Assembly: GCA_015680685.1 (NCBI GenBank)
Contig: MNCI01003447.1
Location: 1 to 61,945 of the forward strand
Direction: 5' to 3'
Source of the DNA: Gnetum montanum
Taxonomy: Eukaryota > Plantae > Gnetophyta
Length of the DNA stretch: 61,945 bases
Below the pieces are notes generated by a model. The model was not told the DNA's origin, searched no databases, and worked only from the letters and a program-made list of their open reading frames with translations. Positions 1-61,945 of the stretch are shown here, piece by piece; the first letter of the stretch is position 1; the number at the start of each line of letters is the position of its first letter. The translations under genes were made by a program, and so were the position numbers.

Positions 1-1413
1 TCCTTTGCACATCTACGACAGTGAGGGGAGGATCCAAAGTTCATTCCCTATCCAACCATCCGAGATTTCTACATCTAGAAAAGAAGTTAGCATAGCGGGT
101 CGGGTATTCTAGGATTTTGAATGCCAGTTGTCCCATGACACCAGCTTGTACATTGCTAATAGAAGTAAATTCCCTTATAGCCCTTTTGGTCAATGATAAT
201 GTATCATTATTGCCCAGGAGACCACTATCATTGATAAAAAACCTACACCATAGGAAAAATTATTTACACTCAACACAAATTTAAACAGTAGTGAGCATAA
301 TGTAACACTGCAAGAAGAAACAAAAACTTACCCGCCTGCATAATACACAGTGCCCGGTGGATTCTGAAAGTAGGATTTGAGATGACAAGCCACGAATAGA
401 GTATTGTAGGCATGATAACAGTTAAATCTAGGCATCTCCCAGATCTAGGTCAAATGCCTCAAACCTTTAGCACTCTATTCACTATCTTGCACCTGCATAG
501 TTTCAATTGTACCATCTGACAAGAACATCAAGATGCTCTGCATCGAACCAACCAGTAGCATCTCTAAAATAGCAGCAACTATATCACCTGGTAGATGCGA
601 CCAGACGATTATGCTAAAATTATGAAGCAAAAACTACAAGAACTCCTGCGTGCCCCTTCAGAACCACACCGCCTCCTCCTTCATACGAGCATGAGGAGGA
701 GGAACATTGGTCGTGGGAACATGCATGCAGCATGGAACGCCCACAATGTCCAAAATAATTAGGATGGGCTTTAGCATAATTCTATACAAAAAAAATGCAT
801 TACTATTAGACAAACCATTTAGACATAAAAATCCACCACACGACATTAGGGTTCTCTTGATTCCCAGAAAGTTATAGATTTCACTAGAAACGCATGGTCA
901 GAATCGCCCAAACCCTTGCAACGACTCAAGATCTTTCTCTGACAACGGCAATGAAAGAAACACTACATATTACTCTAGCATAACATGAAACTATTATGGG
1001 AGTAAAGAAAAGAAAATAGAACCCTAATTATGCTACCCACAGGTACAATACCTAGACTTTTCAATTATACACTACGTTTGCTCAGTATTACTCAACGTTA
1101 CCTAAACCCTCGTAACAATACAAGGTTCGTCTCCAATAGCAAAGACAAAGGTAATATTGCAAACCATAATAGCTTAGTCTGTGTAAACAAATATTAATGC
1201 CCGATGCAACATGCACATTCAGAAAAAATATATATAACTACGACGCTGCAATAAGCATAATAACAGTGTAGGAGGATGAAAGGCGACTTACTGGTTGAGT
1301 GGAGTAACTTCTCGAGCCTCAACCCTGGCCTGCGAAGCCCACTGCAAACTTTCCTGCACTTTGTTGTCAATCCTTGACAGTTTAGCATTCTTCCCTTTGA
1401 CCTTTGGTGCCAT
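1..1413 (-). pseudogene. Antisense cargo gene, copy A, exons 1-3 (MAPK-start exon plus FCP1/NIF HAD-like domain)
   Basis: Exon 1 1413-1292 reads MAPKVKGKNAKLSRIDNKVQESLQWASQARVEAREVTPLN then GTAAGT. Exon 2 781-332 reads MLKPILIILDIVGVPCC...VWF*RGTQEFL*FLLHNFSIIVWS...IWEMPRFNCYHAYNTLF...QNPPGT. Exon 3 starts at 242. Introns are GT-AG and phase 2, matching copy C. Confidence 0.8.
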
Positions 1414-1533
1414 AGTTGCAATTGAAAGAGTTTTCACAAAATCGTCTGTTTATGCCTTGCTTCCGCTTCCTTCCTGTTGTAGCTAGATTCAAACTCATGA
1501 TATCTATGGCCTGTTCTGAGCATGAACCAGTGG

Positions 1534-1541
1534 TTTATAAA
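1534..1541 (-). promoter_or_regulatory. Candidate TATA box of the antisense cargo gene (copy A)
   Basis: TTTATAAA about 120 nt upstream of the minus-strand ATG at 1413; same context (TGAACCAnTGGTTTATAAATGAAATG) in copy C. Confidence 0.45.
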
Positions 1542-1996
1542 TGAAATGTTTGAATTTAACTAATTTTTTTTTCTGCCCGATTGATGCGGAACTTTCCCGA
1601 AATGCCAGTGTTAGCATGACACGAAATGCGAAGATCGAGGCATTAATTTCGTAGATATTGTGTGAATTACGGTCCAAAATGACCCTAAACTAATGCCTAG
1701 TTTATCACCTCGTAATCCAGTCACATTAACTATGGTCTGTACAAAAATTCAAATCCAATTATTTCGACACGCTAGACACGCCACACCGCATCTTTCATCT
1801 TATTTCATACGCTAGCATCTAGGAAAATTAGCTCGTCATTTTTTCACAAACTATGCATATTTGTAATGGTCCACTAAGACCTTAAACTGTAAGCTTCTCT
1901 AATACGTAACTTTGATGCAAAGAAAAATAAACTTTTATCGTTCAACAGATTGGCAGAAAAACAATGTAACAACTTCCGTTTTTGGTGATTTTGCAG

Positions 1997-4900
1997 GGCA
2001 ATTCGCAAATAAATGTAGCTTTATCTGCACCCTTAGCCTTAACAGGCCCGCATGGGAAGATCATTAGATAGCTCAATCACACGCTAATAGCAACAAACCT
2101 TTCCCTTTATGATGCAACCATAGCAACATCCAAAATATCCCTAGACTGGCCAAAACATCTGGCCCAAACTCTTGACCTAGAGGCTAGTGATGTAACCGAG
2201 GATCCTCTTAGCGAGGTCCATGTGGTTACGCACAAAGGTAAAAATAAAACTCTTAGAGTTAGTTCCCTCCTAGACCAACAGACACAGAGTGGCATAACAC
2301 AAGTGCTCCAAGATAATGTTGTTGTATTTGCGTGGTCGTACGAAGACATGCCAGGATTAGACTCGAGATTAATACAACATAACATAATCTTAGACCCACA
2401 CATCAAAGCAATTATATAGAAGGCATGCAAGATTAAGCCAGATATAGAGCTAGCAGTGCATAATGAAATCACTAAGCTGTATCAGGTTGGTTTCATTCGT
2501 GCAGTCGATTACTCAAATTAGGTGTTCAACATCGTAGTTGTCTCTAATAAAATGGGAGGCATACGCATCTGTATAGACTTCCAGGATCTGAACAAAGCCA
2601 CGATTAAGGACAATTTCCCATTACCGAGTATCGACCAACTGATCGATACAACAACTGGTCACACACTTCTATCCTTTATGGATGGTTTCTCAGGTTATAA
2701 TCAAATTCGTATTAATCTAGAACATCAATTGACCACAACATGTATGATGCCCTGGGGGACTTTCTGTTACATTATGATAAAATGCCAGAGCAACGTATCA
2801 ACAAGCCATAACATACATCTTTAACAACTACCTCTTAGGGAGATTGAACGACTATGTGGATGACATAGCTGTCAAGTCTGTAAAGTTGGATGATCATTCG
2901 GACGATCTAGAGTTAGTCCTTAAACGATTTCAGCATGACTTACAGCTCAACCCAAAGAAATGTGTATTCAGAGTCAAAACCAAATGCATGTTGGGGTTTG
3001 TAGTATCAGAGACTGGCATCCAAGTCGACCTGGACAAGGTTAAAGCCATCGTTGATTTAATGCCACCTACAAACCTTAAGGAACTACATGGGTTGCATGG
3101 CAGACTACAATTTATCAGGTGGTTCATTTCAAAGTTAACAAATAAATTACATCCCATGCAACATCTCCTTAAGAAGGGTGTTAATTTTGAATAGACTGAT
3201 GACTGCCAGTGTGCATTTGACAACTTGAAAAAGGAGCTACAACACTTACCAACGATTTTTCTGCCACAAAGGGATCAACCTTTTTACATTTATCTAGGTA
3301 ACTCAGACGTGTCTATAGTTGTGTTACTTTACCAAAAAAGGAACGATGGGTCAGAAGCCCCTATTTATTATCTCAATCATGCTCTATTTGTGTACGAAAC
3401 AAGGTACAATGAAGTGGAGCGTAACTGTTTGGCATTGGTTTTCACACTCAAAAAATGTAAGCATTATCTTTTCTACAGTCAGGTCAACATAATTTGCAAA
3501 AACAATGTTCTGTGTGCTATCTCAAACAGCTTGTATAATAGTAGGATAGCTCGCTGGAAAGCTATCACAGCCGAATTCGATTTACATTATGTTGGCCAAT
3601 CATCCACCAAAGGTTAAGCTATAGCTGACCAGCTGGCGACATTGCCTATTAACGATCAAGCTACGATAGAGCCATAATTTCTAAATGAGCATCTACATAG
3701 TTTAAGCCCTGTATCAATAGGCCTCGAAGCAATGTTATACTTTGACGGAGCTTCAAATACCAGAGGCGGTAGTGCTTCCGCTGTCATTATGCTTTCCCCT
3801 AAGGATGTATGTCCACTAGCTTACCGCCTGGGCTTCCCTTATACAAAAAATATGGCAGAGTATGAGGGGCTCCTTAGAGTATTGTTGACAGTTAGAGAAC
3901 TCAATGTTCAACACCTAGCAATCCGAGGCGATTCGATGCTCATCATCAACCAAATCATAGGAGTCTATGCCTACAAAGTTGTGCATTTATAGCCCTACTA
4001 CGATATGGCTAAAGATCTCCTAAAATAATTTGTGACAATCAATGCCCAACATGTGCCGCATAATGGAAACGCTATGGCCGATGCACTGGCCACATTGGCA
4101 GTAAACGTGCCACCACACTTGTTTGCCACTTGGCCAACTTTAATGATGGAATGTACAGATCCTGTCATTCAAGAGGTACAAATCTCTTCATTAAATGCAG
4201 GAGGAATGCCAGAATGGTACAATAATATTAAGACTTACCTTCTGCATGGCGAACCACCACACGAGCTAACACATGCACAAAAAGATGTAGTGCATAAGCA
4301 TGCTAGGAAATATGTCATCATCGGAGATAGTACTCTCTATAGATGCTCTTTCGATGGGGTATTGCTAACCTGCATTAATAATGACCAAGAATAATGAATA
4401 GTTAGCGAAGTCCATGAGGGACTGTGTGGAGGATACATAGCCCCGTGAGCCATGGCTGCTAAGATCAGATGCCTAGGATACTATTGGCCATACATGGAAA
4501 AAGATTGCCTTACCAAAGTTAAGACGTGTGGCACATGGCAATGTTACGTGAACTTAATACACATGTCACCAACCGAGTTACACACTACACAGATTACTTG
4601 TCCATTCCAACGATGGGGACTAGATATCATAGGTCCCATAATGCCTAAATCTTCCACAGGACATAGTTTCATTATCACTATCATTGAGTATTTCACAAAG
4701 TGGGTTGAGGCTATCCCTCTATGGAAGATTACATCTCAACAGGTTTACCATTTCATCTTAGACAATATAGTAACCAGATTTGGACTCCCTATGACTATTG
4801 TGACTGACAACAAGCCACAATTTAGTAGTACAGAGACCAAATCTTTTTGTGATGATCTTGGTATTAAGCAATCTTTTTCTTCACCCTATTACCCACAAGA

Positions 4901-5456
4901 AAATGGTCAAGAAGAAGAAACAAACAAGGTAATTATCAATCTACTTAAGAAGATGCTTAGCAACAACAAAAAATGATGACATGAAAAAATCCTCTACGTG
5001 CTATGGGTGTATCATACGACGTGCAAAACAGCTACAGATAAGATGCCCTATAGCCTAGTCTATGGATCCAAAGTAGTGTTGCCCTTGGAATTATAGGTTC
5101 CCTCATTGCGGATGGTCCTCTCCATAGTTATAAATGAGCCTGAAAACAATGAGTCTAGAATCGTGGATTTAGACTCAGTGGAGGAGAAACACATCTAGAC
5201 GCTCAACACCATCGAAAGATATCAGGACAAACAAAGACAGAAGCATCGGCATAATCTGCATCAATGACCAATCAAGAAAGGAGACTTAGTTCTCAAGGCC
5301 ATTCGTGAACCAGTAGGCAAATTCTTCACAAACTGGGAAGGCCCTTTCTTGGTCATCGGCGCATACAGCAATGGAGCATTCAAGTTAGCAGATATCGACG
5401 GCAACGAGCTACCAAATCCAGTGAATCATCTGTATTTGAAATGGTACTACATCTAA
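1997..5456 (+). pseudogene. pol: Decayed pol (RT, RNase H, archaeal-type RNase H, integrase), copy A
   Basis: RT motifs IRICIDFQDLNKA, SFMDGFSGYNQI and YVDD; RNase H APIYYL..YNEVE; aRH LYFDGAS..NMAEYEGL..RGDS; integrase WGLDIIGP, YFTKWVEA, NGQEEETNK. Many stops and frameshifts. Begins in frame after TTTTGCAG at 1996. Confidence 0.93.
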
Positions 5457-5479
5457 AGATCAACTCGACTCAAACACAA

Positions 5480-5800
5480 GGTAAAAAACGTCTGCTATGA
5501 TGTAAAACTGGCAAAGTTGTATACATCTGCTACAATGTAAAACTGGCATTTCTTGCACGCATCTACCAAGACGCTAAATTGGCAAATTTTTCGACCGTCT
5601 GCCATGACGTAAAACTGGCAAGGTAAGCACATGTTTTCTGAGAAGCTAAACCAGCACAGACTTGTCCCTAGGTCACGACATAAAACTAACACCCATAGCA
5701 CGTAGAACTAGCAAGTTTCAGTCTGCCCAGACGTTAAACTAGGACCACAGCCTACTGAAGCTTAAAACCAACAACAACAGTCAACCAATACTCAAAACTG
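5480..5800 (+). repeat. Degenerate tandem repeats downstream of pol (core GTAAAACTRGCA)
   Basis: Repeated (A/G)(C/T)GTAAAACT(G/A)GCA units; homologous array in C at about 52760-53080. Confidence 0.75.
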
Positions 5801-6983
5801 GAATCCGTCAATAGACAATCCACAAAGCAAGTGAGTGTGATCACTCTTGCACTGCATCCCTACCAAATGGAATGGGTAAGACGTTGGAACAAATGCAACG
5901 CCACTACCCCACTAACATCCTACTGATTCCTCAGACATGCCAAAAGGCATACTACTCACCCCTCATAGATGTTGCTATGATAGCTGCTCTGTAGTTGTAG
6001 CTCTTGGGATCAACTTCCCACTTTGGACCCGAAAGAAACTGTAGTCATCCATAGTCTCAGCGGCCTCCGTTCATCACCGTCACCAGACTCCAGCTTAGCA
6101 GATTCATTTGACTGCTTCTTTGCCCAGTCATTTGAGCAACATGAATCTGGTTGTCGATGGTGGCTTCATGAACCATGGCATCAGCATTAGGACCCTTTCT
6201 CCTTGCTACGGTCCCTATTTTGTGGCCTACACTCTTCTTTTCACTTTGGATGGCGCTTGTTTCAACAACCTCCCTCCATAGCAATTAGGACGATTGCTTT
6301 TGTGCTATGATCTCTGTTATGTTTTACAGGTTACTTGTTATGACAACGTTGATCGAGAATGCATTCATTAGAAGGAAAAGCATCATGGTGTTCTGAAGTG
6401 GCTGCTCAGATTAGCCTGGCTACTTAGGAGTGCAAACCCTACCTCTCCCTTTATTGGATACCTTATTTTGCTTTCCCCTTCCCTTGTCCTCACGACCGCC
6501 TTTACCCTCTTCTTTGCTTGTACAGAGTGTGAACATTCAAGAAAATTCTTTCGCATCAACATGTCCATGAATTGGCGTAATGTAACTTGCCTAGTGGAAT
6601 GTAATTCAAGAAAAAGGGTAAAGCTTGGTAAAATGTATGTAAAACAACTCATCCAGGGCACGTGGGCGTAACACAACTCGTTCGCGCAAGCCCTTCGTAT
6701 ACAGTATGATGGCATAACCTCTCGCAAATACATTTGCAGAAGGACGTAATGACTTTTTCACAAAAGTTTCATGTTCACATGCTTGAGGCTTCCCCGAACC
6801 TCCCTCTTCTCACTTCTGTAAAATCCATCCTATGCTTTCTTCCCTTCCCTGCCTTTGCACTTCCAGGTTTGACAGAGCGACATTTGAGCAATCTTTCACA
6901 GAGAGATGCTGTTGGTGCCTTCACCTCTCTGGTGTTTCATATTCTTTGTCGACGTCTTTTGGGCAAGCCCTCTAAATGTCAAC

Positions 6984-6992
6984 AAAGAGGGG
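6984..6992 (+). other. Polypurine tract, copy A
   Basis: AAAGAGGGG lies 4 nt before the LTR start TGAAACAC. Confidence 0.8.
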
Positions 6993-6996
6993 TCAT

Positions 6997-8577
6997 TGAA
7001 ACACCATGAAAATTTCGAGGCCTCAATGATTCAGCAAAATCTAGCAATTCAAGAAAGCAGTCACGACAAGGCATAGCACAGAAAGTTCCCTTTTCGATTA
7101 AGGGTCTATCCTGCCACGCTGCACAACATAACACAAATAAATTTTAGAAGACAGAACAAGGCAATGGATGCACGGCGACGAGCCTACAACTTTGCAAGTT
7201 TTCTATGTTTTGAAAATCTTAACTTTTAGCATATTACGCCGCATTACGCAACATAGCGTAAAGTCGCATGACATAGCATAATGTCAGAAGGCAGTCCACC
7301 ACAACATCAAAGATGGAAAATATTCAAGACTTTGATGACCTAGCAAAAATCTTAAGGTTTAGGCAATGATCTCCTGAATGCCGTGTATTTCAGCAAGTTT
7401 TCTTTCTCGGTTAAGGGGGGCCTATTACGCTGCATCACGTAGTGTGGCATAATAAACCCCTGAAGGATTGATCAGAAATAGAGGAAGCATGACGACAACA
7501 CTTCAATTTTTTGCAGGTTCACTATTTTATGCTGAATTACACTATGAAGCATAATTTGGTATGATGCAGCATAATCTAGTGGGATGCAGCGCAATCTAGC
7601 ATAACGCAGTGTAATACAAGCCATGAAAGAGATAACACAATTCAAATATCAGCAGTTCACATGCTACAATACGGTTTTTAGCGTATCGTAGCGTAATCTA
7701 AGAACAATTTGTTGCCAAAACTCCAAACAAGGGTGGTTTACGATGTATTACGCTTCAGAGCGTAATACAGCATGGCACTGCAAGCTTCAACAACAAACAC
7801 ATTAAGTCAACAACATTTTGTAGGTTCAGGACACGTGTCATCTAAACCACATTTTTCTCTTGACCCTAATCTTATAAATACTCCAATCAACAAAGATCAA
7901 AGGGGGGCAAAAAATTTCTCCTAAGATTGGAAAAATTTTCTCTGTGAATGATTTTTCCTTCTGTTGGCAATCATTGACAATTTTTAAAAGGATTGACAAG
8001 AGAACAAAGAGGATCAGTAATTGCAAGAATATCGAAGGCAATTGGCAAGAACCTTTGGTCAGAAATAGCTGGTTGACGGACATTCTGCTTCGGGTCCGAC
8101 CTCCTTGTACCCGGATCTGCTAGAACAAGGTAGATCGACCTTTGCTTGCTTCATCTTTGAACAACTTTCTTGTTGTTGGCATGTGCTTCACCCAAATTGA
8201 AGTCTACCTGTAATCGTTATGTTTAATATATTTTGTTCGTGAGCTGAATCCTAGATCTTGGGATTACCTCTGTTCTAAATCCAATCTCTTGTGCCCTATT
8301 TATACGAATCTTGCAAATCATTTTAAATGGATTACATCATTTTCAATTACCTTCTAAGTTAACAATATTATATCTTCTCATAAAGAACCATCATTTTTTC
8401 ATCCAAATATCACAAAATTTTTACTGATCAAGTAAGTCCCTATCTGATCGGCAAGACCTTTTAGGGCACCTCGGATTTGTTTTTCTCTAGCACGGTCCTC
8501 GCACGGATCCGGGGTTAGAACTATGTACACAGACTTTCGTTCGGTATTTCCAACGATCGACATTTTTCGTCATTAGA
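6997..8577 (+). repeat. 3' LTR of copy A
   Basis: Starts TGAAACACC and ends CATTAGA (C ends CATTACA); homologous to 38056-39506 and 54254-55709. Confidence 0.88.
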
Positions 8578-10072
8578 AGCATCACCTTTTTTTTTCATGT
8601 CTCCATGAATAATAGAGAGAAAACAAAATCATAGAAGTTTCCTGCCACCCTAATATGGCCACCACCGTCGCTTACCCACCATTTTCCAGTGTGCCATCCA
8701 GTACTTATGGATGAGAGAAGAGAGGCTTGATGGTTTTTTGTAGTGTACCAACTATTTGCAACATTTTAGCCTCCATTCACCACCTATCATTTGCTATTCG
8801 TCACCACTCACATGTGTAGAAACTCCTACTAGTAGGATGAGGCCCATTAGCAACAAAGAGAGGCACTACTACTATGGATATCCATCTGCAATGTCATCTC
8901 TTGCCACTATCAGCCACATGTCAGAGAGAGAAGCCACCCTCTATTCCCTTTTGTGGCCTTCACCATCAATTCTCCATTGAGAGAGGACGCCTGTTGTTTA
9001 TTTGAAAGTAAAAAAAAAAAGGAAAAGAGGGAATGATGTTGTTGCTATTTTGATGTCACTACAATTTCCTGCATTGTAGCTATTGCCTTTGACATGCAAT
9101 GTCCATGTCACCAGGGTTGTGTGTCTACTTCTGACACATCTACAACATCCATCATCAACTTCTACCCATTGGTAGCCACCTTCCACCATGGTCAGCTTAT
9201 GGAGGAAGAAAGGAAGATCCTACTGTGGTCATACTGCTTTCACCTGCCATCATGCCCACATCGTCTCTATCACTAGGATGATCCTACTTGTAGTACACCA
9301 TTCCTAAGAGAGAAACCAACCCTCCTCTTATCCCCTCATCATCCTCCTATCTCCTCTAGTTAATAGTAGCTTGTGAGAGAAGAAACCATCATCAACTATC
9401 ATCAACCATTGACTACCATCACTTGTCTTCTATTGCCATCTTGCATCAATATTTGTTTTCAAAGATAACATTTATGAAGTTTTTTTTTATCTATTCAGTA
9501 TCTATTAATGATTTTGTGCTAATGAAAACTTTTATGATGAATTCTATGCTATCAAATGAAATAGTAGTTATATCAAAAACGAGAGACTCATGGTTTAATT
9601 ACTAGAATCTTAAGCTCCTTGAGAAATATGGGTAAGTTACATTGTAAGTAGAAATAGTAAACTTGAAATCTTTGGATTTAATTCATGGTAAGTTATTTAA
9701 AAAAATAATACCATCTTCTTAGCTATTACAACCATACCTTTCATTAAATTAAAGTCTTAGTAACACATCCTTTGGTTAATTTGGATACAACTATGGTTTT
9801 TCGATGTAAAGATATTGGTTCCAAATACAATATGAATCCATTGGTTGGTCAGTAGGTGCCACGCTTGGTTATTCTCAAGATGGGCAAGATAACGTGTGAT
9901 TACTTGCATCAGCGAAGTTTTCAAGTGTAATTCATAGTCTCTTAACATAATGGATGTTTTTTTATTACAAATTTTATCACCTTGGCTAATGTTAATGATA
10001 CAAATTTTCTATTATGGATTGTAACTGTTGATCATGGCCCTGTGCAATAGCATGGGTGAGGTTGGCCTTAAC

Positions 10073-10158
10073 AATACCCATATGAGAGGCACCCTAGTCA
10101 ATAGTATCTTTAAATATGTTTTTTGGGTGTTATTGTGTTCAAAATTTACATATCAATA
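10073..10158 (+). repeat. 3' end of an older LTR of the same family as the solo LTR at 11903-12989
   Basis: ATACCCATATGAGAGGCACCCTAGTCAATAGT...CAAAATTTACATATCAATA aligns with GTACCCATGCAAGAGGCACCCTAGGCAATAGT...CAAAATTTATGCATCAACA (12901-12989). Confidence 0.65.
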
Positions 10159-11902
10159 GTAGGGTTGCACATATTTACATAAAGGAATCCTGTAGGAGGC
10201 AATGCTACCTCCTCGACCAACCATAATGTGCTAAAAAACATGGGACTTATGAAAGTTTCGTTGTTAAAACTTGCGATCGCCTTAAACTAGGAACATGATT
10301 TGGACCTTCATGTATGAAATAGTATGAGGGCAGGTTGAGGCAACTCCTCTAGGCCAATTCCTACAACTAGTTCTTGAACATGTCTACAACACAACAATGA
10401 GGAATGAAAGAAATGAAGTTTTCCAAATTATGGAGCATATAGATAAATATGGAGCTAGGAATAGGCATGAAGGAAGAAAAAAAAAGCCTTTTTCATTTGC
10501 AACAAAATTGTTCTTAGAGCTTTTTAGTTCACTTTTACTGTAAAAATGTCTCATACACAAACCATTACCACGGTTAGCCAACATGCTACTTCTGTGAAGT
10601 TTCATATGGCGATGTGTGCAAGGAACAACTTATTCTATCCTTGCCTTCATGCTATTTTGTAGGAGGAACCATATCAATTTCTTTCCTTTTTCATTTTAAT
10701 TTTTAGTTTCAAATATTCTGTTTTCTTTCTCTATTTTTAGACTATTCTTAAGAAGCCCACTATCTGAAGCAAGCTGATAGCTTTGTAGCAAAAAAAATTA
10801 AGGGAATTATAGTAGGAGCCTAAGAGAAAAAAACATAGCCCATATTCTAATGTAATTGAATGCCTTGAGTTAGTTCATGCTCTCTAATCTCTTGGAATAC
10901 ACAAGTACTTCAAATAAGATTAAATATGCTCTTGAATATGTTTGCAAGCCTTTCAATATAATGTTTTTTTATCATTTTTCCTAACTTTTTTCTTAGTCTC
11001 TCTTTTTCTTATAATGTTTTTGATATATATATTAGTCATTTGGGTGAACTATATTTTGGAAGGATGTCAAAGTAGTTGGATTTGGGAGTGAAGACCATGC
11101 ACACCTAAATCTTCTAACCACTACTTTGCATTCAGACTCATTGGTTACCCTTGATTCTTGGATATGCCTTTGATGACATAGTTGATAGCAACATATTCTA
11201 AATACAAACATTTTTGCAAAGCTTTTGGTCAGTAAATACACCTCCAATTTTGTTTCCTTACCTTGCTTTACTTTTTCTTCTATTGAGCTTAACTTACTTT
11301 TATCTATTGTGAAAGAGGGGATCTTTCCATGCTAGAAATAATGTCTTTCCATAAGAGAAAAAACTTATTGTAAAATTTGCAACCAAGTGGGCAGAAGAAA
11401 CTAAGGAAGGAACCTAATAGGTAATAAGGACTTGATTTGACTCATTTTTGGAAAATAATGGTAAGTCATTGATTATTTAATCGCCTATGTGAATATAATT
11501 ATCCATCACAATTTTGATATAGCACTGTTGGCAATGGTATGTGTTATGGTCAATGGATCATGTACATGCATATTTTTCTTTTTATCATGTGAGGAGAATT
11601 TGGAGATCATTACCATTTCTATTTCTATAGGGGTTTGCTTCCTCAGTATATATCCCTCAGTTTTCATGGATGCAGATTTTTACCTTGATAAACTTGCACA
11701 TATATTCAATCTTGGGGTACACTTATCAAACTATTTGATGACTAAGAAAATTTTTAAGTATATTTTTTTCCTTTTCAAATTATTTTTTGACTTATGCAAT
11801 TTTCTATCTATAATATCTTACCTACCTTACAATCCCCAAACATCTTCAAAGTATGTCATAGACATGATAAGTCATGTATTGGAAGAAATACATCTATGGT
11901 AC

Positions 11903-12989
11903 TGTTGATGTCAACACTCCCATGCTCGCATGGGGCCATGATTACCAATGTTTCTATTTCTCTCCCTTAATAACCACAGTAAAAATCATGCGAGTAGTGG
12001 GAATTTAAACTATTGGGTGGTGGTCATTAATGATGGTAGTTACAGTCATTAGTGGCAAATATTTTAGAAGTTATGATAGTTACAGTTATTAATGGTGACA
12101 ATTATGGACATTAGTGGCAAACGTTTTGGAAGTTATGGCGATTATGATCATTAATGATGGTAGTTATGGTCATTAGTAGTAGATGTTTTGGAAGTTATGA
12201 CAGTTATGGACATAAGTGGGCACTTAATTGGAGAATGTGAGAGTTATTACACTAGACGTGGTGGTGGTTTTTGTAGCCGTTACATGAAATGTATGCATCA
12301 TTATGGATGGCTGTAGTGGATATAAAATGGAGTCTAGAGTGGGGCTCTTAGAGCTTTGAGAAGAGGGAGTCCCAAAACAGGCTCTCGCTATTAGTTTGGA
12401 GGGGTAGCTTCCTCTCCACTAAGCAGTAGTTTTCTATTTTCTTTTCTTTTCTTTATAGGCTTCAAGTTGATCTTCGAGGAGGATCCAAGGTAGGAGCTAG
12501 CAGCTCAAAATCGGATCCTTGCAAGTCTTCTTGATGACGGCAGGAGTTTGTCATGGTGGTGTAGACATGGGTGAACGATCTTCCTCTCTACGACAGTGCA
12601 CAAAAGGTGGAAGATGGTAGAAGGCTTTAAGAACTGTGGTTGCTACCATGTGTGGGTGGCAGTGGGTAGTCTTTTTTTTCTCTCTCCCTCTCTCGTGGTG
12701 ATCGTGGCCTTCCTACCTAGCAGTGGACACCATTGGTAGTCACGAACCAACAACATCAATGGGACAAGGGAAAATTTAGCTCTTTTAATTACTTATTGTA
12801 TTGAAGATAGTTATTTAATTTAAATTCCATATTTCTTTCTAGTTTATTATTTGCAAAAGGCCATGTAGCTTCCTCCAGTTGAGACTATTCCTAGGTTTCT
12901 GTACCCATGCAAGAGGCACCCTAGGCAATAGTCTTCTAAAATGAGTTTTCTTCCTCGATGTTGGTGTGATCAAAATTTATGCATCAACA
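11903..12989. mobile_element. Solo LTR (1087 bp)
   Basis: Perfect 8-bp termini TGTTGATG...CATCAACA, flanked by a GGTAC duplication (11898-11902 and 12990-12994). Internal degenerate tandem repeat at about 12020-12230. Confidence 0.88.
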
Positions 12990-13679
12990 GGTACTTTCAT
13001 GAAGATGGCTTACCTAAGGATTGCAAGACATTTTTTTATAATATTTACAAGTTATTTTCTTTGGCTTGCATTTTTTTGATGGTTATACTTATATACAAAC
13101 TGTAATAAGATAGAAAATGACCAAGATTCTTCTTCTTCTAACATGATGATTCCTGTTATTGAGCTCAAGGTTCAACCTTCCTTTAAGGGCTTTTGTGGCT
13201 TTGTGACTTTACATGTTGAAATATTTCATCATAGTTGAGTTGAATGAGAGAGGCATATTATTCATCCCACCAAAGCCAGATCTTAGGAAGAGTGGTAAAT
13301 GAGTGAAAGCCTAACCTCTTTTGAGTGGCTACACCTAGGCTCAAATCCAAATCTTACAACAAGCACCTTACCATCCCTCCAAGTGGTGGTCCTTGACTAA
13401 ATTCTAGAAGAATTAAAATTTTCCTATTGTTTTGTACATTTTGCATAAATATAATTGGGCTAGATGTTGTTTGAAATCAAATTGATCTTTTATTCTCAAA
13501 GTCATGATTTAATTTCATAGAAAATCAATTTTTACACATCGTAAATTTTTACATTCATTGAGATAAATCAAGTTAATTTCATTTCTAAGTATATTAAAAA
13601 AAACTTAAAACTATTAAGAGTCCTTGTGATATATCAACATCACCTTTAAGAGTAACGTAAAAGATGTACTAAATTAATT

Positions 13680-16110
13680 AGTGGTCAATACTTAATAACA
13701 ATGGTTAGTAAATTTCCATTGTAATTTTTAAATGTTTGACATGTTCTTCTCTTGACTTAGAATANTTAGTGGTTAATACTTAATAACAATGGTTGGAAAA
13801 TTTTCATTGTAATTTTCAAATGTTTGACATGTTCTTCTCTTAACTTAGAATAAACAAGTATATCATCCATAAATATTATAACAAACTAATCAAGATATTC
13901 ATGAAAATTATTATTCATTAATGTCTTGAATGTTGCAGGTGCATTAGTTAATCTAAATGGCATCACAATGAATTCATATAATCCATACCTAGTTTTGAAA
14001 GTAGTTTTCTCAATATCTTTCTCCTTAATTCTTATTTAGTGATAACTCAATTTTAGATCAATCTTTGAAAAATAATATCCACTCATAAGTTGATCAAACA
14101 AATCATTGATTCTAGGTAAAGGATAAGTATTTTTAATCATGACTTTATTCAATGCCCTATAATTGATGCATAATCTTAACATACCATCTTTCTTTTTAAC
14201 GAATAAGACTGGTGCACCCCAAGATGACATGCTAAGTCAAATTTTTCCTTCTTTTAATAGTTGATCTAATTGTACTTTCAATTCCCTTAATTCAAAAGTA
14301 GAAAATCTACAAGGGGATTTTGAAATAGGTTGTGTACTAGAAAAAATATTAATAGCATGCTCAATAGCTTTTTTTGAAGGTAGTTTCCTAGTTTCATCAA
14401 ATATTGAATCTTTATATTCCTCAAGTTCTTTTGGAATTTCAATACCAAAAGATTTCTAAGGTTGGGTTACTTTGATAACCAACATTGTAGTACCATTTTT
14501 GACTAATCTTTTGGCTTGTTGAATGGTTATCATGTGAATTTGCTTTGTTTTTCCTACCCCCTTAGAACTCTAACTCTATTAGTGGTTGGAACTTTTAAAA
14601 TATGAGTTCCAAAATGGGAAGCAATATCAATTTTTTGGAAAAAAGACATTCCTAAAACTTCATCAACATCACCTAGTTAAAATTCAAAGAATTCATCAAT
14701 GAAAGACGTCTTAGAAGGTAAAGGTAATTTTTTCGTACCTAGTATGCTTGCTCACGATTGTTCCATCTACAACTTCTATCTTAATAATCTTCTTGGATGG
14801 TAAACTTAATTTCAATAAATTAATTCACATTTGAAAAATAAAGTTATCACTAGCACCACTATCAATTAAAAATTTAATTTATCTACCTTTAATTGAACCT
14901 TCAAAAATTAGTGAAGAAAATTGAAATTTATGCAAACCTAATTTAGTTGATGTAGATATATTCTTCACGGTGTGGTGATGGTCAGTATTTTTTCTTTGTT
15001 TATGTTTGGGTCAAGTTTTTGATTCTTGATTTGATTGGTCCTTTGTACCCTTGCTCGTAATTTTGGATAGTCTCATTTAAAATGATCTTTGCCACAAAAA
15101 AACATCTTGATCCCAATTGAGCTCTCTTGGTCGATTTTTCTTCTACTATTTCTTGTTGAAGGGTAGCTTGTAAAAGGGTAGTTCATACCTGATTCGATTC
15201 TTCATATTCCTTTGTAATTCTATATGCTTCATTGACTATTTGAGGATTATGTGCTCATGTTTGGGGATGTAGTTATACATGTAATTCACCAATGAACTTT
15301 GAAGCTAAATATCCCTCATCCTAGTGGCTTAAATACTAAGAGAGATCACAAAATTTCTTGTACTAATATTCTACAAATCATCTTACCAATTTTAAGAAAT
15401 CAATCTCATTTTGTACTCTTTGAGGAAAGAATCATATACAAAGTTTTGTTTAAAATATTAACTAAGATTGAGCAAATTTGTAATCAAACCTTGAGATCTC
15501 AGTCCATTCCACCATGTTGTCGCAAGTCCTCTTAAATACAAGGAAACAACTTCTAAACATTCTTGGCTTGACAAATTTAACATATCAAAGTAGTTTCTCA
15601 TTGTATCAAGTCAATTCTTTACCTTGGCACTAGATCCAAGGGCTCCATCATAATGGTTTAATTTTACTCTCTTGGCATGAACTTGAGTCAGTGATTCTTT
15701 TGATGCATTATGCCAATTTCCATATCCCTCACCTTCAATTTCTACTCTATGACCTAAAGAAGGGATATCAATATCTTGGTGTCCAACAAGTGGGGGTTGG
15801 TTTTGATGTCAATCCCTAGGGGAAAGTTGATTATGATCTCTAGGTGAAACATGGCTAGGATTTGAAGGGTGAGTAACATGGTCAATTAAATACTTGATGG
15901 AGTTTGCAAAGGAATCCATCTGTTCTTGCACATCTAACCATTAATCCTTTGAACTCTACGATAATTTCCTAATTTATTTAGATATACTTTTCATCTCTAT
16001 TTTGAACCCTTGATTAGACTAATGAAGCTCTTCTTAAACATCCCTAATATCATTAATTTGATCCTAAAGGGCATTCATCTAGTCATTGACTTAAGTCTCC
16101 ATCCCTCTCC
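13680..16110 (-). pseudogene. Chromovirus-like (Tekay/Del-type) gag-protease-RT remnant, truncated after the RT core
   Basis: Protease KFLIDSGASDNF near 14850. RT reads [70 protein letters not shown]. The gag boundary is approximate. Confidence 0.82.
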
Positions 16111-16442
16111 AATGTATTGTTTGAGTTCTGGACATTAGTAATTTAAAGAAGTTAAGCATGTTTACTATCCTTGGCCTTTATGGTCCCTTTTTATGGGTCT
16201 CAAAATAGTTAATTAGTTGCAAAAGAGGTTAAAACTGTCATGAGTTTATACCTACCTAGAGAATCCTAATTGTTTTAGGACCTTAATTAATGGATTATGA
16301 GGAAATTTTCTACTATTTGAAGGCTAAATCTAATCATTCCATTTCATCCAAAAGTTTAATCATTTTTCATTTGGTTAAAAATGGTCTTTGGATTCAAAAT
16401 TTATGGCCATTTTAAGTTTGCCAAAACTTACATGATTTTTGA

Positions 16443-16507
16443 GACTTCCTGAGAGATCACCCATCCTAGTTCTTCTCTACATCAAGCATGCTTAATTAAG
16501 AAATTTT
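16443..16507 (-). other. 5S rRNA-derived fragment covering the internal Pol III control region
   Basis: ACTTCCTGAGAGATCACCCATCCTAGTTCTTCTCTACATCAAGCATGCTTAA aligns without gaps to the reverse complement of plant 5S rRNA (ACTTCCCAGGAGGTCACCCATCCTAGTACTACTCTCGCCCAAGCACGCTTAA, recalled). The 5S ends are missing. Confidence 0.78.
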
Positions 16508-16669
16508 TATTTTTGTTATTACTAGGGTGTCAAATTTGAATTTTGAAAAGCAGGGGATGATGCTAGGTGGCATAGCCCAAGCTTCCATGAAGTTGGCAAA
16601 GGAAGGGGAGGGGCTACACTGGATGATGTAGCCTAAGCCTACATGGCTCCTTTACCAAGGTGTGTGTGG

Positions 16670-17010
16670 CCCATTATAGGGCTTGCATGGTCCTTCTTGG
16701 GGGTACATGACCCTCTATTGGGCCTACACGATCCTCTACTGGGCCTGCATGATCCTTTACTTGGCCTGCATGTCCCATTTGAGGGCTTGCATGACCTTTC
16801 CTAGGATTCATGTGATTTCCAGATTACTAATGGCCCTAGAGGACATTTAGGATGCCTATTATTGATGGCATCATTGGTGCTAGGGGTGCCTATGATTGGA
16901 AGCATTGTCGATGCTAAGGATGCCTATGATTTAGGGTGTCGTTGGTGCTAGGGGTGATTGTGATTGGTAGCATCATCAGTGCTAGGGGTTGCCTATGATC
17001 TATGACATCG
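16670..17010. repeat. Degenerate minisatellites (GGCCTGCATGATCC-type, then GGTGCTAGGGGTGCCTATGATT-type)
   Basis: Units of about 21 and about 30 bp; the second type resumes after element B at about 26830 (AGGGATGCCTATGATT). Confidence 0.7.
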
Positions 17011-17041
17011 ATGATGTTTGTGGAGAACTAGGGGTGCTTGT

Positions 17042-17851
17042 TGATGAACCATGATATTGAGTCCATGATATCGGAGCCTTCCATGTGACATCAAGCATAC
17101 GATATCAGGACCTACCTTGTTACCTATAAATAAGAGGTAGGTGCACTTGGTTTGGCAATAGATTAGTTAGACCCTTACCCAAAATCTTACCTTTTCTCTC
17201 TCTTAGAGTTAGAATTATTTTTGTGTGCCCACAGTAGGAGTCATAAAGTGAACGGATCTTTATTCAAGCATTGTGTACCTGAGCACACCTTGTGTATGGC
17301 AATAAAGATAAAATTTGTGATAAACCTTGCAACATTAAGAATAGATTAATTAATGTTAATCAATGTTACTTAATTCTTTCCTTAGTTAATTAATATTCTC
17401 TCTCTCACCCTACAACTCTCGTAGTTAAGCACACTTAGTACGACCACTTTGAGCATGCGTGGAACACTTGGTAACCCAGTAACGATTAGTGTTTGGTAAT
17501 CTCAGTAGTGTGACACTAGTTCAAGATGTGTATGATAAGTGCGAACAGATGCTAGTGTTAGGACTAGTTAGAGCATAGCCAATTAGTTAAGTTAAGTTAG
17601 TTACTTAATTGGTTCACTTCTCCCTTTGTAGAACTAGGACATAAAAATATAAAAAAATATAAAAATCATGTACATCAAGTATAGTTAATCATACAATCAT
17701 GCTATACAAGTAAGCTTGGAAAGACAATGATTGACTAACCCATCCTTGTTTCACAAAGGTGCATAAGCACTTGGTCCTTGTAATTTGACCAGATTATGCG
17801 TGGACACTCGTATTCATATGGTTGAGCGTAGGGATACCTCGCCACTCATCA
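17042..17851 (+). repeat. 5' LTR of element B
   Basis: Direct repeat of 25958-26795; contains CCTATAAATA near 17122. Confidence 0.9.
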
Positions 17852-17852
17852 T

Positions 17853-17870
17853 TAGCACTATTGTCAGGGA
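17853..17870 (+). other. Degenerate tRNA-Asp primer binding site
   Basis: TAGCACTATTGTCAGGGA differs from TGGCGCCGTTGCCGGGGA only by G>A and C>T changes. Confidence 0.75.
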
Positions 17871-17989
17871 CTTTATTGTTTGTGCACTAATTAGAACTTA
17901 GAAAATCTTTCTCATCATTGGAACAAACCCTTAGGGTTGGTTATCTTACAATTATTAAAAGGAAGAATATTGCACATTGAATAGACAAT

Positions 17990-20900
17990 CATATCTCCTT
18001 CTTCTTACAAAAGTGCTTCATCACCTAGGTCCAATACAGAGAATAATGAGAGGCATAGTACACATGATGATCCACTAGTATCCCAATAGTTCCATGTGGT
18101 ATATGTTCATCCTAATGAATATGTACCAAACTTTACCTTTATCCTCCATTAGGATGAACAACTATGTTGGCAAGATTTAGAAGGTAACATAGTGTTACCT
18201 CTCGATCACTCATTCTTGAGCATGATTTTTTGTGCTCTCACATGAATTGGCATGTAGCATTTACAAGAAGAATACATTGTGCATGAACATGAATTAAGAG
18301 AGTATCAACCCACAGAGGCACAACGTCAAAGGAACTTACAACAAGAGAGAGATCAAAAGTATATGAAGGGCAAGTGGTCTCAGGATATCCCACATGTCCC
18401 AAGTGAAAATGAGGGTGGTGAACCTACCTCAAGAGGTTTCCGATGAAACAATGTTTCCCCCGTTGACATTGGTCAAGGGGTTGTGTATCAGAACCTTCAT
18501 TTAGCCATCCATAACCCAGGTTTTGATACCACTGGACATAAAGGATTTGAAAAATGAATACACACACATGATAAAGATGGACATGCTAATTGTAACCACG
18601 ATCAAGGCCATGACCACTGAAGAGAAGGTAGCAGGCACCATCATGGTGGTGGTTCTCCTTCTCCTTCACCTTCATCATTTCCTTCACCCTCTCCTTTAGG
18701 ATTCGGATGTAGTCATAGAGGAAACGACCATGAGGATAAAGGTAGGAAATGTGGAAGTCATAGATGAAATAGCCAGGAAAGGGGATGAGGGCAATCTAGA
18801 GAATCATAGCACAGAAAAAGGAAAATTAGGGAACAACATAGGCATCATAGACACCATAGACAAGACAATCATGATGAACCACTAGTCACTACTCGAAGTA
18901 TGCTAGACATAACTGAGGTTGTTAAAGTTCCAACAAGCCATAAAAAAGATAGGAGGATCAAGAGATTAGACATGAACAATATTGCATGATTTGAAGGGGG
19001 ATACAACATTGATCCTCAAAATCATCTATAAGCATTTCATGATGCATGTGCCTTACAAAACATAGAAATAGAATGGAAAAAACTAAAGTTGTTCCCATGA
19101 ACACTAGTTAAAGAAGTAGAGAGCTAGTACTAGTCCTTAGAACTAGAATCCATTCATAGGTGGAGTACCATGTTAGAATTATTCAACGATAAGTACCAAA
19201 TGTACTCCTGAGTGTCCAACCTACGAAAGCAAATCCAAGCATGTAAATAAGGAGGACATGAACCCTTGGATGCTACCATGGGCCAATATTATGCATTATT
19301 ACATCATTGTCCTGGCCATGGTTATTTTCAGAGGGATCAGCTACGCTATCTCGTAGATGGGCTTAGGCATGAAACATGAAGAACCCTTAGGATTTATGCC
19401 CAAGGAAGGCTATCCGAGCTTAGGGCCCATAAAGTACAAAGATTATTAGAGCAAGTTGCTAAAGAGGAAGGTCAGTTAAGGACAAGAGAGAGTGCAAAGG
19501 AATATAATAAAGATCATTCTCTCTAAAATAAGGGAGTCAGATTTTGTGAGGATGAAGAAGAGTCACCACTCAAACAAATGGTGAATAGGAAAATCATGCC
19601 TATTCAAAAATTGACATCAAAAGTATCAACAAAGGTAGACCAAATGTTAGAATCCCTAGATAATATATTTCAAACCATTCTCAAAATAGTAGAGGAGTCT
19701 AGAGAGTAAGGTAGTGAACAAGAAAAGAGAAAAGAAGAGAAGAAAAATATGCATGCAACAAGGGTAAGGGAAAAGTTTCCACCATAGAAGAGGTTTTCTA
19801 TTTGGATATAGAAAATGATAGTGGATGTGAGATATGCCAATATGACCATCCTAAGGGATTTTGCCCTATAATCTCACATCTGCAAGAGTCTGGGGTGTAT
19901 GCACTCAACCCACAATTAAATAGAAGGCAAACACCCCAAAGGTTACGTTATCCTCAAGGTAACCCAAGACAGTTCCACCAACCCTTAACGTATTATCCAA
20001 GTGAAACTCCACCATAATCAATTGAGCAGCATCAATAGTGGAAACACCCACAATCATCTAGAATGCCACCACCATAGCAATAGTATCCTTGCCGTCAACC
20101 TGACTCATATGGATATTATGTGTAGCAGCCAATCTCTCCACATGACTCTACTGATCATGTCACTTATCAAATTTACTACCAAGCCCATGAGTATTATAGG
20201 ACTCCTTCTCCTAGGGGTGATGTTCCAAAAACATACTATCCTTCTCATCCGACTACATCTCTTCCATCCATATCTCCATTACCACCTGCTCTAGCTATGC
20301 AGGGTGAGCTCCCTGCCCAACCACAGCAATGTAATGCTATGAGGGCTGTTAACTCTTAATCTACTATTGGTTCTAATAACTGCATGAGGAAAAGACCTTT
20401 TAATCCCTTAGATGCCTCATTACCAATAAAAAATTTAGAACTCCCTTTAGACCAAACACCACACCCAATGCATATGGTCATGTTAACTCATGCCGTCACT
20501 GATTAGATAAAAGCTAGCCATCTTCCTAGGAAATTCTCTAATCCTGGGAGTCCTCCTATATATCTACAAATTGCTGGGAATGAACCATGAAAGGCTCTTT
20601 TAGATTCAAGTTCTAAGATCAACTTAATTTCTCAAGAAATGTATAAGTCCTGGAACCTACCTCCATTAAGAATGAGTAACATTCATTTAGAGCTCGCTAA
20701 CCAATCCATCATTGTCCCATTAGGACTATAGGAGAACATTGTTACCACTATTTGTGGATGGTCATATCCAGCTGATATCCTAGTAATTCAAGTGAACAAT
20801 AGTAAGGGGGACTTCACAATCATAATGGAAAGAGCATGGCTAAGCACAATTGATGTGTGCCTAGGAATCTATGATCTTTCCTTGGAAATATCAAAGGAAA

Positions 20901-23900
20901 ATACGTTTGAAAAGATCAAGAAGAAGAAAGTTCCATGCATTGCATATAGTGACACATGGTGTAATTGCATGCAAAAGTCATGATTTTTATAACATTTAAC
21001 ATTGCTTGCATGCAATCAGTGTGCACAAGTAACTAATATACAAAGATGCCTATATGTAGTAGTCACAAGACAAGAAGACACTTAATGGCTGACAACTAAT
21101 CAAAAGAGTAGTTCAACTATATGCATAGAACCAATTGAGGGTTTGACTTGTGCTTACATCGATAGCATAGACACATTAGAGTAAGTCCATCATCAAATTC
21201 CAAGTCTTGACATTGAAAATATTAATTGGAGGAAGTTGGAAATCCATGATAAGTTTAAGTAGGAGCCCCTTGAGTTAAAACCATTGCCCACCAATATGGA
21301 ATATGTGCTTCTCAAGAATAGAAAACTGATAATTATTAATGATAAGATTGCTCCTCAACAAAAAGAGAGACTACTAAAGGTAATAAATAAATGGTTGAAA
21401 GCCTTTGCTTGGTCATATCCTAAATTAATAGAAATAGATCTTAGTATATGCCAACATAGAATTTACATTGACCCCTCTATGAAGCTTCGAAGACAACCAC
21501 AAAGGCAACTTAACCCAAAGCTTAAGCAAGTGGTTAAGAAAGAAATCAAATAGCTTCTAAAAGCTGGGTTCATATACCCCATTGTTGATAGTAAATGGGT
21601 TAGTCCCTTAGTTACTGTGCCTAAAAAGGAAGGTAAATGGAGGATGTGCATAGATTTTAGGCTACTGAATATGGTAACATTCAAAAACCACTTTCCGTTG
21701 CCATTCATAAACCAAGTCTTAGACACCATTGCAGGGCATCACTACTATAGTTTTCTGGATGGGTACAGTGGGTACAACTAAATACAAATAGCCCTAGAAG
21801 ACCAAGCCAAGACTATGTTCACTAGTTCTTGGGGAACATTTTCATACAAACAGATGTCATTTGGCTTGTGCAATGCTCCTACAACATTTCAATGATTAGT
21901 TCTAAGCATATTCCAATAGCAGATAGGAAACAACATGGAGGTCTTCATGGATGACTTCTCCACCTACAGAGAGAACTTTGATCAAGCCTTGGACTGGTTA
22001 GAGCAAGTACTAAAACAATTTGTAGAAACCAACTTAAGGCTCAACTAGCAAAAAATCCATTTAATGGCCCAAGAAGGTGTTGTGCTAGGGCATAAGATCT
22101 CACAAACAGTGATAGAGGTAGACCCTGAAAAGATCAAAGTTATCCAAGGAATTACTCAGCAACCTAAAACTATAAAAGATATTCAGTCATTCCTTGGACA
22201 CACTGGCTATTACAAATGCTTTATTGAGAACTTTTCAAAGGTTGCAAGACCATTAGTTTAACTGACGAAAAAGGATGTACCTTTCAAATGGACCAGGGAA
22301 TGTGAATTAGCTTTCCAAAATTTAAAATAGAAGCTCATGGAAACACCCATTCTACAAGCTCCTGACTAGTCCAAACCATTCCATATAATGACTAACACGT
22401 CCAACTATGCTTTAGGAGCTATACTTACATAGTTAGAAGGCTAAAACTGTCCTTATTACATCCACTATGTAAGTAGAAGTATTTTTGGTGCACAACTTAA
22501 CTACACTACAACAAAGAATGAGTTAATGGTTGTAGCGTTTGCACTAGAAAAATTTAGGCACTATGTATTGGATTATAAGGTATTTGTACATATGGATCAC
22601 AGTGCAATATGGTTCCTAATGAATAAACCAATGGTGAGCCCTCACATTATACGATGGCTTGTAATCTTATAGGAGTTCGATCTTGTTATGATTGATTGTA
22701 AATGCTCCGAGAACATTGTTGTTCATCATTTATCTTGGTTGTGATTGAACAACAAAGAGGATGAGTATCCAATTTCTAATCATTTCCCTAATGAACTCCT
22801 ATTTGCAGGTGTAGTAACTAATCAATTAACCATGGAGACAAACTAGTATAGTAGTATTCTCACCTATCTCCTTCACAACAAACACCACAAGAGTTAGATG
22901 CTAAAAAGAAATAATAGTTTCTTCACTGAGCCAAGTATTTTATGGAAATTAATAGGCAACTTTATAAAGTATGTCCTGATGGCTTGGTTCAATGGTGCAT
23001 TCTCGATATAAATCAACTGCAAGTTCTCCAAGATGCTCATGAGGGTCTTTGTTGGGGTCATTATGTTGGGATACAAACAACCATTAAAATCCTGCTTGCA
23101 AGATATTATTGGCCTACATTGTTTTAGGATGCCCATCATTTCATCCAATCTTGTGAGCACTGTCAATGTGACGGGGGAATGACTGCTAGAATGGAGGATC
23201 CACAACAATGGATTCAACCTTTAGAGCCCTTCAATATTTGTGGAATTGATTTTATGGGGTCCATTACACCAATGTCTAATGGAAAAGCTTACATCATTGT
23301 TACCATTGACTACTTTACAATATGAGTAGAAGAAATTGCTGTTACAAATTTTACATCATCTACCACTACAAAATTTGTTCAACAACAAATCGTAAATAGG
23401 TTTGGCGTGCCTCATGCACTTATTTTTGACAATGACACATTTTACAGGTGCAACTTTTTGGAAGTTGATGCAATGCGTAGGGGTTGAACATAAATTGACT
23501 ATACCATACCACCCTCAAACAAATGGTCAAGATGAAGTCACCAGTAGGGAGATTACAAAAATATTGACAAGAACCATTAGCAAGTATAGGTGAGATTGGA
23601 GCACCAAACTGAACAATGCTCTTTGGCATACTGCTCCACATGGAAACTCCCTATAGGCTACTCTCCATATGATTTAGTGTATGGGAAACTTCCAACACTT
23701 TCCATTCAAGCAGAACTCTATACACTATCTATGGCATGTGATCTCAACCTTGACCTTGATCTAGTACAAAAAGAATGGTTAAAGATCCTTAACTTACTAG
23801 ATGAGAACTGGTTAGCTACCCTATCATCTAACGAATTGCATAAGGCCTTCAATAAACAACATCATAACCTAAGGATTAGAAAACTTAAATATCAACCAGG

Positions 23901-24189
23901 AGATAAGGTTCTCTACTGGAATCCCACACATGTGCCACCACAAGCCAAATTTCAAATGTCGTGGAAAGAACCTTATGTCATTCATGCAACTTTTTCTTCA
24001 AGAGCCATGATGATTTACAAACTTGAGAGCCTAGACAAGAAACTATTGATCAACATCCAACAAACCAAACCTTTTGATGAGCCTAGGAAATCTAGTACCA
24101 ATGCTACCTCTATAGGTGGACAAACTTGCTCCCTATTCTGGATTGCCTCCTACCACCTTAGTCATGGGGGAGATGGTCACCAATGCTAA
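17990..24189 (+). pseudogene. Decayed gag-pol of element B
   Basis: Gag FEGGYNIDPQNHL..KLKLFP near 19000; protease ALLDSSSKINLI near 20595; RT WVSPLVTVPKK..SFLDGYSGY..FMDDF; RNase H LNYTTTKNEL; integrase AHEGLCWGH..YHPQTNGQ. Start is approximate. Confidence 0.88.
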
Positions 24190-24805
24190 CCATTCAAAGC
24201 CCTTAGTTCCTTTTGTATTTCTTTCTTACATATTTTTGTTTTGCACATTTTTCAATTTTACTTATTTNCTTACATATTTTTGTTTTGCACATTTTTCAAT
24301 TTTACTTATTTTTTGTCTTACACCATCATTCATATTTTTACTATTTCTTTGTTTGATTTACTTTTATTCATCTTATAATAAGTGCTCATGATGGTGGATT
24401 GTATTATAATGATGTTGGTTGCTAATGTTTGGTTTTTGCCTTTGATTTTCAGTGTTGATACTAAGATATGGTTTTTTTTTTATAAAACAGGCAATGAGTC
24501 CACACTGTCCATTCATCCATTCAACTCTATAGTCTCACTTGGCTTGGAATTGTACTATCCCTTTTCCTAAATAAACTTGTTAATGAATTGGTGGCTTCAT
24601 ATTCTTCAAACCAAGGAAGGACTCAATGGTTGAAAATCATGTGACTTCAAGGGGATTTGATGCACTTTTGCTGGCTATTCACTTAGGTACATGTATGCTT
24701 TTCATGGGTATTCTACCATTTTGACATTGACGTACTATTAGGAAGCTGAGTGAAAAAATAAATAAATAATAAGTCTTTGCACGGTGTGGTTCTCATGCAA
24801 AAAAN

Positions 24806-25160
24806 NNNNNNNNNNNNNNNNNNNNNNNNNNNNNNNNNNNNNNNNNNNNNNNNNNNNNNNNNNNNNNNNNNNNNNNNNNNNNNNNNNNNNNNNNNNNNNN
24901 NNNNNNNNNNNNNNNNNNNNNNNNNNNNNNNNNNNNNNNNNNNNNNNNNNNNNNNNNNNNNNNNNNNNNNNNNNNNNNNNNNNNNNNNNNNNNNNNNNNN
25001 NNNNNNNNNNNNNNNNNNNNNNNNNNNNNNNNNNNNNNNNNNNNNNNNNNNNNNNNNNNNNNNNNNNNNNNNNNNNNNNNNNNNNNNNNNNNNNNNNNNN
25101 NNNNNNNNNNNNNNNNNNNNNNNNNNNNNNNNNNNNNNNNNNNNNNNNNNNNNNNNNNNN
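24806..25160. other. Assembly gap (N run)
   Basis: Run of N; ORFs spanning it are artefacts. Confidence 0.99.
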
Positions 25161-25957
25161 CATAAAAGGCATATGCCTACTTTGGGGAGGACCCATTGGC
25201 ATTCGTTTATGGTGTAATTGTTAAATTTTTTTCCTTAAACATTTCTTGCAATTAGTAATTTCTCATTTCATCCCCATCCATGACAATCCATTTTATTGGC
25301 ATCACCATTGTTATTTTTCCCATATTTCTTGTTCCTTCTATTTTTTCCATCTTATTGCTACCATAGGTTCACTCTTAGTCATGGGGGCCCTATCACAACT
25401 TTTTTTATTCTACTACTTGTTTCACCCCTACACCTCAGGTAGTCACTAGTAATAAACCTCTAACCTAGTATCTGCCATAACCACAACTCAAGCAATGCAC
25501 TTTATATCGAGGAAAGGTATCAATTGCATTGTGGCTTATCTATCCTTGCTAATTTGTGACTATGTTGTGTGTGCAGATGGAGATCATACAAACAATGAAC
25601 TGAGATAGGAGGGAGCACTCATGATGGATTGGAGCTTGAGCATTTACGAAAGAAACAAGTTTGGTCATGTGGCTATGGATAAATAATGGAAGGCATAATC
25701 TCAGCATCGGCAACAATATGCCTCATCTTCTTTGCTCTCACTCTAAGCTATCAAATAAGAGTCTAGATGTCATTTATGTACAGTGTTCACCACCATGGTT
25801 ATGAACACCAATGTTGTAATGTGTTGTTGATCCATTCACTGGGCACTTTGAATCTGTCACCCCATTCTAGCGTCAGTGTCATTTAGTTAATAATCCCATG
25901 CCTTTCCAATATTTTGTAAGGAAATCGAGGACATGCTTTCATTTAGTCATGGGGGTA

Positions 25958-26795
25958 TGTTGAACTGTGATATTGAGATCGCAATATCGCATTCGTGATA
26001 TCGAGTCCACGATATCGGAGCCTTCCACATGATATCAGGCATCTGATACCAGGACCTGCCTTGTTGCCTATAAATAAGAGGCAGGTGCATTTGGTTTAGC
26101 AATAGATTAGTTAGACCCTTAGCCAAACTCTTGCCTTTTCTCCCTCTTAGAGTTAGAATTATTTTTGGGTGCACGTAGTAGGAGTCATAAAGTGAACGGA
26201 TCTTTATTCAAGCATTGTGTACCTGAGCACACCTTTTGTACAACAATAAAGACAAACTTTGTGATAAACCTTGTAGCATTCAAAATAAATTAATTAATGT
26301 TAATTATTATTACTTAATTCTTTCCTTAGTTAATTAATGTTCTCTCTCTCATCCTACAACTCTCCTTAGTAAGTAGACTCAACACGACCACTTCGAGCAT
26401 GCGTGGAACACTTGGTAACCCAGTAACGATTATCGTTTGGTAATCCTAGTAGTGTGATGCTGGTTCAATATGGGTACGTTAAGTGGGAATGGATGCTAGT
26501 GTTAAGACTAGTTAGAGCATAGACAATTAGTTAAGTTAAGTTAGTTACTTAATTAGTTCACTTCTCCCTTTGTAGCACTAGGACATAAAAATATAAAAAA
26601 CTATAAAAATCATGTACATCAAGTTTACTTAACCATACAATCATGCTATACAAGTAAGCTTGGGAAGATAACAATTGATTAACCCATCCTTGTTCCACAA
26701 AGGTGCATAAGCACTTAGTCCTTGGAATTCGACCAAATCATGCATGGATGCTTGTATTCATATGATTGAGCATAGGGATACCTCTCCACTCATCA
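25958..26795 (+). repeat. 3' LTR of element B
   Basis: Preceded by the PPT-like TGGGGGTA; ends CACTCATCA followed by the target-site duplication. Confidence 0.9.
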
Positions 26796-28314
26796 CTTGT
26801 GATTCACAACATTGACAGTATCTACAGAGCATTAGGGATGCCTATGATTCGTAGCACCATTAGCTTTTGTGGAGTAGTAGGCTTGTGGTGGCTAGGGTAT
26901 CTAGACACAAGAATGAACCAAGCGGCAATGCATGGGTGGGGTAGTGGCAGTAGCATGGAGGACCCAAGAAGCGATGAACGACGCATGGCCACCCTTGGCT
27001 ACTATCAAGTAGGGTTGGTCATGGCCCTACTAAGGATTGTTTGTACTATTTATAAAAAACTATTTAGGGGTTAGGGTTGAACCCATGACCTCTTACTTTC
27101 CATTTTTTTTGTTTTTTATGAACAAAAATTAAAAAATTAAATTTAAATTTTTTTAAAAAGTACCTTTTTAATCTTAACTACATCTAACTTGAGAAGCATT
27201 GTATCTCCCAAACCGTAAGTTAGATTTCGATAAAATTGGTACTATTGGAATTGTCTCAGAGAGCACTACATGTTGAGTTGGTGATGACATTATTATGGTT
27301 GACCTAGCAATCACAAAATCATAAAAAGTGAGTGTTAGCTTTATTAAATCATTAATTAACTTAAGTTTATACTTCCTCTTTGCTCTTGCTAAGATTTTTG
27401 CTATTCTTTTATAAATATAAGAAGAAGAAAGACTTTGCCCATCATAGTTCAATATCAGCATAAGATTAAAGGATTTCATTAGCATAGAAGCTTGAATATT
27501 TCTACCATTAAAGGATTTTAACCATCATCATCATGGCCCCAAAGTGTCCTACCCAAGCTCCTTCTTCAACTTCAGGTAGCTCCAAATTGATGTCCATTCT
27601 TTTTCACCAAAATAGTGTACTAACTTCTTCCAATATTGTTCATGATTTAGTTGAAAAGGAGGGGCTTTAGTTGGTTATCACTCTCCAATTATCTGAATTA
27701 CTAATCTTCCCTATTTTCAAGGCAACCAAGTGTAAAGACTTACTAATTCAATGGTGTGATTTTTATAATAATAGTATAAGCACCACTTCTCAACTATTTT
27801 TTAGGCCGATAATTGTTATTTCATTTGATATTCAAACAGCCTTAGGTTTTCACCAAGGGAAGGATTCTTTAATTCCATTAATTTTGACCCCTAAATTTAA
27901 ATTATTTTTCATAAAAGAATTATTAGAAAATGTTAGGGATTCTATTACCAGCAAAAAGCCAATTTCTTTGTGGAAATTTCATGCATGAAATTCACTTTAA
28001 ATTATGTCAATTCATCCTTAGTAAGATTTTTTGGGATCAACACCAATCTTATGTTACTACATTTTCCATCTATACACTTCATGGTGCCATAAATGGCAGA
28101 GTTTATGATTGGTCACTATCTTGTTTTTCCTACATTGTACAATGCCATGAGTGGAGCTACTACTACTAAACAAAATCCCAATAAACCATATACCATATGT
28201 TGTGTGCCTTTGATCATGTGTTTAATTCTAAGTTACAATCCTTCAACCAAACTCTTTATCCTATATGATCCTAGTTTACATTCTAAATTTCTTGTAGTGG
28301 ATAAAATTATATAG

Positions 28315-29781
28315 AGTAAGATTGAGGATGGCAAAAGAGGTAAATTAGTTTGTAGTAGGTCGAAAATCAAGAAGGAAGCAGCAAGGTATTTTATATGTTT
28401 TATGTATTTTATATTTTTTTTGTTGCTTATGTTTCTTCATGTATTTTTTGATAGTGCAATCTAGGATGAAAAATGAACCAATCCAAGATGCACAAATTTC
28501 AAGAGAAGATGCTTAAACTACATAGACTAAAGGTGCTCAAGGTGACCTTTGGTAGGGTTTTACCACAATAACAAATCTCACTTACTAGCTCCAAGGTATA
28601 TATATAAACATACATGCATACAATAAGTTCTTTTTATAGAGGTAACATAGTGGGCAAAGTTCTGGCAGCCCAGTAGTTCGACAAAAAACGCAACAAAAAA
28701 CTCAACAACAAGCTCAACAATAATCTCAACCATAAAGTATAAGATAGGATAAGGGAAAAGAACTAGAGATAAGTTTTAATTATTTTAAGGTTTGAATACT
28801 TTCCTTTCCCTCATCTTATATGATGTTGATCATTTTTGTGTTACAGATGTCTCTTGGTTAGAGGTACTTTATCCAAGGAATGGAGAGAGATGATGTAGGC
28901 ACCAATTCTGAANGATGTCTCATGGTTAGAGGTACTTTATCCAAGGAATGGAGAGAGATGATGTAGGCACCAATTCTGAACAAACTTCCATTTTTTCATC
29001 TCTCATTTTTCTATCTAGATCATTGGGCATGCCTTTTTTTTGTGATGCCTATAAGAGATTCCTATCCATACGAAGCATTGACACTAACTCCTAAGTATAT
29101 TCTAGTAATTCCTTCTTTGTCTATCTTAGGTTCTTCTTATTCGATGGATAGACAATGGTGGCTATCGAAGAAGAACTTGTGCTTCTTCGACATATTGGTT
29201 AATGAGTTTATGATAACAAACCTTATTCTATTTATAAGAATGTCTACCACTCATGGGAGTCTTAGTCATGTAACTTTAAGGAAGATTATGAATTGATATA
29301 AGCTAAAGTTCCATCATCTTTGCATCTAATTCCTTAGGATGCTCCAGAAGTTGTCAAAGATTTAGAACAACTCTTAGGAGAATTGGAGAGTGCTACATGC
29401 TTGGATCCCCATTTAGAGACTTGCAAATGATTTTTTCAAATTTAGAACAATTAGCTTTAGGTAAATAGTTCTTATTATTTTCTTTTTCATTTTTCTCTTT
29501 TTATTCATAACTCATAATTTTAGTCTTGTTTGTGTAGAGAAAAGAAAAGGGATTGGAAAAAAGACATGGATGATCGATCGATTCAAATAACAATGCTTAA
29601 GACCCAACTCAAAAGAAAGGATGAATCAGTAGTTGCAACAAGAAGTGATACTAAGTACATCAAGAAATTGTGCAACAAGATGGTGGGATGCAAGATGGTG
29701 CTTAGCAAGAATGATGCCACTGATGAAGAATGAGAAGCATAATTGAAGATAGTCTATGATCTCCTCAACTTATTCCATTGA
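28315..29781 (+). pseudogene. Decayed multi-exon gene remnant ending in a coiled-coil-like exon (probable transposon cargo)
   Basis: Exon-like blocks alternate with T-rich GT..AG introns (CAAG|GTATTT, CAAG|GTATAT, TTACAG|ATG, TTAG|GTAAAT, GTGTAG|AGA). The last exon reads EKKRDWKKDMDDRSIQITMLKTQLKRKDE. Confidence 0.45.
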
Positions 29782-30499
29782 AACAAATGATCACTTTCCT
29801 TATTCCTTTTACTCCACATATTTTTGATTCTTGTATTTTTCTTGTTCCTTTACATATATTCTACTTGGATGTACTTTTTTTACATAATAATAAAAAAAAA
29901 TATTTTTCTTTTACTTGGCTACTAAGTCATGGTTTTCTCCAATACCAAATATAGCATCCCATTCTTGGATGTCATAAAAACATGTTCATTCATCACTTAA
30001 TTCTTTGCATTCACCACATTCATAAGAATTATAATGAAAACATCATAAAATACTTAGTAAATAAATCAACTGGTAAATGAATAACTAGCACTTAGAATAG
30101 GAAGGAAAAATAGAAAAATTTTATTAACAAGAGAGAGTATTGTAATGCTCCCTAGGTTATATTCCCATGCCACTTAATCCTTAGAGGCAATCTAACATTG
30201 CCACCACGGTTAGGTTGTCTAGTTGAAGGGGTGTTTAGTCCCTTCTCGTTCTACTTCATCTAACTCCCATTATTGACCTTTCTAGGCTCTACAACTCCAT
30301 GCTGACACGACCTCTAAACCCAAATTTAAATGGCATAATTCAAACCTATTCCTAAGAGATACATGAATAATTGTAACTCCTCATAATGAGGTACCCTTTC
30401 ATTTGAAGGCTAATTACATTGTTACAATTTGTTTTTACCTTTAGCAAAGAACAAGACATTACAATTACAGACATAACTTAGTTCAAATTCTCCAGTCTT

Positions 30500-32000
30500 T
30501 CTCTTTACCTTGACCATTTCTAAAACTTTCTTTAATAACTTTCCATTTGTAGTATTTGATATATACTAATGTTTACTTTTACATGCTTAAGGTCCTCTAT
30601 TAAATCATATTCTTCATTGTCATAAAAGCCTAATTTTCAAAACCATTTACTAAATGATTAGTTTTGAGGATTTTTCTCTATTCGTGTATCCTTTTCCTTT
30701 CTCTGTTCTTTCTCATTCAATTCCAAAGTATTTCTTTTGACGAAAGGATCAATATTGACATTTGGAGGCCTAGAGGTGGTTAATTTTTCTTTTAATCTTA
30801 ACTTTTATTTAAATCCATCATTGTTGTTGTACTTCTCATCTAAAGACAAATCTTCTTTTGAACTTGCTAAGAAGGGACTATCACTTGACTTACTTTCAAA
30901 ATATCTACTAACAAAATGAGTAATAGATGACTAACCATCAAATTCAATATCAAGAAAATTTGAAATAGATACATTATTATCATCTTCAAAATATACTAAT
31001 TTGGTGTCTATTTGATGCCTATGTTTCCTATGCTTCTTTTCTTCCTTTATCTTAAATTTATCTCATGCTTTCTCTAACTTGACTACCTTATTGAAAAATT
31101 CCTTCATTAGCTTTCCTTTCTCAAAATCTTCTTCACAATTTCCATTTTTTTGGTCTTGATCTTTGTTGATTACATGAGGAAATTCTTTAAACTAAGCTAA
31201 ATTTTGTACAGAGACCAATGATTTTTCTTTTCTTTTTTGTGTTCTAAAAATTTCTTTATTATATAAATTTAGTTTCTTTTCTAACTAGATAACCTCATTT
31301 AAATAATCATTTAAAGTTACCAAATTTGGATTCCTTTTGAGATAGATAGAAATATTGGCATTAATAGAATTCAAGTAAGTGTCTCTTAGTACTTCATTTG
31401 ATGCTATATTGTCTTTAAAATAATCCATAAATTCATTGGAATTTAATGTTAATTATCTAACTGAATTCTTAGTCTCTTTCTTGGCTTGTACTAACCCATA
31501 ATATAGCTATTGTTAGTATATTTAATTCTCGAACTGAGCTAAAAATAAATCTTTCATATCATCCCAACTATCTATGCTATTTTTTTTGACAAGTTAGAAT
31601 ATCAAATTTGAGCCATATCTTTCAAGTTTTTTACAGACAACCTATAAGCTTGATCATGATGTTAAATGTTTGCATGAGCTAAGGTTAATTCAAATAAATG
31701 AACATATTCTTTTTCCAAATAAGCTTTACAAGAATGAAAGGCTTAGGTAAATACTGATAAAATACCATGGGGATATTATTGTAATTTATGAATCTTAATG
31801 GTATGGCTTTTTTGCAAGGATTCACTAATGGTAGAATTTCCATTCTATTAAAATTCCTTCTAGTAGCTAAATTCTTAAGATTTTTCCTATTTACCTTCAG
31901 GATTGATAAGCAAGACAAAAGAGATAATCTTCTAGATTTTCTGGTTTTTACTTCAGTACTTGTCCTTGGTTCAAAAAACTTTTCTTGCTCTTTTTTTGAT
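30500..32000 (-). pseudogene. gag: Tat/Ogre-like gag remnant
   Basis: Retrotrans_gag-like NSIDSWDDMKDLFLAQF near 31560 and the pre-protease block YDLIEDLKHVKVNISIYQIL near 30590. Very AT-rich and interrupted; boundaries approximate. Confidence 0.65.
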
Positions 32001-33677
32001 CAATAATCAACCCTATAATTAGAGTACTCTATAGGACTTTTAAATTCTTCATATTTATAAAGTTGTTCATTCCTGGGCTAAGTAACAACTAATTTTTTCC
32101 CTCCTTCTAGCTCCAAAAAGAACTGTTGGTGACTACTTTGGAGCATCACTATTTCCTAATTATTTTCATATCAGCAAGAGACAAAGAGTGGGTAAAAGCT
32201 CTATTTAGTACCAACTTTGTCCTCTTCCTCATGATGAAAATCACAAGAATGATGGTTATTTGAAACTCAAGTTTAGGTGTTTTTTAGTCGATAGAAACAC
32301 CAAGGCTTGGATACCTCTAAATAAACTCATTGGTTATAGAGAAAACTATGTGTTTTGAGATCATTAAGTACTAATTTCACAATATTACATACTAAGAGTT
32401 AAAAAGATTAAAGTACTTTTATCAGAAGATTCATCTATCTTTACTTCATTTTGCAAGTGAGCAAAATTTGCTACTCTATCAAAGCTACCAAGTCTATGTG
32501 GAATTGCATAGAATTTTAAACATTGAAATGAGCAACTATTGACAAGAGTGAACACTTTCTAAAAATAATGCTATTTAGATTAGTCAACAATACCAAAAAT
32601 TGTTAAATCCTTTGGCTCAAACAAGTAATTTGTAATAGGCTACATTTAACATGAACAAGCATTTTAAAAACTAATGTTGTTTCAATTCAGTTAATAAATT
32701 CAAAATATTGCTAAACCTGGATCTATGCAAATGATTTAAAAAATTTCAAGAATAAGGTGTCAGACACAATACAACATTCACCACTAGCTAAGTAACTATG
32801 ATAAAGCAACAAAATAATAATTAACTCATAGGATAAAAGTAAATTAACTAAATCAAATTTGAAGATAGAATGCCATTATACTAAAAATTGCTCCTAGCTT
32901 TTCCAAAATTCTTCCCTCAATTTGTAGATCCATTTAAATAATTTTGATCTAGGCTTTATATAGTAGCCTCTAACAGCTGCAATCATTATAAAAGTTAAAG
33001 CACCATATTCTTCATGTTCTACTCATATAATTATAGGTTATTGGATAATTACCTAGTTTCCCAATAGATTTTCCTTATTCTTTGAATCTAGAGCCCTTCT
33101 ACTACTAATTGTTGAGCTAACCTCCCATGATCATATAGAACTTTAAAAGATTAATTCATGAATTTGGCTTAGCACTATCAAGCTTCTTGAATAATTCTTT
33201 AAGCACTTGTTTCTCTTACAATTGATTCAATTCTAGAATTCATTATTTTTATTAAAGAAAAGCCTATACTTGATTTGAATCTAAGCTTTTCTTTAGCAAT
33301 AGGAGCCATAATCCAAGTAACTATCATAGTAAATTCAAATGATCCTATTTGTACTAGTGTGTATTCACTTTCTATTATCTCTTCAATTCCTACTCCTATT
33401 TATTTTATTTGCACAAATATAGCTTGTTTTCCTCATCATGGCTCTGTGCTTTAATGACAACTTCATACTCTCTTCTCTAAGCTTTGATGGTGGTTCTATG
33501 CTTTAGTGATAACTCTATGATACTCTTAGCTCTATTCCAATTTCTATCTCTATTTGTACCTTTTTTCTTGGCATGAAATTCACATCAATGTTAGCTATAG
33601 AGCCATTTTTAAATCTTTTCATAGAGCTATTTCATTATACTAGAGATTTGATGTAAGAGAATGATTATAGGACTTCT

Positions 33678-35413
33678 TTGTAGAGTTAAAATTCAGTTCT
33701 ACATGCTACACCTCACACCTCACTGAGCTAGATTAAAAGTAGAATGTGCATGTGTGTGATATATAATCCTTTGTAAGCTAGTGGAATGCCCTAATGTGGC
33801 TTATATAATTCTTTTGTAGAGTCAATTTTTTGCTCCACAAATTGGTATTATACTATTCTTCATAATTGATGACATGACATATGCTGATGTGGTACAGTGT
33901 GCTCATAGAATGGAATTCTAGCTTTACAAACTAGCTTTACAAGTTGACTTAGTGCAACATTGGCATGGAAAAACATGCTAATATCTGCTAATGTGGTAGG
34001 TGAAACTATCTAGATGATGTTTTACCATCTAGATGAAAATATGCCTAGCTTTGATTTCCATTTGAGTTATCATTGCATGTAAGGCTTATCTAGAGACAAT
34101 TTTCACATAGATGAAAATTTATCTTGAATCTAGATGCTAACATTGTAGAATGATGATCTGAAAAAGTGTGTTGTTCTCTATTGATGCAATGAATTAAGCT
34201 TCTCATTTCTCACAAACATGAGAATCTTCATCAAGATGTTGACATGACACATGCTTATGTGACATTGCTAATGTGGCAGATGAAGTGTGTTGGCTATAGA
34301 TGAGAAAATGAGACTCATCTAGATGTTGTTATGGTAGATGAAGCTTTCCACTTCTCATGTTCTTATAAATCTTCATCTATATGATGATGTGGCCATGCAT
34401 TTGGAGCTATGCTAATGTAACAGAGGTTAACATGGCAAGGCTCACTTGTAGAGTGGAAATTTGGTTCTACGAATTGGCTCTTTCAATGAGCTTATGTAGA
34501 GAGGTATATTTTTAGAGCTAACATGGCTTATAAAACCATCTTGTAGAGTTTTTTTTGGTTCTATGAACTCACTCTTTATAATCACTAACATGGTAGAATG
34601 TTAACATTTCTAGTAGAGCTTCTTCATAGGATTAGATTTTAGCTCTATGAATCTCCTATATTAGCTAAGTGGTAGAACCATCATGTAGAGTCATTTTTTA
34701 GTTCTATGAGCTTCCTCTAGTTGATAGCATATCAAAAATTATTTTAGCTACTTTGTAGAGCCAAATTTTAACTCTACAAGCAACGTTCTTCCTCTAGCAC
34801 TAATGTGGTAAAATGGAAAAGAGCTTTTCTTGTAAGGATGAATTTTAACTCTAAGAACATTGCTCATTATCCCAAAGTTGACTTGGCAGATGAAACTATC
34901 TAGAGTGAAGTTCATCATCTAGATGAAAATGCTCCCAGCTTACATTCCTACTTAACCCATAGGTGAATGTGGCATTTCTGATGTGTCAGGTGATAATGTG
35001 GTAGAGCTTGCTTATAGAACAGAAATTTGGTTTAACAAACTCTATCTATGAGTTGACATGGTAGTTCTGACAAGTTATATGCTGACATACTAGAGCACTC
35101 TCATAGAATAGAAATTTGGTTCTACAAACTAGCTCTATGAGTGAGATAACCTTGCATAAGATGACATTGTAATAGAGTTTCTTCATAAAACTATTTTTTG
35201 GTTCTATGAATGTAAGCTAACTCGAGAGCTTCTATGAAAAAGCTACTTTGTAGAACGACTTTTAAGCCCCATGAAAGATGATGTGGTAGAACTACTTTGT
35301 AGAGTTACATTTTGGCTCTACAAGTAATGCTTTCCATTTAGCACTGATGTGGTAGGAAGTGAATAATTTATTTCTTGAAGGGTCATTTCACAAAGATACT
35401 TTCTAGCTCTACA
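33678..35413. repeat. Dispersed array of about 27-bp imperfect palindromes (TYRTAGAR-N11-YTCTAYRA)
   Basis: About 15 units, e.g. TTGTAGAGCCAAATTTTAACTCTACAA (about 34752) and TTGTAGAGTTACATTTTGGCTCTACAA (about 35297), with irregular spacers. Confidence 0.7.
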
Positions 35414-38055
35414 AATCTTTGCCATGAAGCTGACACATGGAAAAACTAAAAAGGATGTTTCTTATAAAGCCATTTTCCAACCTTGTGACCTTTCTTAGTA
35501 GAGCTAATTTGATAGGGCCATCTTCCATGCTCTTTGTTGGATACGAGTTGATATGTTCACATACTTTAACTAATCCCTTTTGAATTTAGTTTGAGCTCCT
35601 TTATCCTAAAATGAGGATTTCCCTTAAAACTTAAATATTTTTTCTAATGCTAGCCCTTTTCTAAGATAAAAGTTTTCATTAAGCTCTATGAATCAATTAG
35701 CTAATGCTCTCTAGAGAATAGAAAAAATGCGTATTAGAGCCAAATTGTGAATATTATTGAATTCAAACTAAAAAACCTAGCTTCATGAATAGGCTCTATT
35801 TAGGACTTTATTTAATGCAACAAATCTTAGTCTAGCGTGAGTAAATCAAATCTTGATGTTCCATGAGCTCTTTTACATTGTAATAACCTAAAAATTATTT
35901 TTGTGCTTGCATATGCCCTTTCAATCCATGAGCTTTTACTTTTAATCTTAAATTCTGCACTTCATTCAAACTACAACTCTTACCAAACTTGGATTTAAGC
36001 TTTATGAACTTAAAATCATAATTAGAACCTAGTATTTTCATTCAATTAATTATAAGCCTTGAATTATTATAAAATATAAGGTACCTTTCTTATTGACATA
36101 TTAAGCTTATAAAAAACTAAAAACTTTTAGCCTTGATCCATTTATGGTCAAAATGTATCAATATTAAGAATCCTTCTTTTTGAGGAAAGGTTCTTCTAAT
36201 ACCAGCATGTGTCATCCTTCTACACATTTGAAAAAGACTTTTATAGCTAGTTCTTCTTCTTTGATGATGCCATGATGAAGAGCTACCATAGGTGGCCAAT
36301 CCTTATGTTCAACAACCTACCAATTAATAGCTCTATAATGGCATATGTGATGTCACTGACTAAGAAGGTTCATGAAGAAGCTAAAGCCTTCTTGAATGTT
36401 AAAAAAAACTAACATACTTTCTCCTCATAATAAGCCTCACTACTAGTAACAATGAACTCTAGTTTATGAACCTAGAGTTATGTTTCTACTGAAGAGTCCA
36501 CAATCTTCATAAGAGTCTTCAAGTTCCTAGGTGTTGCAACTAAAGAAATTGATAACTAGAAAATTGAAAGATCTAGCATAGCAACCTCAACCCCAAATCC
36601 CTAGAGCATTTGAAATATGGAATTCAAGGTGCCCTAGATGGTTTAGAAAATCACCTAGGGACTTACAAAATGCAAAATAAGAGATTGAGAAAATAAAATG
36701 CAAAAATTATGGATCTAGAAAGCAAAAAGCAAATGCAAATTTTACACAAAATGAAACTTTAACTTTATTTAAAACAATAAAGAATGAGTTCCATAGATGT
36801 GTACAAGAGTTACCCATTTCAAAACCCATTGAAGCCAATGTGATCTACTCCACGATCAAGGTGTTGGGCCACTTCTAATGCTTTTGAACCTCCTCTACTA
36901 TAAACTACAGATCTGCAACATGGTTACTACTAGGGGTGAGATGAGTGGGAAAGTTGGCTATCAAACTACTCCACACTAGAGGTTGGGGATCCTAGAAAAG
37001 TAGCATTGAAACAAAAAATGCACAAGCCTCAGGGGGGTAAAAAAAGGGGTAATAGGGTTGTAGAGGTTCCATGTTGAGTGGCTTTAAGAAGCTATGTTTT
37101 GCAAGTGTGCAAGAGCTCTTGGAAGCCAAACTTGCTATGTGCTAAAAACTGCCAAAGTGTGCAACCTCAAATGGATGTTGGTGTTTTTATTTTACAAGTT
37201 TAGGACCATAATTTTTAGTGTAAATTGGTTGATATATTGGCTGAAAATTGTTGCAAATTTCTTCTATGTACAAGTGAGATGGGTGCCCAAATTTGGGGGT
37301 TTACTATGTATAGTAAGTGCTAAACCCCAATGGTCATTTAGTTTACTATAAATAGTAATGGGGGCATACCTTCTATGTTGGAGGCAGATCTTCTCCACTA
37401 GGCCTTCAATCTTCCATGTTGAAGTGGTTGGTCAACTTTGAAGTCATTAGAGTGTTGAAATCTTGCTCATGTTGATTCCATGTTAGAGGCATGCAGTTTC
37501 TATGTTGGGTATGGAGCCTCCATGCTAGGGGGGAAGTTTCCATGTTGAGGGGGAAGCTTCCACCCCTCCACACTAGAGGTAGGTGAGATTTACCTCCCCT
37601 GCAAGTGTTTCTAGTATAGAAAAGTGTATACCCCCATAAAACCCATCAAATTGCCATTTTTGGCATTCCAAAAGTTATTTTTGAATCTCCAAGCCCAAAT
37701 ATAGATACTAGGTGACTTTTTTCACTTGGAGAATGAGGCTTTAATTAGTTATGAGGCATTTTTCAGCCTCAAAAGTATGAAATATGTGAGATTACCCACA
37801 ATGGATTATAATCTTCACATTTACACATACAATTGGTCATAATCTTTAGGTTTCATGGGGTGAAGGCTACATGATGAAAATTGGCCTTGACATACAATTG
37901 TTCATTGGTGTTTTAATGGCCCCTCTTTGTTGGTATTTAGAGGATTGACCCAAGAGGCACCAAAAAAGAACGCAAACAACCACTGCAAGTCCACCACTAA
38001 TGTTCCCTTTCTATGCTTGATCTAGTCATGTTAAACCATGCCAAAGAGTGCTTGT

Positions 38056-39506
38056 TGAAACACCGTGAAAATTTCAAGGCCTCAGCGGTTCAGCAAAAGG
38101 CTAGTGATTCAGGAAAATGGTCGCAACAAGGCACGGTGTAGCAAGTTCCTTTTCAGTTGAAGGTCTATCCTGCCCTGCTGTGCAGCATAGCACAAGCAAA
38201 TTCCAGAGGATGGAGCAAAGTGATGGATGCACGACGCAAAACTCCCAACTTCGCAAGTTATCTATTTCGAAAATCTTAACTTTTGGCAAATTACGTTGTA
38301 TTACGATGCAAAGCGTAATATCACATTGTGCAGCGTAATATCAAAGACAGTCCACCACAACATCAAGGATGGAAAACACGCAAGACTTTGATAGCCCAGT
38401 AAAAATCTCAAGGACTAACCAATAGTCTACAGTTTGACGCGCATTTCAGCGAGTTTTCTTTCCTGGTTAAGGGGCCCATTACACTGCTTTATGCAATGCA
38501 GCATGGTAAAAACCCTGAGAAAGATAGAAACAGAGGAAGCGTGGAAACAACACTTCAACTTTTGCAATTTCATTATTTTATGCTGAATTACGCTACGATG
38601 CGTAATTTAGTGTAATGCAGCGTAATTCGAGTAACGACATGCAAATCAGACATTAGTAGTTCATACGCCACAATACGCTCTCTAGCGTATTACAGCGTAA
38701 TCAAAGGACAGTCTGTTGTCAAAGCTCACACAAGGGTCGTTTACGATGCGTTACATAGCATAGCGTCGTAAGCTTTAACAAAAACACATTAAGTCAATGG
38801 CACTTTATGAGGTCAAGACACATGTCACTTAAACCACATTTTTCTCCTGACCCTGACCTTATAAATGCTCTAGTTGACAAAGATAGGGGGCTTGCAAAAA
38901 TTTTTCTTTCAAGGTTGGCAAGAGAGCAAAAGAGAATCAGTGATCGTGAGAATTTTAGAGGTGATTGATAAGAATTCTTGATCAGAAACAACTAGCTACC
39001 AGATATTCTCCCAAGGGTCTAACTTCCTTGCACCCAAATTCGCTAGATCAAGGTAGATTGATCTTTGCTTATTTCATCTTTACATCATTTTCTCATTACT
39101 GGCATATGCTTCGTCCAAACCAAAGCCCACCTGAAGCCATTGTATCAAACATATTGTTTTTTTATAAATTAAATCCCAGATCTCATGATCGTATTATTTA
39201 CCAAATTTGATCTCCTGCATCCTAGTTAGACGAATTTGGCAATCTTATCTAAATTGTTTGTATTATCTTCAATTGCTTTCGAGATTAAAAATATTGCATC
39301 ACATTATAAAGAATCTTTATTTCGTCATCAAAATACTACAAAACCTTTTACTAATTAAATAAGTCCCTGTCTGATCAGCAAGATCGTTCAGGGCACCCCA
39401 AATTTTTTTTTCTCTCCAGCACGGTCCTCGCATGGATCCAGGGTTAGAACTGTGTATGTGAACTTTCGTTCGGTATTTCCAGCGATTGACATTTTTTGTC
39501 GTTATA
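38056..39506 (+). repeat. 5' LTR of element C
   Basis: TGAAACAC...GTTATA (terminal CA mutated to TA); direct repeat of 54254-55709; TATAAA near 38860. Confidence 0.93.
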
Positions 39507-39512
39507 GTTTTC

Positions 39513-39529
39513 TGGCGCTAGAAGGAGGG
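39513..39529 (+). other. tRNA-Asn primer binding site
   Basis: TGGCGCTAGAAGGAGGG is complementary to the plant cytosolic tRNA-Asn(GUU) 3' end CCCUCCUUCUAGCG-CCA (recalled sequence). Confidence 0.85.
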
Positions 39530-39756
39530 TCACATATCCAATCCATATTTTACAGGTAGCCTTGTAAGCTAACTGTACCCATTGTCAATCAACATAAACG
39601 TAATACCTCCGAGGTTGTTTACGAAATTGTGCAGTGCAGATTAGTTGCATCGACGATTCCTTTGGAATCTTATGAGATAGAAAGCCTCGATTGTTACTTT
39701 GCCTTTGTCCTTCCAATCTCCACTTTTATTGTCATTATCTTCAAATCACATAAAAA

Positions 39757-42700
39757 ATGACTACTTTAACTACTGTCGTCAACACCGCTAGTCTTGAAAA
39801 CCCTTGGACCATGCAAGTCATGCCTCCCATGGTCGAGCAACCACTTAGTTCGGTGCAACCACACCGCTCCCTCAGGCTACAAAACAAAGAGGCTGAGGGA
39901 CAAGCTCAATGGAGGGAAAGCTAAAATTTCCTCTATGCTAAGTTAGTGACAAACCTACCTATGTACCCACAAGAGCTCGAGGAAAAACGAGAGTACGAGC
40001 TCATGTACTGCAATGGGAAAGAACTCATTCCTACGCCTACCACTTTCATACCTTTGATAGATCAACAAAGGTGGATCCTAGATCAAATATTAATGGCACA
40101 GACATCACCAAAAGAACTAAAGTCTTTGTTCCATAATGAAACGCTTCACGATGGATAAGATGATCTAGAATCCCACTTTGAGGGAGGCAGTCATGCCGAT
40201 TTCACCANCAGAATCCCACTCTGAGGGAGGCAGTCATGCCGATTTCACCATGGCCCCTCCCTCCACAACATCTCGTGTAAACCCGTTGTTCATGGTCACC
40301 ACACCTTTGACATTATCTAACACTGATCGAGTTCCACATTCACCACATTTACATTTTCTCTCACTTACTATCTTCCCAGGTGAAGGTCCATCACAGATTA
40401 TTCCTCAGCAGGTGCGATTGCCTAAATCGCCACATCATGTGCCCGCGCCTGTGCCACCGCATGTGCATGCAATACCCGCAACGCCAACTACGCTCCCCCT
40501 TCACATGACAAGGCGTACCACCACAGCATGGTGGGCTCCCAACATATCTCTTGTTGCGCATTCTGCGCAAATGCACCACCATCCCCACCTTCAGGGACAC
40601 GTCCCGCAAGCGCTAAACCTAGTTACAGGGCCATTGCCTGTGCCTTCGGCTACACAGACAACGTATCCAATAGCGCAGCCGATGGTGGTTCCCCCAGCTG
40701 CACCAACCACCAGATGGTGGATGCCACAAGCAACACTGCCTGCAGGGACTATCCCGCCAACCATCGACCAAGATGTTGCCCCTGTGTTGCCACCCAATAT
40801 GGCTCCCCCTTCCACCCCACAAATGACATCGTCGTGTATGGGTCTGGACCAAGATTTCTAGCTAATTTAGACCCTTACAAAGGAGGTCAGGCATCTCAAG
40901 GCTGCTAGCTCTAACAAGGTACAAGTCATGGATTTCTACCATGACGATCCTATTAGCCCAGCAGTCCCAATCTTGTCGTTGCCACCTGGGATGCTCCTTT
41001 CCCATTTCACAAAATACAATGGGGAAGGTGATCCCAACGCCCACCTCATCACTTTTAGGTCAGAGTCCATATTGCTTCAACAATGGCCACATACCATAAT
41101 CCATGTATTTGCTATGTCCTTAATGAGTAAAGCTTTGGATTGGTATCGAGCACTTCCATGCACTTCCATTTCAACTTTGGAAGAGCTATTAACCCAATTT
41201 GTGACTCGCTTCAAATACAACCTGAAGTCAGAAGTCACACTAGACCAGCTCATGGGAGTTAAGAAAGATTTGCTCGAGTTAGTCCAAAAGTTCATACAGT
41301 AGTGGAGTGCAACCTTGAACAAAATCTATGAACCCATCGTGGAGGCCCATCTACCGGCAATCAAGGGAGCAGTCAACGACTTTATCAAGTCTAAGCTGTA
41401 TTACCTCATCCCCCATTCCCTAAGCCAATCCTTTACTTAGACTAAGAGCATCTAAGACACGGTGGAGGCTAGTAAAGATCCGGCATATGTGGCCTACAAA
41501 AACACCCATAGCAAGGGTAAGGACAAAGGCAAAGTCATGACGACTACAGTCACGGCGGTTGCTGAAGGAGCCAAGAAAGAGAACAGCAATGGAAAGAAAA
41601 CTATCGTGGAGCCAACTAAGCCAACAACCAGCTCAGGTGGCACCAATCAAGAAGCTACTTTTGCCCCTGAAACATCTCCACAATCAAGGTCAAAATTTGA
41701 GCGTAAGGACTGCTCAAATTACGTAACTCTACCTATGAAGCCTTCAGAACTTTTGAAGAAATTATTGGGAACTGGCCACATCCAACACAAGGCAGTGTTC
41801 GAGGAGGCTCTAAAATTTCACAGGTCCACTGTGAGTTACTCAAGAATCCCTCCTTGGCCCAACCTAATGAACCGCCTGTGCCCAAGAACTTTAAGCTAGA
41901 CCGATTCTGTGACTACCATCAATTGTGCAGTCATGACACAGACTACTGCTGGGCATTGAAGGATGACATCCAACATCTGATAGATCAAGGTGACTTGATC
42001 TTAGATAGCAGTAGCCTGACACACCCAGAAAACTAGGCCATGCATGTGTACCATGATCCGTTGAATGCAAACAATGCAGGGTACACAATCAACGTGGTAA
42101 GAATAGAGGGTGAGAATCAGGCACAGTCGAGACAATCTTTTGTATTACGAATGCAATCTCACTTGATCCAAGAAATAGGTCTGTCAGTGCCGACGAGTGG
42201 CACTCCAAGGCACCCTTTCATCCTTTGAACTGCATCTCAGAATGTTGCCCGATAGCCTGCAGTCGTTAAAGCCACGGCCTAGCCCGTGCCTACACCCAAG
42301 GCACCCTTAGTCATTAGAGTGCCAAAACTATCAACCGCCCCTCCTACGTAGGGGCAATCTTCCAAGTTAAACCGTCCTACTGTCACTGTTGATGCAACCA
42401 AGGGCCCTCTTATGTTGGGGTTACCCAAACCTCAACCCCTCACTTCTGCACCTTTCACCCCACTTGTCAAAAACAAAGAGGTTACATGAAAGCAATTATC
42501 TCCTCCAGGCCAAAGGAAGTGTAACCCTTGGCCAAATGTCACTCCTCCCCACGAAATTTGCCTCCTAGGGTGAATGGAAGAGGAAAGGGATGACAAACAA
42601 CTTGATCGTGGGCAAGATCTCTTTGATGCCCTAGCACAAGTCAAATAGGCTTTGAAACAAAAAAATACAACATTGAGCCTTTATGACTTGCTCATGACGT

Positions 42701-43494
42701 CACAAACACATCATGAGACTATGGTTCGCATGCTAACGTCCATACCTATGGATGAAAGCCTGCCAGTAGACAAAGAAGCAATCCACTCTATCATGCTTCC
42801 ACCTGTTGCTAAAAAACCAGATCCCACCCCGTTGACCTTTCATGATGAATCCATTAAGGACAATCCTGAGGGTCAAGTGACAACAGCATCCATGTTCATC
42901 ACCATCTAGGTTGGCCAACACCAAATCCAGAGAGTACATGTAGATGACGGGGTGGCCACTAATGTCATCCCTTATCCCATAGTGGATAAATTAGGCTTGA
43001 TCGATCAGATCAGTCCTACAATGACGTCATGCCTAAAGTCGTTCAACGGGACATAGGTGCAAGTCAAAGGGACTGTCCATATCAACTTTGTGGTAGGGGA
43101 CCAGTTCCCCATAGATGCTACATTTATCATGGTTGAGGAAATGCCTGGATTCAATTTGATTCTTGGGAGGTCTTGGTTAGCCCAACTAAGAGCAGTTTCG
43201 TCACCCATTCATCAGGAAATCCATTTGCCTTATGTAGGAGGAGAAGTGGTTATCCGCGGGGATGAAATAACCCCATAGGCTATTAATAACATAGAGACAG
43301 AACAAGGATCGGAGATTGAAATGCCTGAGAATCCATCCCCTGTCCAAGTACCCGAGCAAGTTGAAACAGTGGCTGATGACGGCTTGACTTGGGCTGAACT
43401 ACCGTTCCCGGAGGAAGATTGCAATGCGAAGGGGGAGGGTCATAAATCTCCCCATCCTTATGCGTTGTTGAAAATCAAAGCAATTAAGAAATAG
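39757..43494 (+). pseudogene. gag: Decayed gag-protease of element C
   Basis: Pro-rich N-terminus; FTKYNGEGDPNAHL..ALDWY..ISTLEELLTQFVTRF; Tat-type zinc knuckle CDYHQLCSHDTDYC; protease RVHVDDGVATNVI..FNLILGRSWL. Confidence 0.9.
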
Positions 43495-43671
43495 TTACAG
43501 AGTTAGCAATGTTGCCTAATTTATACGGTCTCATCATCCATTCTATTTATGCTTATTGTTTATACTGCTTATGTTTACGCATGTGCTTACGCTTTCCACT
43601 AGCTAATCTCGTTACGCTCATGTTTATCTTTGTGTTTGGCTTTACGTTTCTATTTTCTTTACTCCTATGAA

Positions 43672-44202
43672 AAGGCCCAAAATGGCCTTAAACTAGCAAC
43701 CTTATCTACACTTCTCACCCAAATTATGCAAAGGCCCGAAATGGCCCTAAACTAGCGACTTCATTTACGCATGGCACCTGAATCAGCTACGGCCCAAAAT
43801 GGCCTTAAACTAGAAATTTCATTTACTCTTTGTATCTAAATCCAATTTCATTCATGATTTATACTAGAATCCAATTTACGCTTACTCTCTTCATACCTTA
43901 AACTATCCAAGGCCCGAAACAACCTTAAACTATCTAGGGCCCAAAACGGCCTTAAACTATACAAGGCCTGAAATGGCCTTAACCTATCCAGGGCCCGAAA
44001 TGGCCTTAAACTAGCAATTTCTTTTACACTCGGTACTCAAATTTCCTTTACTCTCTGTACCAGAAATTTTCCTTAAACTACTAAAAAAGAGCCTAAAACA
44101 GCCTTAAACTATACAAGGCTAGAAATGGCCTTAAACTAGCAATGTCACTTATGCTTTACATTTAGACAATTTAATAGCCCGCAATGGCTTCAAACTAGTA
44201 AT
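43672..44202 (+). repeat. Repeat array in the PR-RT spacer (GGCCCRAAATGGCCTTAAACTA, about 10 copies)
   Basis: Units spaced about 58 bp at first, then about 27 bp. Confidence 0.85.
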
Positions 44203-44394
44203 CACATTGACGCTACGTTTTTAAAACTAATCACAATTTATCATAACATTAAAACCTATGGAACGCTTTACATAAAGAGAAAACAACAAAAAGAACATTA
44301 ACGTTAACACCGAAATCTATTTCAATATGTTAAAAGAAAGAAATATAGTCTCTTGTCTCATTACACCACAATAAAGCACCAAGTTAATTTATTA

Positions 44395-47300
44395 CACATC
44401 CCCCTTACCATCACTATCTCCTATATCCCCTAGTTCAACCTCTACTCTGAGGAGGTCATCCTCATAGAGGCCACCCTTTGCATGAGGAACCCCTTCATAA
44501 GGACGATCCTCTTCGTGGGACCCTTCAATATGCTCTATTTCCTGTAAACCCTCTTCATGAGGATCACCACCTTCGTTAGCTTCATCCTATCGAGGAATTT
44601 CCTGAAGTCATTCCTACGATCAGACATGGTATATAGATTAACATCTTCATCAAAACTAGGTATAACGAAAACGTGATAATACTGCAACTTAACTGTGATG
44701 GTCCCGCCTCAGCAGCAAAGGGGACTTACTCTAAGCCGATCCATAGATGACACATGATTTTGTCCTCGGTAAGCTCAGACCAAACCCTATCCCCTAGATT
44801 GGTTCCAGCCTTGACCTTCCCCTTCTCCACGGGAGTCCATCAGGGTGGTTCAAGGAAGAAAGAAGGGATAGTAGTCTCACCTCCAGGAAGAGTCACTTCC
44901 CTTTCTAGAGAGGCACTCACTGTCACTTGCTCATGGAACTTTTCAAATGCCTAGAAAGCACCAATAACGTTGAGAAATAGTCAAAGGGATTGAGCCTCAA
45001 CAGTAGAGTCCCTATAATGTTGATGATAGGCTACACTTTCTCGTTTGTAGACTTGTTTATGATCTTTTTGCGTCTGCCCCCACTCTTGAATACTCGTGCT
45101 AAAGTCCTTCCAGTCCTGGTTCTTCTGAGCAAGGAGGTCCATTTGCATATGCTGTTCAACCAGTTCACGACTAGTTTGGACACTATTCCTAACGAAAGCC
45201 CAAAAACGAGCATAGTCAACGATAGCTGTCCTCCAGTCCTCACTTCCCATCCCTTGAGCTTGTAGAAATTCATTCCGTGATCTTAGATCCCCGACCTCAT
45301 CGCGTAGAGCCACTCTCTCCTTCTCCAACCTCTGCAATCTCTTCCAGAGATCCTCGTTTACACCTTGACATTCCCATAAGGAGCGAGTTGAGCGTAAAGC
45401 ACATTTATGCATCTCATCGTAAATGTTGTACAGCAGGACGGTCACTTTTGATGAGGGCTTGGCGGTGTCTAAATCGATAGGCTCTGACGGGTCCCATTTG
45501 AGGCAAGATCCTAATAACATGAAAATAACGGTTAGGCATAATTAAGTAGCATAATGACACAGTAAAAAAACCTCTGCATAATGATTGCAGCATACCAGCT
45601 TTAGGATCGATTCGCTCTAAGAGACCGATCATATCTTGAATGACCCCTTCCGTAAAGGTGAATCTATCAAGAAATTCACCCCAGGATTGAGTCACCACCG
45701 CTGTTAAGGGCACGCTCTGTTCACCTGTTATGTAGGATAAAAGGTATGATTGAGACATTGTGACAACTAGTACAAAATAAAAATTAATTTTATCAGGCGA
45801 CAAACCACTTGCCTCGGTTAATTCCAGCCGAAAGGACTTCGGCATCTTCCATAGCTATTTCCTCTTCATGCGCAAGAGGCTGTGCACTCCTTGCTTTATT
45901 AACTGGGACCTCTTCTTTCGAGACAGAGGCCCCTTCTCCACACTGTAAGATCATAGCCCCTGTATCAGGGGTCAACCGGTCTGCAACCTTTTCCCTCGCG
46001 GTTATACAACATGACTAGTTAACATAAGATTTCACTTTTATTCAAAAAATGTTACACTACAGTCTCTACGCAAATCATAACCACTAACACATTTGGACAC
46101 ATACCGCCTGGAAGAATACTCTGCTGGAACCTGATTTTCATCTTTTTCTTAATACCACCCACTGGCTCGGTAGATCCCTCATTTAAACGAGGCTTTTTTT
46201 GTGGCACTGACGAATCCACTATCTTAGCAGCCAAGTGCTTCCCCCTCAACACATCAATAGTGTAAGAGGGGGACACTCCACCCACACTGTCTTGGCCTCA
46301 TGTTCGAGGTGCCGCCATACTCCTAGTCGTTACCGACAACGACTCCCCGATCCCCTTAGGAGGGTCTTGTGACCAGATAGTGCTGAAAATATGGGAGATC
46401 CATGGTTTAGAGATCTAGCTGCAATCTTATTGCACCCAGACCCCATTCCTCTAGACCACCAGAAATTCGACAAAATGCTGGAAGCAAGCTATGAAGAAAG
46501 CAAAATGCATGCTGAAATGAGTTTCAAGCTTCTGGAGAAGCCTGACCATCTCAACACACAAGCCTTTGGCAAAGTAGCTTACCCAATTGAATCGTGTCCC
46601 CTCCTCTAAGACCTCTCGCATAATTCAAGCCTGCTCAATGGTGAGGAATCTCCCTTGCGAGAGTGTCTTGGGGAAGGCTTGGGCCCAAAAAAAGGGGTAA
46701 ATGGTATGGGCCACCTCTAACTCAATCCTATCGCCAGGGATCCCCTTAGTTTCTTTCTAAACTCCCAGCCACCCCTCTATCTCTTTTTGGAATTTGGAGC
46801 TCCTCTTCAACTTCTCATATATGGGAAAATCATTGGAGGGGACCCCAAAGAGATCAGAAAACAGTTGAGCGTCAATGTCAAAATTTACGCACACATTACG
46901 TACGTGTACACAGAGATGCTCGGCTTCCTCGCTAAAGGAGTTGACCAGGGTTAACATTTCACCTATAGTGGCATCAGGAATTATGGCCAAGAAAAGGTCC
47001 ATCAGTCCAGCTTCCCGAATGTTATTGGTTACTACAATTGGGGACGCTCTATGGCCGAGCCAACGTTCTGCCTCATTTATGTCGCCATAAAAAAAGAAGA
47101 GACTGCTGGCCTCGTGACCCGAAGCCATGATCATAATCTCTCATGATTCCCTGAATATTAACACGAAATCTCAGTTAAACCTAGATGATTTCACATCATC
47201 ATCACACAACATTGACACAATTCATTATTATAACAAAGCTTACCAGGCCTGAAAGGTAAAGGAAATAGAGGGACTTTCCTTTGAACATCTGCCATGGTAA

Positions 47301-48581
47301 GGGGGGGAGGGGTCTAAAATCCACTTCCTATCCAGCCATCCGAGCTTCTTGCACCTAGAAAAGAAGTTGGCATAACGGGTAGGGTATTCTGGGATCTCAA
47401 ATGCTAGATGTCCCATGATGGCAGCCCACACGTTGCTGATAGAGGTAAACTCCCTTATAGCACTCTCGGCCAACGACAATGTATCATTATTTTCCATAAG
47501 ACCGCTTTCATTGATAAAAAACCTATGCTAGAAAGATAAACAACTCTTTACGCTCAAACAGTAGTTAGCATTACAATACTATGAAGTGAAACGAAAACTT
47601 ACCTACCTGCGTAATGCACGGTACCACGTGGATTCTGGAAATAAGTTGTGGGATGATGGACCATGAATAGAGTGTTATAGGTGTGATAACAATTAAACCT
47701 GGGCATTTCCTAGATCCAGTTTAAATGCCTTAAACCTTTGACATTCTATTCATAGTCTTGCACCTGCACAATTTCAATCTTGTCGTCTGAAAGAAACGCT
47801 AGGATGCTCTGCATCGAACCGACCAATAACATCTCTAAAATAGCTACAGCCTCATCACCTGGTAGATGTGACCAGACGATTATGCTATAGTTGCGAAGTA
47901 GAAATTGCACAAACTCTCGTGCACCTCTTCAGAACCACACCGCCTCCTTTAGACGAGCATGAGGAGGAGGAACATTGGCTGTGGGGCCATGAATGCAGCA
48001 CAGAACCCCCATGATGTCCAAAACGATTAGGACGGGCTTTAGCATAATACTGTAGAATACAAATGTGCTACTGTTAGACAAAATCTAGACATGAATATTT
48101 GTTACGCCACACTAGGGCTTGAACTATTCCTAGAAAATTACAACGTATACTGGAGGCGCATAGCCAAAATCATCTAAATCCTTGTAACAGCTCAAGGTCA
48201 GTCTCTGAGGACGGCGATGAAGGCAAATACTGCGTATTACTCCAATGCAATACATAATTATTACAAAACTCTGATTACATTACATCTATACACTATACAT
48301 TATCTCTGTGCAACATTATTCCTTATCACCTAAACCATCATAACAATATTTTAGTTCATACAAATAGACATTAACACCTGACCAACATAAGAACTCAAAA
48401 TATAGAAACCACAACACTGCAACAAACATGACAATAGCATAAAAGGGTGAACAACAACTTACCGGTTAAGTGGAGTAACTTCCAGAGCTTCTACTATGGC
48501 CTGTGAAATCCACTACAAACTCTCCTGCATCTCGTCAATCCTGGCCAACTTAGTGTTCTTTCCTTTAACCTTGGGTGCCAT
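44395..48581 (-). pseudogene. Antisense multi-exon cargo gene: FCP1/SCP (NIF) HAD phosphatase-like domain, PMD/Transposase_32-like domain, coiled coil and probable acidic tail
   Basis: Exons 48581-48463, 48049-47603, 47522-47244, 47150-46105, about 46014 or 45980 to 45813, 45724-45596, 45510-44730, and about 44613-44395. Junctions 1-3, 5 and 6 are phase-compatible; junction 4 and the frame of the last exon are unresolved. Internal stops are TGA/TAG/TAA of the deamination type, without frameshifts. Confidence 0.8.
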
Positions 48582-48711
48582 TGTTGCAAAAGTCGCAATT
48601 GAACAGAGTCCTCGTGAAATCCTTTGCTCACGCCTTACTCACGCTCTCTTCTCACTATAGCCAGGTTTGAATTCGTGATATCGGTAACCTGTTTTGAGTA
48701 TGAACCACTGG

Positions 48712-48719
48712 TTTATAAA
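48712..48719 (-). promoter_or_regulatory. Candidate TATA box of the antisense cargo gene (copy C)
   Basis: TTTATAAA about 130 nt upstream of the ATG at 48581; conserved with copy A. Confidence 0.45.
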
Positions 48720-49166
48720 TGAAATGCTCAAAACCAACTGATTCTTTCCACCCGATCGACGAGGAACTTTCCCAAAATGAGGGTGTCAGTATGACATAAA
48801 ATGTGAAGATATGGGCATTAATGCCACAAATATCATGTAAGTTGTGGTTCAAAATGACCCTAAACTAATGCAATGCTCATCACCTCGTAATTTAGCCGCA
48901 TTAACTACAGTTTGTGCGAAATACAAATCCAACCATTTTGACACGCTAGACGCACCACGTTGCACCTCTCATCTCATTTCATATGCTAGCATCTGGGAAG
49001 CTTAGCTCAGCATTTCTTTTTACAAACTATTTGTAACGGTCCACTAAGACCTTAAACTGGAAACTTATCTAGCATGCAATTCTGACACAAAAACAAAAAA
49101 AAATTTATCATTTAACAGATTGGCGAAAGAACTATGGAACAACTTCTATTTTTGGCGATTTTGCAG

Positions 49167-52100
49167 GATTACTAGCAAATGGACACAGCTTTATCCACAC
49201 CCTTAGCCTTAACAGGGCCACATGGGAAGGTCATTAGACAGTACGATCACATGCTAGTAGGAACAAATCCTTCCATTTATGACGCAACCATAGGAACATT
49301 GGGAACATCCCCAGACTGGCCAGAACATCTAACCTGAACACTTGACCTGGAGGCTAGTGATGTAACCAAGGACCCTCTCAGTGAGATCCTTGTGGTTACG
49401 CACAAGGGTGAAAATAAAAATCTTAGGGTTAGTTCTCTCCTAGATCAACAGATGCAGAGTGACATAACCCAAGTGCTCCAAAACAACACTGTTGTGTTCG
49501 CGTGGTCATATGAAGAAATGTCAGGTTTAAACCCAAGATTAATACAACACAATATAATCTTAGACCCACACATCAAACCAATTAGACAGAAGGCACAAAA
49601 GATTAAGCCGAAAATTGCGCTAGCAGTGCGTAATGAAATCACCAAGTTGTATCAGGCTGGTTTCATTGGCATGGTTGATTACTCAAATTGGGTGTCCAAC
49701 ATCGTGGTTGTCTCTAAGAAAATGGGAGGCATACGCATTTGCATAGACTTTTGGGATCTGAACAAAGCTACAATTAAGGACAACTTCCCGTTACCGAGTA
49801 TCGACCAACTGATCGACACAATAGCTAGCCATGCGCTCCTGTCCTTTATGGATGGTTTTTCAGGTTATAATCAAATTCATATTAACCCAGAGCACCAATT
49901 GACCACAACATTCATGACACCCTGTGGGACCTTCTACTACATCATGATGCCTTTCGGGTTAAAAAATGTTGAAGCAACATATCAACGGGCCATGACATAC
50001 ATCTTTAGCAATTATCTCTTAGGGAGATTGAACGACTATGTAGATGACATAGCTGTCAAGTCTATAAAGTTATAAGATCATTTAGAAGACCTAGAGTTAG
50101 TCCTTAAATGATGTCTCAAACATGAATTATGGCTCAACCTAAAGAAATGCATGTTCGGAGTCAAAACCGGATGCATGTTGGGGTTTGTGGTATCAGAGAC
50201 TAGCATCCGAGTCAACCTTGACAAGGTTAAAGCCATCGTCGATTTAATGCCACCAAAAAATCTCAAAGAATTACGTGGGTTACAAGGTAGGCTTCAGTTC
50301 ATCAGGCGGTTCATTTCAAAGTTAACAGATAAATTGCACCCCATGCAACATCTTCTGAAGAAGGGTGTCAATTTTGAATGGACCGATGACTACCAACGTG
50401 CGTTTGATAATTTGAAAGAAGATCTGCAACATTTACCGACAGTTTTCCCACCACAAAGGGATCAGCCTTTCTACATTTATCTAGCTAACTCGGACGTATC
50501 CATAGCTGCGTTACTGTGCCAAAAAAGGAACGATGGGTTAGAAGCACCTATCTATTACCTTAGTCATGCTCTATTTGCGTATGAAACAAGATACAATGAA
50601 GTGGAGCGTAACTATTTGGCATTAGTTTTTGCACTAAAAAAATGTAGGCATTATCTTTTCCACATTCAGGACAACATAATTTGTAAAAGTAACGTTTTGC
50701 GGGCTATCTCCAACAATTTGTATGAAAGTAGTAGGATAGCTTGTTGGAAATCTATCACAGCTGAGTTTGATTTACATTATGTTGGTCAATCATTCACCAA
50801 AGGCCAAGTCATAACTGACCAATTAGCAACATCACCGATTAACAACCAAGCTATAATAGAGCCAGAATTCCTGGATGAACATGTACATAGTTTAAGCCCT
50901 GTGTCAACAGGCATTGAAGCAATGTTATACTTCGATGGAGCTTCAACCACTAGGGGTGGCAGTGCCACCACCGTTGTTACACTTACCCCTGAGGATGTGC
51001 ATCCATTGGCTTACTGCCTGACATTCCCTTGTACAAACAATGTGGCAGAGTATGAGGGACTCCTCAGAGGGTTGTTGACAGCTAAAGAACTTAACGTTCA
51101 ACACCTGGCAATCCGAGGCGATTCGATGGTGGTCATCAATCAAATCACAAAAGTCTACGCCTGTAAAGGTGTGCATCTGCAGCCCTATTGCGATATGGCT
51201 AAAGATCTCCTAAAGCAATTTGTGATGATTGATGCCCAACACGTGCCACGCAACGAAAACGTTGTTGCCGATGCACTGGCAACGCTGGCACTAAATGTGC
51301 CACCACACTTTTTTGCCACTTGACTCGCCTTAATGATAGAATGTATAGAGCCTATCATTCAAGTAGTGTAGATTTCTTCATTAGACATGGGAGGAATGCC
51401 AGAATGGTATGAAAACATTAAAACTTACCTCCTTCATGGAAAACCACCGCACGAGCTAACGCATGCACAAAAGGATGCGATGTGCAAGCATGCTAGGCAA
51501 TACGTCATCATTGGATACAATACTCTCTGTAGATGCTCCTTCGATGGGGTGTTACTCACCTGCGTCAATAATGATCAAGCACAGCGAATAGTTAGCGAGG
51601 TCCATGAAGGACTGTGTGGGGGACATGTAGCCCTGCGAGCCATGGCCGCTAAGATCAGATGCCTAGGGTACTATTGGCCGTACATGGAAAAAGACTGCCT
51701 TGCCAAGGTTAAGACGTGTGATACATGCTGGTGTTATGCAAATCTAATACACGTGTCACCAACTGAGTTACACACTACACAGATCTCTTGGTCATTCCAA
51801 CGATGGGGACAGGACATCATAGGCCCCATCGCACCCAAATATTCTGCAGGACATAGCTTCATTATCATTGCCACCAAATATTTCACGAAGTGGGTCAAGG
51901 CTATCCTCCTATGGAGGATTACATCTCAACAAGTTTGTCATTTCATCTTAGACAATATTGTAACCAGATTTGGACTCTCTATGACTATTTTGATTGACAA
52001 CANCGTGCTACTAAATTGTGGTCTGTTGTCAATCACAATAGTCATAGAGAGTCCAAATCTGGTTACAATATNTTGATTGACAACAGACCACAATTTAGTA

Positions 52101-52729
52101 GCACGAAAACCAAATATTTTTGCAATAATCTTGGTATCAAGCAATATTTTTCTTCATCTTATTACCCGCAAGCAAATGGTCAAGTAGAGGTAACAAACAA
52201 GGTGATTATCAATTTACTCAAGAAGATGCTCAACAGTAATAAGAAGTAGTGGCATGAAAAAATCCTTTATGTGCTATGGGCATATCATACGACGTGCAGA
52301 ACAGCCACAGATAGGATGCCCTACAGCCTGGTCTACGAATCTGAAGTAGTGTTGCCCTTGGAATTACAGGTCTCCTCATTACGGATGGTCCTATCCATGG
52401 TTATAAATGAGACTCAACACAATGAGTCTAGAATTATGGATTTAGACTCAGTGGAGGAGAAACGTATCCAGATGCTCGACACAATCAAAAAATATCAGGA
52501 TTAACAGAGATCGAAGCATTAGCACAACCTGCATCAATGACCAATAGAGAAAGGAGACCTAGTTCTCAAAGCCATTCGTGAACCAGTAGGTAAGTTCTTT
52601 ACAAACTGGGAAGGCCCTTTCCTGGTCATTGGTGCATATGGCAACGGAGCATTCAAGTTAGCAGACACTGACGGCAACGAACTAAAAAATCTAATGAATC
52701 ATTTGTACCTAAAGCGGTATTACATCTGA
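49167..52729 (+). pseudogene. pol: Decayed pol (RT, RNase H, archaeal-type RNase H, integrase) of element C
   Basis: WVSNIVVVSKK..IDFWDLNKA..FMDGFSGYNQI..MPFGLKN..YVDD; aRH MLYFDGAS..TNNVAEYEGL..GDS..ADALA; integrase VHEGLCGGH..YYPQANGQVEVTNK. In frame from the acceptor TTTTGCAG at 49166. Confidence 0.95.
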
Positions 52730-52759
52730 ACACTGACTTAGCTTAAAATCAGGTAACAA

Positions 52760-53080
52760 ACGTCCACTACGATGTAAAACTGGCAAAGTTGTACATGTCC
52801 GCTACGACGTAAAACTAGCAGCTTTTGCACGCATCTGCCAAGATGCTAAATTGGCAAGGTAAGCACACATATGCTAAGACAAAACCAGCATAGACTTGTC
52901 CCTGGGTCATGATGTAAAACTGACACCCACATCACGGTCTTCTAGGACTATAAACTAGCTCTTCCACCATCTGCTACGACATAAAACTAGCAGGTTCCAG
53001 TCCGCCTAGATGTTAAACCGAGACCACGGTCTTCTGAGACTTAAAGCTAGCAACAATGGTTAACCAGGACCCAAAACTGG
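52760..53080 (+). repeat. Tandem repeats downstream of pol (CTACGAYGTAAAACTRGCA)
   Basis: Multiple degenerate copies; homologous to 5480-5800. Confidence 0.75.
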
Positions 53081-54240
53081 ACTCCATCAGGTCATCCATG
53101 AAGCAAGCAAGCATGACCATTCTTGCACTGCATCCCTACCAGATGGAGCGGGTAAGGCGTTGGAACAAACGTAACGTTGTTACCCCATCGATATCGTGCT
53201 GATTCCTCGAATATGCCAAAAGGCATAGTACTAACCTCTCGGAGATATATCTATGATAGCCACTTCGTAGTTGCAGCTCCTAGGATTAGTTTCACCGCTT
53301 GGTGCCTTGAAAAAATCGTGGCCACCCACCATCTTAGTGGCCTCCATCCATCGCCATCATCAGATTTTGGCTTAGCAGATTCATCTGACTTGTTCTTTGC
53401 ACCGTCCTTCGAGCGAGATGAATCTAGTTACCGACGACAACTTCAGGAACCGCGGCATCAACATTGGCACCCTTGCCGCTTGCTGCTGTTCCAGTTTCAA
53501 AAGCCTCTCTCCTTAGCGATCTGGACGTTTACTTCTGGCTTTCTGTTCTATGTTGTGTTTTGCAGGTTACTTGCTACGAAGGCGTTGATCGAGAATACCT
53601 TCATTGGAAGGTGAGGTGTTATGGCATTCTGATGTGGCTGCTCAGACTAGTCTGGTCACTTGGAAGTGCAAACCCTGTCTCTCCCTCCATCACGTACCTT
53701 ACCATGTTTTTCCCCTTTTTCCCTATCCTTATAATTGTCCCTGTTTTCTTCTCCGCTTGTGCAGAACATGAGCATTAAGTTGATCAGTTTTCATTATTAT
53801 GTCTACAAGCTGGCGTAACACATCTTGCCTTGTGGCATGCAATCTACATTTTTCAAAAAAATGCAAGGGGTAATACTTGGCAAAATGGATGTAAAACAAC
53901 TTGTCCAGGCCATGCAAGTGTAACACAACTCATCCTTGCAAATCCCCCCTCCCCCTTCATATGTAGTATGCCGACGTAACCTTTCAAAAACACATTAGCA
54001 AAAGGCCGTAATGACTTGTTTGAAGAAGTTTCATGATTCATGTGTTTGAGTCTTCCCTGAACCTACCATCTCTAACCCCTATAAGATCCCTTCTATACCA
54101 TGTGGCCCTCCATCCTCGCACTTCTAAGTTTGACAAAACAACATTCGAGCGGTCTCCAACACACATTGTTGATGCTTTTTCCTTTCCAGTGTTTCGTATT
54201 CTTTGTCGACGTCTTTTGGGCAAGTCCTCTAAACATCAAC

Positions 54241-54250
54241 AAAGAGGGGC
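54241..54250 (+). other. Polypurine tract, element C
   Basis: AAAGAGGGGC lies 3 nt before the 3' LTR. Confidence 0.82.
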
Positions 54251-54253
54251 CAT

Positions 54254-55709
54254 TGAAACACTGTGAAAATTTCAAGGCCTCGGCGGTTCTGCAAAAGGCT
54301 GGTGATTCAGGCGAAGGGTTGCAACAAGGTGTGGCACAGTAAGCTCCTTTTCAGTTGAAGGTTTGTCCCACCCCACTGCGCAGCACAACATAAGCAAATT
54401 CCAGAGGATCGAGCAAAGTGACGAATGCACGGTGGCAAAACTCCCAACTTCGCAAGTTATCTGTTTCGAAAATCTTAACTTTTGGCAAATTACATTGTAT
54501 TAGGCTACAAAGCATAATATCACATTGTGCAGCGTAATATCAAATACAGTCCACAACAACATCAAGGATGGCAAACACGCAAGACTTCGATAGCCCAGTA
54601 AAAATCTCAAGGACTAAGCAACAGTCTGTAGTTTGATGCACATTTCAACAGGTTTTCTTTCCTGGTTAAAGGGCCCATTACACTGCTTTACACAGTGCAG
54701 CATGGTAAAAACCCCGAGAAAGATAGAAATAGAGGAAGCATGGCAACAACACTTCAACTTTTGCTGTTTCGTTATTTTACGCTGAATTACGCTATGATGC
54801 GTAATTCAGCGTAATGCAGCATAATTCAAGTAATGACATGCAAATTAGACATCAGTAGTTCATACGCAACAATACACTCTCTAACGTATTACAACATAAT
54901 CAAAGGACAGTCTATTGTCAAAGCTCACACGAGGGTAGTTTACGACTCGTTACGCAGCATAGCATCGTAAGCTTTAACAACAACACATTAAGTCAACGAC
55001 ACTTTATGAGGTCAGGAAAAACGTCACTTAAACCATGTTTTTCTCTTGACCCTGACCTTATAAATGCTCCAGTTGATGAAGATCATAGGAGGCTAGCAAA
55101 AATTTTTCTTTCAAGGTTGGCAAGAGAGCAAAAGAGAATCAGCGATCATGAGAATGTCGAAGGTGATTGACAAGAATTCTTGATCAGAAACAATCGGCTA
55201 CCGGATATTCTCCCAAGGGTCTAACTTCCTTGCACCCAGATTGGCTAGATCAAGGTAGATTGATCCTCGCTTGTTTCATCTTTGTATCATTTTCTCATTA
55301 CTGGCATATGCTTCGTCCAAACCGAAGCCCGCCTGAAGTCATTGTATCAAACATATTATTTTTTTTATAAATTAAATCCCAGATCTCGTGATCGTATTAT
55401 TTACCAAATCTGATCTCCTGCATCCTAGTTAGACGGATTTGGCAATCTTATCTAAATCATTTGTATTATCTTCAATTGCTTTCGGGATTAAAAATATTGC
55501 ATCACTTTATAAAGAATCTTCATTTCACCATCAAATTACTACAAAACCTTTTAGTGATTAAATAAGTCCTTGTCTGATCAGCAAGACCGTTCAGGGCACC
55601 CTAGATTTGTTTTTCTCTCCAGCAAGGTCCTCTCATGGATCCGGGGTTAGAACTATGTATGCAGACTTTCATTCGGTATTTCCAGCGACCGACGTTTTCT
55701 GTCATTACA
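54254..55709 (+). repeat. 3' LTR of element C
   Basis: TGAAACAC...CATTACA followed by the duplication CTTGT. Confidence 0.94.
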
Positions 55710-56520
55710 CTTGTGATGATGGGATAAGGATATGATGAGATAACAATAATGGTCATTAGAATGATGGTCATGAAGGCTAACAATGTATTCCAAGTGTTGA
55801 CATCATGGCTATAGCATGGTGGTGATATGGCTTGAAGTTTTGGCCAATTAAGATATGTGTTTGAGGACTTGATCACTTCACTCCAAGATTACTTTGGCCA
55901 CTGGGCTTTGAGGCTTTGTTGGTCATTTTGCATCTTAGCAATTAGCTTCCCCATATTTTTTTTATTTTTGGTGTGAGACATTCTTTAGGCCTCATTGCTA
56001 AGGTCAGTTTAACATAGTTTTCCCATTGAGTAAGTAGCATTACATCCTATAGACTTAGGGGGTTATTCCATGAAATGAGATGTGTTATGCTTGATGGACA
56101 TAATGGTTTTTCCACTGAATGAGCTATGTTACATTCAAGTGGCTTGAGGATAGAGTATGATGAAGAGATATCATATGGCTATACTGCATGAATGATGAAT
56201 GTAGGTTAACATTTTTCTCCAAGGTATAGAAGGTCATAATAAGGCCATAGGCTAGGCTCAAGGAGGAGTGCTAGATGGAGGGCAATGGTACAAGCATTCT
56301 TGCGAAAGTAGGACAAACTCACCAAATATTGCACATTGAGGTCATGGGATGACTTGCTACCATAATGATTTGTACCATTTGTAATGGCTCTAGGCTTTAT
56401 CCTACAAATATAAATCCAAGGGGAAAAAAACCAAGAAAACAGAGCATGTTATAACATTACAATGCATATAGGCCACATGAAATAATAAAACGAAACTACC
56501 CAAGTTACTAATGCTACCAG

Positions 56521-56591
56521 NNNNNNNNNNNNNNNNNNNNNNNNNNNNNNNNNNNNNNNNNNNNNNNNNNNNNNNNNNNNNNNNNNNNNNN
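56521..56591. other. Assembly gap (N run)
   Basis: Run of N followed by an inverted duplicate of 56157-56296. Confidence 0.98.
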
Positions 56592-56759
56592 CTTGTACCA
56601 TTGCCCTCCATCTAGCACTCCTCCTTGAGCCTAGCCTATGGCCTTATTATGACCTTCTATACCTTGGAGAAAAATGTTAACCTACATTCATCATTCATGC
56701 AGTATAGCCATATGATATCTCTTCATCATNAAAGTCATTGTTGAGTAGGATCACTTGTT

Positions 56760-59700
56760 AATGATCAGTAGATACATGTAATATGGATTTAGATAGGAAT
56801 GATTAATCAAATTAGCTAACTCATTCACATCCATATTAGCAATATTGAATGCTTCATTTGCATAGGCTTTTGTGATAAGGAAGGACCTTCCCAATTCAGT
56901 GAGAATTTCTTTGCACACTTGCAAATGGCTTTGAGGACTAGGTCACCTTCCTTGATCTTATGCATGGTCAAGTTATGGTGATGTAGCTACATCTACCTCT
57001 CTTGATAATGTTCAACATGATCAAGCACTTGCATACATTACTCCTCCATTGAGTCTAGGACCACTCTCTATAATTCCTTGTTATGTTCATCATTGATGAA
57101 GTCAGTCAAGGCTACTTAGAGTAATGGCACCTATAATTAAAGAGGTAAAACAACTTTATAATCATAAACTAAGCTATAAGGGGTTACAAAAGTTGTCATG
57201 TGATAGGTTCTTCTATAGACCCATAGTGCATGGACAAGCTGATCATGCCATTTGTGCTTGCTGTTATTAAGCATCTTATTGAGCAAGTTGATGATGGCCT
57301 TATTGCTTACTTCTGCATGTCCATTGGCTTGAAGGTAATAAGATGATGAAAAGGAATGCTTAATTCCTAGGTCATGATAGAAATATTTGGTTTTTTGGCT
57401 ACTAAATTATGGTCCATTGTCTATAACTATGATCATGGGTATGAAAAAATGGGCGAAAATGTTATCCAAGATAAATTTGTAGACTTTTTTAGATGTAGTC
57501 TTCTTTAGGGGAATAGCTTTAACCCACTTAGTAAAGTATTTGGTTATGGTGATGATAAAGCTATGCCCTACAGAAGACATAGGCATTATAGGTTCAATGA
57601 TATCTAACCCTCATCATTAAAATAGCCAAGTGATCTAAGTAGTATGCAACTCAGTTGATGATACATGTATAAGGTTTTTATGCCATTGGAATGTGTCATA
57701 ATGTTTAACCTTCTATAGGGAGTTACTTTTCATATGGGGCTAGTAATATCCTAACCATCTAATCTTAGTGACCATAGCTCTAGGTCCTATATATCCTCCA
57801 CAAATGCCTTCATGAACCTCCTCTAGGACTATTTTGGCTTCAATTTTACCCAAGCACTTCAACAATAGACCATCATAGGATCATTAACATAATGTGTTCT
57901 CACCTATGATGACATATTACTTTGATCTTTTGCATATAACATCCCTTTGAGCAATAGTTAGGCCTTGTGAAGATTCACCATGCATAAGGAAAAATTTGAT
58001 ATCATCATACCACTCCCTGGAAGGAGTAGTATGAAGTACAACCACAAAGGTATTCTTAGCATTATGCACAATGGGGATAACATAGTCCATGGTTAAGGTG
58101 GGCAACTTAGTAGACACATCTAATGTCACATTGAGGGCCAATGTTATTATTTTATTGGCTATGACATTTTTATTTTGGGGTATGTGTTAGATATCAATGT
58201 CTACAAACTGTTGTAACAATTACTTCCCTAGGTCAAGTAAGGTTCTAAATGTTTGGCTTTACATGCATAGACCTTGGTCACTTGGTTGATCACAAATTGG
58301 GAAATGCCTTTGATCATTAAGTATCTAATTCCTAGTTCATTATCTACCATCATCCCTCTGATCAAACCCTCATACTCTGCTATGTTGTTAGTACATGGAA
58401 ACTTAAAATGATAGGAGAAGGATCAATTTTCACTAGATGGGAATGTTATGATGGTAGTGGCACTAGCCTAATGGGCAGTTGAAGCTCTATCAAAGTGCAT
58501 GACCACCTCATAACCATCAAGCACTTGGCTAATGGTGTTTATGTGTTCATTAGGAAATTTAGGATCTATGGTTGCTTGGTCATCAATAGGTAAAACTATG
58601 AGTTATATGACTATATCTTGACCTTTTGTTGAGGATAGAAAAATGTAATGAAGGTCAAACTCCATGGTTATGGCTTTCAATTAGGCTATTCAACTACTTT
58701 CATATATGTTGGTCATTAAGGCTCTAAGCACATTATCTTTGCAAATGACATTGACTTGGCTTCTAAAGAGGTAGTGTCTCAACTTCTTCAATGAGAAGAC
58801 TAGTGCTAGACAATACTTTTCCACTTTAGTGTATCGAGTCTTGTGGGTAACTAATGCATGGCTAAGATAGTATACTGGCATCTCTACCCCATCCTCACAT
58901 TTCTAATAGAGTAGAGAGGTAATGGATGTGTTAGAGATGGTAAGGTAGATGTAAAATAGTTTACCCTCTTGCAAAGGATAGGTCATTGGTAGTTGTGTCA
59001 ACTCTTACTTAAGGTTTTTAAAGGCCTCTTGGCATTGAGTTGTCAACTCATAGAGAACCCCTTTCTTAAGAAAGTGTTGCATGGGCTATAACTTATCCGT
59101 AATCCTAGCAATGAACCTACAAATAAACTATAATTTTCCTTGTAATCCCTAAAGTTCCTTAAGATTGATAAGCACTACTAATCTAGATATGACCTTATCT
59201 TTATCATGATCAACACGTATCCATGCTTCAAATGCTACAAAGCTAAGCATCTTACTAGTCTTAACACCAAAGAAACATTTCTTAGGATTTAGCCAAAGCA
59301 TGTGAGGCATCATTTAAGTACAAGATCTAGGTCATTAGCATGGCCATTAGCCACTTTGGAATTAATGGCTATGTCATCTACGTAATTGTTGAGCAAACCT
59401 AGCATGTAATCACTGAAGATATAGGTCATGACTCATTGATACGTTGCTCCTATATTCTTAAGGCCAAAGGGCATTATAGTATAGAAAAAGCTACTCCACG
59501 TGGTCATGAAGGTCATGCTAAGTTGATGTTCTGGTTTGATCCTAATCTAGTTATATCTCAAGAACCCATCCATAAAGGATAACAAGGCATGTCCAGCTAT
59601 AGTATCGATAAGTTGATCAATACTAGGTAAGGGAAGTCATCCTTAATAGTTGTTTTATTTAGGTGCTAGAAATCAATGCAAATATGGACACTCCCATTTC

Positions 59701-60286
59701 TCTTAGGGACTACCACTATGTTGGACACCCATTCTACATAGTCAACAACCTTAATGAAACTAGCTTAGTAGAGCTTTGCGATCTCATCATGAACTACCAA
59801 GGCCAAATCAGGTCAAATCTTGCATACTTTTTACTTAACTAGTCTAATGCTTGGGTCTTGTATAATTTTGTGTTGTACAATGTGTGGGTCTAGGCCTAAC
59901 ATATCTTCATATGACCAAGGACCTTGATATTACCTTATAGAACCTTGGTTATGTCTTAAGCCTATTGAGGTTCCAATGAGAAACCTAGTTTTAGGGTTTT
60001 CTCCTCACCACTATGTGCTATGATAGGAATATTCACTAGAGAGTCTTCAATTATGTCACCCACCTATAAGGCAAGGGTTTTGACTAGGTTTTTAGGCCAT
60101 TCTAGAGCATTTATCTATTGAGGCTATGTGGCTGACAAGATTCTCAAGTTCAAGATCTAGGTAGTCAGGGTTGATACACCATTCTACATCACTATAAGGC
60201 CCACTTAGGGTCAAAGGTAGACTAATCTACTCCTATGTACTCATACTTTGACCCTACATGTCAACCATAGGCATATTAAGTGGCAC
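56760..60286 (-). pseudogene. pol: Decayed Tat-clade pol (element D): RT-RH-aRH-INT
   Basis: Minus strand reads WVSNIVVVPKKNGSVHICIDF, NYVDD (near 59380), PVYYLSHAL..RYTKVEKYCLALVFSLKKLRHYL, aRH MHFDRAS, and integrase YFTKWVKAIPL. Preceded by a pyrimidine tract and TAG acceptor at 60289-60287. Confidence 0.9.
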
Positions 60287-60487
60287 CTAGATAAAAGTAA
60301 ATAAACAATGCTAAGATGTTATACTATTATGCAAATACATGCTATTCTAATGCAAAGAAGATCATCTAAGGCTCTAAATAGAGTAGGATCAAGGAAGAAA
60401 AGTGCAATAAGGGACAAATGAAGGTCAATCAAAGGGAAGCATGAGACATAAGGCTACAAATAGTCAACAAGGGTTATAGTTTTACCA

Positions 60488-60560
60488 ATTTAAGGCCTTA
60501 GCAGGTCATGATGCTAATTTAAGGCCATAGCAAGCCATGATGCCAGTTTAAGGCCATAGT
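60488..60560 (-). repeat. Spacer repeats of element D (ATGGCCTTAAAYTRGCA, 3 copies)
   Basis: Reverse complement matches the unit of the 43672-44202 array in C. Confidence 0.7.
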
Positions 60561-61945
60561 GGATTGTAGTCACAGGGTGCCATATAGTGACCAGAGTAGG
60601 TCAAGAAGGTTAATAATATAACATAACGCTAAATAGAGCTAAATATGGCTATAAAAAAAAGAGAATATAAGGCTATGTAAAGGCCATACAAGGTCAAGAA
60701 GGTCAATAATACAACACAAGACTAAAAACAAGTCAAAACATCATGTTATAAGATCAAATCCAATAAAACCAGCTACATATGGATAAAATAGAATTATATT
60801 TCACCAATTTTAGGCCTTATTGGGCCATGATTTAGGGTTACAAGGCTCTTAGAAAATTTTTGGCATTAATCAGGGATGTTTCTGGGCTATTTAGACCTAA
60901 AAATCAAGAGTTTTGGGGCTTCCATGGTGGGTCCCGTTGTTTCCATGCTAGCCAGCATGGAAGGAGTGGCCCTAAATTTGGAAACCAAGGAAAGTATGTT
61001 TTAGGGAATATAGAAGTCCAAAATTAAGGTTCTGGGGCCTTCCCAAGGTAGCATAGGATTAGATGTGTCAAAAGTAGGGACTCTAAAGGTTGATAAAGGA
61101 AAAAAATAAGGCTTTGAAGCTTAACCCTCTTATTTCCACAGTAGCGAGTGTGGAAGGGAGGGGGATGAATGTGGAATATCATACTCCAAGAAAAAATAGG
61201 AACAAACAAGGTCAGAATGATAGCCAAAACCTAGATCTAGGAGTTGTGCATCTCCTAGCTTCATTTTGAGGCCATTTGAGTCAATTTTAAGTGTTATAAC
61301 AAATTGAAATTATTTTCCCCCATTTTCTCATGCTAAGTAAAACATGCCCAATGTGGAAGAATAAGGGTATAATTATTCTATGATTTTGGGATGTTTTGGA
61401 GCACATTAACTAGGTTTTGAGGCTCCTAGGGCTGTAGGTCATGATTTTCCAACTTTGTATCTAATTTTGGTCATGTTTACAAGGCATTTAAGGGTATCTA
61501 AGGTTTCACCCCTTTTTTTCCATGCTAAGGGAGTTCCTTCAGCATGAAATATTAAGCATAATGAGTTTTTAAGAAAAAAATAAAGTCAAATGGGCATAAT
61601 CTCAAGGCTATGAGATCCTAGGCTTCTTTAGTGTTGATTTTTAGTCTATGGGAGTGTCATCTTGTTACCAGAAGTGGAAAAGCAACTTTACTCCCTATTT
61701 CCATGCTACCCAGCATGGAAGGAGCCTTCTTTAGAGTGGATAGAACAAGAATCCTAGATTTAGGTCAATTCATGTCACAATCAACTATGAATTTCATCTC
61801 CTAGAGTTATCAGGGTCAAGGGCTAGGGTTTTCAATCAAAATTTGATAGTTTTGGATGTTCCTAAGTGGGATTTTGGGCTTTTTCCCTTTTTCCCATGCT
61901 ACGTATGGAGTGCCCAACGTGGATCCAATTGGGGAGATCAAAGGG

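Follow-up and report, generated by a model that had tools for sequence, protein, structure and literature searches.

An antisense, intron-bearing gene with a NIF-like domain between protease and RT in an Ogre/Tat-type retrotransposon family of Gnetum montanum

We analysed a 61,945-nt stretch of Gnetum montanum DNA (contig MNCI01003447.1, assembly GCA_015680685.1; hereafter the window) and found an antisense gene with introns between the protease (PR) and RT of an Ogre/Tat-type Ty3/gypsy element. The gene is likely a resident of the element family, with a non-catalytic NIF-like accessory factor as its product. Extra ORFs are known in retrotransposons; what is new here is an antisense, NIF-like, intron-bearing gene at the PR-RT junction. 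We did not find an antisense intron-bearing gene between the protease and RT of a retrotransposon described in the literature.

Results

Two copies of the element carry the antisense block at the same position

Element B spans positions 38042-55707 of the forward strand, between a 5' LTR (38042-39504) and a 3' LTR (54240-55707) paired by a 1468-nt alignment at 89% identity. Only about 0.5 kb separates the 5' LTR from the gag ORFs. The gag-PR reading frame ends in the protease region (42930-43275, plus strand), which shows retropepsin-like motifs in the ORF translations (VDDG..., ILGRSWL) and has no Pfam match. RT, RNase H (RH), a second archaeal-type RNase H (aRH) and integrase (INT) lie at 49392-52500 on the plus strand (Pfam RVT_1, RT_RNaseH_2, RVT_3, Integrase_H2C2 and rve). 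Within this region the ORF at 50151-51320 contains RT_RNaseH_2 and then RVT_3, with the integrase downstream, placing the aRH between RH and INT, which is a trait of Retand elements too. The spacer from PR to RT measures 5.8 kb and houses the antisense gene; ORF motifs and Pfam domains agree with the position between protease and RT given in the preliminary description of this locus. A tandem repeat array of 27- and 59-nt units (43667-44170, no strand assigned) separates the end of PR from the antisense gene's 3' end.

A second copy, copy A, is cut by the window start: its antisense exons 1-3 occupy positions 1-1413 (minus strand) and the remainder of the copy extends to about 8240. Copy A is colinear with element B 47277-55660 at about 75-86% identity. 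The antisense block has the same position in both copies, and exons 1-3 of copy A, about 80% identical to those of element B, continue colinearly into RT. Element B and copy A are members of an Ogre/Tat-type Ty3/gypsy family, and both copies are old and inactivated by stops.

Splice sites link seven antisense exons into a single reading frame

The antisense gene occupies 44395-48581 on the minus strand. GT-AG sites, except for one GC-AG intron, link exons 1-7 into one frame of 983 codons. In each exon this frame contains fewer stops than any other (14 in the 983 codons, with 2-8 times more in the other frames). The introns are 80-413 nt long with an A+T content of 59-70%, compared with 53% in the exons. 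The proposal that the spliced minus-strand exons form one frame thus holds for exons 1-7, whereas exon 8 is ambiguous. As the preliminary description stated, ORF calling misses the gene because of its introns and stops.

A TATA box candidate (48712-48717, minus strand) precedes the antisense ATG by about 130 nt and falls in an 18-nt block identical between copies A and B. Exon 1 (48463-48581, minus strand, as are all exons below) comprises 39 codons encoding a Lys-rich N-terminus, with one stop in B and the donor GTAAGT. Exon 2 (47603-48049) contains the core of the NIF/FCP1-homology domain, with HAD motifs I-IV and three in-frame stops in B. Exon 3 (47244-47522; 92 codons, zero stops in B) belongs to no recognisable family and is joined in frame, over a 93-nt intron, to exon 4 (46105-47150; 348 codons, 7 stops). 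Exons 5 (45813-45980) and 6 (45596-45724) are both in frame and free of stops, the GC-AG intron (donor GCAAGT) lying downstream of exon 5. The coiled-coil-like exon 7 (44730-45510; 259 codons, 3 stops, in frame) has only weak Pfam matches, some of them to coiled-coil families. The frame is ambiguous in exon 8 (44395-44613), which would encode an acidic tail: the spliced frame meets a stop at 44537-44535, and a 64-codon open frame in a different phase reaches 44395. An AATAAA is found at 44393-44388, at the 3' end of the gene.

The entire antisense gene is held within a candidate Ogre-type intron of the sense strand (43348-49166, plus strand), proposed from its acceptor and its phase. The acceptor at 49166 reads TTTTGCAG/G, unchanged in copy A. 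The RT frame starts directly after it, and the donor at 43348 joins the PR frame in phase to that of RT. Four RNA-seq runs gave a depth of at most 2 over 43300-49299, with 0 of 7 antisense junctions and no sense splice; the only reads present were partial ones, originating in the tandem repeat or in diverged relatives. At this depth, with copies that are silent or dead, RNA-seq speaks neither for nor against expression.

Exon 2 is a diverged NIF/FCP1-homology domain

Homology searches were performed exon by exon, and in the script-run comparisons X stood for each exon 2 stop. Exon 2 was compared with a subfamily profile of the "LLVLDLNG" NIF type, all 22 members of which are Pfam NIF, and with a viral NIF profile (30 of 35 members Pfam NIF). 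The match to the subfamily profile reached an hhalign probability of 97.2% (P 3.5e-11, z 21 against shuffles) and is colinear over 137 columns, covering HAD motifs I-IV. The three stop-free pieces of exon 2 also match the subfamily template colinearly, at 183-196 (P 0.026), 227-272 (P 1.7e-5) and 300-332 (P 2.3e-4). In the six-frame translated window, the only matches to the subfamily HMM are the two exon 2 copies, at 27.8 bits in copy A (388-699) and 23.8 bits in element B.

The viral NIF profile gave a global hhalign z of 12.6, with exon 2 scoring far above the element's other real ORF segments, and its HMM returned marginal scores of 1.5 and -3.1 bits in the six-frame window, both on the exon 2 copies. 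In a protein atlas, 30 of 30 clusters matching a 60-aa exon 2 piece were NIF, and a 36-aa piece gave no usable match. The gathering score of Pfam NIF (PF03031) was not reached by the stop-free pieces, which are short (38-60 aa) and had no match at E<=10. Zero matches at E<=10 were obtained from the PDB using phmmer with the three exon 2 pieces, and zero relatives from a large-scale protein homology search with the exon 2 profile. A bacterial repeat protein with 7 repeated stretches, the sole return for the 60-aa profile among protein representatives, was taken as spurious.

Profile comparison thereby confirms that exon 2, though diverged, belongs to the NIF/FCP1-homology (HAD) family and, within it, to the LLVLDLNG-type branch. 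The preliminary description, in which the exon 2 translation was exact, had extended NIF/FCP1 homology to exons 2-3. Exon 2 indeed falls in the subfamily named there, but exon 3 gave zero signal against the viral and subfamily NIF profiles, and an exon 3 piece found zero relatives in the large-scale protein search. The profile search suggested there detected no NIF by Pfam hmmscan of pieces but succeeded by hhalign and HMM against verified NIF profiles.

Across ten stop-free minus-strand pieces, Pfam hmmscan found no NIF, plant mobile domain (PMD) or TRP28 (PF04195), and weak matches only. A PMD-like domain in exon 4 is unsupported: the exon 4 pieces (127, 43, 57 and 81 aa) had no PMD (PF10536) or Transposase_32 Pfam match at E<=10 and the 127-aa piece gave zero homologues in the large-scale protein search, although remote similarity might escape these searches.

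Exons 1-3 are constrained like pol

Selection was measured on exons 1-3 by comparing the two copies. At a dS of about 0.9, dN/dS is 0.12 for exon 1 and 0.15 for both exon 2 and exon 3; the values for pol are 0.18 (RT), 0.15 (RNase H) and 0.16 (integrase). The remaining frames of exons 1-3 have a dN/dS of about 1, except for the opposite-strand mirror frame, which has the wobble position in common (0.16-0.25; the RT control behaves alike). Differences between the copies fall 42/34/91 at codon positions 1/2/3 (chi-square p = 2e-8) and are flat in the introns, without codon periodicity. Indels in exons 1-2 are whole codons, among them a 3-nt in-frame indel in exon 1. Judged by these substitution patterns, purifying selection on exons 1-3 has matched that on pol in strength. 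This constraint, together with the presence of the block in copy A, upholds the earlier claim that the gene is retained by the element family.

The stops count in favour of a contrary reading, in which a fragment of a host NIF-family gene was once picked up and is now decaying as a neutral passenger with no role for the element. Several in-frame stops are found in each copy, the stop density in exons 1-7 of B (1.4%) is about twice that of pol (0.64%), and expression evidence is absent at the RNA-seq depth of at most 2. Copies A and B have two of the exon 2 in-frame stops in common, which sits poorly with prolonged purifying selection. Gene conversion as the origin of the common stops is unsupported, the identity tract around them being not unusually long, and no stop-free version of the exon 2 domain occurs anywhere within the window. 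We nevertheless consider a neutral passenger improbable. When the two common stops are set aside, the private stop density of exons 1-3 equals that of pol, and the pol-like dN/dS at such a dS, the whole-codon indels of exons 1-2 and the excess of third-position substitutions all argue against decay without a role.

The exon 2 domain has lost subfamily-invariant residues

Both copies keep the first Asp of motif I (the nucleophile) and the motif II Ser, along with a basic residue at motif III. At motif I (DxDxT; D-L-N-G for the subfamily), B has Met and A has Val at the second acidic/Asn position. The acidic pair (DD) of motif IV, conserved in both Pfam-verified NIF alignments used, is replaced by Val-His in B and Ala-Cys in A. 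Exon 2 lacks the subfamily-invariant motif I Asn, motif IV Asp-Asp and the following Tyr and Lys. Because these invariant residues are lost, both motif IV aspartates included, the cargo is probably a pseudo-phosphatase, and a catalytic CTD-phosphatase role for the exon 2 domain is unlikely for the same reason. Action on the Pol II CTD, as proposed in the preliminary description, is speculation.

The residues retained at motifs I, II and III would suit an active atypical phosphatase in which substitute residues complete catalysis around the nucleophile Asp and motif II Ser. This possibility appears quite improbable from the sequence, given that the two motif IV aspartates are replaced differently in A and B and that the invariant Asn, Tyr and Lys are missing too.

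We also considered that the selected product is an antisense RNA, acting through dsRNA/siRNA regulation of the element, and not a protein. Antisense transcripts of retrotransposons have been proposed as regulatory (PMC7264820), and the in-frame stops common to both copies would agree with such a product. It is nonetheless very improbable, as the constraint is codon-periodic in one frame only and family-specific NIF residues are kept in the exons, both of which point to selection on protein. Finally, an independent nested insertion of another mobile element or gene into one copy, outside the family, which the preliminary description had raised as evidence that would count against a resident gene, is rejected as scarcely credible: the 5.8 kb look foreign, have the opposite orientation and contain their own tandem repeat array, but copy A has the same exons, about 80% identical and colinear to RT, and no inverted or direct terminal repeats were found flanking the block.

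Discussion

Taking a resident antisense gene with a non-catalytic NIF-like product as the likely reading, the PR-RT spacer of the family would have grown to 5.8 kb since it houses this gene. The gene has eight exons, with exons 1-7 forming one frame of about 1,000 codons, and its product would combine a non-catalytic phosphatase-like binding module, a 350-residue region of no known family and a coiled-coil tail. The protein may act as an accessory factor for the element, most plausibly by binding or sequestering a nuclear phosphoprotein partner. The antisense introns would not be recognisable in the element's genomic RNA and would therefore be copied at each retrotransposition. Its place inside the presumed sense-strand intron would mean that splicing takes the antisense gene out of the mRNA from which pol is translated. 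An origin of the cargo by capture of a host gene is plausible.

More specifically, the family could encode a trans-acting protein, a dead NIF/FCP1-type decoy or adaptor for host CTD-phosphatase or silencing machinery, which we regard as doubtful. The two common stops might then be tolerated or recoded, and not lethal. If this is true, the protein would be a retrotransposon-encoded counter-silencing or transcription factor, and the antisense-in-sense-intron layout an evolved way to carry introns with pol translation undisturbed.

As a resident gene with a non-catalytic product, the cargo falls within a defined enzyme superfamily, is under measurable selection and yields a testable biochemical prediction, namely binding without catalysis. 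It also shows how a gene with seven introns can be carried stably in a retroelement: by antisense placement, apparently within the element's own intron. An intact, expressed copy, should one exist, would provide a direct experimental handle on accessory genes of giant plant retrotransposons and on roles such as transcription or escape from silencing.

Comparison with known systems

Ogre elements, of the Tat clade, place an aRH between RH and INT and encode gag-PR separately from RT-RH-INT, with a spliced intron at the boundary; their PR-RT spacer has a mean of 274 bp and is non-coding, and an extra ORF, present in 57% of Ogre elements, usually lies upstream of gag and contains a plant mobile domain (PMC6317226). 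Element B resembles Ogre in its aRH between RH and INT, in having gag-PR apart from RT-RH-INT, in the candidate 3' splice site at the RT frame start that is conserved between A and B, and in its large internal region. It differs in that the spacer is 5.8 kb and contains a gene, and in that the interval of about 0.5 kb between LTR and gag has no 5' PMD ORF; a PMD was not detected in the pieces tested.

Antisense additional ORFs of Retand/Tat elements (Grande gene23, RIRE2, Retand) are suspected to be regulatory, their function being unknown (PMC7264820, PMC11963269). The gene described here is similarly a family-wide antisense gene of unknown function within a Tat-clade element. However, the Retand/Tat ORFs are situated downstream of pol, ahead of the 3' LTR, and are presented as plain ORFs, mostly with TRP28/PF04195. 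The present gene is situated at the PR-RT junction, is interrupted by seven introns, contains a NIF-like domain, and gave no Pfam match to TRP28 in its pieces.

Exon 2 shares with the LLVLDLNG-type NIF/FCP1 (PF03031) proteins the LD.xG, RP-type motif then EF, VWS, L..LxxxW and NTL......NP motifs. The cargo differs from this subfamily in being below Pfam detection on pieces and in being part of a multi-domain transposon protein of about 1,000 codons.

A conceptual parallel is offered by MAIN/MAIL1 with the phosphatase-like PP7L and by the PMD-PP7 fusion MAIL3, in which a transposon-related module and a phosphatase-family domain function in plant TE and gene regulation (PMC7156037). There, PP7 is a PPP-family metallophosphatase and not HAD/NIF, the genes are host genes, and a PMD is not demonstrated in our cargo. 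Orchid Ty3/gypsy elements are reported to have acquired an m6A demethylase domain (PMC9289625). They differ in domain family and set a precedent for a plant Ty3/gypsy lineage fixing an extra enzyme-family domain.

An antisense gene in the protease-RT gap of element B

Element B is a 17.7-kb LTR retrotransposon (38042-55707) whose LTRs, at 38042-39504 and 54240-55707, are 89% identical to each other. Its plus strand carries gag ORFs at ~40.2-42.2 kb and a retropepsin-like stretch that ends near 43275, with motifs read in translation and no match in Pfam. Pfam identifies, in order on the same strand, a reverse transcriptase (RT, RVT_1), an RNase H (RH, RT_RNaseH_2), a second, archaeal-type RNase H (RVT_3) and an integrase (INT). 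Such an additional RNase H, placed between RH and INT, characterizes the Ogre and Retand branches of the Tat clade in angiosperms (PMC6317226). The first gag-region ORFs follow the 5' LTR by only ~0.5-0.7 kb (39505-40170), so the usual 5' extra ORF cannot fit in this Ogre-like element. The end of the protease (PR) and the start of RT are separated by a 5.8-kb gap. Copy A, a second, partial copy that begins at the window edge, is colinear with element B from 47277 through the 3' LTR at 75-86% identity.

Other repeats were also observed. Just past the 3' LTR of element B lies an inverted fragment related to its integrase region; 52076-52285 and 57215-57424 form a 210-nt inverted repeat (72% complementary). 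Two 300-nt direct repeats with 89% identity, 8.9 kb apart (17052-17351 and 25996-26295), are probably the LTRs of another element, and enclose ORFs of 150-199 aa and a 356-N gap.

Within the PR-RT gap, the minus strand from 48581 to 44395 contains eight exons delimited by canonical splice sites. Exon 1 (48581-48463) starts with an ATG at 48581 and is followed by exon 2 (48049-47603), exon 3 (47522-47244), exon 4 (47150-46105, in frame with exon 3), exon 5 (45980-45813), exon 6 (45724-45596), exon 7 (45510-44730) and exon 8, which begins at 44613. Donors start with GT in six of seven cases, intron 5 having GCAAGT and thus being a GC-AG intron; acceptors are AG in every case, after pyrimidine- or AT-rich tracts. 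The introns measure 80-413 nt and are 59-70% A+T, compared with 53% in the exons. The preliminary description had these exons spliced into one reading frame. This holds for exons 1-7, which share a single continuous phase with 14 stops in 983 codons, the predicted phase having the fewest stops in each individual exon. The frame of exon 8 is uncertain, however: the spliced phase terminates at 44537-44535, and it is a different-phase open frame of 64 codons that extends to 44395, the end point given in the preliminary description. A TATAAA (48717-48712) lies ~130 nt upstream of the ATG, within an 18-nt block identical in A and B, and an AATAAA overlaps the terminal stop region.

Exon 2 encodes a NIF-family domain

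Homology was searched exon by exon on natural sequences, with the stops of exon 2 set to X for profile alignments. The exon 2 translation given in the preliminary description, from which an FCP1/SCP-like (NIF, PF03031) domain had been proposed, was reproduced exactly. Stop-free pieces of this exon gave no match in Pfam or in a PDB sequence search, and word-indexed protein searches found no relatives; a HMMER search of 1.84 billion representatives yielded a single repeat protein, which we took as spurious. In a protein language-model atlas, all 30 matches of a 60-aa piece were NIF clusters (score 0.93; 200 of 256 features shared), and a 36-aa piece had no match.

Independent NIF profiles were built from natural NIF genes retrieved through degenerate DNA motifs, and these did match exon 2. 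The pattern L-DLDETL-[VI]H in viral contigs yielded 35 full ORFs, 30 of them containing Pfam NIF. Global alignment of exon 2 (A and B) to this viral profile spans all four HAD motifs and scores 28.0 versus 2.1 +/- 2.1 in 120 column shuffles (z 12.6); the local score is 32.0 versus 12.3 +/- 2.6. None of twenty other real ORF segments of element B scored above 8.6 (global) or 17.4 (local). A profile of the LLVLDLNG-type subfamily was obtained by back-translating the LLVLDLNGLL motif of the preliminary description and scanning metagenome contigs, which gave 71 ORFs matching the NIF HMM and a non-redundant set of 22, all with Pfam NIF. Against this profile, hhalign places exon 2 with a probability of 97.2% (P 3.5e-11, score 71.8, 137 columns, z 21), and its stop-free pieces are colinear on the subfamily template at 183-196 (P 0.026), 227-272 (1.7e-5) and 300-332 (2.3e-4). 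In a six-frame search of the whole window, the subfamily HMM is significant at two places only, scoring 27.8 bits on exon 2 of copy A and 23.8 bits on that of B. These profile and HMM matches bear out the proposed family, and even the subfamily, for exon 2.

The same similarity had been implied for exon 3, but its sequence resembles neither profile in the C-terminal region. No relatives of exons 3-8 were detectable; pieces of exon 7 gave only weak Pfam matches, some to coiled-coil families. A PMD/Transposase_32-like identity considered for exon 4 was unsupported, as Pfam detects no family in its pieces.

Among the metagenome sequences, LLVLDLNG-type genes often come in pairs, two paralogues next to each other on the same contig, arranged in tandem or divergently (L045, L048, L061, L064, L076, L084, L088, L102, L108, L111, L113, L115 and L116). 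Two of the 22 subfamily representatives also contain a Methyltransf_16 lysine methyltransferase domain.

The frame of exons 1-3 has been under purifying selection

We compared copies A and B by the Nei-Gojobori method over exons 1-3, the portion covered by copy A. In the predicted frame dN/dS is 0.12 for exon 1 and 0.15 for both exon 2 and exon 3, and the pol domains of the same pair give 0.18 (RT), 0.15 (RH) and 0.16 (INT). The remaining frames are at ~1, except the opposite-strand mirror frame (0.16-0.25). For exon 2, more stops fall in the mirror frame than in the predicted frame; for exon 3 the two are indistinguishable on dN/dS and stops, and the strand is assigned from splice sites. Differences between the copies are distributed over codon positions as 42/34/91 (p = 2e-8), the pattern seen in pol, while no codon-position bias is seen in the introns or in the upstream region. 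Indels comprise whole codons in exons 1-2, and many are odd-length in intron 1. Taken together, the low dN/dS, the codon-position bias and the whole-codon indels show that the frame of exons 1-3 was under protein-level purifying selection through most of the A/B divergence (dS ~0.9).

The 943 codons of pol contain 6 stops in B and 11 in A, none common to both. The 264 codons of exons 1-3 contain four stops in B and five in A, and two are at identical positions in exon 2 (minus strand 47931-47929 and 47748-47746 in B; ~658-660 and 475-477 in copy A). With these two set aside, the stop density of exons 1-3 equals that of pol. Inheritance of the shared stops is hard to square with a dN/dS of 0.15. 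Recurrent deamination at hypermutable methylated sites is a possible source, though improbable on a rough estimate. Gene conversion has no support, no conversion tract being visible.

Active-site residues are lost

The subfamily is invariant for the D-L-N-G of motif I, the Ser of motif II, the Lys of motif III and the D(D)SPYK...NP of motif IV. In the cargo, as we call the antisense gene, motif I retains its first Asp and its Gly, motif II retains its Ser, and the motif III position is occupied by a basic residue (Arg); the flanking NTL and NP are also present. Lost are the Asn of motif I (Met in B, Val in A), the Asp pair of motif IV (Val-His in B, Ala-Cys in A) and the Tyr and Lys that follow this pair. 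The loss of these invariant residues suggests that the cargo encodes a pseudo-phosphatase.

Transcription of related copies

Four raw-read RNA-seq runs over 43300-49299 revealed no antisense junction and no sense splice, at a depth of at most 2 and for copies that are old and broken. Reads in this interval are mostly partial and derive from diverged relatives. Five reads of one run (X4) align over just 32 nt, at the beginning of the coding part of exon 2 (48014-48045), and both their flanks run into diverged yet homologous sequence. Thus, somewhere in this genome there is transcription of a diverged relative of the cargo, seen at the beginning of exon 2. The best coverage is on a tandem array (43667-44170) of 27- and 59-nt units with a GGCCCRAAATGGCCTTAAACTAG core, located after the protease region and before the position where the antisense gene has its 3' end; these reads are again partial, show loose ends, skip 147 nt and come from related units elsewhere.

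Comparison with known elements

In Ogre, a spliced intron with a mean length of 274 bp divides gag-PR from RT-RH-INT (PMC6317226). Copies A and B share an identical sense acceptor, TTTTGCAG/G at 49166 (49159-49175; ~1989-2005 in copy A), with the RT frame opening straight after it. A candidate donor, the GT at 43348, would link the PR and RT frames in phase. These signals would fit an intron of the Ogre type that has grown to 5.8 kb. A cargo within such an intron would be kept out of the pol mRNA and, being antisense, its own introns would not be splice substrates in genomic RNA and may thereby be retained through retrotransposition. A private nested insertion can be ruled out, because the block is common to copy A and no terminal repeats were found flanking it.

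Ogre extra ORFs lie upstream of gag, often with a PMD domain (PMC6317226). TE-derived PMD proteins pair, and in some species are fused, with PP7-type phosphatase-like proteins in TE silencing (PMC7156037), which may offer a conceptual parallel to a transposon-borne phosphatase-like cargo. Antisense extra ORFs of Retand/Tat elements occupy the interval from pol to the 3' LTR, and most of them contain a TRP28 domain; according to a 2020 review, none of them had been described as having a clear database similarity (PMC7264820, PMC11963269). In contrast, the cargo of element B sits between PR and RT, is spliced and encodes a NIF-like domain, and in the full-text literature we found no paper that connects the cargo of LTR retrotransposons with domains of the NIF or CTD-phosphatase type. 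Antisense extra ORFs themselves being already known, the cargo is therefore a new form of a known phenomenon, distinguished by its position, its spliced structure and an assignable domain.
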